Shown here: positions 1 through 64,000 of the stretch, piece after piece
How the letters are laid out: the number at the start of each line of letters is the position of its first letter
How positions within the stretch are numbered: the stretch's first letter is position 1
NCBI GenBank assembly: GCA_032718475.1
Contig: JAUCBJ010000246.1
Span: forward strand, 11,370-75,369
Direction of reading: 5' to 3'
From: Nemertoderma westbladi
Lineage: Eukaryota > Animalia > Xenacoelomorpha
DNA: 64,000 nucleotides
Made by a program: the position numbers and the translations under genes
Notes under the pieces: generated by a model
Database searches by the model: none
What the model was told of the DNA's origin: nothing
Seen by the model: only the letters and a program-made list of their open reading frames with translations

Positions 1-695
1 TCGAGATTTTCGCACAGGTCGCATCTGCAATCATCTTCCGGAAAATGTTTGTTTAAAAATAGGTCCTTTGATTCAAAAACAACTTTCTGAAAATCATAAT
101 AAGTAGCTTTCTCTGAGGGATTTTCAGATAAATACATCGCTACAAGTGTCTTCAAATCATACTGTAAGTACCGTTTTGGAATAAATTGACTGGAACCATT
201 TTTCTTACCAATGTAAATAGTGTCTTTCTGGCCAGGAGTACAATAAGAAATGTCTGGTTGATGAATAAATTCAAGAATACGTGCTCTTCTATCTAAGTTT
301 ATTGGCCTGCCTGGAATAATTCTATTAATAACCTTTTTTTTTGCTGATTGGAGAAAGCGATTCTATCAAGTTGCCAATAACCGCATTTCGTTTGACTATA
401 TTGTAACTCAATGCTGTCCTCACTCGATTTACTGAACGACTAAGAGATTGACGATTAACAAAAGGTTGATTGGGAGTCTCATTACAATTATTCTTTGAAT
501 TGGCCTTAGCAGACCGCTTTCTATCTCGGTCTTTTTGAAGATACTTTTTATACTCTACTGAAGACGATTCCTTAATCCTTTTTCTAACACAACGCATTCG
601 GTCGGCATTTTTTTTTTGCGGTATTCATTTCCCAGTCCTTGAGAATTAATACGGTTTCTATAATCCTTTTGTTTCTCCGCATTACTTCTAGCCAT
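1..695 (-). pseudogene. N-terminal part of a DNA-transposon transposase, Sola2-like (runs off window)
   Basis: Manual minus-strand translation across homopolymer frameshifts: MARSNAEKQKDYR...RQSLSRSVNRVRTAL...DISYCTPGQKDTIYIGK...KRYLQYDL...DDCRCDLCENLE. The PGxKD/KRYL/CxCxxCEN pattern is recalled from Sola2-type proteins; family call unverified. Confidence 0.5.
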
Positions 696-921
696 ATCTT
701 AAAATAACCGGCTGACCGGTACAGTAATAATATATAATTAAATATCTGCTGATATAGGTCAGTAGGTAGGTCTGTAGGTTACCAGTACCAGCTGAGAGGC
801 CAATGTGGAATTGCTTCACTAAAGTTGGTAGATATATCGGGTAGGCCTACCGGTACTGTACAGAATGATTCCGCGGCGCAGCAGCGTATATTATTACACC
901 GTGTAGCGTATATTATCATAC

Positions 922-1215
922 GGGGTAATGTGCAATTTTTGGTACTAACACTTCAATGTTGTTAAACTCGCAGGTTACAAGAGTGGCGGCATCAACCCTT
1001 ATTAAAACTGTCATGTAACCCTAACCCTATGTCATAATCTAACCCAACTCTGACCAACTAACCCTAACCAAAATAACAAACGAAATATCCCACAAAGTAA
1101 GTAGTAACCTACACACTGGCAGCTTGCTGGCAGGCAGTCAAGTTACAGTATAAATACTAGCGGTAGCTGAAACCTAAAGTTAAACCTTTAGTACCTAAAA
1201 TTGCACTGTTACCTC
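922..1215. mobile_element. MITE-like element with imperfect ~27-bp terminal inverted repeats
   Basis: GGGGTAATGTGCAATTTTTGGTACTA (922-947) versus reverse complement of TAGTACCTAAAATTGCACTGTTACCTC (1189-1215); internal CTAACC-type repeats at ~1016-1069. Confidence 0.55.
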
Positions 1216-1444
1216 ACGTGGTGCAGCGTACCTACCACTCTACCAGTACTTCATTACACAACTGAGAATGGTATATCAGTATATGGTAACTTGAATTTGA
1301 ATACATAATACACTACAATAATTTAATACATTAATGCATTATGGGGCATTAGCCTAATCTAATAGTACCAGCTGCCAGCAGACAAGTAGTCAATAATAGT
1401 CATACTCATAGTTCAGTAGTTACATTTTGTTTTTGTTGGCCTAC

Positions 1445-2177
1445 TGTCAAGAAATATATGAAATAAATTCAAAAGAATATAAAAGGTCAGTTACCTAGAA
1501 AAATACAATCTTGCTTTCTTCACACAAAAATGTCAATTCAGTTCCCACTGATGCGAAAATAGACCACCAAGGGATAAGATGCTCTGAGCTATAACTATAC
1601 TGGAACCCCAAGAGAGTTTTTTACGACTACAATCAATAAATAACATACAATCATACGGTAGGTAGACTTTACTTTAAGCGGCTTATTGAATAACCCCCAC
1701 CAATAGTTAGATATGCCATGACAAATTATTTTCGCTTCATGGCATTTGAATTAATTTCTAGGAGATATTTAAAAGACAACATTTAGCCTTTCAACCTTAA
1801 CAAGTTACCTAACTCTAAGATAGGCAAACTGATTTTTTTGTATAAAAGGAAAACTTTGGATAGAGAGAAGAGGGTTTTTTATGATTAAGAGTTTTAGTTC
1901 ATGGTCCTATTATTTTAGTCCAGGCCGGGGGTCTGGACTAGTGTATAGTTTGCATGTACAGTATATATTTTGAGAGGATCCAATTGATAATATTAAACTG
2001 AAGTAAATGATCGGCGTTATATTAAACTTTATTGCGTTTTTATTTGCAACATCATTAATTCTCTCAGGAGGGAATACTCTCATTGAGGGCGAACTAGCGG
2101 TCGGCTCAACCCAAATTACCACTACACACCCACAGCTCAGCGGGACCACGATAATAAACATTACTGAGCTCGTGACA
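1445..2177 (+). repeat. Putative 5' LTR of a Ty3/Gypsy element
   Basis: Ends CGTGACA immediately before a tRNA PBS. TGTCAAG at 1445 is the best inverted-terminus match, so the left edge is uncertain. No second LTR in window. Confidence 0.55.
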
Positions 2178-2197
2178 TGGAGGTCCCACCGAGATTT
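2178..2197 (+). promoter_or_regulatory. Primer-binding site complementary to tRNA-Gln 3' end
   Basis: TGGAGGTCCCACCGAGATTT is the reverse complement of AAATCTCGGTGGGACCT-CCA, the 3' end of metazoan tRNA-Gln. Confidence 0.85.
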
Positions 2198-2282
2198 TGA
2201 TGCTGTGAGGATCGGTTTAAAGATACTGATTATAAGTTATAAATTTAACTGTGACAAATCTTAAAAAGAAACTACAGTATCA

Positions 2283-3935
2283 ATGGCTTCAAACAATAGG
2301 GAGAGGGGAGAAAGTGAATCGGACGTAGAAAACGAATCACCGACAATTTCATTTCGAAGAAGTGGAGGAACAGAGTCACCTACAGCCCTATTCAGTCGTG
2401 ATGGAAGAAGATTTGTTGAAACAACACCAGTAACTCAGCGAGGAGAAATCAATGAAGAAAATGTATACAGTAAGTACCCGAGCTATGTGCAAAGCAGAAT
2501 TACAAATACAAATAAAGTAAATAATAATAGGCCTAGTACTGGTACTAGTGCCGTACAGTATTTGGATAGGTCTAATAATAGAACATATAGGCCTAATACG
2601 AGTGGGGGCGTCCAGTATTTCGATCAGTCGTATAACGATCACGATCGTACATATCGCAATGATAATTGGAGAATACCATTACCTGAACACGAACATAATT
2701 ATCTAAAATACGAGGGTAATATAGGTCTAGGACCCACCTCCAATACTATTAAGCCCCCGATATTTACTGGACAAGATAATGATGGCGACATTGAAGTGTT
2801 TCTGAATAAATTTGAGAGAGTGGCAAATGCTAATAACTGGAATGAACAAAAGCGGAGTCGCATTCTTCCAGCATGCCTAGAAGGATAATTGCCTACGGAG
2901 AATTTCTAAACATAAAACAAGAAAAATCTGAAAGAGTAGATGAATTCATGGAACGGTTACTTAGAATAGCTAGACGTGCCCTTTCTGCACAAACGCCGGA
3001 TGAATTTTATCACCAAGTCAGGGATAGATTTTTACATGGCCTTCAGCCGGTATTACGATCCCGAGTTATAGAAATAACAGGATCTTGCGATGAGATAGAA
3101 AGAGTATTATCAGAAGCCAAGAGAGTTGAGGCTACAATACGTAGTGAAAATCCAGATCTTGCGTTACCCCTTACTAGACAAGAGTTAACGACAGTATTGA
3201 AGGAGCACTTAGCAGAGGCAGATATTACCCGAAATCAGGTTCGAGATGTAGAGTTACGTAGGTTACAAAATGCCATTGAACAGTTGAATAGACGAGTACA
3301 AGGAGTATCTCTAGGCAGCGACAATAGGTTTGTAGATAGGGAGATGTCTCAGGCAAGGGAGTATCAAAATAGAAACCGTTACTCCCTACATAATAGTTAT
3401 AATTATGCACGAGAGCCATTAAGGGATGCTTCCCAAGTACGATGTTATCGATGTGATGGCGTTGGTAATTTAGCTCGTGATTGTGTATCTACCTTCAAAA
3501 TTACAAAGGAAAATCAGGTACCTAGATACAGAAATAACAATTATGAAAATCAAAGACAAGTTAGTCAAGATCAACAAGGAACAATTATATCGATAGAATC
3601 TAATAGAAATCCTCAAAATAAGGACCCGGTTCTTATAGTGAAAAGTAATTTGTTTGTAAGTGAGCTGACGATTACTGGGCAAGGCGAATTAATAGTTTCA
3701 GTACAAATTAACGAAACTGTGTCTAGGCAACAGATACGGGCAGTAGAGTAAACATACTTACCAAACAAGCGGCAAATGAGATATTAGATTTGGAAGGCAT
3801 GGAATATTGCGAAGATATGTTGGTAGGAGTAAATAATAATTTAATAGAAGTTTTAGGATAAGTAGAATTAGAGTTTGAATATAGAAAACAAAAGGTGTCT
3901 CTAAATGTTTACATAGTAGATACTTTACCTATTGA
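2283..3935 (+). pseudogene. gag: Ty3/Gypsy gag with degenerate protease remnant, 3'-truncated
   Basis: ORFs 2283-2888 (PPIFTGQ...FLNKFERVANANNW) and 2873-3751 (KQEKSERVDEF...FLHGLQP, knuckle CYRCDGVGNLARDC), then broken protease-like sequence (IEVLG...LNVYIVD). Confidence 0.8.
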
Positions 3936-4484
3936 GGTGGGGGGGGGGGGGGGGGGGGAATTATTAGTGGTAATGTGGCTGGGGGCTACAACATTTAGAT
4001 GGAGCCTTCTTATACTGTATTTAGCCAAGTTAACTTTTCTTTGGCTACCCTGTCTTTCTCTGGCTATGCCTGGGCAGGGCAGGGGCAATGTGAATCTGGT
4101 CGGGCTGCTAATGTAACTAACATATTATATTATATATTATTATTATACCTATTATTATTATTATTATATATTATTACCGGTACCGTACAATATTTCAATT
4201 TTACCCTGCGTGGGGGTGTATATTATAATATTATATTATTATTATATACTATATTTTACAGATATTACAGTATTTAAAGAAATTTCTCCGGCCCTTTCAA
4301 CATTTTTTCAACACTTTCTACATTTTTCCCTAAATCCTCCACTGATCATTAGTTATGATTATTAGTTATTGATCATTAGTTAGGCCTATGATTACTCACA
4401 TTTAGTGTTTTCTTTATGGAATAGCTAGTGAGTTTCCAGGTCTCTGCATTTCTTTTCATACAAATATATTTTATTCATTTCATA

Positions 4485-5126
4485 CAAATTCTCCGAATCC
4501 AAAATGGCCATGAAAATGTGCCATATTGGAATCGGACAGTGAGCCAGAAGAAGATGCAATAATTGTGGATAATATTGTAGAACCATCTTATTGCTATAAA
4601 GAAGGTACTACAAAGGGGAATCTACAGAGGGAGGGGTACTATCAAAGGTTCAGTGTGGATAGTTCCACTGAACTCTTACGATGGAAATCATCTTTAGAGC
4701 AGCAGTTGAAGACATCAAAAAAATGTATAGTAGATCAGTTGTATAAGGTCTCAAGAATGGCCTATCAAATACAAAGGCCCAAAATAACGTTGAAATGGGT
4801 TTCGAGTGATTCCATTCAAATTCGACAAATCTCGGTGGCATTCATTTCATACTTCGAGTTTCAGCTTATGGAGACAGGATCCAATCGGACATCTTTACTG
4901 CAGTCTGATAGTTTTAATCACACCCTGAAGGCCATCAGGAGATACCGCTCCAAGGTAGTCCATGTATGGGAAGCTACAGAATCCCAAGCGAGGGAGATAG
5001 ACTTCCTTCAGAAATTTCATGATATAAAACCTGCGGATGCCGTAGAAGTGATGAATAATAATGACATTCGAGATGCAGTACTTAAGGCACAGAAGCATTG
5101 CTTGAGAGTAGTAGGGTCTTCCTCTT
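4485..5126 (+). pseudogene. N-terminal remnant of a tyrosine recombinase gene (copy 1)
   Basis: 4485-4953 is near-identical to 56149-56618, which lies directly upstream of tyrosine-recombinase catalytic motifs. ORF 4526-5134 is cut off by a palindromic element. Confidence 0.6.
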
Positions 5127-5412
5127 CTCTGTGACACTTGGACCACACTGACACCCATTGGGTGTCATATGACACCCAATTATCACCCTATGGGTGTCAT
5201 TGGGTGTCATTGGGGCCAGACTGTCTGGGTGACACCTCCCAATTAGGCTAATTAGACCCTAATTGAAAGGTGTCATCAATTAATTAGTACAATTAAACCC
5301 TAACAGGTGTCATATGACTCCTAATTAGGGTTTAATTGATTATCCTAATTAATCAGACTGATTAGCGCCATGACACACAATGGGTCATCATTGTTGTCCA
5401 AGTGTCACAGAG
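5127..5412. repeat. Foldback/palindromic MITE-like repeat
   Basis: CTCTGTGACACTTGGAC...CCCATTGGGTGTCAT (5127-5168) is inverted at 5370-5412; interior rich in TGACAC/GTGTCA and CTAATT/AATTAG. Confidence 0.7.
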
Positions 5413-5809
5413 CCGGAGCAAGAGGGTGTCATAAGTGACACCGCAGCTCTTTTATTTATTAATACTTATTTATTTGTACTTTATTTTAAATTAATTAATT
5501 GTATTTATTTTTACTTTATTTATTTGTACTTAATTTTAGATTTACCAATAATTAGTTTTATATATTGGTTTCTAAATGACCTCATTGACTTTCATCTCGT
5601 TATCCTTCGCCATAGGGTACACAGCTCCCTTACTGGTAACTAATTACTCTTATCTATTTCCAGACAGCTTTATCGTTGACCTTTGACCTTTGACCCCCAA
5701 TTAGCTTTAACCAAGCAACAGCATATTAATAATAGTTGTATCCAAGCGCCCCCGCCCCCCACCCCGTGACAGCTCTGATTACTAATTACTCTTACCTATA
5801 TCCAACCGT

Positions 5810-6460
5810 CTGCAGTTCCATAGTCTGCCGCTAGAGGGCGTATTATTTGAAAATTATCATCTTCTCTAGCTTTGTTATTTTCATTCCGAATGGGTTTAAA
5901 CTCGGTAGGCATCTACTACGGCATAGGCCATATCTTTTGCGGAGCCATAGAGTAGTATGAAGTTCCCCTGTCTACCGCTAGAGGGCATATTATTTAAAAA
6001 TTAACATCTTCACTAGCTTTGTTATTTACAATCCGCAAAACTATGAAGTTATATTGCTTAAGGGTTCTAAGGGGCGAGCCATGAGGCAAGATGTTTGAGG
6101 CTTATTTAGATATATTATTACTTAATTTGACCCCCCAATCGGCATCTACTACGGCATAGGCTATATATTTTGCGGAGACATAGAGTAGTCTGAAGTTCCC
6201 CTGTCTGCCGCTAGAGGGTGTATTATTTGAAAATTAACATCTTCTCTAGCTTTGTTATTTACAATCCGCAAAACTATGAAGTTATATTGCTTAAGAGTTC
6301 TAAGGGGCTAGCCATGAGGCAAGATGTTTGAGACTTATTTAGATATATTATTACTATACTTAATTTGACCCCCCCAATCGGCATCTACTATGGCATAGGC
6401 TATATCTTTTGCAGAGTCACAGAGTAGTATGAAGTTCCCCAGTCTGCCGCTAGAGGGTGA
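5810..6460 (+). repeat. Tandem repeat (4 units, ~150-240 bp), each with a CTCF-like motif
   Basis: CCGCTAGAGGGY at 5828, 5975, 6208 and 6447 within repeated flanks (TATTATTTGAAAATTAACATCTTC..., CGGCATAGGCTATAT...). Confidence 0.8.
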
Positions 6461-6562
6461 AATGTCTCAAAGTGAAAACCATACGGTAGCCATGAATTGG
6501 TTTACTAGGTAATAATACTGCATTTTGCAAAGTTAGGGCTATTGCTGACCGAACGAAAATTG

Positions 6563-6633
6563 CCCTGGTTCATGCAGGGATCGAACCCATGACATACGGG
6601 AGATGTGAATTCACCGCAACCACTACACCAAGG
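6563..6633 (-). other. tRNA-derived SINE head or tRNA pseudogene
   Basis: Minus strand CCTTGGTGTAGTGGTT...GGGTTCGATCCC carries A and B boxes at tRNA-like spacing; no convincing acceptor or anticodon stems. Confidence 0.55.
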
Positions 6634-9600
6634 TGGAACAGTAACCTTCGAATTTGTTCGTTGACGTTCGAATTTGTAAGACTCTCATTTAAGACCTGAC
6701 ACAGACTATGCCTCAGTAGGGGCAGCGATTTTCTCGCGATAAATATAACCAACCCACCCAACTCTCACTACTATCTCAGTCCTTACATCCATATCGAGAA
6801 CAAACCAACAGAAATTATATTCACCAATACGAAAAATACCAACACTATCACCCTATCCAACAACTTTACCATCGCGCGCCTTTTCGAATTACTAAAACGT
6901 TCTCTCAGAGAAGGCATCTTTCTCCCGCAGCAAACACACCTTAATCTATTTCACCCCCCAAAAAAAGGTTATCTCAACAATCTATTAAAGAGAAAATTAT
7001 CGCAGCCATTAATAGTAACGGACCCTAAAAGGGTTAAACCAAACGTTACTCTCGGAGACCAGCAACCCTATTAATATAAACAGTCTATTTATTAAAAACT
7101 GTTCTGACTATATCTTTTGTTAATGTTGATGTTCTTATATTATTTATTATTAATGTTGTTGGTAAATTATTTATCCGTTGTTGTTATATTATTTAATATT
7201 GATGTTGTCAGTAAATTATTTATTCTTGTTTCCTCATAATGTTTAAAAAATATAAGATGCTTAACCGGCTATTTTTCATTTTTCTCTACTAGTTAATCTA
7301 TTCTATGAGACCGAGCCATGAAGTAAGTGAGTCTCAGCATACCATTAATGACCTTATTGCTCGTTCATAATCATTTTGAATGTTAACCCCTAAATAAACA
7401 GCCAATCCCGATGAATTCTTTACAAACTCGATATGCAAGTTGTTTATCAGAGTTGATTTTAGTTAAAATATATTATTTAGCGATTTTCGTGATTAATGCT
7501 ATAAATTATATTCACCAAAATGAAAATATCCACGCTATTACTCTTTCCATCAGGCGATGCTTTATAAGTATTGATGGCGAGCAAAGTTTTCAGGGCGACC
7601 ACCTCTAAGCTGTAAGTACGCTGTTCTGCCCTATCATAGACACTCTGTCTTTTAGATGCTTCACTATTGATATTAAGCCGTTAGCCATGGCGCCGCTGAT
7701 AAGACGCGAGGATATTCAGTCCTATATTCAAAGGCTTTGGTTTGATTGTTCATACTATGGATAGTTCAATGAAATCGTGAAAGGGAGGGCCGCATGGGTT
7801 GAAAGTGATCGTCCTTATTTTCCCGAGAAATTCTTAAAGGCGACTATGAATAGAACAATGAAACATTAAAGGGAGGACCGCATATGTTGGGAATGATAGC
7901 CCTTCAACTGCCTTTTACCCAGATTTGCGTAAGATCGAGGGAGGATGTAGAGGAAAATACACTCATAGCTTTAATGCCCCATTTGATTAAAGTAGAGCAA
8001 ATTTAGCTTTCACCTAAGGGTTATCACTCCATGCGACTGCAAAATTTAAAATTCCTGAAAATTTCGCGAACGAAGATTGCACCTGGGGGGGGGGGGGGGG
8101 GGGGAGGTTGTAGGTGAACGAAGGTTGCACCCAGCCATCCTGTAATTATACATATAGTATTTCACTCGTTTTACTTTTTTACTATACAACGAGTTCAATC
8201 CCACTCTCCAATGAATTTTTTAGTAGTATGATTGATAGTAAGCAATTCAAGGAGACAGTTAATGCGTTAGTAGACTGGTGACGCGGACCTACGCGATTTC
8301 GTCCATTGTTTAAATTATGCTTTGTATACAAATGATGAACTAATGGTGGACTCCATGTACATCCTACTGTAGGTTTGCTTTCTATCCGCTGTAAACAATT
8401 AATCAGTTAAATCTATTGTAAAATTTATCCAAATTAACATTTCCGCCTGCCTACTCTGATATTCCCAGGTCTACCCAACTTAAAAATCCTGGCTACAAAC
8501 CTGATTCCACACTCGAGGTGTAAATACATTGTATCCACTTCACCAAGGTGGAACATTTGTAATTTATTTAAGATTTATTTTCATGAGTCACATAATAACC
8601 TTTTTATTATTGCGTTCAAAATAAAAAATTACAGATAAAACCATACTAATTTAAAACTCTATCTATGATGTATTCGCTATATTTCGTTTGCTGACATTAT
8701 TTCATCGCGAAATTAAAAGCATCTGCTTTCACTATTATTATAGTATATTATCTAAAGTAGTGACACTGAGTTGGAACAGATAGGATAATTGCACTTTGTT
8801 ATGTTTTAGTTTAGTAGCTTTAATCATAATACTACCGGGCTATAAAATGTTGTACAAACACCGGGGAGGGTCATAATGACCCTGGTCGGGGGTAGGGAAT
8901 CGAATCTATGACAATCTGTATATCCTATTTTGTGTTTACTTTTTATTTTTTCCGCGAAGCGACGGCAAAAATTTAAAATTCCTGAAAATTTCGCGGATAG
9001 AGAATTATAAATATATTTGGTGAGCATAATGCTACGCGAAGGCTCCATGACATATGTATTTTAGCTATGGACTCGTATATCCATTCTACTCTACTATAGC
9101 CAGACTGTCTTCGAGATGCCCCGTTAGCCTTGGCGCCGCTAAATTTGCATGAGGGCCGGCCAGCAAGCGAGATATCTCTATTGCTGATAAGCTTGAGGGC
9201 CCAAATAAGGCTAACATTCATATGCTATATCCCCTAGTTATTACCGTCATATAATTACTACTGGCTCCTAACAACTTATCACTGGGAACCCTTTAATTAA
9301 AGCCGCCTCTCATTGAATCTGTTGCGTTGTTCCCTCTGCGTTGATGCTATATAAACCGAGATGGGACCTTCATTCCTCATCAGTTTTGAGCTCGAATAAT
9401 TTTACATGATTTATTTTATAAGACGCTAATTTTAAACTTCACATTTTATTTTAAACTTTTGCGTTTACAATTTGTCAATTTGAGTATTCATCATCATGGA
9501 TTCCACCACCAGCACCCAGCTAGCCGCCTCCGTAACACCGGTCTCCATCACAGCTACACCCGTCACCACCATGTCCAACGCTACCAACACAACCACAACC

Positions 9601-9796
9601 AGAAGCGTCGGTACATACAGACCACGGAGAGCAGGCCGGAAGCGGTCACTCCCTACGTCCGTTATATGAGGGACCAGGAAGAGGAGATGGCGTGGGAGGA
9701 AGATTTGGCTGATCGAGAGCTCGAGATCCGAGCATTGGAGGAAGCGCGAGTGGAATGCCTTCGGACCTCCTCCAACTGGTACGATCAATATTTGTC

Positions 9797-10227
9797 AACC
9801 CGGAAGGACTCGGAAAGTCGTTCGGTGCCAGTCCGGCGGTAGAGGAGCTATTCGATATACCCCCCATCGATAGGAATGTCCCATGATCCCGGCTAGAATC
9901 GAACTCAATTCACTCCACCCTAATATCAAATTTACTGTAGAACAACAAGACTCACTTGGAAAACTCCCCTTTCTTGATGTACTTATAACCCCGAGCCATT
10001 GCACTTACAGCACTACTGTATATCAGAAACCGACATATTCCAATAGATATTTAAATTTTGCCTCAAACTACCACCCACGTATTATACAAGGTGTCTGTTC
10101 CGGTCTTTTCTACCGTTCCAACCGTATTTGTTCAACACCACAAGCAAGAAACGAAACCCAAACTACATTAGCTAACACTCTACGTAATAACGGTTACCCG
10201 CCCCATATTATATACAGTACACAAAGA
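9797..10227 (+). mobile_element. Penelope-like RT C-terminal fragment plus one 105-bp repeat unit (copy of 54603-55033)
   Basis: LNSLHPNIKFTVEQQ...LPFLDVLI...TVYQKPTYSNRYLNFAS; near-identical to the copy at 54.6-55.0 kb, including the junction. Confidence 0.85.
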
Positions 10228-10317
10228 TCTATCAAAATCTATCCAGCATACAATCACGTCCGGGAGCCAAAAATAGGTGTTACCCATTAGGAATAAATTC
10301 CCAGGATTATCAGGCAT

Positions 10318-12937
10318 CTGAAGGGTTTATGTTTACGGTTGGGAGGTAGCAGGACAATGCCTGAACATAGTGACGCTGCCCATGTCAGGCATATGACTGA
10401 TTGCCTTAAGGAATGGCAAACGGTTGTTGCGTCATCTCCTCCCTGCATGCCCGAACTGACAATGGACATACCGAGTGGGATAGGGGGTTGTGAATTCTCT
10501 TCGCAATTTACCAACATTGGGGAAATTGGCCGGCGGCGCCTTAAGGAAACTTTAAAAACGTTTCTAACTAAAGGAGAATGTTATGCCCGTGTTCCAAAAT
10601 TCAACTCTGTCCCTATTACCCGCGATGAACAATTTATACAATCCCGGCTTATAAACTGGACTAATTCGGACATACTAAGAAAATTTAAGAACTAATTGAG
10701 AAATTATTTGATATGGATGAAGAACAAATAAAGAACAATATACTCTTCAATTAATTAAATAAGCTAAAACGAAAGACAAATTAATATTATTGTGCAAGAA
10801 ACTACTGGCATTATAATTCAATTGATAAACAATATTAAAGTACTTATTATATAATAACTATGGCTTATTTTATAATTATGTTATCTACGTACTGCTACCA
10901 GTAACACGAACTTTAATGGATTATGCAATAAGTGCAAATAAATCGATTACAAAAAATAATCGATTAAAATAAAAAAAAATAGAACTTTTTCCCCAGGCAA
11001 CAAAAAAAAGTACCAATTTAAAAATAAGATTACGTATTACAATATGGGTATACGTATAAGGTTTAACGTCGAGATTCGGTTGTCTTTCTTGGTCGTTGCC
11101 CAGGCAGCCAGGATGTTTGATGCAATCAATGCGTCATGTGGTAGGGAAGATTGGCATTTGGTCGTATTGTGAAACTGGCGCTGCTAGATTAGCTGAAAAC
11201 TGAAAATGCTGAAAACAGTTGTGTAATTATATACCATATTATAAATTTCTTGGGCCTTATCTAAGATGACTAGATATAAATACATGAGTTAAAACTCTAC
11301 AGATTACAGATACATTTCTCCCCTTCATATGTGACAACATATTCACCGCCATTAATCTTCGGTTCACTCTCATCATAATCATCGACCTCATTAAGCAGTG
11401 AGGCTGAAATTAAATAAGAAAATTAAATGAAAAAATAATAAAAGTAAAGAAGAGTGTAATGGTGCTGGTGGCAAACCAAACCTCAACACTAATCTGTAGC
11501 GCTGGCTTATACGTAAAACCAATTGTAAACGCCATACAAAGAGATTGACTGCATCTCGTCTTTGTAAGTCATTTTATTTTATTGTAACGTTAATAATGTA
11601 GTTAACAAAGTAGTACTCAGCCCTAAGGCCATCAAAAAACGACACAAATAATAAAAACAAAAACGACATATACAAATATATTGAAACATGCTCAACATAC
11701 AGGTATGTATCGTACCCTAACCCTGACCTAACTGCCATACACTAAATGATACCAGTAGTATACTGCACAAAAGCTAACCCTATATTCTATAGAAAAATAT
11801 ATGACATTTTGTCGCTGTAAAGGGGTAGAACTCGGGAATAAATAATTAATTGTATCAAAAATATGGTTGCGTTTCGGTGTCTGAGAACCAGTACGCGGTA
11901 TTCTCGACACCTCATCAGCTGGACAAAGGATTATCCAAAACATATCTATATTGCACCAATGGCCTAAATAATCGCACCATGAACTCCTCAAACAGACATC
12001 AGAATCAGTAAATCAGTGATACCAATGGAAAAACTGGTAGGTTGCTGGGGCAAACACACACAGTATAAAAAAAATATATTAGATTTTACAATTTGTATTT
12101 ATTATTATTTATTTAAACTTTATAACTTAAAAATTGAAATTTAAAAAACAGTTTTAAATTTCAACTCGGTTGAAATTTGAAATTGGAAATAAATGTCAAC
12201 CCATTGATATACATATCTTTACCTTCAAAAAACACGCCGATGAAAAGATAAGAAGGATTTAAGTTCTCCAAGTGGATCAAGGCATGGTTCCGGTTCAGGT
12301 GGAACCTCCACAATAACATCTTTAAGATTGAGAACTTCTGATGACCCCCCTTCATTATATTGGTTATTATTACTACTAGTTATACTACTTTTTAATTTTT
12401 AGTTTTAATATGCCTGCCCAATGAATAAAATCTATAAAAAATCAAGGGTGCATTCATTTTACCGACTGATTAACTTATCTGTATACTACTACTACTACTA
12501 GGTCGAGCGAACTCGGACAGTGGAAATTAGATCCTTCCAGGCTTCCCGATTCTCCATAGTTGTCGCAATTTCGTTTCTCCCAAGTTCAGTATCCCTTTCA
12601 AGTTGATCTATATATGTTATGGCCGGTCGTCCACGACTATGCTTTCCATGAGTTGTTTGCCAGAGAAGTAGATCTGGTATGACCTCGTCTTTACTTCGCC
12701 AGCAGTGCCCACTGAATCTTAATCTGCGTTCACGAAGGGTGGTTGATACAGGTGGTATTGTATGATAAAGCTCGGCGTTTGTCATGTGTTGTCTCCAGCT
12801 GATGTTTAGGGCTGCCCTTAGTAGTATGTGTAGCAACCATCAATTCGTTGTTCAAGTGATTTAGTCAGTGTCCAGTGTTCTAACGATGTGAATGAGAACA
12901 TTGCTGTAAAAGATTTCGAAAAAAGTGTTACTTTTTC
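10318..12937 (+). repeat. Segmental duplication copy 1 (partner 57858-60285)
   Basis: Colinear near-identity including the RTE insertion and the first ~50 bp of BEL pol; ~190 bp (about 11366-11557) is absent from the partner. Confidence 0.92.
12485..12885 (-). mobile_element. 5'-truncated RTE-clade LINE
   Basis: LRAALNISWRQHMTNAELY...LRERRLRFSGHCWR...RGRPAITYIDQLERD...MENREAW; (TAG)n tail right after the stop. Confidence 0.85.
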
Positions 12938-15900
12938 TTGCACTCCCTTGCTCTATGTCCACTCATTACAAAACGCGAGCAGATATTATTGCTCAACGCA
13001 TAATCTATCTGATCTTGCCTAGGTAGCGCCTGCCAGTACCTGCAGTTCATGGTTTGATGAAGCGCATTTGCGTGTAGCTGGCATTTGCTCTTTGGGTCGT
13101 AGCCCTCTTTATACAGTGCATTGCGTATCGCAGTTGCGTTCGTACCAAAGTCCCTACTATTCTTATTGTTTGGATTCAGCCTACTGGACGTACTGGGGTT
13201 ATGTTTATTCGTGCTGTTATTGTTCCCCTGTCCGTTCCATGGTGTTGTCTCATCTTCGGCTAGCTGTGGACTTGCAGTCCCCTGCGTCGCTGCATATGGC
13301 AATGATTGCCTGAGTCTTGGTAATGCGTTTGATGTATTGTGCTCTGGTTTCGGTCTATGGTAATCCGTCTTCGGTCCCTTTCCCAGGCTATCTTCGCTGT
13401 AGACTGGGTCAGTTATTAGCTCAGCCTCGTAGTTTAAGAAGTTTGACATTTCTTCTAAACCCGGTTCCGCACCCTTCTTGTCTCGAGTGGAGAAAGCAAT
13501 TTTCCTCCACTTGTTGCGCATCCAACTCGGTAGTGCCTGCGCTATCGTGGTGATGTTATTGGACGCATTGAGCTCGTATGGCGCGTCTAGCGTCTTCAGC
13601 ACGATCAGTGCCTTTTCGACTTTGTTAGCGAACGTCTTAATGCTAACGGGATTATCCTGTAGGCCAACCGATGTTATGCCCCTCAGCGTCTGCCTGATGA
13701 TCTTGGCCGGGTGCCCGTATTCCCTATCCAGTGCCCGCCATGCTGTCGTGAAGCCGCCCTCTATTCCTTGATATTGCCTCACGATATCGTATGCTGGGCC
13801 TCCCGTATATACTTGCAGATACTTTAGGCACTCCGCCTGCGTCAAGTTTTTTGTTAGTATTTCGTTACTATACATGCGCCGAAACTGTAGATATTCTTCC
13901 GGCCTACTCCCATCGAATTTGAATGGTTCCACGGGTGGTAGCTCGATCCTCGTTTTCAACGCATCGATCAACGTGGCCATCCCCATCGCCTGCGCTTCCA
14001 ATGGATTCGACGGGTGCTGTATAGTTTCTCCTGTCTGGTGCGGTTCGTCCGTCCTACTTCTTGATCTTCTCTGACTTGGGTATGTCATCGGGGGTAGCGG
14101 CCCCCTCCATATTTCTGTGTCACACGACCTGTTTTCATCTAAGGGTCTCGTTGTTCTTGCTCCTATCGGGGTATATTGTTGATATTGTGATGGGGGAATG
14201 TCACCCTGTCCCCCCCCCCCGCCGGTATGTTTGGTACTGGAGTTGATGTTAATATATTGGGGCCCATACACCTATCCGCAATAATTCCCCCCTCCCCTGG
14301 GTATATGTTATGTCCCTGCATGCTGTAGTCATACTGCTGTACTGGTACTGGTATAGGCCTATCAGCTTCTGGCCTACTCGCCGGTATGTATTCCGCGACT
14401 TCCGGGTTTAATCCCGTTGTCCACGCTATCCTATCGCCTACATTGCCTCTCTCAGTATGGCCTATGGTATGTGCAGTAAGGCCTATAGTATGTCCTACAG
14501 TCTGCATGTGTCGCTCGGGATCGAAGTTTATTCTTCTCGAGTAGTCCTCCCCGCGGCTACCGTATTCTCGATCGGTAGGTATATTCCGTCGGAAAGTTTC
14601 TCTTCGACCCCCCTCTCTACTGTTCTCATCTTCGTACCGGTACATCGCGTACCCCTCTCTCGGCGCGTAGTGCACCTCACCGGGTCTCATCTCTCCAGGG
14701 CGACGGCAATCTCCCGGAGTCCAACCCCACTGACTCTCCGTTCTCATCTCGACTACCGACGGCTCGCTATCCGTCCTCGCTCCTCTACCGTTCGCGGCGA
14801 TACCTCTACTACTGTCTTCTCTTCTTCTCCTTTCAGTGGAATATTCCCGTTCGTGAGATCTCTCGTCGACCTCCCGGTTAAACCCCACTGTTCTTCTTCC
14901 CTCTTCTGATCGGGCTCGACGCTTCGTCCGCCCTCTTACGACGTCAACCTGTCTCTCTCTGCTCGGTCGCACGCCGCTGGGGATACTCGCAATCCCCCTA
15001 TTACTTTCCGTCGCCGGTTGTTGCGGTTTACCTATTTCGGCCCTCGCATTATCCGCTGATGGCTGTGGGACACTCTCTGCCCCCCCCCCCCCTTTCGCCG
15101 CTAACTCGCTGTTGTGGGGCTCTCGTAGCCCCCCCCCCCCCCCCCCCCACTCGCCACATCTAACTTCGCTATCCCTCACCCCGCTACTATATCCCTCTCT
15201 AGTCGACACATCAACCCTACCGCGGTCGGGTCTATTTACCCCCGCCTCTCCCTCTGCTATTGCGTGGCCTACCAGGCCCTCTGCACCCTGCCTACCAACT
15301 ATGTGGCCTACCAGGCCCTCGCTGGGTCTATTCAACCCAGCCACCCCCTGCCTACCAACTACGTGGCCTACCAGGCCCTCGCTCGGTCTACCTAACCCAG
15401 CTACTCCCTGCCTACCAACTACATGGCCTACCAGGCCCTCGTCTGTCTGGCCATACACGCCCGACGTGTTTACGTTAATAGCACCCATATCGGAAACGGA
15501 ACCAATTTGTTCGTTCGAAACAAACTCATTTGAATTACTTTGCGCGACTACACCATCTGAATTATTTTGTAAATTCGGGCTCGGATCATTATTTAAGTTA
15601 TTTGGAATATTTTGTGTAATTGCGTTACTTAAATTATTTTGTAAGTTCGAATTTGGGTTATTACTTTGATTATTTGGATTATTTTGCGTAGCTACATTAA
15701 TATTAGAATTATTTTCTACATTAATATTAGGATTGTTCTGATTTAAATTTAAATTACTACCACTAGGTAAATTATTTCCTGCAATAAAGGTTTGATTAGA
15801 ATTATCCCATACGGTACTATTAATATTAACCACGTCTACTGTACCATTATCATTATTACCCCCCCCCCCCCCCGCCCGTACGGTCACACCAGTTTTGGGT

Positions 15901-16642
15901 CTGTCGTGCGGTCCCTGTGAGTGGGGTATTAATAAATGTATCCACGGCCCCTGGCTCCCCTAGAATACTCGAGCCAGTCCCGCTCTCAGACGCCCCCGCC
16001 CGCACCCTTTGCAACTCGTGCGCGCGTCTAATCCTATGTTCCGAAAGCTCACTTTGGCGTCTCTCTAATTCCTTCTGCTCTCGCTCAGCTTCTGCCATTC
16101 TCCTCTCACACTCCCGCGCGTCCTGGCCAGCCAACTCTGCTACTCTCCTAGCGCTCTCCCTTCGTCTCGCTTCACGCTCTCTGCGTTCACTTTCCTCCCT
16201 CGCCTCACGTTTCTCGCGTTCCGCCTCATGTTCCTTTCGTTCACTTTCCTCCCTCGCCTCACGTTTCTCGCGTTCCGCCTCACGTTCCTTTCGTTCACTT
16301 TCCCACTTCGCCTCACGCTCCTTGCGTTCACTTTTCTCTCTCACCTCACGTTTCTCGCGTTCACTTTTCTCTCTCACCACACGCTCCTCTTGTTCCTTCA
16401 ACTCTATTTCATCATACTCCCTAAGGCTTCTCAAAGCCCTTTCGGCCTTCTCTCCGGTTTCTCTAATCAATGGCGCTTCCCTCTCTAGCCGCATTCTCCC
16501 CTCCTCTAGCCGTTTATCCATTTCCCTCTGACCTTGCTCTATCAGCTCGAGACGGTACGCGGCACCTGCCTCTCTCACCAGTCTTTCTTTCGCGGAGGAT
16601 GTAGCAGACTTATCGGTCACGACGGACTCCCTTCGCCTCCCC
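12928..16642 (-). pseudogene. gag: Element B gag, distal part (charged repeats, Asn-rich tract, DUF1759-like capsid, knuckles)
   Basis: ORFs 15856-16791, 14163-15887 and 12928-14271 are joined by frameshifts in poly-C runs; PFKFDGSRPEEYLQFRRMY...YLQVYTGGPA...LDREYG; CQLHANALHQTMNC. Confidence 0.85.
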
Positions 16643-17181
16643 TGTGACGGGATCCGAGAGTATCCCGGTTTATCCGGTGTTGTTTCGTACGCGTCCCCGC
16701 CGTGTGAATGAAAGAAAAGAGTTTGTCGTTCTTCCAGTGTTATTGATAATATGTATATGAGATAGACGGAGTAATGCAGTAATGATAGCACAGTATACCG
16801 GTAGTGATATGGTAGTATATATTGGTGACGGCGGTGATGGTCTTAACTGTCACCGTTCTGCCTGACTGTACTGAGATGACTGAATGGGTATTGCATCGAC
16901 CGGTAATATATATTGCACGGTGGCCTTATAACTCTACCTAGCCGATGCCTTCCCCCCATTGGCTAATATCCCTGTTGGCACCCTTTGGAGTGTTTCCCTT
17001 CACTCCTTGTGTTCTCTCTCGGTTAGGGGTTTGGCCCCTGACCCTCCATTGTGTGTTTCTCCTTCCCTTCCCACTTTATTGGGGTGACACGAGGTTGATA
17101 TTGGTAATCAACCTCGTGCTCCCAATATTGCTTAATGGCTCACTCTATGGGTTTGTGTTAGCGGAATTGGATAAGCTAACA
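16643..17181 (-). repeat. 3' LTR of element A
   Basis: Matches 23745-24283; only difference seen by eye is 16661 T versus 23763 G. Confidence 0.95.
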
Positions 17182-17219
17182 CTCCCCCCCATGCTATCTT
17201 CCCGGTAAGAAGATAGCAT
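17182..17219 (-). promoter_or_regulatory. Polypurine tract preceded by an 11-bp hairpin
   Basis: Minus strand ATGCTATCTTC-TTACCGG-GAAGATAGCAT-GGGGGGGAG|TGTTAGC. Confidence 0.85.
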
Positions 17220-17796
17220 CCAACTAAAGTGCGCTACAATTCCGCTGGAACTCGATCTATTATCGGGTGTGGGGTGGGGTTATTTTCTTGGAGTCGGCTT
17301 TCCAGGCCGCTCCCTATGGGTATGATGTCACTACCCTCTGGCGTCTCGTGTCGGGCCGATCGTGCGCTTCTCTCACACAATTTTTGTTTCCCCAACACTC
17401 TCGCCACTCTAACTTCGCTCTCTAACTCAACTCGCTCTCTCCCCACTCTTACACTCTCCCCACACCTGAATCGCACTCTAACTTCTCGCCAACAGCTCTT
17501 CTCACTATCTCCTCTCTACTCTCTGCCACTCCCTAAGGCCCTAATCTCTAATGCTACCCCTGTGCTATCATACTATCTACCTTATCTAAGGTCTAACTTG
17601 CTAACTATCTAACTCTCTAACTCTACTAACTCTAACTCTACTACTCTACTCTACTCTCTGCTAACTCTTACTACTTCTAGCTCTAACTAAAAGCCTCTAA
17701 CTTTCTACTAACTCTAACTAGAACTCTCTAACTTTCTGCTAAGTCTACTAACTCTTTTCTAACTCTGACTAAAATCCTCCAACTAACTCTATCTCT

Positions 17797-18415
17797 ATCT
17801 ACGTGGCGCTAATGGTGCCCACAACCACAACCGGTACTACGTACCCTCTTACTAACTCTACCTCCATCTACGTGGCGCTAACGGTGCCCACAACCACAAC
17901 CGGTACTACGTACCCTCTTACTAACTCTACCTCCATCTACGTGGCGCTAACGGTGCCCACAACCACTCTGCTACTGCTTCTACTCTGCTACTATCTTTCT
18001 AACTCTACTAACTCTCTACTATCTCTAACTCTACTAGCTGGCACCCTATGTGCCCTCTCTACTACTCTACTCTCTGGCACCCTATGTGCCCTCTCTACTA
18101 CTCTACTCTATCTACATCTCCACCTCAACTAATACCTCTATCTACGTGGCGCTTCCGGTGCCCACAACCACTCTCTGCTACTACTTTCTACGTGGCGCTT
18201 CCGGTGCCCACAACCACTCTCTTACTACTTTCTACGTGGCGCTTCCGGTGCCCACAACCTCTCTCTTACTACTACTTTCTACGTGGCGCTTCCGGTGCCC
18301 ACAACCCCTCTCTTACTACTTCTACGTGGCGCTTCCGGTGCCCACAACCACTCTCTACTACTACTTTCTACGTGGCGCTTCCGGTGCCCACAACCCCTCT
18401 CTTACTACTACTTTC
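17797..18415. repeat. Tandem arrays in element A 3' UTR (3 x 69 bp; 6 x ~43-47 bp)
   Basis: Core ACGTGGCGC-N4-GGTGCCCACAACC at 17801, 17870, 17939, 18144, 18190, 18234, 18281, 18324 and 18370. Confidence 0.9.
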
Positions 18416-19027
18416 TACTAACTATTATTTTTAATTATTTAATTATTTATTATTGTTTATTTAAATTAAATAATTATTTTTGTGGGAAGGGCGTCTCGCC
18501 CTCATTCCCACCCCCCTCAGTCCAAAATATTGGACGACTAAACCTCTTAACTAGGGCGATTCTTCCAACAGGCACTCTCCCACTGCTGCTCTTGTAGGTC
18601 CTGTAGGATTCGCCGCACTCTCTTCGCCAATTCCATCTCACCAGGAATTGGTTCTCCCTCTTCTGCCACCCTGAAATCGGGTCTCTCCGCCGCCTTCTTA
18701 ACTAGCTCGTCTCCTGGCATCAAAATGCCACCTCCCTCCTTGTTGTCTCCCGCCGGCAGAATGAATAGAAAGTGAAAGAACAGGCAAAACAGGAGGTACA
18801 ACACCAGTCCTACCCCTCTCCATCCTGCCTTCCTTCTCGACTTCCCCCTTGTCGGTATGCCTCTAAACCGGACCGGCATCTCTTCCGGACACTCCTCTAG
18901 ACACTCCTCCAGACACTCCTCTGGAGTGTTGTCCTCCGGACACCTCGCCGTCCGCTCCGCTCCATCTCCATACCGATGCTTGCTGGGAAACCTACTCTCC
19001 TCTGCCCACTTTCTTACTGTCACCTCC

Positions 19028-22000
19028 CTATCTGGCTCTACTATCTCCTGTTTCTCCTCTTCGTCCTCTGCGTCTGCGGTGCCTGGTATCATGCACCCAG
19101 ATGTCTCTGTCACACTGCATGGGATGTTGAGTTTTAACTGGGCCGCTAAGCGTCCATCCGAACGGCGTGAGGATCGCCGTCGGGTCCCGCTGCCTGTCTT
19201 CGCCGAAGACCGTCTTCGTTCTCTCGTGGGCCGTCGGGCAGTCCATCCCTACTATAATGGACACCTTCCTAACGTCCACCTTTGGTATTGAGAAATCGAT
19301 ACCGTCCAGGAATCTATATTGCTCGACCTCAATGTTGGTTGGTCGCCTGGCGTTGATGTTTATCGATTCTATGACGTGGATGGGGTCGATCGTCGCCCCA
19401 TAGTCATATCCCGGTGCAATCGCTGCTATCCTGCACCGCCCCGCCCTCGTCTCCAGGACCTCATCTTTACTCGAGACGGTAGTCACCGCCATTCTATTCG
19501 GCCTTGTCTTTAGCCCTATCTCTTCGGCCACCCAGTTCTCCACCAGCGTGAAGGCTGCTCCGCTGTCGACCAGCATTAATGTCGTTACTGATCGACCGCC
19601 CTCTCCTGATATCTTTACTGGTACTACCCCGAGTAGTACTTTTCTCTTCTTCTCCTCTTCTGTCGTGCTTGTGGCCATTGCCTGGCCTCCAGTCTCGGAC
19701 TCTCTAACTGCTGTTTCTCTACACTCTCCGGATCTGTGTCCTTCTACCACACATCGATGACATAGTCCGTTTGCGTCTGTGTAGGCTATACGATCTTGTT
19801 TGGGCAACGCTTGCCAGTGCTTACAACTCCTGGTCTTATGTGTTCCATCCCGATGTAATTGACATTCGAATCCTGGATTATAGCGTTCCCTGTATAGTCC
19901 CTCACGTATCGCGCCTAGGTTTATATGTACCGATTTAGTGTTTTGGTTGTCTGTATTCGGCCTACTGGGTACATTGGGATTATGTTTATTTATGGTGTTA
20001 TTTTCTTTCTGTCCCTGCCACGGTGTGGCCCTGCTACCAGCTAACTGTGGACTAGCAGTCCCCTGTGTGGCCGCATGTGGTAGTGATTGTCCTACTCTCG
20101 GGAATGGATCTGCAGGATCGTGTTCGGGTTCATGGCTTGTCCCCAAACTATCCTCGCTATAGACTGGGTCTGTTATTAATTCGGCTTCATAGTTGAGGAA
20201 GCTCGACATCTCTTCTAAGCCCGGTTCCGCACCCTTCTTCTCCCGTGTGGAGAAGGCTATCTTCCTCCACTTCCTTCGTAACCAGATCGGCAGTGCCTGC
20301 GCTATCGTGGTGATGTTGTTAGACGCGTTGAGTTCGTATGGTGCGTCTAGCGTCTTTAACACGATTAACGCCTTCTCGACCTTGTTTGCAAAGGTCCTTA
20401 TGCTAACGGGATTGTCCTGTAGGCCACCCGATGTTATGCCTCTCAGGGTTTGCCGGATGATCTTGGCCGGGTGCCCGTATTCCCTATCTAGCGCCCGCCA
20501 TGCTGTCGTGAAGCCGCCCTCGATGCCCTGGTATTGCCTCACGATGTCGTATGCTGGGCCTCCTGTATATACTTGCAGATATTTTAGGCACTCCGCCTGC
20601 GTCAAGTTCTTACTTAATATTTCGTTACTATACATGCGCCGAAACTGTAGATATTCTTCCGGCCTACTCCCATCGAATTTAAATGGTTCCACAGGTGGTA
20701 ACTCGATCCTAGTTTTTAACGCATCGATCAATGTGGCCATTCCCATCGCTTGCGCTTCTAATGGGTTCGATGGATGTTGTATAGTTTCTCCTGTTGGGTG
20801 CGGTCCGTCCGTCCTATCTGTTGTTGTCCTTGTTGCGTCGGATATATCATTGGGGGTAACGGCCCCCTCCATATTTCCGTGTCGCATGATCTGTTCTCGT
20901 CCAAGGGGTTCGATGTTCTCGCTCCTATTGGGGTATATTGTTGATATTGTGATGGGGGAATGTCACCCTGTCCCCCTCCCACCGGTATGTTTGGTACTGG
21001 GGTTGATGTTAATATATTGGGGCCCATACATCTATCTGCAATAATTCCCCCCTCCCCTGGATATATGTTGTGTCCCTGGAAATTATAGTCATGCTGCTGT
21101 ACCGGTACCGATATAGGCCTATTCACTTCTTGCCTACCTACCGGTATGTACTCCGCGACTTCCGGGTTTAATCCCGTCGTCCGCGCTACCCTATCGCCTA
21201 CTCTATCTCTCCCAGCATGGCCTATAATAGTATGTGCAGTAAGGCCTACAGTATGTCCTGCAGTCTGCATGTGCCCTTCCGAACCGAAGTTTATTCTTCG
21301 CGAATCTCGAATCTCCCCGCGACTACCGTACTCTCGATCGGCAGCTATATCACGTCGGGAAGTTTCCCTTCGATCCCCTATCCTGCTCTCGTCTTCGTAT
21401 CGGTACGTCCTGTACCCCTCTCTTGGTGTGCGGTGCGTTTCTCCGGGGCGACGGCAATCTCCCGAAGTTCGACCCCACTGACTCCCTACCTCCATCTCTA
21501 CTATCGACGGCTCGCTATCCGTCCTCGCTCTCCGGTTGCTCCTAGCAACGACTCTTCTACTATCTTCCTTTCTTCTCTCTTCGACCTCTCGGTTAAACTC
21601 TGCTAATCTTCTTCTATCTTCGACCTCTCTATTAAACTCTACTAATCTTCTCTCTTCTGACTGGGCTCGACGTTCCGTCGCCCGCCCTCTCGCGACGTCA
21701 ACCTGTCTCTCTCTGCTCGATCGCACGCCGCTGGGGATACTCGCAATCCCCCTATTACTCTCCGTCGCCGGGTGTTGCGGTTTACCTAATTCGGCCCGCG
21801 CATTATCCGCCGACGCCTGTGGGACACTCTCTGCCCCCCCCTCTCTCGCTACTAATCTCTCGCGGTGGGGTGCCCGTAGCCCCCCCCCACCCGCCACTTC
21901 TAACTTCACTATCTCTTACTACACTTCTGCGTCCCTCTTGTCGGACACTCTCTACCCCCTTTCTCTCGCCACTAATCTTCTGTGGTGGGGCGCCCGTAGC

Positions 22001-23682
22001 CCCCCCCCACCCGCCACTTCTAACTTCACTACCTCTTACTACACTTCTACACCCCTCTTGTGGGGCATTCTCTGCCCCCCCTCTCTCGCCGCTAATCTCA
22101 TGTGGTGGGGCGCCCGTAGCCCCCCCCCCCCACCCGCCACATCTAACTTCAATATCTCTTACTTCGTCTCTACACCCCTCTCTAGTCGACACACTGTCTC
22201 TACTACGGCTGGGTCTATTCACCCCCGCCTCTCTCCCTACTACTGCGAGGCCTACCAGGCCCACCCCGGGTTGGCTCAACCCCGCTACCTCCTGCCTACC
22301 AACTACGTGGCCTACCAGGCCGCCGTCGGGTTGGCTCAACCCCGCCACTTCCTGCCTACTAACTACGTGGCCTACCAGGCCGCCGTCTGCCGGGCTATAC
22401 ACGTCTGGCGCGTTCACATTAATAGCACCATTCCCAATATTATTTGTTAATCAATTAAATTATTAGAATTTGAAACGGGATTATTATTTAAATTATTTAA
22501 GTTAGAATTATTATTATTTTCAAAATTTAAATTGCTATTCGAATTATTTGAATTATTTTGATTATTCTGAATATTTGAATTAATATTATTATTTGAATTT
22601 AAACTTAAATTACTACTACCGGGTAAAATATTTCCTGTAATAAAGGGATTAGGGTTATTTACTACGGTACTATTAATACCAATATTTCCTAACGCACTAC
22701 TACTACCCCCCTCACCCGTACGGTTGCTGTACGTACTGTACGTGTACCGCACGCTCTGTTCTCTTGCCTCACGCTCTTCGCGTTCACTCTCTTGCTCCTT
22801 CCTTCTCCCCATTATCCACTCTAATTCTTCCATTTTTAATTTATATGCCATGCGTTCACTCTCTCGCACCCGTCTTTCTTTTGCGGAGGATGTAGCAGAC
22901 TTATAGGTTGCGACGGACTCCCGCCGCCCCTCCGTCCTACTAACTTTCCCCCGCTCTCCGGGGTTCTCGCTGACCAACGAGACCGAATCCTCGGAGCTAA
23001 CCTCGGATTCGCCCTCGTGCGGTCCCGCCCAACCCACTAACTTAACTTCCCTGGCATCGACTAAGTATGGCCCTATGTACACTACACCAGGCCCCATACC
23101 CCTACGTTCCCATAGCCCAAACAGTTCGAAGGCAACCCCTCTCGCTCTCTCCTCGGCCAGTTCTCCCTGCCCAGAACGCACTAGGTAATCAAAGTATCTG
23201 TTCGACTCACCTAGTCGTCTCCTCAACTTCACCTGGTCTATCTCAGCCCCTCCTCTAGCTTCCTTCAGTTGTTCCCGGGTCGCGGCGTAGGCTCGTCGAA
23301 GTCGATCAGAAACCCCGACATCCTCGTCGCCGACCTCTCCTCTCTCCCTCCGGGTTCGGCGTCGTACCGTCGGCTCCACCGTTGCCGTTCCGGTGGGCCG
23401 TTCGTCGCCCTCGGTCTGTGGCTGACCGGCGACATCGGCATATCGACCGCCGCCCTGTGTCGACTCGTCTCTCTCCTCCCCCGTCTCGCTCTCTCCTCTA
23501 CTCGACTCGCTCTCTCGCTGTAGACGACCCCCCACATCTTGGTTCGCCGGGTTGCTCGTTATCGACGTGGTCGACGTAGCATCGACCGGCGTCGTGGGTC
23601 CGTATCGTCTCGCCGTGGCCTCGCGGATCGTTAGATCGTCGTCCGGGGTCCGCGGCGGTGTCGCTTCTCCTCCTCTACTCAT
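19028..23682 (-). pseudogene. gag: Element A gag-protease, frameshifted
   Basis: ORFs 22447-23682, 21803-22417, 20758-21909 and 19028-20887; capsid nearly identical to B; knuckles CQLHRDGTHKTRSC and CHRCVVEGHRSGEC; aspartic protease LVDSGA...IIVGMD; TPFGWTLSG. Confidence 0.87.
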
Positions 23683-23744
23683 CTTCGTCTTCTGTGTTCT
23701 GTCTGTGTCTGGCAGTTACAGTTCGGCAGGCCTAGAGTTAAGAC

Positions 23745-24283
23745 TGTGACGGGATCCGAGAGGATCCCGGTTTATCCGGTGTTGTTTCGTACGCGTCCCC
23801 GCCGTGTGAATGAAAGAAAAGAGTTTGTCGTTCTTCCAGTGTTATTGATAATATGTATATGAGATAGACGGAGTAATGCAGTAATGATAGCACAGTATAC
23901 CGGTAGTGATATGGTAGTATATATTGGTGACGGCGGTGATGGTCTTAACTGTCACCGTTCTGCCTGACTGTACTGAGATGACTGAATGGGTATTGCATCG
24001 ACCGGTAATATATATTGCACGGTGGCCTTATAACTCTACCTAGCCGATGCCTTCCCCCCATTGGCTAATATCCCTGTTGGCACCCTTTGGAGTGTTTCCC
24101 TTCACTCCTTGTGTTCTCTCTCGGTTAGGGGTTTGGCCCCTGACCCTCCATTGTGTGTTTCTCCTTCCCTTCCCACTTTATTGGGGTGACACGAGGTTGA
24201 TATTGGTAATCAACCTCGTGCTCCCAATATTGCTTAATGGCTCACTCTATGGGTTTGTGTTAGCGGAATTGGATAAGCTAACA
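23745..24283 (-). repeat. 5' LTR of element A
   Basis: TGTTAGC...GTCACA on minus strand; TATA (~24014) 31 nt upstream of a TCAGT initiator (~23983). Confidence 0.95.
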
Positions 24284-24288
24284 TCCCC

Positions 24289-24981
24289 GTCCTACTAACT
24301 TTCCCCCGCTTCCCGGAACTTCCTCCGACCGACGAGGCCGAATCCTCGGGGTTAACCTCGGATTCGCCCCCTTCAGGTCTGTTCCAACCCACTAATTTTA
24401 TACCCCGGGCATCGACCAAGTATGGCCCTATGTACACTGACGCTACGCTAGGTTCCATACTCCCACATTCCCATAGTTCGAACAGTTCACTGGCAACCCC
24501 TTTCGCTCTCTCCTCGGCTAGTTCTCTCTGCCCGAAGCGCATCAGATAATATAAATGTCTGTCCGACTTACCTAGTCCTGACTTTAGTTTTACCTCGTCT
24601 ATCGTCTTCCCCTTTCTGGCCTCGTCTAGTAGTCTCCGGGTCGCGTTGTAGGCCCGTCGAAGTCGCTCAGAAACCCCGACGTCCTCGTCGCCGACCTCTC
24701 GTCCGTCTCTCCGGGTTTGACGTCGTACCGGCGGACCCACCGTCGCCGTTTCGGTGGCCCGTTCGTCGCCCTCGGCCTGTGGCTGGCCGGCGACACCAGT
24801 GCGTCGACCCCCGTCCCGTGTCGACTCGTCTCCGTTCCAGGCCCCCCTCGTCCTGAACTGCCGGATGACCCGTTACCGATGGGTCCGGCGTTGTGGGCCT
24901 GTATCGCCTGGTTGTGGCCTCGCGGATCGTTAGCTCTTCGTCCGGGGTCCGCGTCGGTGTTATCTCTCCCGACTGACTCAT
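24289..24981 (-). pseudogene. gag: Element B gag, N-terminal part
   Basis: MSQSGEITPTRTPDEELTIREATTRRY... homologous to element A MSRGGEATPPRTPDDDLTIREATARRY; ORFs 24667-24981 and 24234-24740. Confidence 0.85.
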
Positions 24982-25064
24982 CTCGGTTGGTGATCGGTGG
25001 AGTTCAGCTAGCTAGGGCAGCAGTTGTTGCAGTTTAACTAGGGCAGCAGCTCGGTTTTAGTTAC

Positions 25065-25603
25065 TGTGACGGGATCCAAGAGGGATCCCGGTTTATCCGT
25101 TGTTAGTTTACGCGTCCCCGCCGTGTATAAAGAGTGAATGAGTTTGTACTGTCCGTCGTATATAATATTTAGGTATACAGATATAGATATAGATGTGAGA
25201 TAATATTGTTGTATATGGAAGGCGGGATACGGTAACTAAAGTCCCGGTCCTTCCCTAGCTAAACTATGTAACCTAAACTAGCACCAGTATTGCACTGAGA
25301 TAACTGAATTGATATGATTACTGCCAAGTGGCTATATTGCACGGTTGGCCTTGTTACTCTACCTAATCGATGCCTTTCCCCCCTCTGATTGGTTGATACC
25401 CTTGTTGGCGCCCTTTGGAGTGTTCCCGTTCACTCCACCTGTTCTCTCTGGGTTAGGGGTTTGGCCCCTGACCCTCATTGTGTGCTTCTCCTTCCCATTC
25501 TTATTGGGATGGCACGAGTTGGTTAATTACCCAATCTCGTGGCTCCCAATATTGCTTATCGGCTTAACTTTATGGGGTGTTAGCGGGATTGAATAAGCTA
25601 ACA
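25065..25603 (-). repeat. 5' LTR of element B
   Basis: 539 bp with the same termini as the A LTRs and a diverged middle; TATA (~25336) 31 nt upstream of TCAGTT (~25305). Confidence 0.9.
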
Positions 25604-25864
25604 CACTGTCTAAGTCGCCGAGCACAACTTTGCGATCATACGCGCCCTCCCGGCGAATAGTCTTTGAAGCAGGGCCCGAAAACCCACTGCCACTACCCCC
25701 GGTACGCGACCAACTCGGATGAAGTTCACGGCTTTCTCTACCATGGCAACCATGAGTATGATGCCAATGATAACCGTATCGGTTGGGTCAATATTCCGAT
25801 CCGATCCGGAAAGTACCAACTCCTGGAGAGTGATGCGGCATCCTCTCAATCGCGCTGCAGGAGC

Positions 25865-25992
25865 TGGTGCTTGGTCCCGTACTGGTCCTGGGTTCTGTAC
25901 TGGTGCTGGGTCCCGTACTGGTCCTGGGTTCCATACTGGTGCTGGATCCCATAATGGTCCTGGGTTCCGTACTGGTGCTGGTACTGGTGCTG
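25865..25992. repeat. Short tandem repeat of ~18-bp units
   Basis: GGTCCCGTACTGGTCCTG / GGTTCTGTACTGGTGCTG variants. Confidence 0.8.
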
Positions 25993-26016
25993 TAAACGTA
26001 CCTAATTTACATACGC

Positions 26017-26670
26017 ACTATTGTGGGCACTGAGGGCGCCACGTGAGGAGTTGAGGGAGGGTATGCACGCATACCGTGGTGGAAGGGTACACAGTACCGA
26101 AAGTACGTAACAACGTACTATTGTGGGGCCTGAGGGCGCCACGTGAGGAGTTGAAGGGGAGCTATGTACACATACCGTAGTAGAATGGTACATAGTACCA
26201 TAAGTATATAATACGTACTATTGTTTGGCACTGAGGGCGCCATGTGAGGAGTTGAGGGGAGGTATGTACGCATAGCGTAGTAGAAGGGTACACAGTACCG
26301 TAAGCACATAATAGGTACTATTGTGGGCACTGAGGGCGCCATTTGAGGAGTTGAGGGGAGGTATGTATGCATACTGTAGTAGAAGGGTACATAGTCCCAT
26401 AAATACATAATATGTACTAAAGTGGGCACTGAAGGCGGAACGTGATGACTTGAGCACTAGAGCACTTGATGTACGCATACTGTAGTAGAAGGGTACACAG
26501 TACCATAGTGAGGATTAGGAGGGATATATATTGCGTACGTCTGATGGGCACAATGTGCCAACGTACGTAATAAATACCAACACAAGCCGGGTCAATGGGA
26601 CCAATAATTATACGTAATCCGTACGTACAATAGTGGGCATTGAGGGCGCCACATGAGGAGTTGAGGGGGA
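26017..26670. repeat. 100-bp tandem array (5 units plus 1 detached)
   Basis: TTGTGGGCACTGAGGGCGCCACGTGAGGAGTTGAGGG variants at ~26021, 26121, 26221, 26321, 26421 and 26631. Confidence 0.88.
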
Positions 26671-27201
26671 TATGTAGGCGTGGTAGGATAGACCGCACGA
26701 ACTAGACTACTGTAGCGCATAGCCCGTAGTGCAGAGTTAGAACATTGCTACAGAGCCAGAAAGTTGTCTGGTAGGAAGCTAGTACAAGAGTAAGTTACAA
26801 AGTATTGTAGCTAGTCTTATCTGTAGACAAGTAGTGATGAATTACTTACATAGTAATTGAGTAGTAGATAATGTAATAGCATGTCAGTTGAGGTTGGGGA
26901 GTGAACACAGCACTGAAGAATCAGTTTACGCCCCATTTTTTATGATTTTGTCACGTTTGATGCTGACCGATTACTTCAATTTCTATAACAGGACGCAATT
27001 TTTTTGAGTCTATGGTTGTGTTGTCTGTATGAAACCGAAAAGGTCGAACCTTACCGTGCCACTTGGTACATAATTATTACATAGATTTAAATTTAAAACA
27101 AAAGATAAATGCTAATTAGGTACCTATAAATATTTATTTGCAGTAATGACACTCGTTGAAACCCTGTGGCCAATACAACACATGCTGCAATTCAATGTGT
27201 A

Positions 27202-27827
27202 GTGAAAGTAAAGTAAAAAGTTCGAATAAATTTCACCTTTAACAAATTATGTTATTTAAATGAAAATAACCTGTTAAAAACCTAAAATCTTTTTGCTAAT
27301 GATAGGAACCTAATTCGAGTCTAATAGGGTTAGTGAATTTTTTCATCTCATTTTTGAATAGGTTTAATTATTGTTTTAAACTATAAATTAAAAAACTTAC
27401 TTTTTGTTGCTCTCCTGTGAAGAAGAGCGATGTAGAAGAGCGAATTTCAGACCACCTTTACGAAAAGCAGGCAATGCATGAACAAGTTGCGATCGACCTA
27501 GACAACAGTAAAAAGTGAAAGTAAAGTAAAAAGTTCGAATAAATTTCACCTTTAACAAATTATGTTATTTAAATCAAAATAACCTGTTAAAAACCTAAAA
27601 TCTTTTTGCTAATGATAGGAACCTAATTCGAGTCTAATAGGGTTAGTGAATTTTTTCATCTCATTTTTGAATAGGTTTAATTATTGTTTTAAACTATAAA
27701 TTAAAAAACTTACTTTTTGTTGCTCTCCTGTGAAGAAGAGCGATGTAGAAGAGCGAATTTCAGACCACCTTTACGAAAAGCAGGCAATGCATGAACAAGT
27801 TGCGATCGACCTAGACAACAGTAAAAA
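27202..27827. repeat. 313-bp tandem duplication at the truncated 5' end of the Sola1-like transposase
   Basis: 27202-27514 is repeated at 27515-27827 (GTGAAAGTAAAG...GACAACAGTAAAAA). Confidence 0.92.
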
Positions 27828-28755
27828 ACTAGCCTCTGGTATAGAGTTAATGACGTTTGACCTGCAGAAAGTCTTGTCTACTCCAATGGGTGACAATATG
27901 TTGCTTGGCTATTCGCGCAAATTGGCAGTCTACAATCTGACATCATTTCTAAGTTCTAATAAAGCTGGGTACTGCTATATTTGGAATGAAACGATAGCTA
28001 AGCGTGGATCAATCGAAATAGCGTCTTTTATATACGACCAACTCCTTCGACTTGATGATATGGGAGTTCAGAATATCATTGCTCATTGTGATTCATGTGG
28101 TGGCCAGATCCGGAATCGTATGGTAATCGCGGCTGTGCTAACCTTCATGTACATAGCCAAACAAGTGACTAGTACCATCATCAAGTTTTTAATCCCTCGC
28201 CATACCTATCTTCAAGCAGATAGTATCCATGCCACTATAGAAAGGGCTTATAGTAAGCAGATTGTCTATGCTCCATCTGAATGGCCTGGTATTGTGGTGC
28301 GTGCTAGGCAATGCCCATGTCCCTATGAGGTGGTTAAAGTCACTAAAGACCACGTTCTGGATTGGAAGAAAAGTAGTCTCCTCTACCCTCTTCTACATTG
28401 CGACACGGGCAAACCGAAACCTAAGAAGATTCCGTGGGCAAATATTCGCGCACTTAAGTATGAGAAGGGTATAGATGGACACATAGCTGTGTCATTCACT
28501 ACGACATTTTGCAACAATGCGACATGGAAAACTATGAAATCAAGAAAGAATGAGAGGGCTAATCCACCTATTCCACCGAAAGCATATTCAAAGCAATTGC
28601 CCATATCTGCTGTGAAGAAGAAAGATCTCATGGATCTTTGCAGTAATGGGTTTATACCGCAAATCTTCCATAACGAATATGAAGCCATAACAACCAGCAT
28701 GGATGTTCCTGATGAACTGGATGAGACGGATGTGGAGGATGTGACTGACGATTGA
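27730..28755 (+). CDS. DDD transposase catalytic region, Sola1-like, 5'-truncated
   Basis: FDLQKVLSTP, YSRKLAVYNL, CYIWNETIAKRGSIEIAS, DSCGGQIRN, HTYLQADSIHATIE, KKKDLMDLC...FHNEY; superfamily call from recalled motifs. Confidence 0.75.
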   Translation: MKKSDVEERISDHLYEKQAMHEQVAIDLDNSKKLASGIELMTFDLQKVLSTPMGDNMLLGYSRKLAVYNLTSFLSSNKAGYCYIWNETIAKRGSIEIASFIYDQLLRLDDMGVQNIIAHCDSCGGQIRNRMVIAAVLTFMYIAKQVTSTIIKFLIPRHTYLQADSIHATIERAYSKQIVYAPSEWPGIVVRARQCPCPYEVVKVTKDHVLDWKKSSLLYPLLHCDTGKPKPKKIPWANIRALKYEKGIDGHIAVSFTTTFCNNATWKTMKSRKNERANPPIPPKAYSKQLPISAVKKKDLMDLCSNGFIPQIFHNEYEAITTSMDVPDELDETDVEDVTDD

Positions 28756-28959
28756 AAGCTGAATATACAAACTAACTTGTGTTTATATTGGTTGTTACGT
28801 TAATAATTGGAGTGGGTATAGAATCTAAGAGTATAGAAGCTAAGTTGTGTGTGTTAGTTATACTAATATACCTTAGTGTTATATTAATAGAAACGGTTAT
28901 ATTTTGGATAAACTAAACAACCTTAGAAAAATCAGCTTGCCTAATTTATATACATTTCA

Positions 28960-29383
28960 GTGACCCCAAAAGGCATGTTACCAAATAAGAATAAAAATGA
29001 ACTAAATAAGATAAATAAATTAATAACAACTTCCAATAATAATACATAAATAAATAAATACGTCATTCCGACTGAAATGATTCAAGTATCGTAAACGTGG
29101 GCAGATCGGTAATGATTCTAACACAGTAATATATACTGCCAAAAGGGCATTCACAGTTAAATTGTGGAAACTCCATTCAGGACAAAAGGGCATTTGACCA
29201 TGCCATGTCTTCTGAAATGTAAAAAATGTATTTTTGATACAAAAATCCGAAATACGACAAAGCAAATACACTATGTTGACATAAAAAATGTAAGGATGGT
29301 CATTCTTTTCAATTTAAGACGGTTATTTGGCTCTCCTGAAAAGTGGCATTTTGGCTGAATGCCCTTCTTCCCGCTCACCGACG
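28960..29383 (+). repeat. Putative 3' subterminal repeats and terminus of the Sola1-like element
   Basis: Repeated AAAAG(G)GCAT motifs (~28968, 29141, 29184, 29340), ending GAATGCCCTTCTTCCCGCTCACCGACG. Confidence 0.45.
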
Positions 29384-29384
29384 A

Positions 29385-29573
29385 TGTATTTTATCAATCC
29401 CCTCTCCCCCTGTCAAAAACTATAACACCGGGGACAGACACAGAAACTATAACTAAAACACGGGGGGGGGGGGAGGGGTCGAGCTTGCTTGACACTTTGT
29501 GGCAGAGGGGGGGGGGGGGGGGGGGAGGTCAAACAACTGGAAAATTTGCGTGACATACTTTATGAACGCCCCC
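29385..29573. mobile_element. One end of a MITE
   Basis: Terminus reads GGGGCGTTCATAAAGTATGTCACGCAAATTTT on minus strand, with poly-G tracts; resembles common invertebrate MITE ends; partner end not seen. Confidence 0.45.
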
Positions 29574-29605
29574 ATAACTAGTAAACTTATGTTTTATCAT
29601 TTTAG

Positions 29606-30807
29606 ATGGAGAAATACTGTGTTATACATGGTCGATACGCTCGGCGGGCGTCACTCGCAGACGTCATCGACAACCCGCCGGTCATGGAGGGCCACCATAT
29701 GGCGGCAATGGTCATAAGTGAAACTTGCGCCGTAAAGAAAAATAAACCGGCACTAACTTCTCAGCCGCCAGCAAAGAAGGCCAGGGCGTCTTCATACCAT
29801 ACGCTGGCCTTCCTACTGTAAGTAAAAATTATTACTATTACTGATACTAATGATAATATTTTTTTCAATATTCGCAATATGTGACATTACTACCAAAAAT
29901 AACACGAATTAAAAAACAATAATCAATTGAAATTATGTATATTAATACATGAAGTTACTAATTTGGTGTTGTTCAAACTAAATCCTATTAAAAATACAAA
30001 TATTGATTACCTGCTAAAATTAAATTTACACTAACTACATTATAATATTATATTTTAATAATTATTTTTAGCGATAATAATGCCTTCTAATGAGACGTTC
30101 TCGAAGCTCTTCCCACTCCACGCTGATTCCGAAAAGTTTTTCGAGAATGGGATAGGGGTGGGGACGTTTATCGTCATCCTAGAGCCGGGGTACCGTGGGG
30201 GGTCGACGACACATCTTCCCGCCATAGTATCCCGGCTCAGTCCGGTGCACCTTAGGGCAGCCCCCATATACCCTGAGCATCCCTCTAGATTGGATGAAAT
30301 CAGTAAATCGGCAGAACTGGCGGGTTTCTGCCTTGAAATCCCGAGACTGACTTTATCCACGGTTTGTGTTGTTGTTAATATTATTTCTCATTTGTAAATA
30401 AATATTAATAATAATTATTATTTTTCTAGATAAGTTTGTCAATTTCTACTACATATATTTTTAGCACCAAATTAAGCAGAATTGCTTTTATTACAAAAAA
30501 AATAATGACTTTCCTAAACAATAAGCAATATACATAATCAAAATAAATAATGAATAATAATAAATCTCATTTATAAATATTGTATTTTTTAGATTATATT
30601 GAAGAAGGTGTGTGGGGGCAACTTGTGCCGAGGATTAAAGGGGGCGGCCTGCCCTTGCTACCGGAGGGGGTTGAAGGAGACATGGGTCATCGAAGGGGAC
30701 ATCCGCCTGCCAGCGATTTGGGATGCGGAAAAATAAGAAGGTGGAGCCCTACCCATTTTCATCGCGGTATTTTACCGCGATGTTTCTGAATAGACATCAA
30801 CAAGGGG
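29606..30807 (+). pseudogene. Degraded spliced gene for an unknown Cys-containing protein
   Basis: GC-rich blocks 29606-29817, 30072-30361 and 30593-30807 bounded by TTTAG and GT within AT-rich introns; blocks 2 and 3 join in phase (RLTLST|IILKKVCGGNLCRGLKGAACPC); frameshifts present. Confidence 0.45.
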
Positions 30808-32069
30808 TAGGCATTTTAATATTCAAATTGATAATAAAATTTGCTAATTAAAAAATATAGAAAACCTTAACTAATCATTTACATACAGAACTTACACTAT
30901 TGCACTTTTTAATTAATTGATAGTAGCAATAATAAATTGAAGAACACCACGTTTGTAAGATATAAAAAATAGGCTACAATAAAGTCATACCAAAAACAAT
31001 TATTCAACACCAAAATAAATAAATGCTTTTTGGTGAGAAATATTCAAAATTGGGGGATGTAAATTGGTGCTCCAAAAAAATATATTTTGTGCTAAATAAT
31101 TTTTTTGGTGTGAAATCATCTAATTTGGGGTTACAGTCAATTAGTTGCTTAAAAATATGACATTCCCGTGAAAATATTGTTAAAAATAATATAATTATTG
31201 ACATTTTATTACATTTCGCAATATGCAAAAACGTAATACTCTAATGGCTATTATTATATTATTAAAACGTAATATTTGGATAATTTAGATTACAAATTTA
31301 GTTTCAATATTTATATTTCAAATATTATTTACATTTTCAGTCGATTAGGGATTTGTCGACAGCGCAAACGTTCGCAGTTAGTCGGTCGGTCATGCCCTAT
31401 CGAAATTATTTAGTAAAACATGACATGTATAATTTTAATAAATAATGATCCTTCAATCCTTCCCTTTCCAGAATCCAATAGTCCCTGTGCGCCCACCTTC
31501 GGGAGCCAGCTTTCCGGGGCGACAAGTCTCGGGGGTTCATCCCCATTATAGAAGTTCAGCATCCCACAATCGCAATACCCGGACCAACGGCGGTAATGTT
31601 TCTGCGATACATTGTGGTCTACTCAGAGGAGTTATCCGGCTTCAGTATTAATGTTCCTCAAGCCTGTCATACAGCAGTGAAGTGCATTATTAGTGTAGGA
31701 TCAGCCAGTTTGCAGTTCTGATTAACGATCTTCCATGGGTGACCAGGAAGAACTCCTTGAGCCTGAGCTAACAGCGTTCGACGAAGATTGCAATTTGCAC
31801 TGCTGAAATCCAGTTCTCTTTGCGTCCGTGGTGGTCGCAGATCTTGGCGTGGACTTGGGTTTGGCGATGGGGCCGGTCTTCGTGGACGAGACATAACGAC
31901 ACAATACTAGCCCATGGTCGAGCTGTTGAAATCCACATAAACTAATGCATTACACATAATACTGAAATACTCTATTGATCAACTCTTTCTATATATTTAA
32001 TTTGGTTGTGTTAATTTTGGTTATTAATATTTGTTCATATTATATTATATTATATTATTAAATAAATAT

Positions 32070-32172
32070 AAATTATCAGATAGTGATAGGTGTTATATAC
32101 GACAACACATCGAGTCTTTTCCATCATTTCCATCACACTATGCTCGCAAAGGTACAAACAGGCTATATTGTA
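32070..32172 (+). pseudogene. Small Sola1-like transposase N-terminal fragment
   Basis: YIRQHIESFPSFPSHYARKGTNRLY matches the recalled HIxSFPxxxSHYxR motif. Confidence 0.55.
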
Positions 32173-33772
32173 CTCCCTCCTCGCAGACCAGTATAGTTCT
32201 TTGTCGGAATCGGAACGATTTCGTTTCGACATTAAGGTCAGAAGGTTGTCCTTACTTGTCTTACATTCATCGTCGTACCATTGCTGGTGGTGGTTCTGAT
32301 TGTTTGATGGCTTGTGCTTTGCCGCAGTTGATATTACTTCGTTAAGAATTGCTGTACCTGTATGCTAAGGTCGCTTACTTTCGTCGCTCGCCCCACAATG
32401 GTTAGTAAATGTTTAATTTACTATCAAAGATCTTAAAAAAGTAGATTTTTTTAGCTTTACAACAACAGACCGTACCAACAAATAAAAGATATTTTTAATA
32501 AGAGTAATAAAATAATAAGTAAAAATTAACAAAATAGTTGTGAACACGTTCCTTTCTGTTCTTTTTTTACGAATCTATTACTTAATTTACTTCATATTTA
32601 ATAATAATGTTTAAACTTTATCGCGAAGAAGAACCGGCTATTCCTATCGCGCTGGGGATACTACCATTGGTAGGCTCCCATGGTTGCAAATTAGAGATCT
32701 TACAGTTTTTCGTAAACATGCAGTTCTTAACTTAAGTAGCGACGGGAGGTTTTGGGTCAAACCCATAAGCGAGAACGCTACTTTTTTTCAAAAAAAATGG
32801 GGAAGAAGCCTTCCACGTCTTGGAGAGAAACTGTTGGAAAGAACTCAAGAATAAAGATAAAATATCTTTATTACCACCACCACCCCATACCTTTACAATT
32901 TTACGTACTGATATGGAGAGTGACGAGGATATTTTCTTTTATTCCATCAACAGTGATGAGAGGGATGAGACTTTGTTCTGGATGAACAGGAGGCGTTGGT
33001 TGAGAATCGATCTGAATCCGAAGAAGTGGTGGATAACTGTTCAGAATCAGGCGACGTGGACAACCGTCCTGAGTGCATGTATGGCACTTGATGTATGTCT
33101 TTTAGTATGGAACATATGAAAAACTTTTAAACATACTCAGCCTCCACCCCCTCCGCCGATGAGTATTTAGTACTGTTGCTACGTTTGTATAATATTGTAG
33201 CTATTGTAGTATATGTTTTGTAGTACATATACATTGAATATATGTGGTGGTTTAATTACAATTAATAATTGTATAATATATTTATTTTGAGTACCTTGCG
33301 CTCCTACTGCCCCCCTTCCAACACTGTGATTAACTTTATAGCAATATGTTAATTAAGCAATGTCAAACAATAAAATAAATTACAATAGTGTCATTGACAG
33401 TGGCACTTTATCATCTATTGTTTTGAGGTTATTGAAATGTTAAGTTATTAATTAAAGTTTAAGTTACCAATCGTAACCAGGTTGTAGGAAACTCTAATCT
33501 GTTAACTTTTAACAGAAGTAGCGAATATAATTACAATTTATTCAAATCCGATTTATTATTTTTAGTGCTACAAGTATTAATACTTGTATGAGAAAACATT
33601 ACGTATAATTAATTTATTTATTTTTAATCAGTTAAATTATAATAAAATTGTTATTAAAAATGTACTATATATTATAAAATATATTGCAAAATAAACACCG
33701 GTTTACAAATATTACATAAAGATCAGTTTACACTTTTTGTGATTATATAATTTATTTTGTTATAGGAATAAT

Positions 33773-35017
33773 TGTAAAAGCTTTTGTGGGATAACTGATA
33801 CGTTTGCCTTTGCTGGCCAGTTCCCCCCAGGCGCTGGAATACTCTAAAAAGGTTTTCTAACTGTATATAGATTCCCCTCGCCCGCAAGGTACCTTTACAG
33901 GTGTTTTAACGGACATAAAAATCATTCTGCTATATACGTGTTTTGGCGGACATGGTAAGGCAAAAAACCTGTAATGCACCAACTACCTTTCACAGCTTAG
34001 CCGTGATAATTCATATTACGACATCTAACAGCTGGTTGCTGACATGGAAACAGCCATTGGATGTATGGTTCTTTGTTTGGCTTGAGCCAATCAGAGCGAT
34101 TTTTCCTGTCGACGTGTAGCTTTTAGTCGATCATAAGGAGAGTGTTCAGTCTTAAAGTTTCTTACTTGATACTTTGTTGTTATTGCTGTCTAAGCCAGAA
34201 ACACCGGCCTTTCGGTAAGAACTCTAGTAAACTGCTTGAATTATCGAGAGTATAAACTGTTACCTTAACGAATCGAACCTTAACGCATCTTAACATACTT
34301 ACTTAATTTAATTGCATTAATCATATTGTTTGTACTGTTATTTTACCGTCAGTTATTAATTGTACCTATTTGTTGATGGAAATATTGCTCTTTGGATAAT
34401 ACGGATAAATCACCCAAATTCCCAATTTTCTTGATACACTACAGGTTAGAGAGACCGGTTATACATAACAATTGCGATTTATATTAATGTGGTGTGTATT
34501 GAATCCAATGTTATTTAGCAGACCCTACGTGAGTCAATTACTGCTCTCTTTATGTGTGATCAAATATACTGACTGTCGGCAGAATAGTGTGTATGATCGT
34601 GATTGGTAACAAAGTATTTCCTAAAGAATACGCTTTATACTTTAATCATAAGCAGTATCGTTGCGTTTTAGTATAAGTCTTAGTTCTGTTTAAATAGATA
34701 AAGTGCCACGTCCTAAAGGAACTGTTAATATTTCCCGAAAGCCAATAATATCTGTCAGAGATTAATTTATTAACGATCTATCGAATGGTATAGTAGGTAT
34801 ACACTGCAACCTTACACTGCAATAATAAAATTCAAGCATCCGAATTCAGCCTCCCGGGTGTAGATCCATCGGGTGAATGATCGCGCATGGGCTGCCTTCG
34901 GCTAATGTTTTGCGTATTAGCATAAAATATTGTCGTATGCTAAAGTGGTTTTAATTAACTAAAAGACATATAAATTTTGGCAGGTTAAACTGCTAAAGGT
35001 CTTCAAAAGCGCGAACA
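33773..35017 (+). repeat. 5' LTR of element C
   Basis: TGTAAAAGC...GCGAACA; two substitutions versus the 3' LTR seen by eye. Confidence 0.96.
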
Positions 35018-35310
35018 GTAACAGTTTATAATCTTATTGCAGTAAGCAATAAGGTTGCAAAATACCGTAGTGACCGGTAAACCTGAACCGGTACTTCTGT
35101 AAGTCAGTAGGCCTAACTGTCATCACCGGTACCGGTACTGCTGTACAAGTACATTAGTATTATTCGATTTTGATTGTTGTATACCGGTAGGTCTTGGTAC
35201 TTAATCAGGGAACGGCCGCCCTGATTTTTTATTTGAGATTCTACTTATTTCTGTCGGTTTTATTTACTAGTAGGCTAATATTGAGCAGAAGGCGTGTGAC
35301 CCTGCTCAGA

Positions 35311-35884
35311 TTGTTCAGATAATTGTAGGCTGAGCTGCTGTCTGACTGTTGTTGAGTTTGGAGAGATTGCGGTGTGTGTAGAGTTTGTCTGATAAAGTGC
35401 CGTTAGTAAGTTGGGGCAGCCATAAGCGGTAAGGTCAATCCCCTCTTAAAGAATAAGTCGTACTACCGTGTTAGAACGCATACTAACTAACAGTTTCAGA
35501 GTCTGCATATACCGTAGTTTATTTAGGCTTGATCGTAGTCTGCCAGTGTTTCAGCCTGTGTTTGTTTGTGTGGTCTGTTCAGGTACCGTAATAGTTATTA
35601 TTCAAATATTTGTAGGCTGGATTGTTGTCTGGCTATTTTTGGGTCTGAAGGGATTGCTGCGTGTGTAGAGTTGGTCTGATCAAGTGCCGTTAGTAAGTTG
35701 GGGCAGCCATAAGCGGTAAGGTCAATCCCCTCTTAAAGAGTAAGTCGTACTACCGTGTTAGAACGCATACTAACTAACAGTTTCAGAATCTGCACATACA
35801 GTAGTTTGTTTAGGCTTAATAGTAGTCTGCCAGCGTTTGGTTTGTATTTGTTTGAGTATTCTGTACGGGTAGCGTAATATTTAT
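35311..35884 (+). repeat. Two tandem ~287-bp units in the 5' leader of element C
   Basis: GTGTGTAGAGTT...AAGTGCCGTTAGTAAGTTGGGGCAGCC... at 35374 and 35661. Confidence 0.85.
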
Positions 35885-37198
35885 TATTCAGAGTTTATGC
35901 GATTATTCGCAACATTCATGTCCCCAAGTTTATTCCTACAGTAATTGTGCTTGTTATACATACCGTTATAGTTAAACTAACCCCGGTACTACATCAGGGC
36001 TGCTTGGCGTAGGTAAAGACTGACGACTTTGTGCTTCGGTCACTCCAGCAGATGCCGTGGTTCTTTTAACTGTTCAAGTATATTTAACTACTGATTATTT
36101 GTTATACCGGTACTTGTACCTAATTTAGGGTTTAGTGTACAGTGCTTTCCGAAGTAATTAGTGTAGGCAGTATATTTGTATTGTAAAGTGGTTGATAGGC
36201 ACATTCGTTAGCTCTATTAGCTTCTGGGTAGGAACAATCCGTGATACATAACGTAGTACCTATAGCGATACGGTTATAGGTCGTCAGGCGGTGGTATTTT
36301 CCTATCTGGACAACGCAGTATATTTACTACTACTTATTATTTAAATACCGTAGTACCCTGTCCTTTGTAATAACCAGAAATCTAACCCTTTGTTGGACTG
36401 GTTTGTAGACTTCCTGTAAAATTACCCTAAAAATTTCGTACGTAATATTTTGTTGTGTTTAATTAGAGAATTAATCTCACCCGTATCGTAAGTAATTTGT
36501 AGTATTAAGTAACTTAGGTAAATTAGAATTATCAGTTTTAGTGTCAAATAAATAGCACTTCACTTAGAGGCGTTCAGCTTCTGTGTAGTGACTCCCCCAG
36601 AAATAATAACATTTATTTCAAATATTGACAAAACCCATTTAAACGGGTATATAAATATTATAAATCAACTCAAACGATTTATAAATAGTAGGCCTGCCAT
36701 ACAACAACTAGGTCTTACTATCAGTTGGACTACTGCTTAAATAACGGTAATAAAGTAAGTTAAAGTAACTAAGTAACCCTAAAATATTCAGGAATTCAAT
36801 TATTATAAAAATAATTGACATACCGGTACTTACCATAGGCTTATTATATTTATTTCTATAAATTTGAGCTGAAATCATACCGGTACTCTGTAATTAATTC
36901 TAGTTCATAATTATACTTACATGCTGTAAGTGTAAGCTGTATACCGGTATTCATTATAGGCCTACTATATATATATATATATTTGTGCTAAAATTATATA
37001 CCGGTACTCTGTGACACATCTAGTCTGTAATAATACTTATATATTATAAGCATACCGGTATTCTAATATATTGTGTATATATCACGTTACACCGAGTAAC
37101 GGTACCGGTAATAAATCGCTAGGCTTGCGGTCATACTGAATTACTAGACTTGCTTTAACTGAAAATATAGTAGTAGACATTCAACTGTATAACTAAAC

Positions 37199-40100
37199 AT
37201 GTCTGACACTCAGCAAAACCTGTCGGACAGTCTGATCGATACAACTATCTGTGATTCAGATAGGAGTGTGGAGCGAATAAGAAAGGAGTTCGGCTCACCT
37301 CCTACTGTAAAAAAGGTCATCCCTCCAGTAGTATCAGACCCTAGGCTAGTCCACCATAGGTCCATCATAGGCACTAGGGCACAGGTAAAACGGGACCAAG
37401 AGGCAGTTGTCTTATCGCAGCAACATCTTGGTCAAGAACCTACTTCCCAGCGACCCGATAGCTCCAGCAGTTCGGATACTGTAGAGCTGACTCCCGAACA
37501 TGGAGTGCAGATGTCTGATACAGTCTACTCGGACCCCCTTCTTACTCTTCCTGCTGCAGTGCTAACTACTATATTCATTGCGGTGGAGGAACATCAAGCC
37601 GACTGGGCGAAGAATAAGCGAGCGACCCAAGATAATTACGCGGGATACGCCAGGGAAGAATTGATATCTATTGTTGAATCACAATGGAACTTTCCCGGAC
37701 TCGGACTTCCGTTGGATATGTCCGAGGCTACTTGGGAAGAGCTACACAGGATGGGAGTGGCTAAAGATACAATGGATCCAGCTGTTTGGAAGAGGTCGGC
37801 AGCAGGATATGTGCAGGGATTCTTCGGATCCTTAGAGCGATTGGAAGAACAACTGTTTCGACAACCTCACGGACCTCAAGAGCAGGAAGAGCTGCTATAC
37901 CAAGTACGCGAAAGAACCCTACGCATTCGACTAATCCTCTCAGCCTTTGAGGAAACTTCCAAAAGAAGACAGGACACTTCGCTGCAGGTTGCTGTCAAAA
38001 CTTGGCTACATCGGGTAGATCTCAAAGTACAGGAAACAGCCCCGTGGAAATCCCAGCTGGCTGAGAGATCAACCTATGAAGAACCAACTGATGTCACCGA
38101 ACCAACTGATGTCACCCGTGCTCAAGAGGAAAGCGAAGAGGCCGCCGAGAAACCGCGAACTAGAGACGCTATCGACATTTATTTGTCCGACTATCAGCGA
38201 TTCCTAGGAGACGAAGAGTTGAGGAGACGGCTGTCTGGACTTTCCCCTAATAGTGAAGGAACCAAGCTTGTGTTGGACTCAATCGATGCCGAAATGTTAG
38301 CTGCAAACCAAGCTGAATGTGATGAAAAACTCCGCCTCACTAGAGTCCGAGAAGAACAAATAAAGAAAAGAAGGATAGAGGAACAAAAAACGGCGGCTAT
38401 GGCGGCGGCTATAGCAGATGCAGAAGCAGAAAGTAAAGCAGCAAAGGCGGTGGCAAAGGCAGATGCAGAAGCAGAAAGGAAGGCAGCGGCTGCAGATGCA
38501 GAAGCAGAAAGAAAGGCAGCGGCTGCAGATGCAGAAGCGGAAGAAAAAGCAGCAAAGGCGGTGGCAAAGGCAGAAGCAGAAGCAGAAATGAGAGCATTTG
38601 AGCAGACTGCTCAACTGGAGTTGGAGAATCTGCAAGAGACACAAGACAGTATAACTAAACAGTTTACTGCTAATCAAATGCAGATGATGAGAAAATCTAC
38701 TCCCAAGCGCCAGGGGTACACATCCTCGGAGGAAGGCGATACTACCGACCCTGAAGGCGGAGGAAATAGATCCCATCTAAGTAGACGTAGAAAAACATAT
38801 TACCGTCGCAAATTGCCTGATTTGCCCCCAGCTGTTAAAAGACAGCTAACTAGCACAGATTTAGGTAGTGCAGAACCCATGGAACAATTTATCCAGGTCA
38901 AAAGACTCCCTACTATAGTCGATGAACCTGAAATAATTAGGCCTGTAGTTCCCAAAGTCACTTCTGTGCTAGAGACCCCTACACTTCCAGAGCTTAACTC
39001 TAAATTCCCTTTACATAGCACTACACTGCCTGTACCCGGTGGAACAGTCCATGCAAATACCCCTGTCCAGATAGCAGAGAGAGAAATCAATAATTTGTCT
39101 CCCGTCGTCCCGCGTCAGCCCGCTACTATGTTGGCGACTCCCGCTTCGGCGGTTGAGTGGGTGGAAGAGGGACGGCGGGGGATGAATCTTCTGCTAGGAC
39201 AGATGCAGGAGACTGTCCACCAACTTAAGGGAACAGTGAGGGAAGGTAGAGCAGAGTTGCAAGAAGTGCAGCAAAGTATCGCGCTAGAACGCGACAAATT
39301 AGTCAATATACAAAAAGGCATACCAATGCCTCCTGTAACATTGTGTCAACCCGTTAGGTCTGAAGTATTACATGCGCAAGGTGTGGAGCCTACACGCATC
39401 TATACTGCTAGTGAAGTTGAAACTCCTATAGCAAACCCTATTAAGGGTGATTATAGACCTGTTATTAATGATATTCCCTATAAACCTGATAATGATCCGA
39501 GAAATTTATATACCGATAATTCGATATTAAATAACACGATGGCCCAAGAAAGCTTTACGCGTCAGATGGCTAGAACAGAAGCCCGCCAAGCGGTCAAAGT
39601 GGGAGAGATCGTCAAATTCAATGGAGATGAGATGAAATGGTTACCTTTCAACGAATATTACAAAGATAGCATACAGAACTCTGTACTATCTAACGGAGAG
39701 AAACTTAGATTCCTCATCAAGTGCTTGGAAGGACCTCCCAAGTTAATGGCGTTAAAGTTTATTGGACATCCAGAAGGATTAAGACAAGTTTGGGATACAT
39801 TAAACATCAGGTATGGTAACAAAGATAACATAGCTAAGTATTTGTATACAAAGTTAGTAGCCCCCCGACACTTCCTTAGTAGTGGGATTATAGAGTTTTC
39901 CGATGAAATACAAGAGATCTGTAGACAACTGGACTGGTTAGGTAAGTCGCACGAATACCAGAGTTCCATGGTTATTGGAGCCGTAGTCTCTACTTTACCA
40001 AAGGGTGGAGTATGTACACGCTGGGACAAGAAAGTGTTGTACATGAATGAACAACAACGACGAAGTCCTACCATGGCTGATCTCATGTCTTTCTTAGATG

Positions 40101-43100
40101 GTTAAGTCAAATTACAACTCATCAAGCAGTCCAGAGAGAAAACATCGGAAAATAAGGTAAGTGAGAAACCTACTTCTAGGAGAAGAGTAACACCGGTGTG
40201 TTACACTGACGACGGCGAAAGCCAAGCTTCCCAAGAAGAGGACAGCGGGAAAGATACAGACAGATCGTATTATGTTGACAAAACCTCCAAGGACGTAAGT
40301 AAATACAAAGCTCGAACCAATAATAGGAGAGAACAAGTTACTAAGACCCCTCCTCAGTCTCCTAACAGAATGCGCGGAAGAAAGCCCGAAGAAAGAACGA
40401 GAGTGCATCAGACTACCCAGGGTAAAGTAAGTAACATAAAACCTAACTGTGCGCTGTGTGACGGGACCCACCGTTTGAGTGCGTGTGCGGAATTTCTAAA
40501 GAAATCCCTTGTAGACAGACGTACAGTTGTGTGGGACAAGCGGTTATGTTATAATTGCCTCAGACCAGGACACCAACGGCGAACCTGTTACTCCGACATA
40601 AAGTGTGAAAAGTGTGGTGCGAAACATCACATCTTGTTACATAGTGAGTTCGAACGAGACAAGCCGAGTCAGGTAAGTGAGTCCGAACTACATGTCCAAT
40701 TCAGTGATGTAAACGACACTGATCAGGAGTCTGAGATGGAGGGATTTTATACTGACGAATTCTCCGACGTCAATGAATCCTGTTATCTAATAAACACCAC
40801 GGTGTATCGAGCACTTACTTACGAAAAGGATATCAGCGAGGAGTTTCCCCCTACTACTTTTACCAAACAATCATCTTGGAAAGCTCCTACTTCCAATGTA
40901 GGAATCAGAGAATTTCCTGTAGTTCAGGTAAGAGTTCATGGTATTAACAAAAGCTACATAGTGAACGCCCTACTTGACTCAGGCAGCACAGGAACATTCA
41001 TAGATCAAGAGCTAGCCGAAGATATCTTTGCTGGACAACCCAAGTTCCGGACTAAATTGAATATGTCAGGAATTATGCAGGTTTGGAAATCTACCCTGAC
41101 GGCAGATTACTATGTAGGTGAGTTGTCCACCCCCCAGGATAAGTTAGGAACACAAGGTGTAAGGTCAGTAAAAATGGTGGCTATAAAGAACTTTGCTACT
41201 ACTCAAGCAGACCTTTATAATTGGGACGAAGATGAGAGCGTCCAACATCTTAAGATACCTCGATTCCAGACAGATTATCCTGGAGTGCAAATACTTATCG
41301 GCCAAAACGCGCACGAGGCGCTCGAAACATTAGAGAAACGGCCTGCTCAACCACAGCCACTGCAAACTTATGCGGTAAGAACTAGAGTAGGTTGGTACTT
41401 TACTGGCCCTTCCCGTAGAACTTTAGAAGAAAGAATGCCACACGAACAAATAGATCAGGTAAGTGATTGGGAAGAGGAAAACAGCGAAGTGGACGAACCA
41501 ACTGAGGGAACCCCATACTCCTCAGATAATGACGACATCTACCAACTCTTCGAAGAAGAGAAGACAATTGACCTACTTACCGAAAACCAAACTTGGAAAA
41601 ACCAAACGAACCTATGTCAATTGATTCGCCCAACGGAACCCACTATTTATAATGACGAACTTAATGACGAGGTAGAGCGCTACAACGCTAGAACTCGGGA
41701 CGAACTCGCCGTACGATTCTTTACCCAAGAATTGGTAGAACCCAATTCATACGACAAAGCCCTGTCGATAGAAGAAGAAAGAGCCAAGCAAATCCAGGAA
41801 ACAACCACACGTTTTTTAAAAGATCAAGGTAGATATGAAATCGGACTACCCTTCCGAAAACGTGAACCCAGATTTATAAATAACAGACCCTTGGCTGAGA
41901 AAAGAATCAATCAATTACATCGACGTCTGACGGCAAACGCTTCAGCTAAGGAAATGTACCAGACTCAGTTGAAGAAATTTATCACAAAGGGATATGCGGA
42001 GCGAGTACCGGAAGGAACTCCCATAACTGAAAGGACTTATTATCTAACACATCATTATGTTCCCAAACCCGGTAAACCCCATGAAGTACGGGTTGTATTT
42101 GATGGCTCCGCCCTATATATGGGCCAATCCCTTAATTCCGAGTTGTTACCAGGACCCAACTTGCTCCAATCTTTGTTGGGGATACTGTTGAGATTAAGAC
42201 AATATTCCATCGCGTTCGCCTCCGATATAGAAGGAATGTTCCTACAAGTCAAGGCGTTGGATCGTGATAGAGACAGCCTAAGATTCCTGTGGTGGCCTGA
42301 AGGAGATCTCAACCAGACAATTTAAAGTCCCTTCCATCAGTAAAGGAAGCCATTGATGTCGCGAAAGGGATGGTTGAGTGTTTGAAAAGAGGTGGATTTC
42401 GGTTGACGAAGTTCACCAGCAACTCCCGTGAGTTTCTGGAAGCAATATCTGTAGAAGACCGGGGGTCAAAAGATCTCGACTTAATACATGATGATCTTCC
42501 GGAAACCAAGACACTTGGCTTGAAGTGGGACACAGAAAGAGACATCCTGTTTTTTCAGTTAAAACAGCGAGATAATCCAGTTCGGACCAAACGGATTTGT
42601 TTAAGTATTCTGAGCACTTATTTCGATCCCTTGGGATTTATTAGCCCAGTTATATTGATTGCTCGGAGTTTAGTACAACAAATGTGGCTGGAAAACCACT
42701 CGTGGGACGATCCACTCAAGGGAGAACTATTAAAGAAATGGATGAAATGGGAGGATTCGCTACCTGCCATCGAGAACTTTATAATTTCCTGTTCATATTT
42801 TGGTCATGTTCTCCCTACGTATTCCTATCAACTCCATGTATTTGGAGATGCCAGCGATATGGGGATCGGTATCGTAGCATATCTGCGAGTCGAAACTCCG
42901 GATGGAATCAAAGTTGCCTTGGTTACCTCTAAGGCATTGATTAACAACAAGCTTAAGGTTCCTCGAGCGGAGTTAAAAGCAGCATTATACGCTACCGCTA
43001 TCGGACGGAATGTAACAGAACAGATCGATTATCCACTGGAGAAAACCGTTTATTGGACCGACGCTTTACTTGTATTGGAATATATAACGAATGAAGTCTG

Positions 43101-45192
43101 TCAGTTCAGCGTCTTTGTTACTAACAGAGTGGCCATTATTCTTAGTCGCACAACGATAGATCAATGGAGACATTGCCCTGGTACGATTAACCCAGCTGAC
43201 ATCGCCTCCAGAGGAGCAACTCCACAGGAACTGATAGATACCCCTGACTGGTTGGGTGGACCCGACTTCTTGAGCAAGGAAGAGGATGAATGGCCTCCTC
43301 ACCTTACTACGGCTGAGATTAGACAAGCCAAGGGAGCGGAGAAAGTCAAACCCAAAATTCGGACAAGTAAATCGAAGTTATTTAAACCTACAATCGACCT
43401 ATCTGTACTACATACTGCCGAGAACGATACTTCGGATCCACAATCCCTCACCACAAACAAATCTGTTGTGGAAATTAGAGATAGAAATTGGAAATCTGAG
43501 ATACCAGACGTCTCGCAAGGAATCTCACCCCTGCTGCAGAGAGCACTGCATCATTACAGTTCCTGGAATCGTCTCTGTAAAGCTATCACATACTTAAAGA
43601 GATGTTTTCACCATCATTACTCCAGGAAGAAAACCACTAGTGATCCTGCTCCGGTAACATCTGCGCAAGTTCATGTTATTAAAGATCTACCTAAGTACAA
43701 GATATCAGACCGGTTTCTAAAGGAGAAGATCAGCTACCAGGAGCATGAAGAAACTAATAAGCAGATACTGAGACTATTGCAATGCTATGAGGATTCCGAT
43801 AGGTATTTTCTGCTATTAAGAAATCCGCAGATGCGCTTAAGGGATCGCTTCTCTAGCACAATGATAGATGGGTTAATACGCGTTGGAGGAAGACTTACCA
43901 ACGCTCCATTATCTTTTGATACTAAATTCCCTATACTCATTAGTAATCTTGAAGTACAAATCAAGATGATTGTAGATGTTCACAGTAAACTGTATCATGC
44001 TGGTAGAGAACGAGTTCTTAGCGAGATTCGAACCCGCTATTATTTTCATAAACCACGTAGAGCTCTGAATCAAGTTCTTAGGAACTGCATACCTTGTAGG
44101 AAAGTATTCAGTAGGCCTTTAACACAGCGAGAGGCAGAATTACCTAGGGAACGAGTAAGCTTTTATGAACCACCCTTTACTAATACTGGTGTGGATTTAT
44201 TTGGCCCTATTGAAGTATATCGTGCTAGAACTATAATCAAGAGATGGTGTGTAATCTTTGTCTGCATGACTTGTAGAGCTATCCATCTCGATATGGTGAA
44301 CGATCTATCTACTAACAGCTTCGTCTTATGTCTACGACGACAGATCGCTCGTTTCGGCACTAGCAATACGATGAGATCCGATAAGGGAACGAACTTCATT
44401 GGTGCCAACAACGAAATCCAGGCTTACGTAAAGGACTGGAATCAAAGACAGGTGGATGACCAGCTACGGATAACGGCGTCTAGCTGGACCTTTAACGCCG
44501 CCGACGCCCCTTGGTGGGGAGGAAGTTGGGAGAGATTGATTCGAAGTGTCAAGACCGCATTTCACTTTATAGTGCCGTGCCGCGCATATCTCACCGACGA
44601 ACTTCTACGGACGTTAATGGAAGAAATCGCTGCCTATCTTAACGAGAGACCGCTTATGCCAGTCTCATCGAGTGTCGACTCCCTGGAAGCGCTAACACCC
44701 TCGCATTTCCTACTTAAGAAACCTGTAGCCATGCTCCCAAAATCCGAGATTGCCGACGGAGATGAATACTGTCGTCGAACTTGGCAGCTTATGCAGTTGC
44801 TATCCCGTCGTTTCGCTGACCATTTTGAGAAACATTATCTGCCCACGCTACAACTTCGAACTAAGTGGTTTGCGCAGCAGGAAAATGTCAGCGCCGGAGA
44901 CATGGTCCTTATTGTAGATCCGGACCTCCCACGTAGACGGTGGCAGATCGGTCGTATCATCGAGACGCACATCTCGGAGGATGGTCTAGTGCGCTCAGTA
45001 GAACTCGTCGTAATGCGGCGTAACTTCAAGAAACCCGGAATAATCTTTGAGACGCAACAACTCAATCGCCCAGTTGGTCGTTTATGTTTGCTGGAAAGAG
45101 ACAGAGAACTCTCCGGAAACTATGGAAGACAAGACACTCTTCCCACGACCACCTCCCTAATACCTCAAACATCTAGGGACTCCCAAACGTGA
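37199..45192 (+). pseudogene. pol: BEL/Pao gag-pol with an in-frame stop and an RT deletion
   Basis: Capsid (KFNGDEMKW...LIKCLEGPP), three CCHC knuckles, protease LLDSGS, RT RVVFDGS...SDIEGMFLQV, RNase H FGDAS...WTDA...NPADIASRG, integrase GVDLFGP/SDKGTNF/GGSWERLI. TAA at 40103-40105; frameshifting deletion at ~42322. Confidence 0.95.
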
Positions 45193-46809
45193 TACGTCTG
45201 GAGTGGGTGTATGACTATATTATTTTATCTATTTTATTACATTTTATATGCGAACTTTATTATGTACTTTATTATAATCGTTTTTATTTAATTTTAATTA
45301 GTAAAATGTTATTTTAGAATGTTAGTAGATTAGTGCAATATATTAATGTTTATTACGTACATAATTACTTATAATATATATTTAGTGCGACGGCAAGAAG
45401 TAATTATTTTCTCTTTCCTTACTGTCCGTATTATATTATAAATGCGAGACTATAGTAAGATGACATGTCAGTACTTCTTAAAGTACAATAAAAGCCACTA
45501 CTATATTTAAGTATTATTGGTAGGCAGAGTATTAGGAATGCAAAGTTCAGATCCTCGTGTCTCGGCTAAACCAAGCTCTGGGTAGACCTTGGAAACGACT
45601 TGCCTCTTCACACTGACATTGCTTCGTGCGATATTGCTCTTCTACCTTATAACAAATAATACATATAGTAGCGTGATGTCCCTCTAACAGTAGCGTCAAT
45701 CGCAAATAAATCTGTTAAACTTTTGACCATCTGTAATTCTAGTCGATTAAGATATCGTGGCACCCACCGATATACTTGAAAGACAAATTCTAGAATCAGT
45801 GGTTAACGTCCCCAGACAAGTTCTGGAATAAATTGGTGCCCATCCTAAATATTAATTTAATATTTGTTAAAATCTGTAAAATCCCGATCCTTTAAAATTT
45901 CTAGTCAATTAAGATATCGCAGTATTTACCGATATTCTTAGAAGGACTACTTTACAGAATTAAGGATCCTGAGTCCCCAGATATGCTCTGGAATAAAATT
46001 TATGTCAATTTAATATCAAATAATAAAATTCACGGGAATAAATTTAAATTCATATTCAAATGAATTTCATAAATTGTCATTTTGTGCAATTTACAACATT
46101 CCCAAAATTCCAGTAATTAATAGATCATGGGAGCGGAGATTCATATTGAGTGTACTAGAGTGTGAGAATCTCCAACATATAGTCAATAGCCAATAAAATT
46201 TATAAAATCATGCATAAAGAAGATATTGACAATTAAAGAATTACTATTAAATAACATCCCAGATCTGTATACATGAGAATTGCCCTAATTCTACCGCTAG
46301 TTTTCCATAATGTCACCATGGCAACACCCACGCTAGAATTAGAAGCAAATTAAAGGAACAATAAAAGCTTGCCCCATTGCGTAGCATAAGAGTATACATA
46401 GCGCTATTAGTATCCAAGGATACATAGTAATAACGTGACATTCTGGAAGACACTGACTAACGGACAAATGGCATGCGTGTGTGCAGTAAGTAATGATTGT
46501 ATGGAATTTGTGCGTTTGTAGGTGAATGTTACTACTAAAGTGTGTTTACCGTAGCTAATCGCAATTGTAAAATAGCCCTAACTCTACCGAGATAACCTCA
46601 AGTGGATTCAAGCCTTTGGGACGGACAGTGGTGGGACTTGTGCCGGTTATCGTTGTCGTGCTGTTGCTACATGTTGGCGTAAACACTGCGACAGCGGTAC
46701 ATCGGCGCTGAGAAACCCACTGTCCAGGGGCAAAAAGCCTAATAGGCAGCGACGCCCGCTTGCCTAAAATATTAATTTATATTGATATTAACAAACTCAG
46801 ATAGCAGAT

Positions 46810-49800
46810 ATGATGGAATTGATAGAAGATGACCTTGGTATTAGAGAGCGATATACTCTACCTTTACAAGCGTTTGTGGATAGCTTGATACGCGGTGAAG
46901 CCGATCCGACTATTACGGAGGACGATGGTCGTTATATCGAACCGCCGATGTCCCAGGAACAACTTACGCGTGAAGTGGACTATAGAAAATTCACCGCTCG
47001 CTATACGAATCGCAATGGTACGTATATGGACTTCTTAACTACCGGCCATCCCACCGATTTACATGATACCGATGATGTAGACACCGAAAGGGAAATGGTT
47101 TTATTTAAATATCATACCCAGCGGAATCGTAATGACAAACCGAGAATAGAACACGAGAACTCTATTCGCAACCTACTCGACAGAGAAAACGTTGAAGAAC
47201 CCGATAAGCGTATCAACTTCAACGACTACGTGGAATTTTTGCGGGAAACCTATCTCAATATTGCCAGTCAACAGAACCTAGAGACTCGATATCCTCAAGG
47301 TATACATCACGATCCCATGGTAGAACTCAAACGACTCTATTTCACCATGATGTATCTTACTGCAGATCGTCCACTGCCTGTTGTCCCGGACAGTTTTGAA
47401 CAAATGGAAGAGTATTGCAAAACTGGTGAACGATCACCCGCGTTTCCTCTGCAGGACGTACGTCTTTGGTATTATTGTGACTCATGTCCTAGACCTAACC
47501 AGCAAACGGAAAGACATAAACATCCGCGGAGACGTTGTGCTAAACACAGTTTTACGCGTTATACTTACGGGAGTTTCGAGCGAAACCTGTTCGACGTATC
47601 ACCTACGATCGCCCGTCTAAAACGATCGCTAAATAAACCCATGATCAGAGTTCCGGAATACTCGGTCAGACCTCCCCATTTCCCCGTGAGACCTCAAACT
47701 CTTGATCCTAACAGTCTCACTGATCCTCCCGAGTTATACTCACTGTTCAAGGATTTGGTGTTGCCCGAGCAGTTAATCGGTGGTGTTCCTGAGGTAGGTT
47801 CGTTGGATATTCGACCATCCTATTTGACCGGATTGGGACGCGGACATCTAACATCGCCATTTAATCCTTACAACCGGCCAGGATTAACTCCGATACAACC
47901 TGCCACGGAAGTCGAGGAGAGTGTCATCAGAAACGCTCTAGACGCCATCCGACAGAAAATCGGAAAGGGAACCCAGGATTTTCTAGAGAAACGTAAATTA
48001 CAGCAGCAGGTCCAATCGGTGAAAGAGCTAGCCTTGCCGCAGTTTGATAGAGAAATCCAAAACCTCGAAGAGGACATCGAGCTTGGACGTACGTATTCTC
48101 TACAGGAGTTTCTGGAAGAACGCTTACAGAAACAGGCGGAGGAGAATCAAATGGAGGAGAGACATACGGAAATGGATGAGAGAGAAGAAGCCGCTTTAGC
48201 CCAACCCGAAACTCAGATACTCATAACAGATCTCTACTCTAAAACCGTCCGTCATCCCTCGATGGTTCCGCATTTCGGAGACAAACTTTTCGCAAAGATA
48301 CAACCCCAACCGGTTGATATCAGCATAAGATCGCAAAATCTTATCGCTGACGCTCCTATGTTACAGCATCCGCCAATCGAGGCCGCTCGAGTTGACGGTA
48401 TACTCGTTGAACCTCCGGACAATCGAGCGGATCTTGTCCGTCGTATGGTACATGATGTCAACATACGCGCTAGACCTTTACAGAACTCTTTTTATGGAAT
48501 TAAAGATCACCCTTATTACGTTAATCTGACTCAATATTATATGGTAAAACCAGAAGATCCGACGCATGATTTAAAGTTTCTACCGCTAATAAATCCTCTA
48601 GACATTGTCGAACTCGAACAATTGCAAAAACATCTGGATCAATTAGTAAAGGCAAACTCATTTCGAAAACCATACAATGTTTCTCGAATAGAGAAGGATA
48701 CAGAACCTCCTTATAACCTCGATGGATTTATTAAAACTCGATTAGTCCATTGGAATCTAGACGTATTATTTGAGGAGGAGAAAATCCAAAGATATGGAAA
48801 TGTGGAGACGTATACCACTCGATATATGAAGTATAGTGATCTCCCTGACGCTAATCAATGCGCCACCTTGTGGCATCCGGTAGGGATGACCCTCGAGAAC
48901 GCCACCAAAGAGTGGAATGAAACTCTTAATATCATTGAGATGTATGGAGTTGTTACTTATGATAACGAAGGTAGCGTTCCAATCGGAGAATTAGGAACTA
49001 CGCGCATGATACACATACGTGGATTAGCTGGCTCCACTCACGTGTTTACGCGAGCGTGTTCCGACGTGATCGATTATTCCTTCGAAACTCTCACCGAAAC
49101 GCAAAAGAATCTCCGACATGGACAATTCGAACTCGCGCAGCGTTACGTCATTGACACCGAACGCAAACCGGCCATGGGTATCGATGGATCGATGTTACCC
49201 CAGCCCGTTCTCGAGATGTTATTCAACGAAAGAATCGTTAAAATCGGCTCAGCTGTTTACGGAGATCTCCAAAACGACTTTCGGAATATGGAGAATATCC
49301 CCTATCCTTTCGTGGATACTCAGCTGATAGCTCCTTGGGCCGAAGGCCGAGGTTTCTTTCGCACCATGTATGCTAATGTGTCTAGCAACATTACAAAGGT
49401 GCAACGAACTTCCATCGGACATCTTGCCTTTCAGGAATACGGGTGGAATTTCAAGGTCGGAAATCCCATCAACTATCAACAAGTATACGGAGACCATTAT
49501 TCTCGATTATACTTTGACGGACCGTTGACCGCACCTGGCGCCGTGTATAGCTTCATGAGTGTTCCACTCCGTCCCTCCTTAGCTATCTACACGATCTTCG
49601 AAAACACCGCACTTTCCGGTTGGCTATCCGATGTGTGCAGTCGTACTATACGCGCCCATCCATTAATCCTTGGGACCAAACTCGCTAAGCTAGATGAACA
49701 TAATAAATTCATCCGCTTTGAATGTTTCCGACGGTTTTTAACCCCGTTTCGCAACGTGGATAGCCAATTCAAAGACCGCGCTTTGACCAAGCTCAGCTTA

Positions 49801-51063
49801 AGAGACTCGGGTGCAGAGAAGTTAGATAGCGCTGGATTCGCTATTTTCAGAGACATTTGTATAATAAACCTGCACTCCTCGGTTATTCAAAGACCTCGGA
49901 TCCCCACCGGTTATTCTGTCGTGGAAATTCAGACGGTAGGTCCACTAGAGGAGACGGCCATACCTACCTCAACTATACAAGGGGAAGACGAACCCATATG
50001 TTTAGAATCTGAAGAGATTCAGCCCCCCACGTCTCGGAGTAGCGATAGCGACTACATATTGGAATGGTATCAAGGTCCCCAGTGTCTTACTGCGTATGAT
50101 TATCGCCATGCCAATTATGTTTCTAGACAACGTTGTCGGCTGTGCGCATCGAGAGATCATATTACGTCTATGGACACCAACGATCTTTGTTCCTATTTCC
50201 ACGAGCAACCGTCGATGGAAATCTATTGTGCATATTGTCGGCTTAATAATTTGCACATTTTTGCTGTCTGCCCCCAATTTATGACTCAATGCCATCATTG
50301 TCAATTAAAGGGACACGCCAGCTTTGATTGCCCCTTCAACCATGATTTAGAGAGCGTAGATGAAATGATTGTACTACGTTATATCAGAGCTTGGGAAGCG
50401 AACGCTGATTTACATTGTGATTCACGCCATCGCTATTATCCTGGACGCGCCTACGAAGGAGTTTATGCGTTCCATCCATATTTGTTTGCCTCCGTCGAGC
50501 AGAAATCGCGCCTATCAAGTTATGAACTATTGAAGCGCGTTGGAGAATGTATTTCAACCAAATATGTACGCAAATTCCTCAGGAGCATTAATCCGAGTGA
50601 CATCCATTCTTACAACTTAATAAACTTTATCTGTCAAGACCCTGCATATGGAGACTTATTCGTCAACTCACACCCTGAGTTACAAGAAGTATATCGACGG
50701 CCTTACGAGTACCGAGCCCGCGAACGCGAGTTGGAAAGAACCATTAAACCAAGGAAGTTTCTAACTACCTATGGTCCACCCACGGCCCTCGTGCAGACCA
50801 CTCGTACAGGACCCGTAAGAGCGGCTGTCTTGAAACGAGCTCTCAAAGCCGCTAGACCCCTCTCCCCGGACGTTGAGGTCAATCAACCCGGTACTTCGAC
50901 CGGCGGATATACCGATCGCAATCCCATACCTTCTGATGCAATCATATTGCACCCTTCACCCAGGAGTTATAGCCCTCCTCGTAAAGTGGCTCGCCCCAAA
51001 GAGAAAAGGACTCTTGCTAGCTTTAAAAAGCTGCGTAAACGCCGTCCGCGCAAGAAAGACTAA
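46810..51063 (+). CDS. Accessory 1417-aa protein: DEDDy (WRN/RNase D-like) 3'-5' exonuclease fold, CCHC knuckles, basic C-terminus
   Basis: Uninterrupted ORF inside the LTRs. VTYDNEG, LPQPVLEMLFNERIVKIGSAVYGDL, FVDTQLIA, TSIGHLA and GPLTAPGAVYSFMS occur in WRN-exo order; CRLCASRDH, CAYCRLNNLHIFAVC, CHHCQLKGHASFDC. Confidence 0.8.
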   Translation: MMELIEDDLGIRERYTLPLQAFVDSLIRGEADPTITEDDGRYIEPPMSQEQLTREVDYRKFTARYTNRNGTYMDFLTTGHPTDLHDTDDVDTEREMVLFKYHTQRNRNDKPRIEHENSIRNLLDRENVEEPDKRINFNDYVEFLRETYLNIASQQNLETRYPQGIHHDPMVELKRLYFTMMYLTADRPLPVVPDSFEQMEEYCKTGERSPAFPLQDVRLWYYCDSCPRPNQQTERHKHPRRRCAKHSFTRYTYGSFERNLFDVSPTIARLKRSLNKPMIRVPEYSVRPPHFPVRPQTLDPNSLTDPPELYSLFKDLVLPEQLIGGVPEVGSLDIRPSYLTGLGRGHLTSPFNPYNRPGLTPIQPATEVEESVIRNALDAIRQKIGKGTQDFLEKRKLQQQVQSVKELALPQFDREIQNLEEDIELGRTYSLQEFLEERLQKQAEENQMEERHTEMDEREEAALAQPETQILITDLYSKTVRHPSMVPHFGDKLFAKIQPQPVDISIRSQNLIADAPMLQHPPIEAARVDGILVEPPDNRADLVRRMVHDVNIRARPLQNSFYGIKDHPYYVNLTQYYMVKPEDPTHDLKFLPLINPLDIVELEQLQKHLDQLVKANSFRKPYNVSRIEKDTEPPYNLDGFIKTRLVHWNLDVLFEEEKIQRYGNVETYTTRYMKYSDLPDANQCATLWHPVGMTLENATKEWNETLNIIEMYGVVTYDNEGSVPIGELGTTRMIHIRGLAGSTHVFTRACSDVIDYSFETLTETQKNLRHGQFELAQRYVIDTERKPAMGIDGSMLPQPVLEMLFNERIVKIGSAVYGDLQNDFRNMENIPYPFVDTQLIAPWAEGRGFFRTMYANVSSNITKVQRTSIGHLAFQEYGWNFKVGNPINYQQVYGDHYSRLYFDGPLTAPGAVYSFMSVPLRPSLAIYTIFENTALSGWLSDVCSRTIRAHPLILGTKLAKLDEHNKFIRFECFRRFLTPFRNVDSQFKDRALTKLSLRDSGAEKLDSAGFAIFRDICIINLHSSVIQRPRIPTGYSVVEIQTVGPLEETAIPTSTIQGEDEPICLESEEIQPPTSRSSDSDYILEWYQGPQCLTAYDYRHANYVSRQRCRLCASRDHITSMDTNDLCSYFHEQPSMEIYCAYCRLNNLHIFAVCPQFMTQCHHCQLKGHASFDCPFNHDLESVDEMIVLRYIRAWEANADLHCDSRHRYYPGRAYEGVYAFHPYLFASVEQKSRLSSYELLKRVGECISTKYVRKFLRSINPSDIHSYNLINFICQDPAYGDLFVNSHPELQEVYRRPYEYRARERELERTIKPRKFLTTYGPPTALVQTTRTGPVRAAVLKRALKAARPLSPDVEVNQPGTSTGGYTDRNPIPSDAIILHPSPRSYSPPRKVARPKEKRTLASFKKLRKRRPRKKD

Positions 51064-51141
51064 CTGTTTAGAGTATTTTTATATTTTAGAAACTGTGATT
51101 TTGTATATTTTATAGACTTAAATCCCATTTTCTGGGAGCGG

Positions 51142-52386
51142 TGTAAAAGCTTTTGTGGGATAACTGATACGTTTGCCTTTGCTGGCCAGTTCCCCCCAGG
51201 CGCTGGAATACTCTAAAAAGGTTTTCTAACTGTATATAGATTCCCCTCGCCCGCAAGGTACCTTTACAGGTGTTTTAACGGACATAAAAATCATTCTGCT
51301 ATATACGTGTTTTGGCGGACATGGTAAGGCAAAAAACCTGTAATGCACCAACTACCTTTCACAGCTTAGCCGTGATAATTCATATTACGACATCTAACAG
51401 CTGGTTGCTGACATGGAAACAGCCATTGGATGTATGGTTCTTTGTTTGGCTTGAGCCAATCAGAGCGATTTTTCCTGTCGACGTGTAGCTTTTAGTCGAT
51501 CATAAGGAGAGTGTTCAGTCTTACAGTTTCTTACTTGATACTTTGTTGTTATTGCTGTCTAAGCCAGAAACACCGGCCTTTCGGTAAGAACTCTAGTAAA
51601 CTGCTTGAATTATCGAGAGTATAAACTGTTACCTTAACGAATCGAACCTTAACGCATCTTAACATACTTACTTAATTTAATTGCATTAATCATATTGTTT
51701 GTACTGTTATTTTACCGTCAGTTATTAATTGTACCTATTTGTTGATGGAAATATTGCTCTTTGGATAATACGGATAAATCACCCAAATTCCCAATTTTCT
51801 TGATACACTACAGGTTAGAGAGACCGGTTATACATAACAATTGCGATTTATATTAATGTGGTGTGTATTGAATCCAATGTTATTTAGCAGACCCTACGTG
51901 AGTCAATTACTGCTCTCTTTATGTGTGATCAAATATACTGACTGTCGGCAGAATAGTGTGTATGATCGTGATTGGTAACAAAGTATTTCCTAAAGAATAC
52001 GCTTTATACTTTAATCATAAGCAGTATCGTTGCGTTTTAGTATAAGTCTTAGTTCTGTTTAAATAGATAAAGCGCCACGTCCTAAAGGAACTGTTAATAT
52101 TTCCCGAAAGCCAATAATATCTGTCAGAGATTAATTTATTAACGATCTATCGAATGGTATAGTAGGTATACACTGCAACCTTACACTGCAATAATAAAAT
52201 TCAAGCATCCGAATTCAGCCTCCCGGGTGTAGATCCATCGGGTGAATGATCGCGCATGGGCTGCCTTCGGCTAATGTTTTGCGTATTAGCATAAAATATT
52301 GTCGTATGCTAAAGTGGTTTTAATTAACTAAAAGACATATAAATTTTGGCAGGTTAAACTGCTAAAGGTCTTCAAAAGCGCGAACA
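51142..52386 (+). repeat. 3' LTR of element C
   Basis: Matches 33773-35017; preceded by PPT, followed by TSD. Confidence 0.96.
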
Positions 52387-53037
52387 ATAATAGAGTAGAT
52401 GGTGGAGAATTGCACTGAATCGGGGGAAGAAGACGTGCTCAACCGCCCTGAACGCATATACTGTATGTAATGTGGTGTTTCTGTTTAAATATAGAGAACC
52501 AAGCAAGTTGAATAAAAGGTAGCCAACAACTAGGCAGTAACAACTTGGCGCGGTTCGCTGCTGCGCCCGATGGACCGTGATCTCCATCTCTTCCATATCT
52601 CGTATCGCCTCTAGATTGACGTCGTTACACTGGCAATTATCAGATGTCAATGAACGCAAATAAGTGGCGAATGATTGCGGCCCTCCAATACGGAAGAGCC
52701 ACTGCCGGGAATACTTGGCCGTTCTCAGCGACATATTGTGCGCCACGCCACGTGCTGCTTAAGATAAGGGGCTGAAATACCCCAGCCCGCAGCCGTGGCA
52801 ACCGCAGATAACTGCGCCAATGGATGGATAAGTATCTCCACCAGATCGCGGTCGAGATCATCCACCACCTCGCTGAACCAACGCGTTGAATTTGGCACCT
52901 AAATAATTTAAAAATAATAGATAGACGAGTAAAAATAAAAGAAAAATGTTACTAATATGTTATATTTAAGGGAGGGTTCGGGGTGGAGAGTTGAGAGACC
53001 CTGGGTGGTATGGGGGGGGGGGGGGGGGGGGGGGGTA

Positions 53038-53272
53038 TGGACGAGAGGTATGGAGAACGAGGCTTTATGATGAGTCTGTCGATGGGAAAGGACTGATTGA
53101 GGCCAAAAACAGCCCAGAAACACAAAGGTGGATTGCTGAACCTCCAACTTGGATTCCCTACAAAGAGTGGCTAGGCATGCTACACCTCAGAGGAGGTCTG
53201 CTCTATAACAAGGAACATAACTCACGAGGAGAGGCAAGACAGAATGTATCCTCAGCCTGCGATGCTCAGTGT
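53038..53272 (+). pseudogene. Fragment of an R2/RLE-type non-LTR retrotransposon, region between RT and zinc finger
   Basis: WRTRLYDESVDGKGL...WI...LHLRGGLL...SRG...CDAQC resembles the recalled SVDGxGL...LR...RG...C motif of R2-like proteins. Confidence 0.55.
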
Positions 53273-53525
53273 AGTGTGAGCTTTGGAAAGATTTCAAAAA
53301 GATCTGATTGAGAAGATACTTCGATGCAGTTAAGCAAAGGAAGGGTGACTTTATAAGTAAAATATGCAAGTACACAAAGTTCTGTAAGAAACAGTTCCGA
53401 ATCTAAAAATAACCGTACAGATTCAATGTTTTGGTTGCTGTGGTTGGTTTCATTAAGCAACATGTTAAGATATGGAAGGGCATCAAATTTTAGATCCACA
53501 TAAATATCCGAGTTTATTGAAACGT
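53273..53525 (-). pseudogene. Coding fragment of unknown, probably transposase-like protein
   Basis: LLNETNHSNQNIESVRLFLDSELFLTELCVLAYFTYKVTLPLLNCIE reads like real protein; family not identified. Confidence 0.3.
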
Positions 53526-53544
53526 CTTTCCTTATATAGAGACA

Positions 53545-54278
53545 TCAGCAATATTCGTAGATGCTGTTATCTACTAAGAGTTTCAAGGTAGAATTAACTG
53601 CTCTCTCATATTTTGCAAGTGGGTTCGTTGCAACTTTCTCAAACTGAGTGGTGTCTTCTAATATTGTACACATTTTACTATAGTAATCCTCTATGTCTAC
53701 CACTACTGTTTTGTTCCCTTTGTCAGCGGGACGAATAATTATATCTTTGTCCTTCATTAAGCCCTCCATGGTCTCCCGCTCTTTGTCTGTAAAGTTAGAC
53801 AAAACCTGTTTCCCCTATGCCCCTCTACCAGCGCTAAAGCCTCATGTCTGAAAGACGCCCCCTTAGTTCCCCCCAATTGTTTGGCACCTAATTCTATTGA
53901 TACAATAAACTCTGTTTCTGGTTTTAACTTTGGAGTTGGTTCAAAGTTCAGACCCAAAGCTAAAACTTTCAGTTCAATATCTGTAAAAGACCTTTTACTA
54001 AGGTTGACAACTGTGTCAGAAACTGTTACTTTAGCGTTAGGACCCATTCCACAATGGGCTTTATTTCTTAACCAACATAGTTTTTTATTAATTATACGGT
54101 TATTGTTATCAAAAAAAGTTTTATTAAAACTTTCGACAAAACGATCTACTTCTACCATGATATCTTTGTCTAAATACCCAGTACCACACTGCAGAGCCAT
54201 TTTGATACCCAATACCCTTTTCTCTATCAACTCTAACTCACGTTTACACTCAGTAATTCCAGTTTTTACACAATCCAT
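53545..54278 (-). mobile_element. Penelope-like element, N-terminal (pre-RT) region, inverted
   Basis: VVNLSKRSFTDIELKVLALGLNFEPTP and DIIIRPADKGNKTVVVDIEDY are characteristic PLE motifs. Confidence 0.85.
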
Positions 54279-54710
54279 GTTGGAATCGAACCCGGAAGGA
54301 CTCGGAAAGTCGTTTGGTGTCAATCCGGCGGTAGAGGAGATATTCGATATACACCCCATCGGTTCGAATGTTCCATGATCTCGGTTGGAATCGAACCCGG
54401 AAGGACTCGGGAAGTCGTTCGGTGTCAGTCCGGCGGTAGAGGAGCTATTCGATATACCCCCCATCAGTTCGAAAATCCCTTGATCCCGGTTGGAATGAAC
54501 CCGGAAGGACTCGGAAAGTCGTACAGTGTCAGTTCAGCGGTAGAGGAGATATTCGATATACCCCCCATCGGTTCGAAAGTCCCTTGATCCCGGTTGGAAT
54601 CGAACCCGGAAGGACTCGGAAAGTCGTTCGGTGCCAGTCCGGCGGTAGAGGAGCTATTCGATATACCCCCCATCGATAGGAATGTCCCATGATCCCGGCT
54701 AGAATCGAAC
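54279..54710. repeat. 105-bp tandem array (~4.1 units)
   Basis: GTTGGAATCGAACCCGGAAGGACTCGG... at 54279, 54384, 54489, 54593 and partial 54698. Confidence 0.92.
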
Positions 54711-55573
54711 TCAATTCACTCCACCCTAATATAAAATTTACTGTAGAACAACAAGACTCACTTGGAAAACTCCCCTTTCTTGATGTACTTATAACCCCGA
54801 GCCATGGCACTTACAGCACTACTGTATATCAGAAACCGACATATTCCAATAGATATTTAAATTTTGCCTCAAACTACCACCCACGTATTATACAAGGTGT
54901 CTGTTCCGGTCTTTTCTACAGTTCCAACCGTATTTGTTCAACACCACAAGCAAGAAACGAAACCCAAACTACATTAGCTAACACTCTACGTAATAACGGT
55001 TACCCGCCCCATATTATATACAGTACACAAAGACGTGTTAATACACGTTTTGACAACCCGACACCACCCAAAATTAAAGATACTTCATACATAAGGATAG
55101 GTCTCCCCTATATAGACGGATTAACATGCAATTTAGAGAAACTTTGTACACTGTATGGGATTGAAACGTACTGCATGACAGGACGGAAACTGGGGTCTTA
55201 TTTACTTAAGGGACACAAGCCAAAGACACCCCCCCACGGAACAGTCTACAGCATCCCTTGTGAATGTGACCGTGTGTAAATTGGAAAAACCCAGTATAGC
55301 TTAGATGACAGGCTTATACAGCACGACGGGGATATCAGACACCAGCGTGCAAAAGCCTCTGACTTGGCAGAACACCACGTCAAAACAGGCCATGTGCCCT
55401 GCTTCGAACCAGCCAAAGTAATAGGACGGGGGGACAAAAAAGACAGACGTTGTATCCTAGAAAGCTTACACATTAGGGCTTTAGGTCCAAGAGCCATTAA
55501 TAAACGTTTGTCAGTAGAAGTAGACCACTTAAGCGTGGCCGCACTAGTGAAATCAAAAAGTACGTTGCAATAG
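54711..55573 (+). mobile_element. Penelope-like element, RT C-terminus plus GIY-YIG endonuclease
   Basis: HPNIKFTVE...LPFLDV...GLPYIDG...GTVYSIPCECDRV*IGKT...RLIQH...LAEHH...LESLHI...INK; one stop at 55277-55279. Confidence 0.9.
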
Positions 55574-55771
55574 GAAACGGAAAAAAAAGGGGGGGGGGGG
55601 GGGTGGGGTATTTTCGTATGTATGTAGGACTTAGTACTGTTATTGTAGTACAGTAGTATGTAGCAGTTTTGTCGTGTGGTCTGTGCGATTTTGTGCCATT
55701 TCACTATTTAATATGCAATTTCCATTATTAATAATTAGGTCACTTACTCCCAACTTCTGTATAGGATTATA

Positions 55772-55813
55772 TGCATTGATAATGACGGCTATTACCGTCG
55801 AAATATATATGTA
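55772..55813 (+). ncRNA. Minimal type I hammerhead ribozyme motif (U3-A8 variant)
   Basis: TGCA-TTGATAA-T-GACGG-CTATTA-CCGTC-GAAA-TATAT-A-TGTA, 200 bp downstream of the PLE ORF. Confidence 0.7.
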
Positions 55814-56148
55814 ATTACTTATAATATCATATTTACTATATTATTATATACGTCTCCAAACTTTATTCTTTTTACGCTATTATATATTTATTTTTATTAA
55901 TAGTTTATTTGGTGAACTTGGAGGGGCATAGAAACAAGAGGGTGGCACATCAGGACCAATCAGTGGTGAATGCACATTTACCACAGATGGAGGATCAGTG
56001 GAGGTGCAGGCTGATGTTAGGCTGATGAATAGAACAGGTGTCATGGATTCAGTCGGCCGTGGGCTTATTATATTAGCCCATGCTCGATAGTCGTAGAAGA
56101 TCGATGTGATTCTGCTGCTGCTCTAAATTCAGCAAAAAGGACTCTTTG

Positions 56149-57200
56149 CAAATTCTCCGAATCCAAAATGGCCACGAAAGTGTGCCATATTGGAATCGGA
56201 CAGTGAGCCAGAAGAAGATGCAATAATTGTGGATAACATTGTAGAACCATCTTAATGCTAGAAAGAAGGTACAACAAAAGGGAATCTACAGAGGGAGGGG
56301 TACTATCAAAGGTTCAGTGTGGATAGTTCCACTGAACTCTTACGATGGAAATCATCTTTAGAGCAGCAGCAGAATACATCAAAAAAATGTATAGTAGATC
56401 AGTTGTATAAGGTCTCAAGCATGGCCTATCAAATACAAAAGGCCCAAAACAACGTTGAAATGGGTTTCGAGTGATTCCATTCAAATTCGACAAATCTCGG
56501 TGGCATTCATTTCATACTTCGAGTTTCGGCTTATGGAGACAGGATCCAATCGGACATCTTTACTGCAGTCCGATAGTTTTAATCACACCCTGAAGGCCAT
56601 CATGAGATACCGCTCCAATACCGTGTCTTATATGTATTGGTGAGCAGCAGAGGCCAAGTGTTGCTGGTTGCATGAAACTCTCTGAGTTTCAACGATCAAC
56701 AAATAAATAAAGCCTTTGTTCCCCCATCAAACCAGCATCTAATACTTGCGGCAAATCACAAAACAAAGACATAATCCATGCAGGTGTTGTACTTGATGCA
56801 GATACGTTTAGTATGATTGAATCATATATTAAAACTATCAGAAACGAGTGGCTCAAGCAATTACCGGGGTCACCAAATTGTGAATATGTATTCGTGAATT
56901 CCTGTGGCAATATATATGGGTCTTCAGTAACACAGGAAATAGCAAGGTTCCATAATTATTTTCAATTATCATATTGTCCATCGGTAACCAATGTGAGAAA
57001 GGTAATGGAAACGGCAGCCTCAGTAATTCCTTGTGATTCCACAAGGAATAGCCTAGCGAGTTACCTCTGCCATAGTGCAATAACCCGCCATAGGAACTAC
57101 ATATTTTCCACTGTGAATAAATTTAATGCCCATGACTTACTTAAGTCAATGGCCAAGACAGGGGAGCAACAAATGCAGGATGCTCAGGATATGTTCGAGG
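56149..57200 (+). pseudogene. Degenerate tyrosine recombinase gene (copy 2)
   Basis: Manual translation across stops and frameshifts: QQRPSVAGCMKLSEF, AANHKT, YIKTIR...VFVNSCG, VTNVRKVMET, LASYLCHSAITRHRNY, giving the R-K-R-H-Y catalytic order. Confidence 0.72.
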
Positions 57201-57564
57201 GCCACTCTGCCCTTCACAAGGTCCTTAATCATAATACCAGAGCTGGGCTGGGCTGGGGAGTGCTACATCCCTTGCTAACACTACAGCTGCATCTACCTCT
57301 GCTGCCATATCCGGTAGTGCCACATCTAGTATGAATTCTGTATCAATCCAGAAATCACCACGTTCCCCACTTAAATCGCCATCACTGACAAAAAAAATGT
57401 CAGCAGCAAAGTTATATGTCAGGGACGCATATAGACCCCTCCCCAACCCAACTCCTTGAATCTATTACACGTGTTTTTCTATGTAAAGTGAATACCCCCC
57501 CCCCCCCATGCAACCCTGTAAACAAATTTCAAAAATTTCAAATTCAAGTTCGAAATTCCACCTA

Positions 57565-57770
57565 TTATTTACAATAATAAAGTTGCAGTGACATCAGCAG
57601 AAAAGGCTGAAGCATTTAATTTATATTTTTGTGAACACTTTAATGTTAATGACGCAAATTTTATACTGCCATTAACTACAATGCCCGAGCCACTTCTAAC
57701 TACAATGGAATTTTGAGAAGCCGACATTCTAAAAGATATTAAAAATATAAAAGCTGATGGTGCCACCATC
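57565..57770 (+). pseudogene. CR1/Jockey-group LINE ORF2 linker fragment
   Basis: TSAEKAEAFNLYFCEHF...EADILKDIKNIK. Confidence 0.55.
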
Positions 57771-57857
57771 ATTTTTTACTGATTTCCCTAACGGCATCCC
57801 ACGGGGTATTAATAAGTGCATAATGAGATGTACGGACTTGTGGACACCATAAGCGAA

Positions 57858-60285
57858 CTGAAGGGTTTATGTTTACGGTTGGGATGTAGCAGGACAATGC
57901 CAGAACATAGTGACGCTGCCTATGTCAGGCATATGACTGATTGCCTTAAGGAATGGCAAACGGTTGTTGCGTCATCTCCTCCCTGCATGCCCAAACTGAC
58001 AATGGATGTACCGAGTGGGATAGGGGGTTGTGAATTCTCTTCGCAATTTACCAACATTGGGGAAATTGGCCGGCGGCGCCTTAAGGAAACTTTAAAAACG
58101 TTTCTAACTAAAGGATAATGTTATGCCCGTGTTCCAAAATTCAACTCTGTCCCTATTACCCGCGATGAACAATTTATACAATCCCGGCTTATAAACTGGA
58201 CTAATTCGGACATACTAAGAAAATTTAAGAACTAATTGAGGAATTATTTGATATGGATGAAGAACAAATAAAGAACAATATACTCTTCAATTAATTAAAT
58301 AAGCTAAAACGAAAGACAAATTAATATTATTGTGCAAGAAACTACTGGCATTATAATTCAATTGATAAACAATATTAAAGTACTTATTATATAATAACTA
58401 TGGCTTATTTTATAATTATGTTATCTACATACTGCTACCAGTAACACGAACTTTAATGGATTATGCAATAAGTGCAAATAAATCGATTACAAAAAATAAT
58501 CGATTAAAATAAAAAAAAATAGAACTTTTTCCCCAGGCAACAAAAAAAAGTACCAATTTAAAAATAAGATTACGTATTACAATATGGGTATACGTATAAG
58601 GTTTAACGTCGAGATTCGGTTGTCTTTCTTGGTCCTTGCCCAGGCAGCCAGGATGTTTGATGCAATCAATGCGCCATGTGGTAGGGAAGATTGGCATTTG
58701 GTCGTATTGTGAAACTGGCGCTGCTAGATTAGCTGAAAACTGAAAATGCTGAAAACAGTTGTGTAATTATATCCCATATTATAAATTTCTTGGGCCTTAT
58801 CTAAGATGACTAGATATAAATACATGAGTTAAAACTCTACAGATTACAGATACATTTCTCCCCTTCATATGTGACAACATATTCACCGCCATTAATCTTC
58901 GGTTCGTCTTTGTAAGTCATTTTATTTTATTGTAACGTTAATAATGTAGTTAACAAAGTAGTACTCAGCCCTAATGCCATCAAAAAACGACACAAATAAT
59001 ACAAACAAAAACGACATATACAAATATATTGAAACATGCTCAACATACAGGTATGTATCGTACCCTAACCCTGACCTAACTGCCATACACTAAATGATAC
59101 CAGTAGTATACTGCACAAAAGCTAACCCTATATTCTATAGAAAAATATATGACATTTTGTCGCCGTAAAGGGGTAGAACTCGGGAATAAATAATTAATTG
59201 TATCAAAAATATGGTTGCGTTTCGGTGTCTGAGAACCAGTACGCGGTATTCTCGACACCTCATCAGCTGGACAAAGGATTACACAAAGCCTATCTATAAT
59301 GCACCAATGACCTAAACAATCGCACCATGAACTCCTCAAACAGACATCAGAATCAGTAAATCAGTGATACCAATGGAAAAACTGGTAGGTTGCTGGGGCA
59401 AACACACACAGTATAAAAAAAATATATTAGATTTTACAATTTGTATTTATTATTATTTATTTAAACTTTATAACTTAAAAATTGAAATTTAAAAAACAGT
59501 TTTAAATTTCAACTCGGTTGAAATTTGAAATTGGAAATAAATGTCAACCCATTGATATACATATCTTTACCTTCAAAAAACACGCCGATGAAAAGGTAAG
59601 AAGGATTTAAGTTCTCCAAGTGGATCAAGGCATGGTTCCGGTTCAGGTGGAACCTCCATAATAACATCTTCAAGATTGAGAACTTCTGATGACCCCCCTT
59701 CATTATATTGGTTTTTATTACTACTAGTTATACTACTTTTTAATTTTTAGTTTTAATATGCCTGCCCAATGAATAAAATCTATAAAAAATCAAGGGTGCA
59801 TTCATTTTACCGACTGATTAACTTATCTGTATAATACTACTACTACTAGGTCGAGCGAACTCGGACAGTGGAAATTAGATCCTTCCAGGCTTCCCGATTC
59901 TCCATAGTTGTCGCAATTTCGTTTCTCCCAAGTTCAGTATCCCTTTCAAGTTGATCTATATATGTTATGGCCGGTCGTCCACGACTATGCTTTCCATGAG
60001 TTGGTTGCCAGAGAAGTAGATCTGGTATGACCTCGTCTTTACTTCGCCAGCAGTGCCCACTGAATCTTAATCTGCGTTCACGGAGGGTGGTTGATACAGG
60101 TGGTATTGTACCATAAAGCTCGGCGTTTGTCATGTGTTGTCTCCAGCTGATGTTTAGGGCTGCCCTTAGTAGTATGTGTAGCAACCATCAATTCGTTGTT
60201 CAAGTGATTTAGTCAGTGTCCAGTGTTCTATCGATGTGAATGAGAACATTGCTGTAAAAGATTTCGAAAAAAGTGTTACTTTTTC
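57858..60285 (+). repeat. Segmental duplication copy 2 (partner 10318-12937)
   Basis: Colinear near-identity with copy 1. Confidence 0.92.
59834..60232 (-). mobile_element. 5'-truncated RTE-clade LINE (duplicate)
   Basis: ORF 59846-60184, (TAG)n tail, same junctions as the 12.5-kb copy. Confidence 0.85.
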
Positions 60286-63200
60286 CAATGGTATGTATAG
60301 CACAAAATTACCTTGGAAACCAAACTGTCAAACCTTACCTATCAATTTCGGTTTATCTTATAAACGTTTACAGTGTAACTTATGTAACTACGTAAAACTC
60401 CCGAGTTATTATCATGTTATGACAATATTCTTAAAGATCAATTACGTCGTGATTTTATAGAATTAGTTGAAGTAAATAGTCCTAGTGAGCCTAGTGATAT
60501 ACATTCCGGATCAGTGGTACATTATTTACCACACCGAGGCGTTCTTAAACCTGAATCATCTACCACGCCATTACGGATTGTATATGATTGCTCATCACGC
60601 TCAGCCCCTAATTATCCTAGTTTAAATGATAATCTTTATTCGGGTCCTGACCTAAATAATTTATTGTGCAATTTGTTATTACGTTTCCGTTTACATCCTT
60701 ATTGTGCTATAGCTGACATAGAAAAAGCCTTTCTACAAATAGGCTTAGATCAATCTGATAGCGATTGTACAAGATTTTTATGGATCCAGGATCCATTCGA
60801 CCCTTTTAGTCAATTAGTGACATATCGTTTTAAAGTTATTTTATTCGGAGCTACGTGTAGCCAATTCTTATTGAATGCTACAATAAAATATCACCTCAAT
60901 AAATATTCTTCAAATATTGCTGAGAAAATAAGTGAAGGTATTTATGTTGACAATCTACAGTGTATGGAGCCAACAGAGACAGAATTAATAGATATTTACC
61001 GTCAAAGTAAACAAATTTTAACTGAAGGTGGATTTCCATTGCGACAATGGGTAACGAATTCCCCAAAATTACAGGAAATCATTGTAACCAATAATGACGG
61101 ACCTAAACGTATAAAAGTACTGTTAAGTTACTTGGTATGTTGTGGCACATTACTGAAGATAAACTCGGGTTTGTCTCCAATGAAATTATTTCTCCTGATA
61201 TTATAACAAAGAGAGTGATTGTTAGTTTGTCTGCGAAGGTTTTTGACCCATATGGTTTTCTACTGCCAATAACAATTCGCTCTCGTATTCTTATACAGCA
61301 ACTTTGGCGTTTACAATTAGACTGGGATGCAACCATTCGCAGCGATTTAGTTTCAGTTTGGAACTTATTACTTACAGACCTATATGGAGCAGCCATGTTG
61401 ACAATTCCTAGACAGCTCCCATTGGCTCCAATAATCGACTTACACTGCTTTAGTGACGCTTCTAAAAAAGCATTCGGTGCTGTAATTTACATTGTAAATG
61501 AAAATGGTTCATTTTTTATTACAGCAAAATCGACAGTGACTCCAATTAAACAATCGAAACCTTCTTTACCTAACCTCGAGTTGATAGCTTTTAATATTGG
61601 AGCTCGGTTGGTAAATTATATTTCTGATGTGTATTCATCGATATTTACTCCACGTTCGTTAAATCTGTGGACTGACAGTCAGTTAGTGCTACATTGGGTG
61701 AATAGCACTAAAGTTTTGAAACCTTTCAAAAAGACTCGCGTAAACGAAACTCACAGGTTGGTACCTATGGCAACCATTCGTTATGTACCTACCAAAGACA
61801 ATCCTGCAGACTTGTTAACATGTGGGATTAGTTATTCGCAATTTTTAACTTCGAATATTTGGGTAAACGGCCCCGATTGGCTGATTACACCATGTGATTG
61901 GCCCCATTAACCATCATATGGATTTGAACACGAAACTGCGGGCCTAGTTTCTTCCTCCATACCGGTAGTTGTAGACAGTTTAAGTGAAACTGAAAGTAAA
62001 GTTTATCACGTCAATAAACCTATGATCCATATATCAACGTTTAATAGTTATAACAAACTTATCAACGTTACAGCTTGGGTTATAAAGTTCATTAGTTGTT
62101 ACAAAATTAAAACGAAAACGACAAATACCTGGAAATCTGGCAATAAATTGCCATCCTTATCTGTTAGTGATATTAATTCAGCCCAAACTTATTGGTTTCG
62201 TCAAGTTCAGTACGAAACATTTTATTCTGAAATACAGCACTTAAAGAAACAAGTCGATTCTACCATGACTACTAAACCCCCTCATTTAATTCGGCAACTA
62301 AATTTAATCCTACACAATGGAGTTATTCGGTCCAAAGGTCGGATCGACCATGCTGACCTTGATTGGACAACGAAATGTCCGATCCTTATTCCGAGTAAAC
62401 ATAAGTTTACTGAGTTACTTATTCTTGAAACTCATAATCGATTTTTACACTGTGGTGTTACAGAAACATTGTAAACTTGCGACAATTCTTTTGGATCTCA
62501 CGTATACGACAACGTGTCAATTCAATACTCTGGCTATGTGTTTCCTGTCGCCGCGTTCAAGGTCGACCTTACACAACTCCACCAGAACCTCAACTTCCGC
62601 CATTTCGAGTAAGGATTGCTAATCCATTTCAAGTTTCTGGTGTCGATTATACGGGATATTTGCTTGTTAAGGAGAACGAATTAATTACTAAGGCTTATAT
62701 AGCTTTATTCACTTGTATGGCCTCATGAGCCATTCACTTAGAGGTCGTTAGCAATAACTCTACAACTGAATTCATAATGGAATTGAGATGGTTTATTGGA
62801 CGTCGAGGCTGCCCTACTCAGCTTATTAGTGATAACGCATCCACTTTTTTTCTGCTGATATTAATCTACAAGACCTACATTCTGATCCGTCCGTTCGAAG
62901 CTACTTGCTTTTACAACGAATTGTGTGGCGTTTCATATCTCCATCTAGTCTGTGGATGGGAGGTACATGGGAACGACTCGTAAAGATGACCAAGTTAACA
63001 TTAAAGAAAACTTTAGGGAAATCTTTAGTTTCTATTGACCAACTGCGTACAATAGTTGTAGAGATAGAATCTCTTATAAACGATCGGCCATTGACCTACA
63101 TGAGTTCTGAACCGGATGAAATACTTCCACTAACTCCCTCTCATTTACTTTATGGAAGAAAACTAAACGGTTTAAATATTATTTCCGATGTTTCAGAACT

Positions 63201-64000
63201 TATATCTGATCCCTCATACGGAAGCGATGACGAAACATATGTTAGGAAACAATATTTACATATTTCAACATTGATTAGTAACTTCTGGCGACATTGGAAC
63301 CAGGAGTACCTGGTAGCACTACGTGAAAGACATCGATGTACAACATCTCTGACTGAAGTCATTCCAAAAGTCGGAGACATTGTTCTAATCGGCAGCGATA
63401 ACCTTCCTCGGATGCAATGGCCGTTAGGGAGGATTATAATGCTCCATCCAGGACAGGATGACTATGTACGTTCCGTTTCATTGAAAACTCGTCATGGTGT
63501 TTTGAAACGCCCAGTGAAACGCTCTTATCCATTAGAAATTAACCATTCCGAAATGCTAGTTGACGAAAATGGCGATCTTCAAAGCACATCGGAATCCACT
63601 GACAAGATTTACAGAGAACGGGAGAAACGTACATGTGCAACGATCACGCGTAAAAATATAGAATCATGTATTAAAAAATTGTCAAGTGACGATTCAGATA
63701 GCGAGGCATAAAATTTAACTAAAAAGTAACAAAATATCAGTTTACAATAAATTATACATATTTTTATTTAACCCGTTGACAAATATACAGTAGTTAGATA
63801 TAAATTATTTTTCTATATGTAATTTTTTTTTTTTCGTTAATAATACAAATTGTTGATTTGTACAGATTTGTAGTGTATGAAAGTTATTAAATTTAAGCAT
63901 ACATACGCATAAAGTTGTCATTGTGTGATATACGGTATATATATTTTTTTGTCATAAATATTTTGTTTTCGGAAATTTTTTTTTTGGTGGTGGAGGATGT
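60234..64000 (+). mobile_element. pol: BEL/Pao element D: degraded pol (RT-RH-IN), PPT and start of 3' LTR
   Basis: YLPHRGV...LRIVYDCS...ADIEKAFLQI...FGATCS...YVDN; FSDAS, NPADLLT; GVDYTG, SDNASTF, GGTWERLV; several stops and frameshifts; GGTGGTGGAGGA|TGT at window end. Confidence 0.92.

Follow-up and report, generated by a model that had tools for sequence, protein, structure and literature searches.

Predicted self-priming in BEL/Pao retrotransposons: three elements with primer-binding sites complementary to their own LTRs, and relatives in which the putative primer spans a predicted splice junction

BEL/Pao elements are one of the three big superfamilies of LTR retrotransposons in animals and are described as tRNA-primed. 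The ICTV profile of the Belpaoviridae gives an 18-nt site for tRNA-Arg or tRNA-Gly, and priming is termed poorly understood there. For Tf1 and Tf2 of Schizosaccharomyces pombe and for the Tf1/sushi chromoviruses of the Ty3/gypsy group, tRNA-free self-priming is described (PMC7175516, PMC11042837, 10.1101/2022.12.06.519325). In plants, self-primers have been predicted from LTR complementarity for the Tcn1 chromoviruses and in the TAR copia elements Houba and Osr-1 (PMC6317226).

The window, that is, the whole 64,000-nucleotide stretch of DNA analyzed here, contains three elements designated A, B, and C. Element C, on the plus strand, lies between a 5' LTR of 1245 nt with TG..CA ends (33773–35017) and a 3' LTR (51142–52386) that is preceded by a purine tract and carries its own copy of the primer at 51620–51632; the two LTRs are identical at 1243 of 1245 positions, and an ATAAT target duplication is found on both flanks. 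Its gag-pol (37193–45192, plus strand), which is damaged by an in-frame stop at 40103–40105 and by a break within the RT near 42301–42325, encodes a DUF1759 Gag, a triple Cys-His box (CX2CX3HX4C, CX2CX4HX4C, and CX2CX3HX4H) of the kind defined for BEL-type Gag (PMC554778), an LLDSG protease, RT/RNase H, and integrase. The Pol order of protease, RT, RNase H, and integrase, with Peptidase_A17 and DUF5641, is that of BEL/Pao, and the BEL-type Gag domain DUF1759 was detected by Pfam in A, B, and C alike. Because A comprises only Gag and protease, and B only Gag, with RT absent from both, the BEL/Pao assignment of these two rests on Gag. Between pol and the 3' LTR of C lies an extra ORF of 1423 codons (46792–51063, plus strand), in which Pfam detected only zinc knuckles; PDB and word searches gave no match, the structure prediction (pLDDT 31) was too poor for use, and an exonuclease would be a speculative reading of it.

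Elements A and B are on the minus strand. The 539-nt 5' LTR of A (23745–24283), which carries a U5 hairpin close to its end, is matched by a 3' LTR at 16643–17182 (538/540 identical). A is nested in B, where a target duplication of 5 nt (16638–16642 and 24284–24288) flanks it, and B, whose 5' LTR is at 25065–25603, runs on past A to about 12938; no 3' LTR of B was found in the window. The two LTRs are ∼80% alike across U3 and the U5 end, and owing to this relatedness and to the insertion of A in B, the two elements are not independent lineages. No tRNA was detected by ARAGORN anywhere in the window. Pfam showed no chromodomain.

As the first-pass annotation had stated, TGG does not follow the 5' LTR in A, B, or C; in each, the adjoining sequence pairs with the element's own LTR from the very base that follows the terminal CA, and with a polarity that would present the 3' end of the paired LTR segment for extension. 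In C, the non-tRNA primer-binding site (35018–35030, plus strand) is the exact reverse complement, over 13 nt, of the putative self-primer at 34251–34263, a match that dinucleotide shuffling of the LTR equaled in 0 of 5000 trials. On the minus strand, the site of A (23744–23736) pairs exactly over 9 nt with LTR 23950–23942 (equaled in 9 of 5000 shuffles), and that of B (25064–25056), also over 9 nt, with LTR 25240–25232 (13 of 5000). A lone 9-nt match is modest evidence, since some deeper leader offsets also give 8–10 nt. Each site follows its own LTR, with which it matches over 9–13 nt, versus at most 5 nt with either other LTR, and despite their kinship, A and B have both partners changed at 6 of the 9 positions of the duplex. 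Upon folding, the mean pair probability of the primer was 0.69 in C (the MFE structure has 12 of the 13 pairs), 0.81 in B (9/9), and 0.43 in A, where the duplex is absent from the MFE. An LTR-type element near 2178, putatively a Gypsy with a tRNA-Gln site, does carry a TGG site, unlike A, B, and C. Among the matches listed, contigs mapped on C showed no splice-type joint and no primer variant, and those mapped on A showed no substitution in primer or site; as long neighboring stretches of A are equally free of substitutions, the latter observation is not counted as support.

Related elements were grouped into 40 families, of which 23 have a readable LTR-adjacent sequence; the 17 without a locatable LTR end were excluded from the counts. 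One readable family (L007) has a tRNA-type site, and in the other 22 the site begins with GT. In 20 families (LTR ends fixed by repeats in only eight; five spotted by eye, three of these via two copies or contig ends), the site pairs over 9–16 nt with the exon–exon junction of a predicted GT-AG intron in the LTR, and over 5–10 nt with the unspliced sequence, the pairing starting 0–5 nt from the LTR end. An own-LTR arrangement is present in 21 of the 23 families, and the 22nd matches on the single side present in its contig. GT-AG cuts gave the top match in 20/20 families, five of them tied with equivalent slides. The matching donor was the single best among 29–55 GTs in all 17 LTRs that could be compared within the same copy, and in 13 of these it has the full donor consensus, common to just 1–2 GTs. 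Matches of at least 9 nt between families occurred in 10 of 380 pairs, without exception close relatives, and sister families show double-sided changes (e.g., 4/14 for L018 versus L052). The first-pass annotation makes no mention of this predicted LTR intron, which divides the putative primer of most relatives.

A blind scan for junction matches of at least 10 nt, preconditioned on a GT following CA, hit 21 of 55 loci and, counted by family, 15 of 29; many of the loci may derive from few host species. Shuffled sources gave a mean of 0.57 and a maximum of 3 in 40 rounds, and hits numbered 0–2 of 55 when any of six decoy splice motifs or a reversed control was used. The first-pass annotation had proposed looking for own-LTR complementarity in relatives, and it is indeed found far more often than in shuffles. 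It had also named a matching host tRNA as a possible refutation; the 20 distinct first-9-mers among 24 sites exclude one shared tRNA. The primer end, put forward as AC|C, reads so in A, B, and C, while the end conserved across the 24 sites is AC|N (C in 16, G in 6, and T in 2). In a separate later set, an 11-nt junction match was present at 3 of 4 readable loci. The site of L085 begins with AT, with a spacer of 5; no junction match was found in L007 or in L087, whose LTR end lacks an independent definition, and a scan of viral contigs found no relatives.

Precisely intron-less DNA copies are present in L052 and L048, and in L037 an LTR without intron gives a 10-nt match. A, B, and C look like this intron-less form, as would be expected of elements that have lost the intron or never gained it. 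A hidden intron in A, B, and C was considered and rejected: Allowing any GT/AG, the gain was 1 nt in A, none in B, and 3 nt in C, which was judged to be chance, the candidate in C having a weak donor and an acceptor without pyrimidine tract. Also rejected were contiguous matches of 14 nt in L060/L064, L039/L041, and L054, and of 20–30 nt in L084, none of them near the LTR end. In an RT tree from which L060/L064 were omitted, fish, mollusc, and echinoderm elements grouped together in an aquatic clade, with the tRNA-type L007 outside it; C is a long branch whose position within the clade is not firm.

Judging from motifs, transcription may start at initiator-like TCAGT sequences, one in C (34146–34150, plus strand) and two in A (23972–23985, minus strand), the latter ∼30 nt past a TATATA (24014–24009). 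From such sites to the primer end there are 33–42 nt in A, 65–74 nt in B, and 116 nt in C. On these distances, the priming segment probably differs from that of Tf1, which occupies the first ∼11 nt of the RNA; in the relatives, a start upstream of the splice donor would be required. In A, a leader segment (23713–23730, minus strand) is predicted to pair with LTR 23960–23976 (beyond-core dG −24.7; 3/500 shuffles as low), which would carry the primer duplex as far as the initiator-like site; in B, a predicted 13-bp helix between 25031–25043 (minus strand) and LTR 25253–25265 (−35.1; 9/500) would lengthen the duplex on its upstream side. In both A and B, a U5 hairpin and upstream helices are predicted around the primer. 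No beyond-core pairing was found in C (87/500 shuffles as low), and it is missing in most relatives (fewer than 10/500 shuffles in only 3 of 21); C has two extra 10-bp matches (34806–34826 with 35034–35059), outcompeted in the MFE by a local hairpin. In the spliced leaders of relatives, the primer helix had a probability of 0.40–0.98 in 7 of 10 families and of at most 0.02 in the other three; in the unspliced leaders, it was at most 0.12 in all 10.

As no tRNA site is present and 9–13 nt pair with the own LTR, self-priming is likely in A, B, and C: With good confidence, these BEL/Pao elements are predicted to start minus-strand synthesis not from a tRNA but from the 5' leader of their own RNA. 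The self-priming reading of the first-pass annotation is in this sense supported, both by the own-LTR pairing and by the same pattern in relatives. Transcription would begin inside the LTR, in relatives upstream of the splice donor, and splicing would remove the cap-side copy of the intron. The leader would then fold back onto the primer site, and a cut after AC, ∼35–120 nt from the predicted start, possibly made by the element's RNase H by analogy with Tf1, would release a 3' end that RT could elongate into U5. If the primer is copied during plus-strand synthesis, the DNA site would be rewritten from spliced RNA in every cycle, which would explain how it can be complementary to a joint that is missing from the DNA. 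The intron may persist because strong-stop minus-strand DNA would stop at the cut, while the unspliced copy in the 3' LTR would serve as template for the region upstream. We consider it rather probable that, in a large aquatic BEL/Pao branch, the host spliceosome builds the RT primer: Only the spliced cap-side LTR copy would pair, so that splicing would license priming and bar the 3' LTR copy from competing, self-priming would guard the intron from loss, and A, B, and C would be an intron-less, splice-independent form, with a longer leader duplex in A and B.

A self-derived primer could also act in trans: It would be a short LTR-derived RNA, trimmed to AC and annealed to the site, whose source could be a spliced transcript, one terminating close to the poly(A) signal, or the partner RNA with its 3' R. 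In 8 of 10 relatives, a poly(A) hexamer follows the primer end at 11–133 nt, which makes short spliced LTR RNAs plausible, and the cis helix is unpredicted in three relatives and in the MFE of A. We nevertheless regard this reading as unlikely: In A and B, the pairing begins close to the 5' end predicted for the RNA, as expected of a cap-side leader, no canonical hexamer follows the primer in A or B, that of C being 560 nt away, and in Tf1, primer and site share one three-duplex 5' UTR structure (10.1101/2022.12.06.519325). Very improbable, in our view, is a structural role of the pairing (packaging, dimer formation, hiding of a 5' poly(A) signal, or translation control) with priming by another host RNA, for instance half of a tRNA. 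The ICTV assignment of tRNA priming to the family speaks for it, and a lone 9-nt site could fit a tRNA fragment by chance; against it, the diverse first-9-mers each follow their own LTR, the helix ends at the position required of a primer, 0–5 nt from the LTR end, and no TGG site stands in its place, the site mirroring the spliced joint. Chance or a functionless local inverted duplication, for which contiguous inverted matches of 10–14 nt in unrelated flanks of some loci and 10-nt matches at other offsets within the C leader might be cited, is already largely refuted by the LTR shuffles and the blind scan, and by the inability of a DNA duplication to copy an exon–exon joint, and is hardly credible.

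In the literature searched, no report of BEL/Pao self-priming or of a splice-made primer was found, and PMC8233318 and PMC11117352 contain nothing on primer sites. If true, tRNA-free priming would have arisen once more in a self-priming BEL/Pao branch, and the splice-made primer, without precedent in that literature, would tie replication to host splicing; it would also account for introns persisting in LTRs and for tRNA-based annotation missing the primer site in such elements. Since the tree places fish, mollusc, and echinoderm elements in the same clade, public genome and RNA data are predicted to allow a test of the proposal.

Compared with the described systems, the Tcn1 and TAR elements differ in being plant Gypsy and copia elements, and no splicing step is described in the available text on them (PMC6317226). 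Tf1 uses no tRNA, and A, B, and C likely do without one too; all have an LTR-adjacent site complementary to the own LTR, in Tf1 to ∼11 nt of R. The Tf1 primer needs a cut and extra helices flank its core; in A, B, and C the cut is a prediction, and the helices predicted for A and B involve sequence preceding the primer, those of Tf1 being formed from LTR sequence downstream from it. The Tf1 primer is nucleotides 1–11 of the RNA, and those of A, B, and C end ∼35–120 nt past the predicted start; with the primer away from the predicted RNA 5' end, the geometry of Tf1 is not directly transferable. Unlike in Tf1, a predicted spliceosomal intron interrupts the putative primer in most relatives. Tf1/sushi elements are Ty3/gypsy chromoviruses, whereas the Pol of C is of the BEL type and not that of a chromovirus. 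With the Belpaoviridae of the ICTV profile, C shares LTRs, a purine tract, and the order of Gag, triple Cys-His box, protease, RT, RNase H, and integrase; the tRNA site of that profile is missing in A, B, and C and in 22 of the 23 readable relatives, and present in L007. A, B, and C are BEL/Pao elements by protein, yet depart from the priming that the ICTV states for the family.

The window is made up of repeat DNA of animal type; its several LTR elements include the three BEL/Pao elements A, B, and C. Element C (33773–52386, plus strand) has LTRs of 1245 nt, identical at 1243 of 1245 positions, and an ATAAT duplication. Element A (24283–16643, minus strand; LTRs identical at 538 of 540 positions) contains Gag and protease only and sits inside B, whose 5′ LTR is at 25603–25065 on the minus strand and which is without a 3′ LTR. 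The first-pass annotation had proposed self-priming from the complementarity between the first bases after each 5′ LTR (the site) and a segment of the same LTR (the core), and all three pairs proved exact. Shuffled LTRs matched the observed pairing length in 0 (C), 9 (A), and 13 (B) of 5000 trials, and each site matched the LTRs of the other elements over at most 5 nt. A and B are relatives, yet 6 of the 9 paired positions have changed on both strands. The complementarity is a real feature of these elements.

Relatives were fetched with an alignment of the C RT/RNase H and 30 homologues. The best 80 of 523 metagenome loci formed 40 families, of which 23 include the sequence after the 5′ LTR and were kept (the other 17 were left out). 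A TGG site was found only in L007, and in 22 of the 23 the site begins with GT, 0–5 nt past the LTR end. In 20 families, here called junction families, the site is complementary to the joint left by removal of a predicted GT-AG intron from the LTR (74–426 nt, where measured on one copy), the match being 9–16 nt with the spliced and 5–10 nt with the unspliced sequence. Fifteen of them were found by a blind scan and five by eye, and the LTR ends were fixed by repeats in 8 of the 20. In L050 the exon-1 side matches, exon 2 lying beyond the contig, while L037 has an intron-less LTR and a 10-nt match.

The scan matched 21 of the 55 loci with enough upstream DNA, against a mean of 0.57 and a maximum of 3 across 40 rounds with shuffled sources, and 0–2 with decoy splice motifs or reversed sequence; because it required a GTRAG donor and a GT after CA, these two traits are partly built into the results. 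The GT-AG cut gave the best match in all 20 junction families, and in 17 of 17 the matching donor was the single best among 29–55 GTs. Matches of at least 9 nt between families occurred in 10 of 380 pairs, every one joining close relatives. The helix had a predicted probability of 0.40–0.98 in spliced leaders of 7 of 10 families (≤0.02 in the other 3) and ≤0.12 in all 10 unspliced leaders. DNA copies without exactly the predicted intron, present in short-read assemblies of L052 and L048, are the best evidence here that it may indeed be spliced. The intron-less LTR copy in L048 (112–170) then continues straight into gag, bypassing U5 and the primer site.

A later set of seven loci (L081–L087), four of them readable, consists of BEL/Pao retrotransposons on contigs binned with bacterial genomes, where they are most likely contaminants of animal origin. 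L082 and L084 have an 11-nt match and the anatomy of the junction families, L085 has an 11-nt match from spacer 5 with a site beginning AT, and L087 showed no match. A quick IQ-TREE run on 71 rows gave a 54-row clade (SH-aLRT 88; 44-row core 96) that contains all 20 junction families and L037, together with proteins from fish, mollusc, echinoderm, brachiopod, nemertean, bryozoan, priapulid, and cnidarian. L007 falls outside it, and C is a long branch at an open fork beside the clade. The best Gag match of A and B is L006.

No credible intron was found at the primer in the LTRs of A, B, and C. TCAGT motifs precede the primer end by 33 and 42 nt in A, 65 and 74 nt in B, and 116 nt in C. In folds predicted from the initiator-like site, the mean pair probability of the core helix was 0.43 (A), 0.81 (B), and 0.69 (C), the helix of A being absent from the MFE structure. 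In A and B, further pairing is predicted between the 45 nt preceding the core and the 45 nt that follow the site (equally low in 3 and 9 of 500 shuffles), a pairing not seen in C (87 of 500). Just after the site of C, leader 35034–35059 has two further 10-nt reverse-complement matches with LTR 34806–34826, with which a local hairpin competes. Many host contigs share the U5 end of A as far as the GT that follows the LTR (23743–23815) and then diverge as loose ends (agreement 0.51–0.63 in three runs), which suggests further subfamilies with differing GT-starting sites in this host.

The site lies where the minus-strand primer must end, and it keeps pace with the LTR of its own element across many changes made on both sides of the pairing: 24 sites include 20 distinct first-9-mers, with the primer end AC followed by C (16), G (6), or T (2). 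Self-priming explains this best, and we hold it with good confidence. The leader RNA would fold back onto the site, be cut after AC, and prime reverse transcription, the primer then being copied into DNA. Such copying would account for the covariation as well as for a site in the DNA that complements a spliced joint; the covariation would therefore reflect copying as much as selection. Since strong-stop DNA would stop at the cut, the 3′ LTR copy would be the source of the inherited intron; in a tRNA-primed element, by contrast, splicing of the 5′ copy would eliminate an intron lying in R. If the 3′ copy were spliced now and then, families such as L037 would arise, intron-less but still self-priming, and A, B, and C are probably of this kind. 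That the primer is built by splicing is the boldest reading, and we lean toward it. A primer supplied in trans by short LTR RNAs is improbable, and a structural pairing beside another host primer slightly more so. Chance is very unlikely.

In the env position, C has an extra ORF of 1423 codons (46792–51063), of which a segment of ~170 aa and downstream zinc knuckles are common to one distant relative, P0121 (E = 5e-6). This segment may resemble a WRN-type 3′–5′ exonuclease, a likeness confirmed by no library searched. A fourth BEL/Pao pol fragment, D (60388–63711), lacks its 5′ LTR and is distant from C; it is a long branch grouped with insect sequences. At 2178–2194, a CA end is followed by a TGG-type primer site and gag-like ORFs without a Pfam hit; judged by this site, it is a putative tRNA-primed neighbor. 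Segments 96–99% identical and duplicated inside the window form a patchwork at 9797–12937 and 54603–60285.

The ICTV profile gives tRNA-Arg or tRNA-Gly as BEL/Pao primers (PMC8742986), and primer sites are undiscussed in the available portions of PMC554778 and PMC3118150. Our literature search, which covered few subscription papers and not the original Suzu or Tf1/sushi papers, Repbase Reports, or supplements, found no report of BEL/Pao self-priming or of a splice-built primer. Self-priming is on record, in the accessible text, for Tf1/sushi, Tcn1, and TAR (PMC6317226, PMC7175516, 10.1101/2022.12.06.519325, PMC3601003). As far as the excerpts go, Tf1 likewise self-primes from its leader, with nt 1–11 and RNase H (PMC7175516), and in about half of its cDNA the site is retained as a DNA copy at the 3′ end (PMC11042837).

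Follow-up and report, generated by a model that had tools for sequence, protein, structure and literature searches.

How does a retrotransposon prime reverse transcription when its leader carries no tRNA-binding site? This question is raised by three LTR elements, called A, B and C here, in the 64,000-nt stretch of Nemertoderma westbladi DNA that was analyzed (the window). Elements A and B are nested BEL/Pao LTR retrotransposons on the minus strand with LTRs of 539 nt each, and element C is a distant BEL/Pao element on the plus strand (33773-52386). The leaders of all three begin with GT, not TGG, so that a tRNA site is absent, and no tRNA genes were found within the 64-kb window. In this study, we propose that A and B prime with an internal piece of their own RNA, which would start at an initiator, be cut at AC|C and be held in place by an outer helix; judged from sequence and predicted folds, this reading has a little better than an even chance of being correct. 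The elements are laid out as follows:

23745..24283, minus strand: 5' LTR of element A (539 nt, TG...CA ends, one base different from the 3' LTR)
16643..17181, minus strand: 3' LTR of element A (539 nt)
about 17182-17190, minus strand: G-rich polypurine tract of element A, preceding the 3' LTR
19028..20962, minus strand: gag-protease ORF of element A (DUF1759, aspartyl protease)
25065..25603, minus strand: 5' LTR of element B (539 nt), the sole B LTR inside the window
12928..14271, minus strand: gag of element B (DUF1759), which resumes past the A insertion
33773-35017, plus strand: 5' LTR of element C (1245-nt LTRs, two sites different between the copies)

The 5-bp target duplication GGGGA flanks element A (24284-24288 and 16638-16642), hence A has inserted into B, and B ends near 12937 at another repeat. 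The gag proteins of A and B share 76% identity, and Pfam recognizes PF03564 (E 4.6e-11) and PF13650 (E 3.3e-6) in A and PF03564 (E 9.9e-13) in B. RT, RNase H and integrase were found neither in A nor in the windowed part of B; without an RT, A presumably must be copied in trans. A and B are therefore classed by their gag-protease alone, as what appear to be defective BEL/Pao members. Element C, flanked by the target duplication ATAAT, carries a Pao-type RT, RNase H and integrase (PF05380, PF18701 and an integrase zinc finger), and its pol is 22-49% identical to 60 BEL/Pao proteins, the best named ones being from cnidarians and molluscs. For all three elements Pfam gives BEL/Pao families only, with no Ty3/gypsy chromovirus proteins.

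The sequence that replaces the tRNA site matches the LTR of the element itself:

23736..23744, minus strand: primer-binding site of A, abutting the LTR, without TGG
23942..23950, minus strand: putative primer arm of A (+34..+42; predicted cut 23942/23941)
25056..25064, minus strand: primer-binding site of B, abutting the LTR, without TGG
25232..25240, minus strand: putative primer arm of B (+66..+74; predicted cut 25232/25231)
34251..34263, plus strand: putative primer arm of C (13 bp, ends AC|C)
35018..35030, plus strand: primer-binding site of C, abutting the LTR, without an adjacent outer helix

A segment of the element's own LTR, ending AC|C, is complementary to the 9 nt (A and B) or 13 nt (C) that come first past the LTR, with no spacer between primer site and LTR. 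An earlier reading of the locus, made from sequence only, had placed the complementary segments at +34..+42 (A) and +66..+74 (B), and these coordinates are confirmed. Dinucleotide shuffles reach the anchored match in 9/5000 (A), 5/5000 (B) and 1/5000 (C) cases, and the window background for such matches is 0.6% for 9-mers and 0.03% for 13-mers. Between A and B, both partners have changed in six of the nine primer pairs, and every pair is still Watson-Crick when the comparison is anchored at the primer site (the LTR end), as was done for all counts of A/B double changes given here; sequence-only alignments put the two primer arms at different positions, so these counts depend on the anchoring. 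A primer built by splicing was considered for A, B and C and rejected: over all GT/GC-AG pairs, with purine-rich acceptors, the best junction match against the contiguous one was 10 vs 9 in A, 9 vs 9 in B and 16 vs 13 in C, not beyond chance, and a strict splice scan of the three elements returned contiguous matches only.

Close relatives of A and B were not found in a protein search (0/7728 candidates), in viral contigs or by metagenome pattern, so that covariation among close families rests on two sequences; as for BEL relatives in viral contigs, 0/13 pattern matches were confirmed. More distant relatives were collected with an alignment of eight proteins related to C pol, which yielded 78 metagenome loci (drawn from the 80 best among 390 confirmed, out of 590 pattern matches listed), or 49 families at 85% identity. 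The distance is considerable, the A gag-protease being 21-26% identical to its best 12. Ten families have an LTR end set from two copies (approximate for L050 and L064), and eight of them show a match to their own LTR, at offsets 2-4: in five it spans a GT..YAG junction (11-15 bp), in three it is contiguous (10-12 bp); the remaining two show 10-bp junction matches under relaxed splice rules. The leaders of other families score lower, except within the trio L005, L031 and L050, whose junction sequence is shared (for L005 up to 12 vs 11). When 43 further regions were scanned open-ended, 23 had a match of at least 9 bp; 18 of these were shuffled, and in 15 none of 20 shuffles was as long as the observed match, while in three 1-2/20 reached it.

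We kept 24 families, 13 contiguous (unspliced) and 11 spliced, the latter with 4-10 primer bases in the upstream exon. Dropped were the same-family duplicates L005, L007, L011, L048 and L068, as well as L033 and L069, which by eye do not lie at the LTR end. The other 25 families lacked an LTR plus leader or a match; L019, L023, L056 and L058 were matched later and stand outside the helix tests. A C follows the primer in 20/24 relatives, in agreement with the AC|C end claimed before; since the open scan required a site starting with GT or AT, the AC itself is partly built in and the following C is not. The labels spliced and contiguous need at least three changes on a quick tree. Neighbors differ in two instances (L058 vs L059, L038 vs L034), one having its primer across an intron and the other contiguous, which suggests intron loss or gain at the primer site.

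Where the primer lies relative to the start of the RNA depends on the promoter, for which the following motifs were recognized:

23980..24064, minus strand: predicted promoter of A (CCAAT 24064-24060, TATA 24014-24007, TCAGTC, predicted +1 at 23983; motif only)
25302..25392, minus strand: predicted promoter of B (CCAAT 25392-25388, weak TATA 25336-25329, TCAGTT, predicted +1 at 25305; motif only)

As the sequence-only reading had noted, a TATA box lies 31 nt upstream of a TCAGT initiator in both LTRs: TATATATT at 24014 precedes TCAGTC in A (A at 23983) and TATAGCCA at 25336 precedes TCAGTT in B (A at 25305), each with a CCAAT box about 80 nt upstream of the initiator. B contains one such combination and A three, overlapping at a single site (TATA 24014/24012, start 23983/23979). 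The TATA of B is weak and fails the strict TATA rule, chance TATA-like words are common in AT-rich LTRs, and a TATA..initiator pair is absent from element C. The distance from initiator to LTR end is kept (239 vs 241), though the primer arm has moved by 30-32 nt between A and B. Among the relatives, a strict TATA occurs in 6/24, where the nearest copy lies at -49 to -101 from the primer; 18/24 are without one in the upstream sequence covered (at most 200 nt; 33-69 nt in three). In addition, 11/24 relatives match only across a splice junction, which requires RNA upstream of that junction. The earlier claim of an internal primer is thus favored at the level of motifs and sequence: the fixed initiator, the spliced families and the remote TATA boxes point to a predicted primer inside the RNA rather than at its 5' end.

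Some observations on the same region stand apart. The distant spliced family L050 (1430-1470) shares the GCAATATA box with A and B; an initiator-like TTAGTC follows 25 nt later, and the primer 117 nt after that. In B, short tandem duplications occupy R and the leader (24975-25305, minus strand), one of them a second, bulged primer-arm copy near 25277-25268; such duplications may have been a route by which the primer site shifted. A primer formed as an RNA 3' end by a polyadenylation cut was rejected, as neither AATAAA nor ATTAAA occurs downstream of the initiator in A or B.

Beyond the primer helix, the leader pairs a second time with the LTR, further upstream:

23960..23975, minus strand: 5' arm of the outer helix of A (+9..+24)
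23713..23729, minus strand: leader arm of the outer helix of A; the first ATG follows at 23682
25253..25266, minus strand: 5' arm of the outer helix of B
25030..25043, minus strand: leader arm of the outer helix of B; the first ATG follows at 24981

In B this helix has 13 bp (14 with a terminal U-G) and 12-nt spacers on both sides, just as the sequence-only reading described it. That reading also had the leader of A pair with a cap-proximal segment, which we find as 14 bp with a 2x2 loop and a bulge and with spacers of 9 and 6 nt. The spacers beside the primer helix are unpaired in both elements. The outer helix in A and B is family-specific: the duplex energy between the part of R upstream of the primer and the leader reaches z -2.4 in A (12/1000 shuffles) and -3.4 in B (2/1000), with -0.15 and -0.75 for swapped partners, and fixed windows of 33 x 45 nt give -2.4 (A) and -3.0 (B) for own pairs and -0.1 and -0.9 for swapped ones. 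For both leaders, pairing is best in a 33-nt LTR window just upstream of the primer arm. Over 13 primer-anchored positions, A and B differ by three pair-preserving double changes and two mismatch-to-pair changes, counts to be read with the fact that sequence-only alignments register the outer-helix arms of the two differently. A structure conserved although its sequence is not, as had been suggested, is half right: the structure recurs in A and B, but the leader arms share 13/18 bases and the sequence is partly conserved. The primer duplex alone amounts to -9.5 (A) and -7.3 (B) kcal/mol, and together with 33 nt upstream and 45 nt downstream to about -33 and -36 kcal/mol. For the first-AUG region of A and B, the strongest 12-mer partners begin between -3 and +3 relative to the initiator (weak, about -8 kcal/mol). 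In element C an adjacent outer helix is absent (rank 830/1213 windows).

Two further structures flank the predicted cut:

23930..23941, minus strand: stretch of A 3' of the cut, with its complement in U5 at 23805-23794 (Tf1-type inner helix)
25222..25231, minus strand: stretch of B 3' of the cut, with its complement in U5 at 25121-25113
23750..23769, minus strand: U5 terminal hairpin of A (8 bp)
25070..25090, minus strand: U5 terminal hairpin of B (8 bp)

The inner R/U5 helix, unmentioned in the earlier reading, is present in both elements with z about -2 and is interchangeable between them. The hairpin that this reading had seen next to the site at both U5 ends is there as well, with z -3.7 (A) and -4.4 (B) against mononucleotide shuffles. 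The sole difference between the two LTRs of A, at 16660, falls within this hairpin and breaks one pair in the 3' copy. In the modeled folds, the presumed cut site would sit at a three-way junction of primer helix, R/U5 helix and U5 hairpin. Folded from +1, the primer helix of A has a probability of 0.33-0.44, and 0.98 if the RNA starts at the primer; it competes with another fold, and enforcing it costs 2.1 kcal/mol above the minimum. The primer helix of B is part of the minimum fold, with a probability of 0.84 from +1 and below the 0.3 listing threshold if the RNA starts at the primer. An Rfam search gave one chance-level match (E 0.71), outside the structure. A general U5 terminal hairpin reached z < -1.64 in only 3/24 relatives (last 45 nt), and the inner R/U5 helix was not enriched in unspliced relatives (p 0.29) and gave p 0.011 in spliced ones, as one of seven tests per group.

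These structures could also be read with another start site. Transcription would then begin at the primer arm and yield a short primer as in Tf1, where the primer consists of the RNA's first 11 bases, cut by RNase H (accessible part of PMC7175516); the 3' copy of U3/R would pair with the leader, circularizing the RNA and aiding strand transfer. A pairing of this kind, between the primer-site vicinity and the other RNA end, is described for Ty1 as CYC5/CYC3 in the accessible part of PMC7969010; Ty1 is tRNA-primed, and the likeness is relevant only under such a start. The upstream arm would occur in the 3' LTR whatever the start site, thus its co-variation is no proof of a long primer. Moreover, A has an initiator-like ACAGTT exactly at the first base of the primer helix, which folds at 0.98 from there. 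Against this, no TATA lies 31 nt upstream of the primer arm of A or B, the nearest initiator-like site in B leaves a 6-nt primer, the primer helix of B drops out when folded from the arm, and 0/24 relatives have a strict TATA at -24 to -36. The splice-junction primers in 11/24 relatives would furthermore need first exons of 4-10 nt, and exons so short are unusual in this position. We therefore hold a start at the arm to be unlikely, and the internal primer held by an outer helix remains our preferred reading.

That reading gains from the relatives, in which outer pairing was assessed by a swap permutation on composition-centred duplex energies (33 nt by the primer x 45 nt by the site). The 13 unspliced families prefer their own leader (p 0.0008-0.001; 0.014 and 0.010 after skipping 5 and 8 nt beside the primer helix), and shifted-window controls for these families give p 0.98 and 0.95. 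As a group, the 11 spliced families do not prefer their own leader (p 0.12; 0.5-0.66 with skips), and single families with z < -1.64 number 6/13 unspliced and 2/11 spliced. Seven of the 13 unspliced families sit in one clade of the quick tree, in which C is on a long branch, hence the families are not independent. A shorter primer helix goes with stronger outer pairing (rho 0.52, p 0.009, n=24), a link that weakens with a 6-nt skip to rho 0.32, p 0.12 in the relatives and 0.46, p 0.017 when A, B and C are added. The recurrence of the second helix among related families, put forward earlier as a test, is therefore found in the 13 unspliced families but not in the 11 spliced ones or in C: within the group the outer helix is optional, and it is missing from families whose primers are longer and, often, built by splicing. 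The relatives show no enrichment for pairing of the leader with downstream LTR sequence (p 0.7, over the last 150 nt).

An optional helix might equally serve another purpose, with self-priming real and the primer internal: as a translation or packaging switch it would close the cap onto the gag AUG without a role in priming. In A and B the predicted rod does extend between about +1 and the first AUG, and many families do without the helix. Nevertheless, the pairing in the relatives is confined to the 33 nt by the primer and the 45 nt by the site, as the shifted controls indicate, and it tends to accompany short primers, so we consider a pure switch improbable. Similarly small is the probability we assign to the absence of self-priming, in which case the match would be a structural helix masking the site and the true primer a host RNA, e.g., a tRNA fragment. 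Belpaovirids are indeed described as tRNA-primed by ICTV (PMC8742986). Yet the sites differ among families while each fits its own LTR to the first base over 9-15 bp, splice junctions included, the sites of A, B and C never start with TGG, and the 3' end is AC|C in most. Very improbable is, finally, that the outer helix is a decaying relic of plus-strand read-through over an unremoved long primer, which would leave its complement in the leader: the leader looks like a degenerate copy, inverted, of the stretch from +1 to the cut, and the title of a 2006 report by Atwood-Moore is said to state that the Tf1 primer is not removed, but read-through would repair the spacers first, and these are unpaired in A and B while the outer helix keeps its three double and two mismatch-to-pair changes (primer-anchored). 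Such a relic likewise implies a long internal primer.

For the internal self-primer of A and B, the following course can be envisaged. Transcription would start at the conserved initiator (predicted at 23983 in A and 25305 in B) and the 5' UTR would fold into a rod with the cut site where primer helix, R/U5 helix and U5 hairpin meet. A helper element may then supply the RT whose RNase H cuts at AC|C, by analogy with Tf1, to give a capped primer of roughly 42 nt (A) or 74 nt (B). After the cut the primer would be a separate molecule, which the second helix could hold on the template, and extension would proceed from the 3' AC directly into U5, with no spacer. Beyond the complementarity itself, we infer all of these steps. 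The sequence-only reading had the second helix guide cleavage, which is less likely: the helix is situated on the side of the primer helix that faces away from the cut, and a 9-bp primer duplex is weak and becomes far stronger with its flanks, both of which fit a tether better than a guide. More tentatively, at slightly less than even confidence, a widespread BEL/Pao branch of marine animals may prime with a long capped internal piece cut at a conserved AC|C, its stability being provided by a short helix plus upstream tether in unspliced families and by a longer splice-junction primer in the others.

The feature is real and statistically supported, and would work like Tf1 self-priming, yet outside that group. 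According to the accessible parts of PMC7175516 and bioRxiv 10.1101/2022.12.06.519325, Tf1, Tf2, Tj1 and Tosmo share with A and B the absence of a tRNA site, LTR-complementary bases after the LTR, extra helices and a 3' OH freed by cleavage (predicted in A and B); the self-priming of Tj1 and Tf2 resembles that of Tf1 (accessible parts of PMC4600332, PMC5341516). Tf1/sushi elements are Ty3/gypsy chromoviruses, whereas A, B and C belong to BEL/Pao. In Tf1 the primer is the 5' tip and two extra duplexes use LTR sequence downstream of it (accessible part of bioRxiv 10.1101/2022.12.06.519325), whereas the predicted primer of A and B lies 34-74 nt inside the RNA and the leader pairs upstream of it. 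The description "unlike Tf1" given to A and B before is hence apt for the predicted internal position and the upstream pairing; it overlooks that Tf1 also needs two extra helices, where A and B carry one such helix plus the U5 hairpin. The Tf1 pretzel, with both flanking duplexes downstream, does not occur in A and B, in which the inner R/U5 helix alone fits it. Element C does have a downstream LTR partner for its leader, at 34790-34828; leader positions +14..+42 can pair with LTR 34805-34825 or fold on themselves.

With Belpaoviridae (Semotivirus) the elements share the DUF1759 gag, the protease, TG..CA LTRs, the 5-bp target duplication and the polypurine tract. The site given for BEL/Pao by ICTV, 18 nt for tRNA-Arg or tRNA-Gly, is absent in A, B and C, whose leaders begin with GT instead of TGG, and BEL/Pao replication is described as poorly understood (PMC8742986). 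Self-priming is also predicted for the plant Tcn1 gypsy clade and TAR copia lineage, thus outside Tf1/sushi, and their signature is of the same type, with at least 10 bp matching the LTR from a start 0-5 nt past its end; these are other superfamilies, and the accessible part of the paper gives neither a primer position relative to the start site nor a second helix (PMC6317226). In our literature search, with most subscription papers outside its reach, no paper was found on BEL/Pao self-priming, an internal self-primer or an outer-helix clamp: "PBS" and "tRNA" are absent as terms in PMC3118150 and PMC554778, and the accessible parts of PMC3601003, PMC2864245, PMC6934838 and PMC13524379 contain no self-priming BEL/Pao element. 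If true, an internal tethered self-primer would be a second tRNA-free priming architecture of an origin separate from Tf1/sushi, and a primer would not have to be the 5' tip of the RNA. It would also account for the copying in trans of an element that has no RT, despite a primer sequence unlike that of its relatives. LTR finders that seek tRNA sites would probably miss or under-annotate such elements.

The window holds further repeats around these elements. Element C contains an in-frame stop (40103-40105) and changes frame near 42301-42325; its additional 1423-codon frame (46792-51063) has zero Pfam matches. A 351-codon frame at 27700-28755 (plus strand), also with zero Pfam matches, presumably resembles a DNA transposase. 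A fourth BEL/Pao pol, interrupted, lies at 60388-63711 on the plus strand (RT, PF05380, PF18701). Tandem repeats with a common GCGCCACGT core occur both in the 3' non-coding region of A (17700-18420) and upstream of the B LTR (26011-26507).
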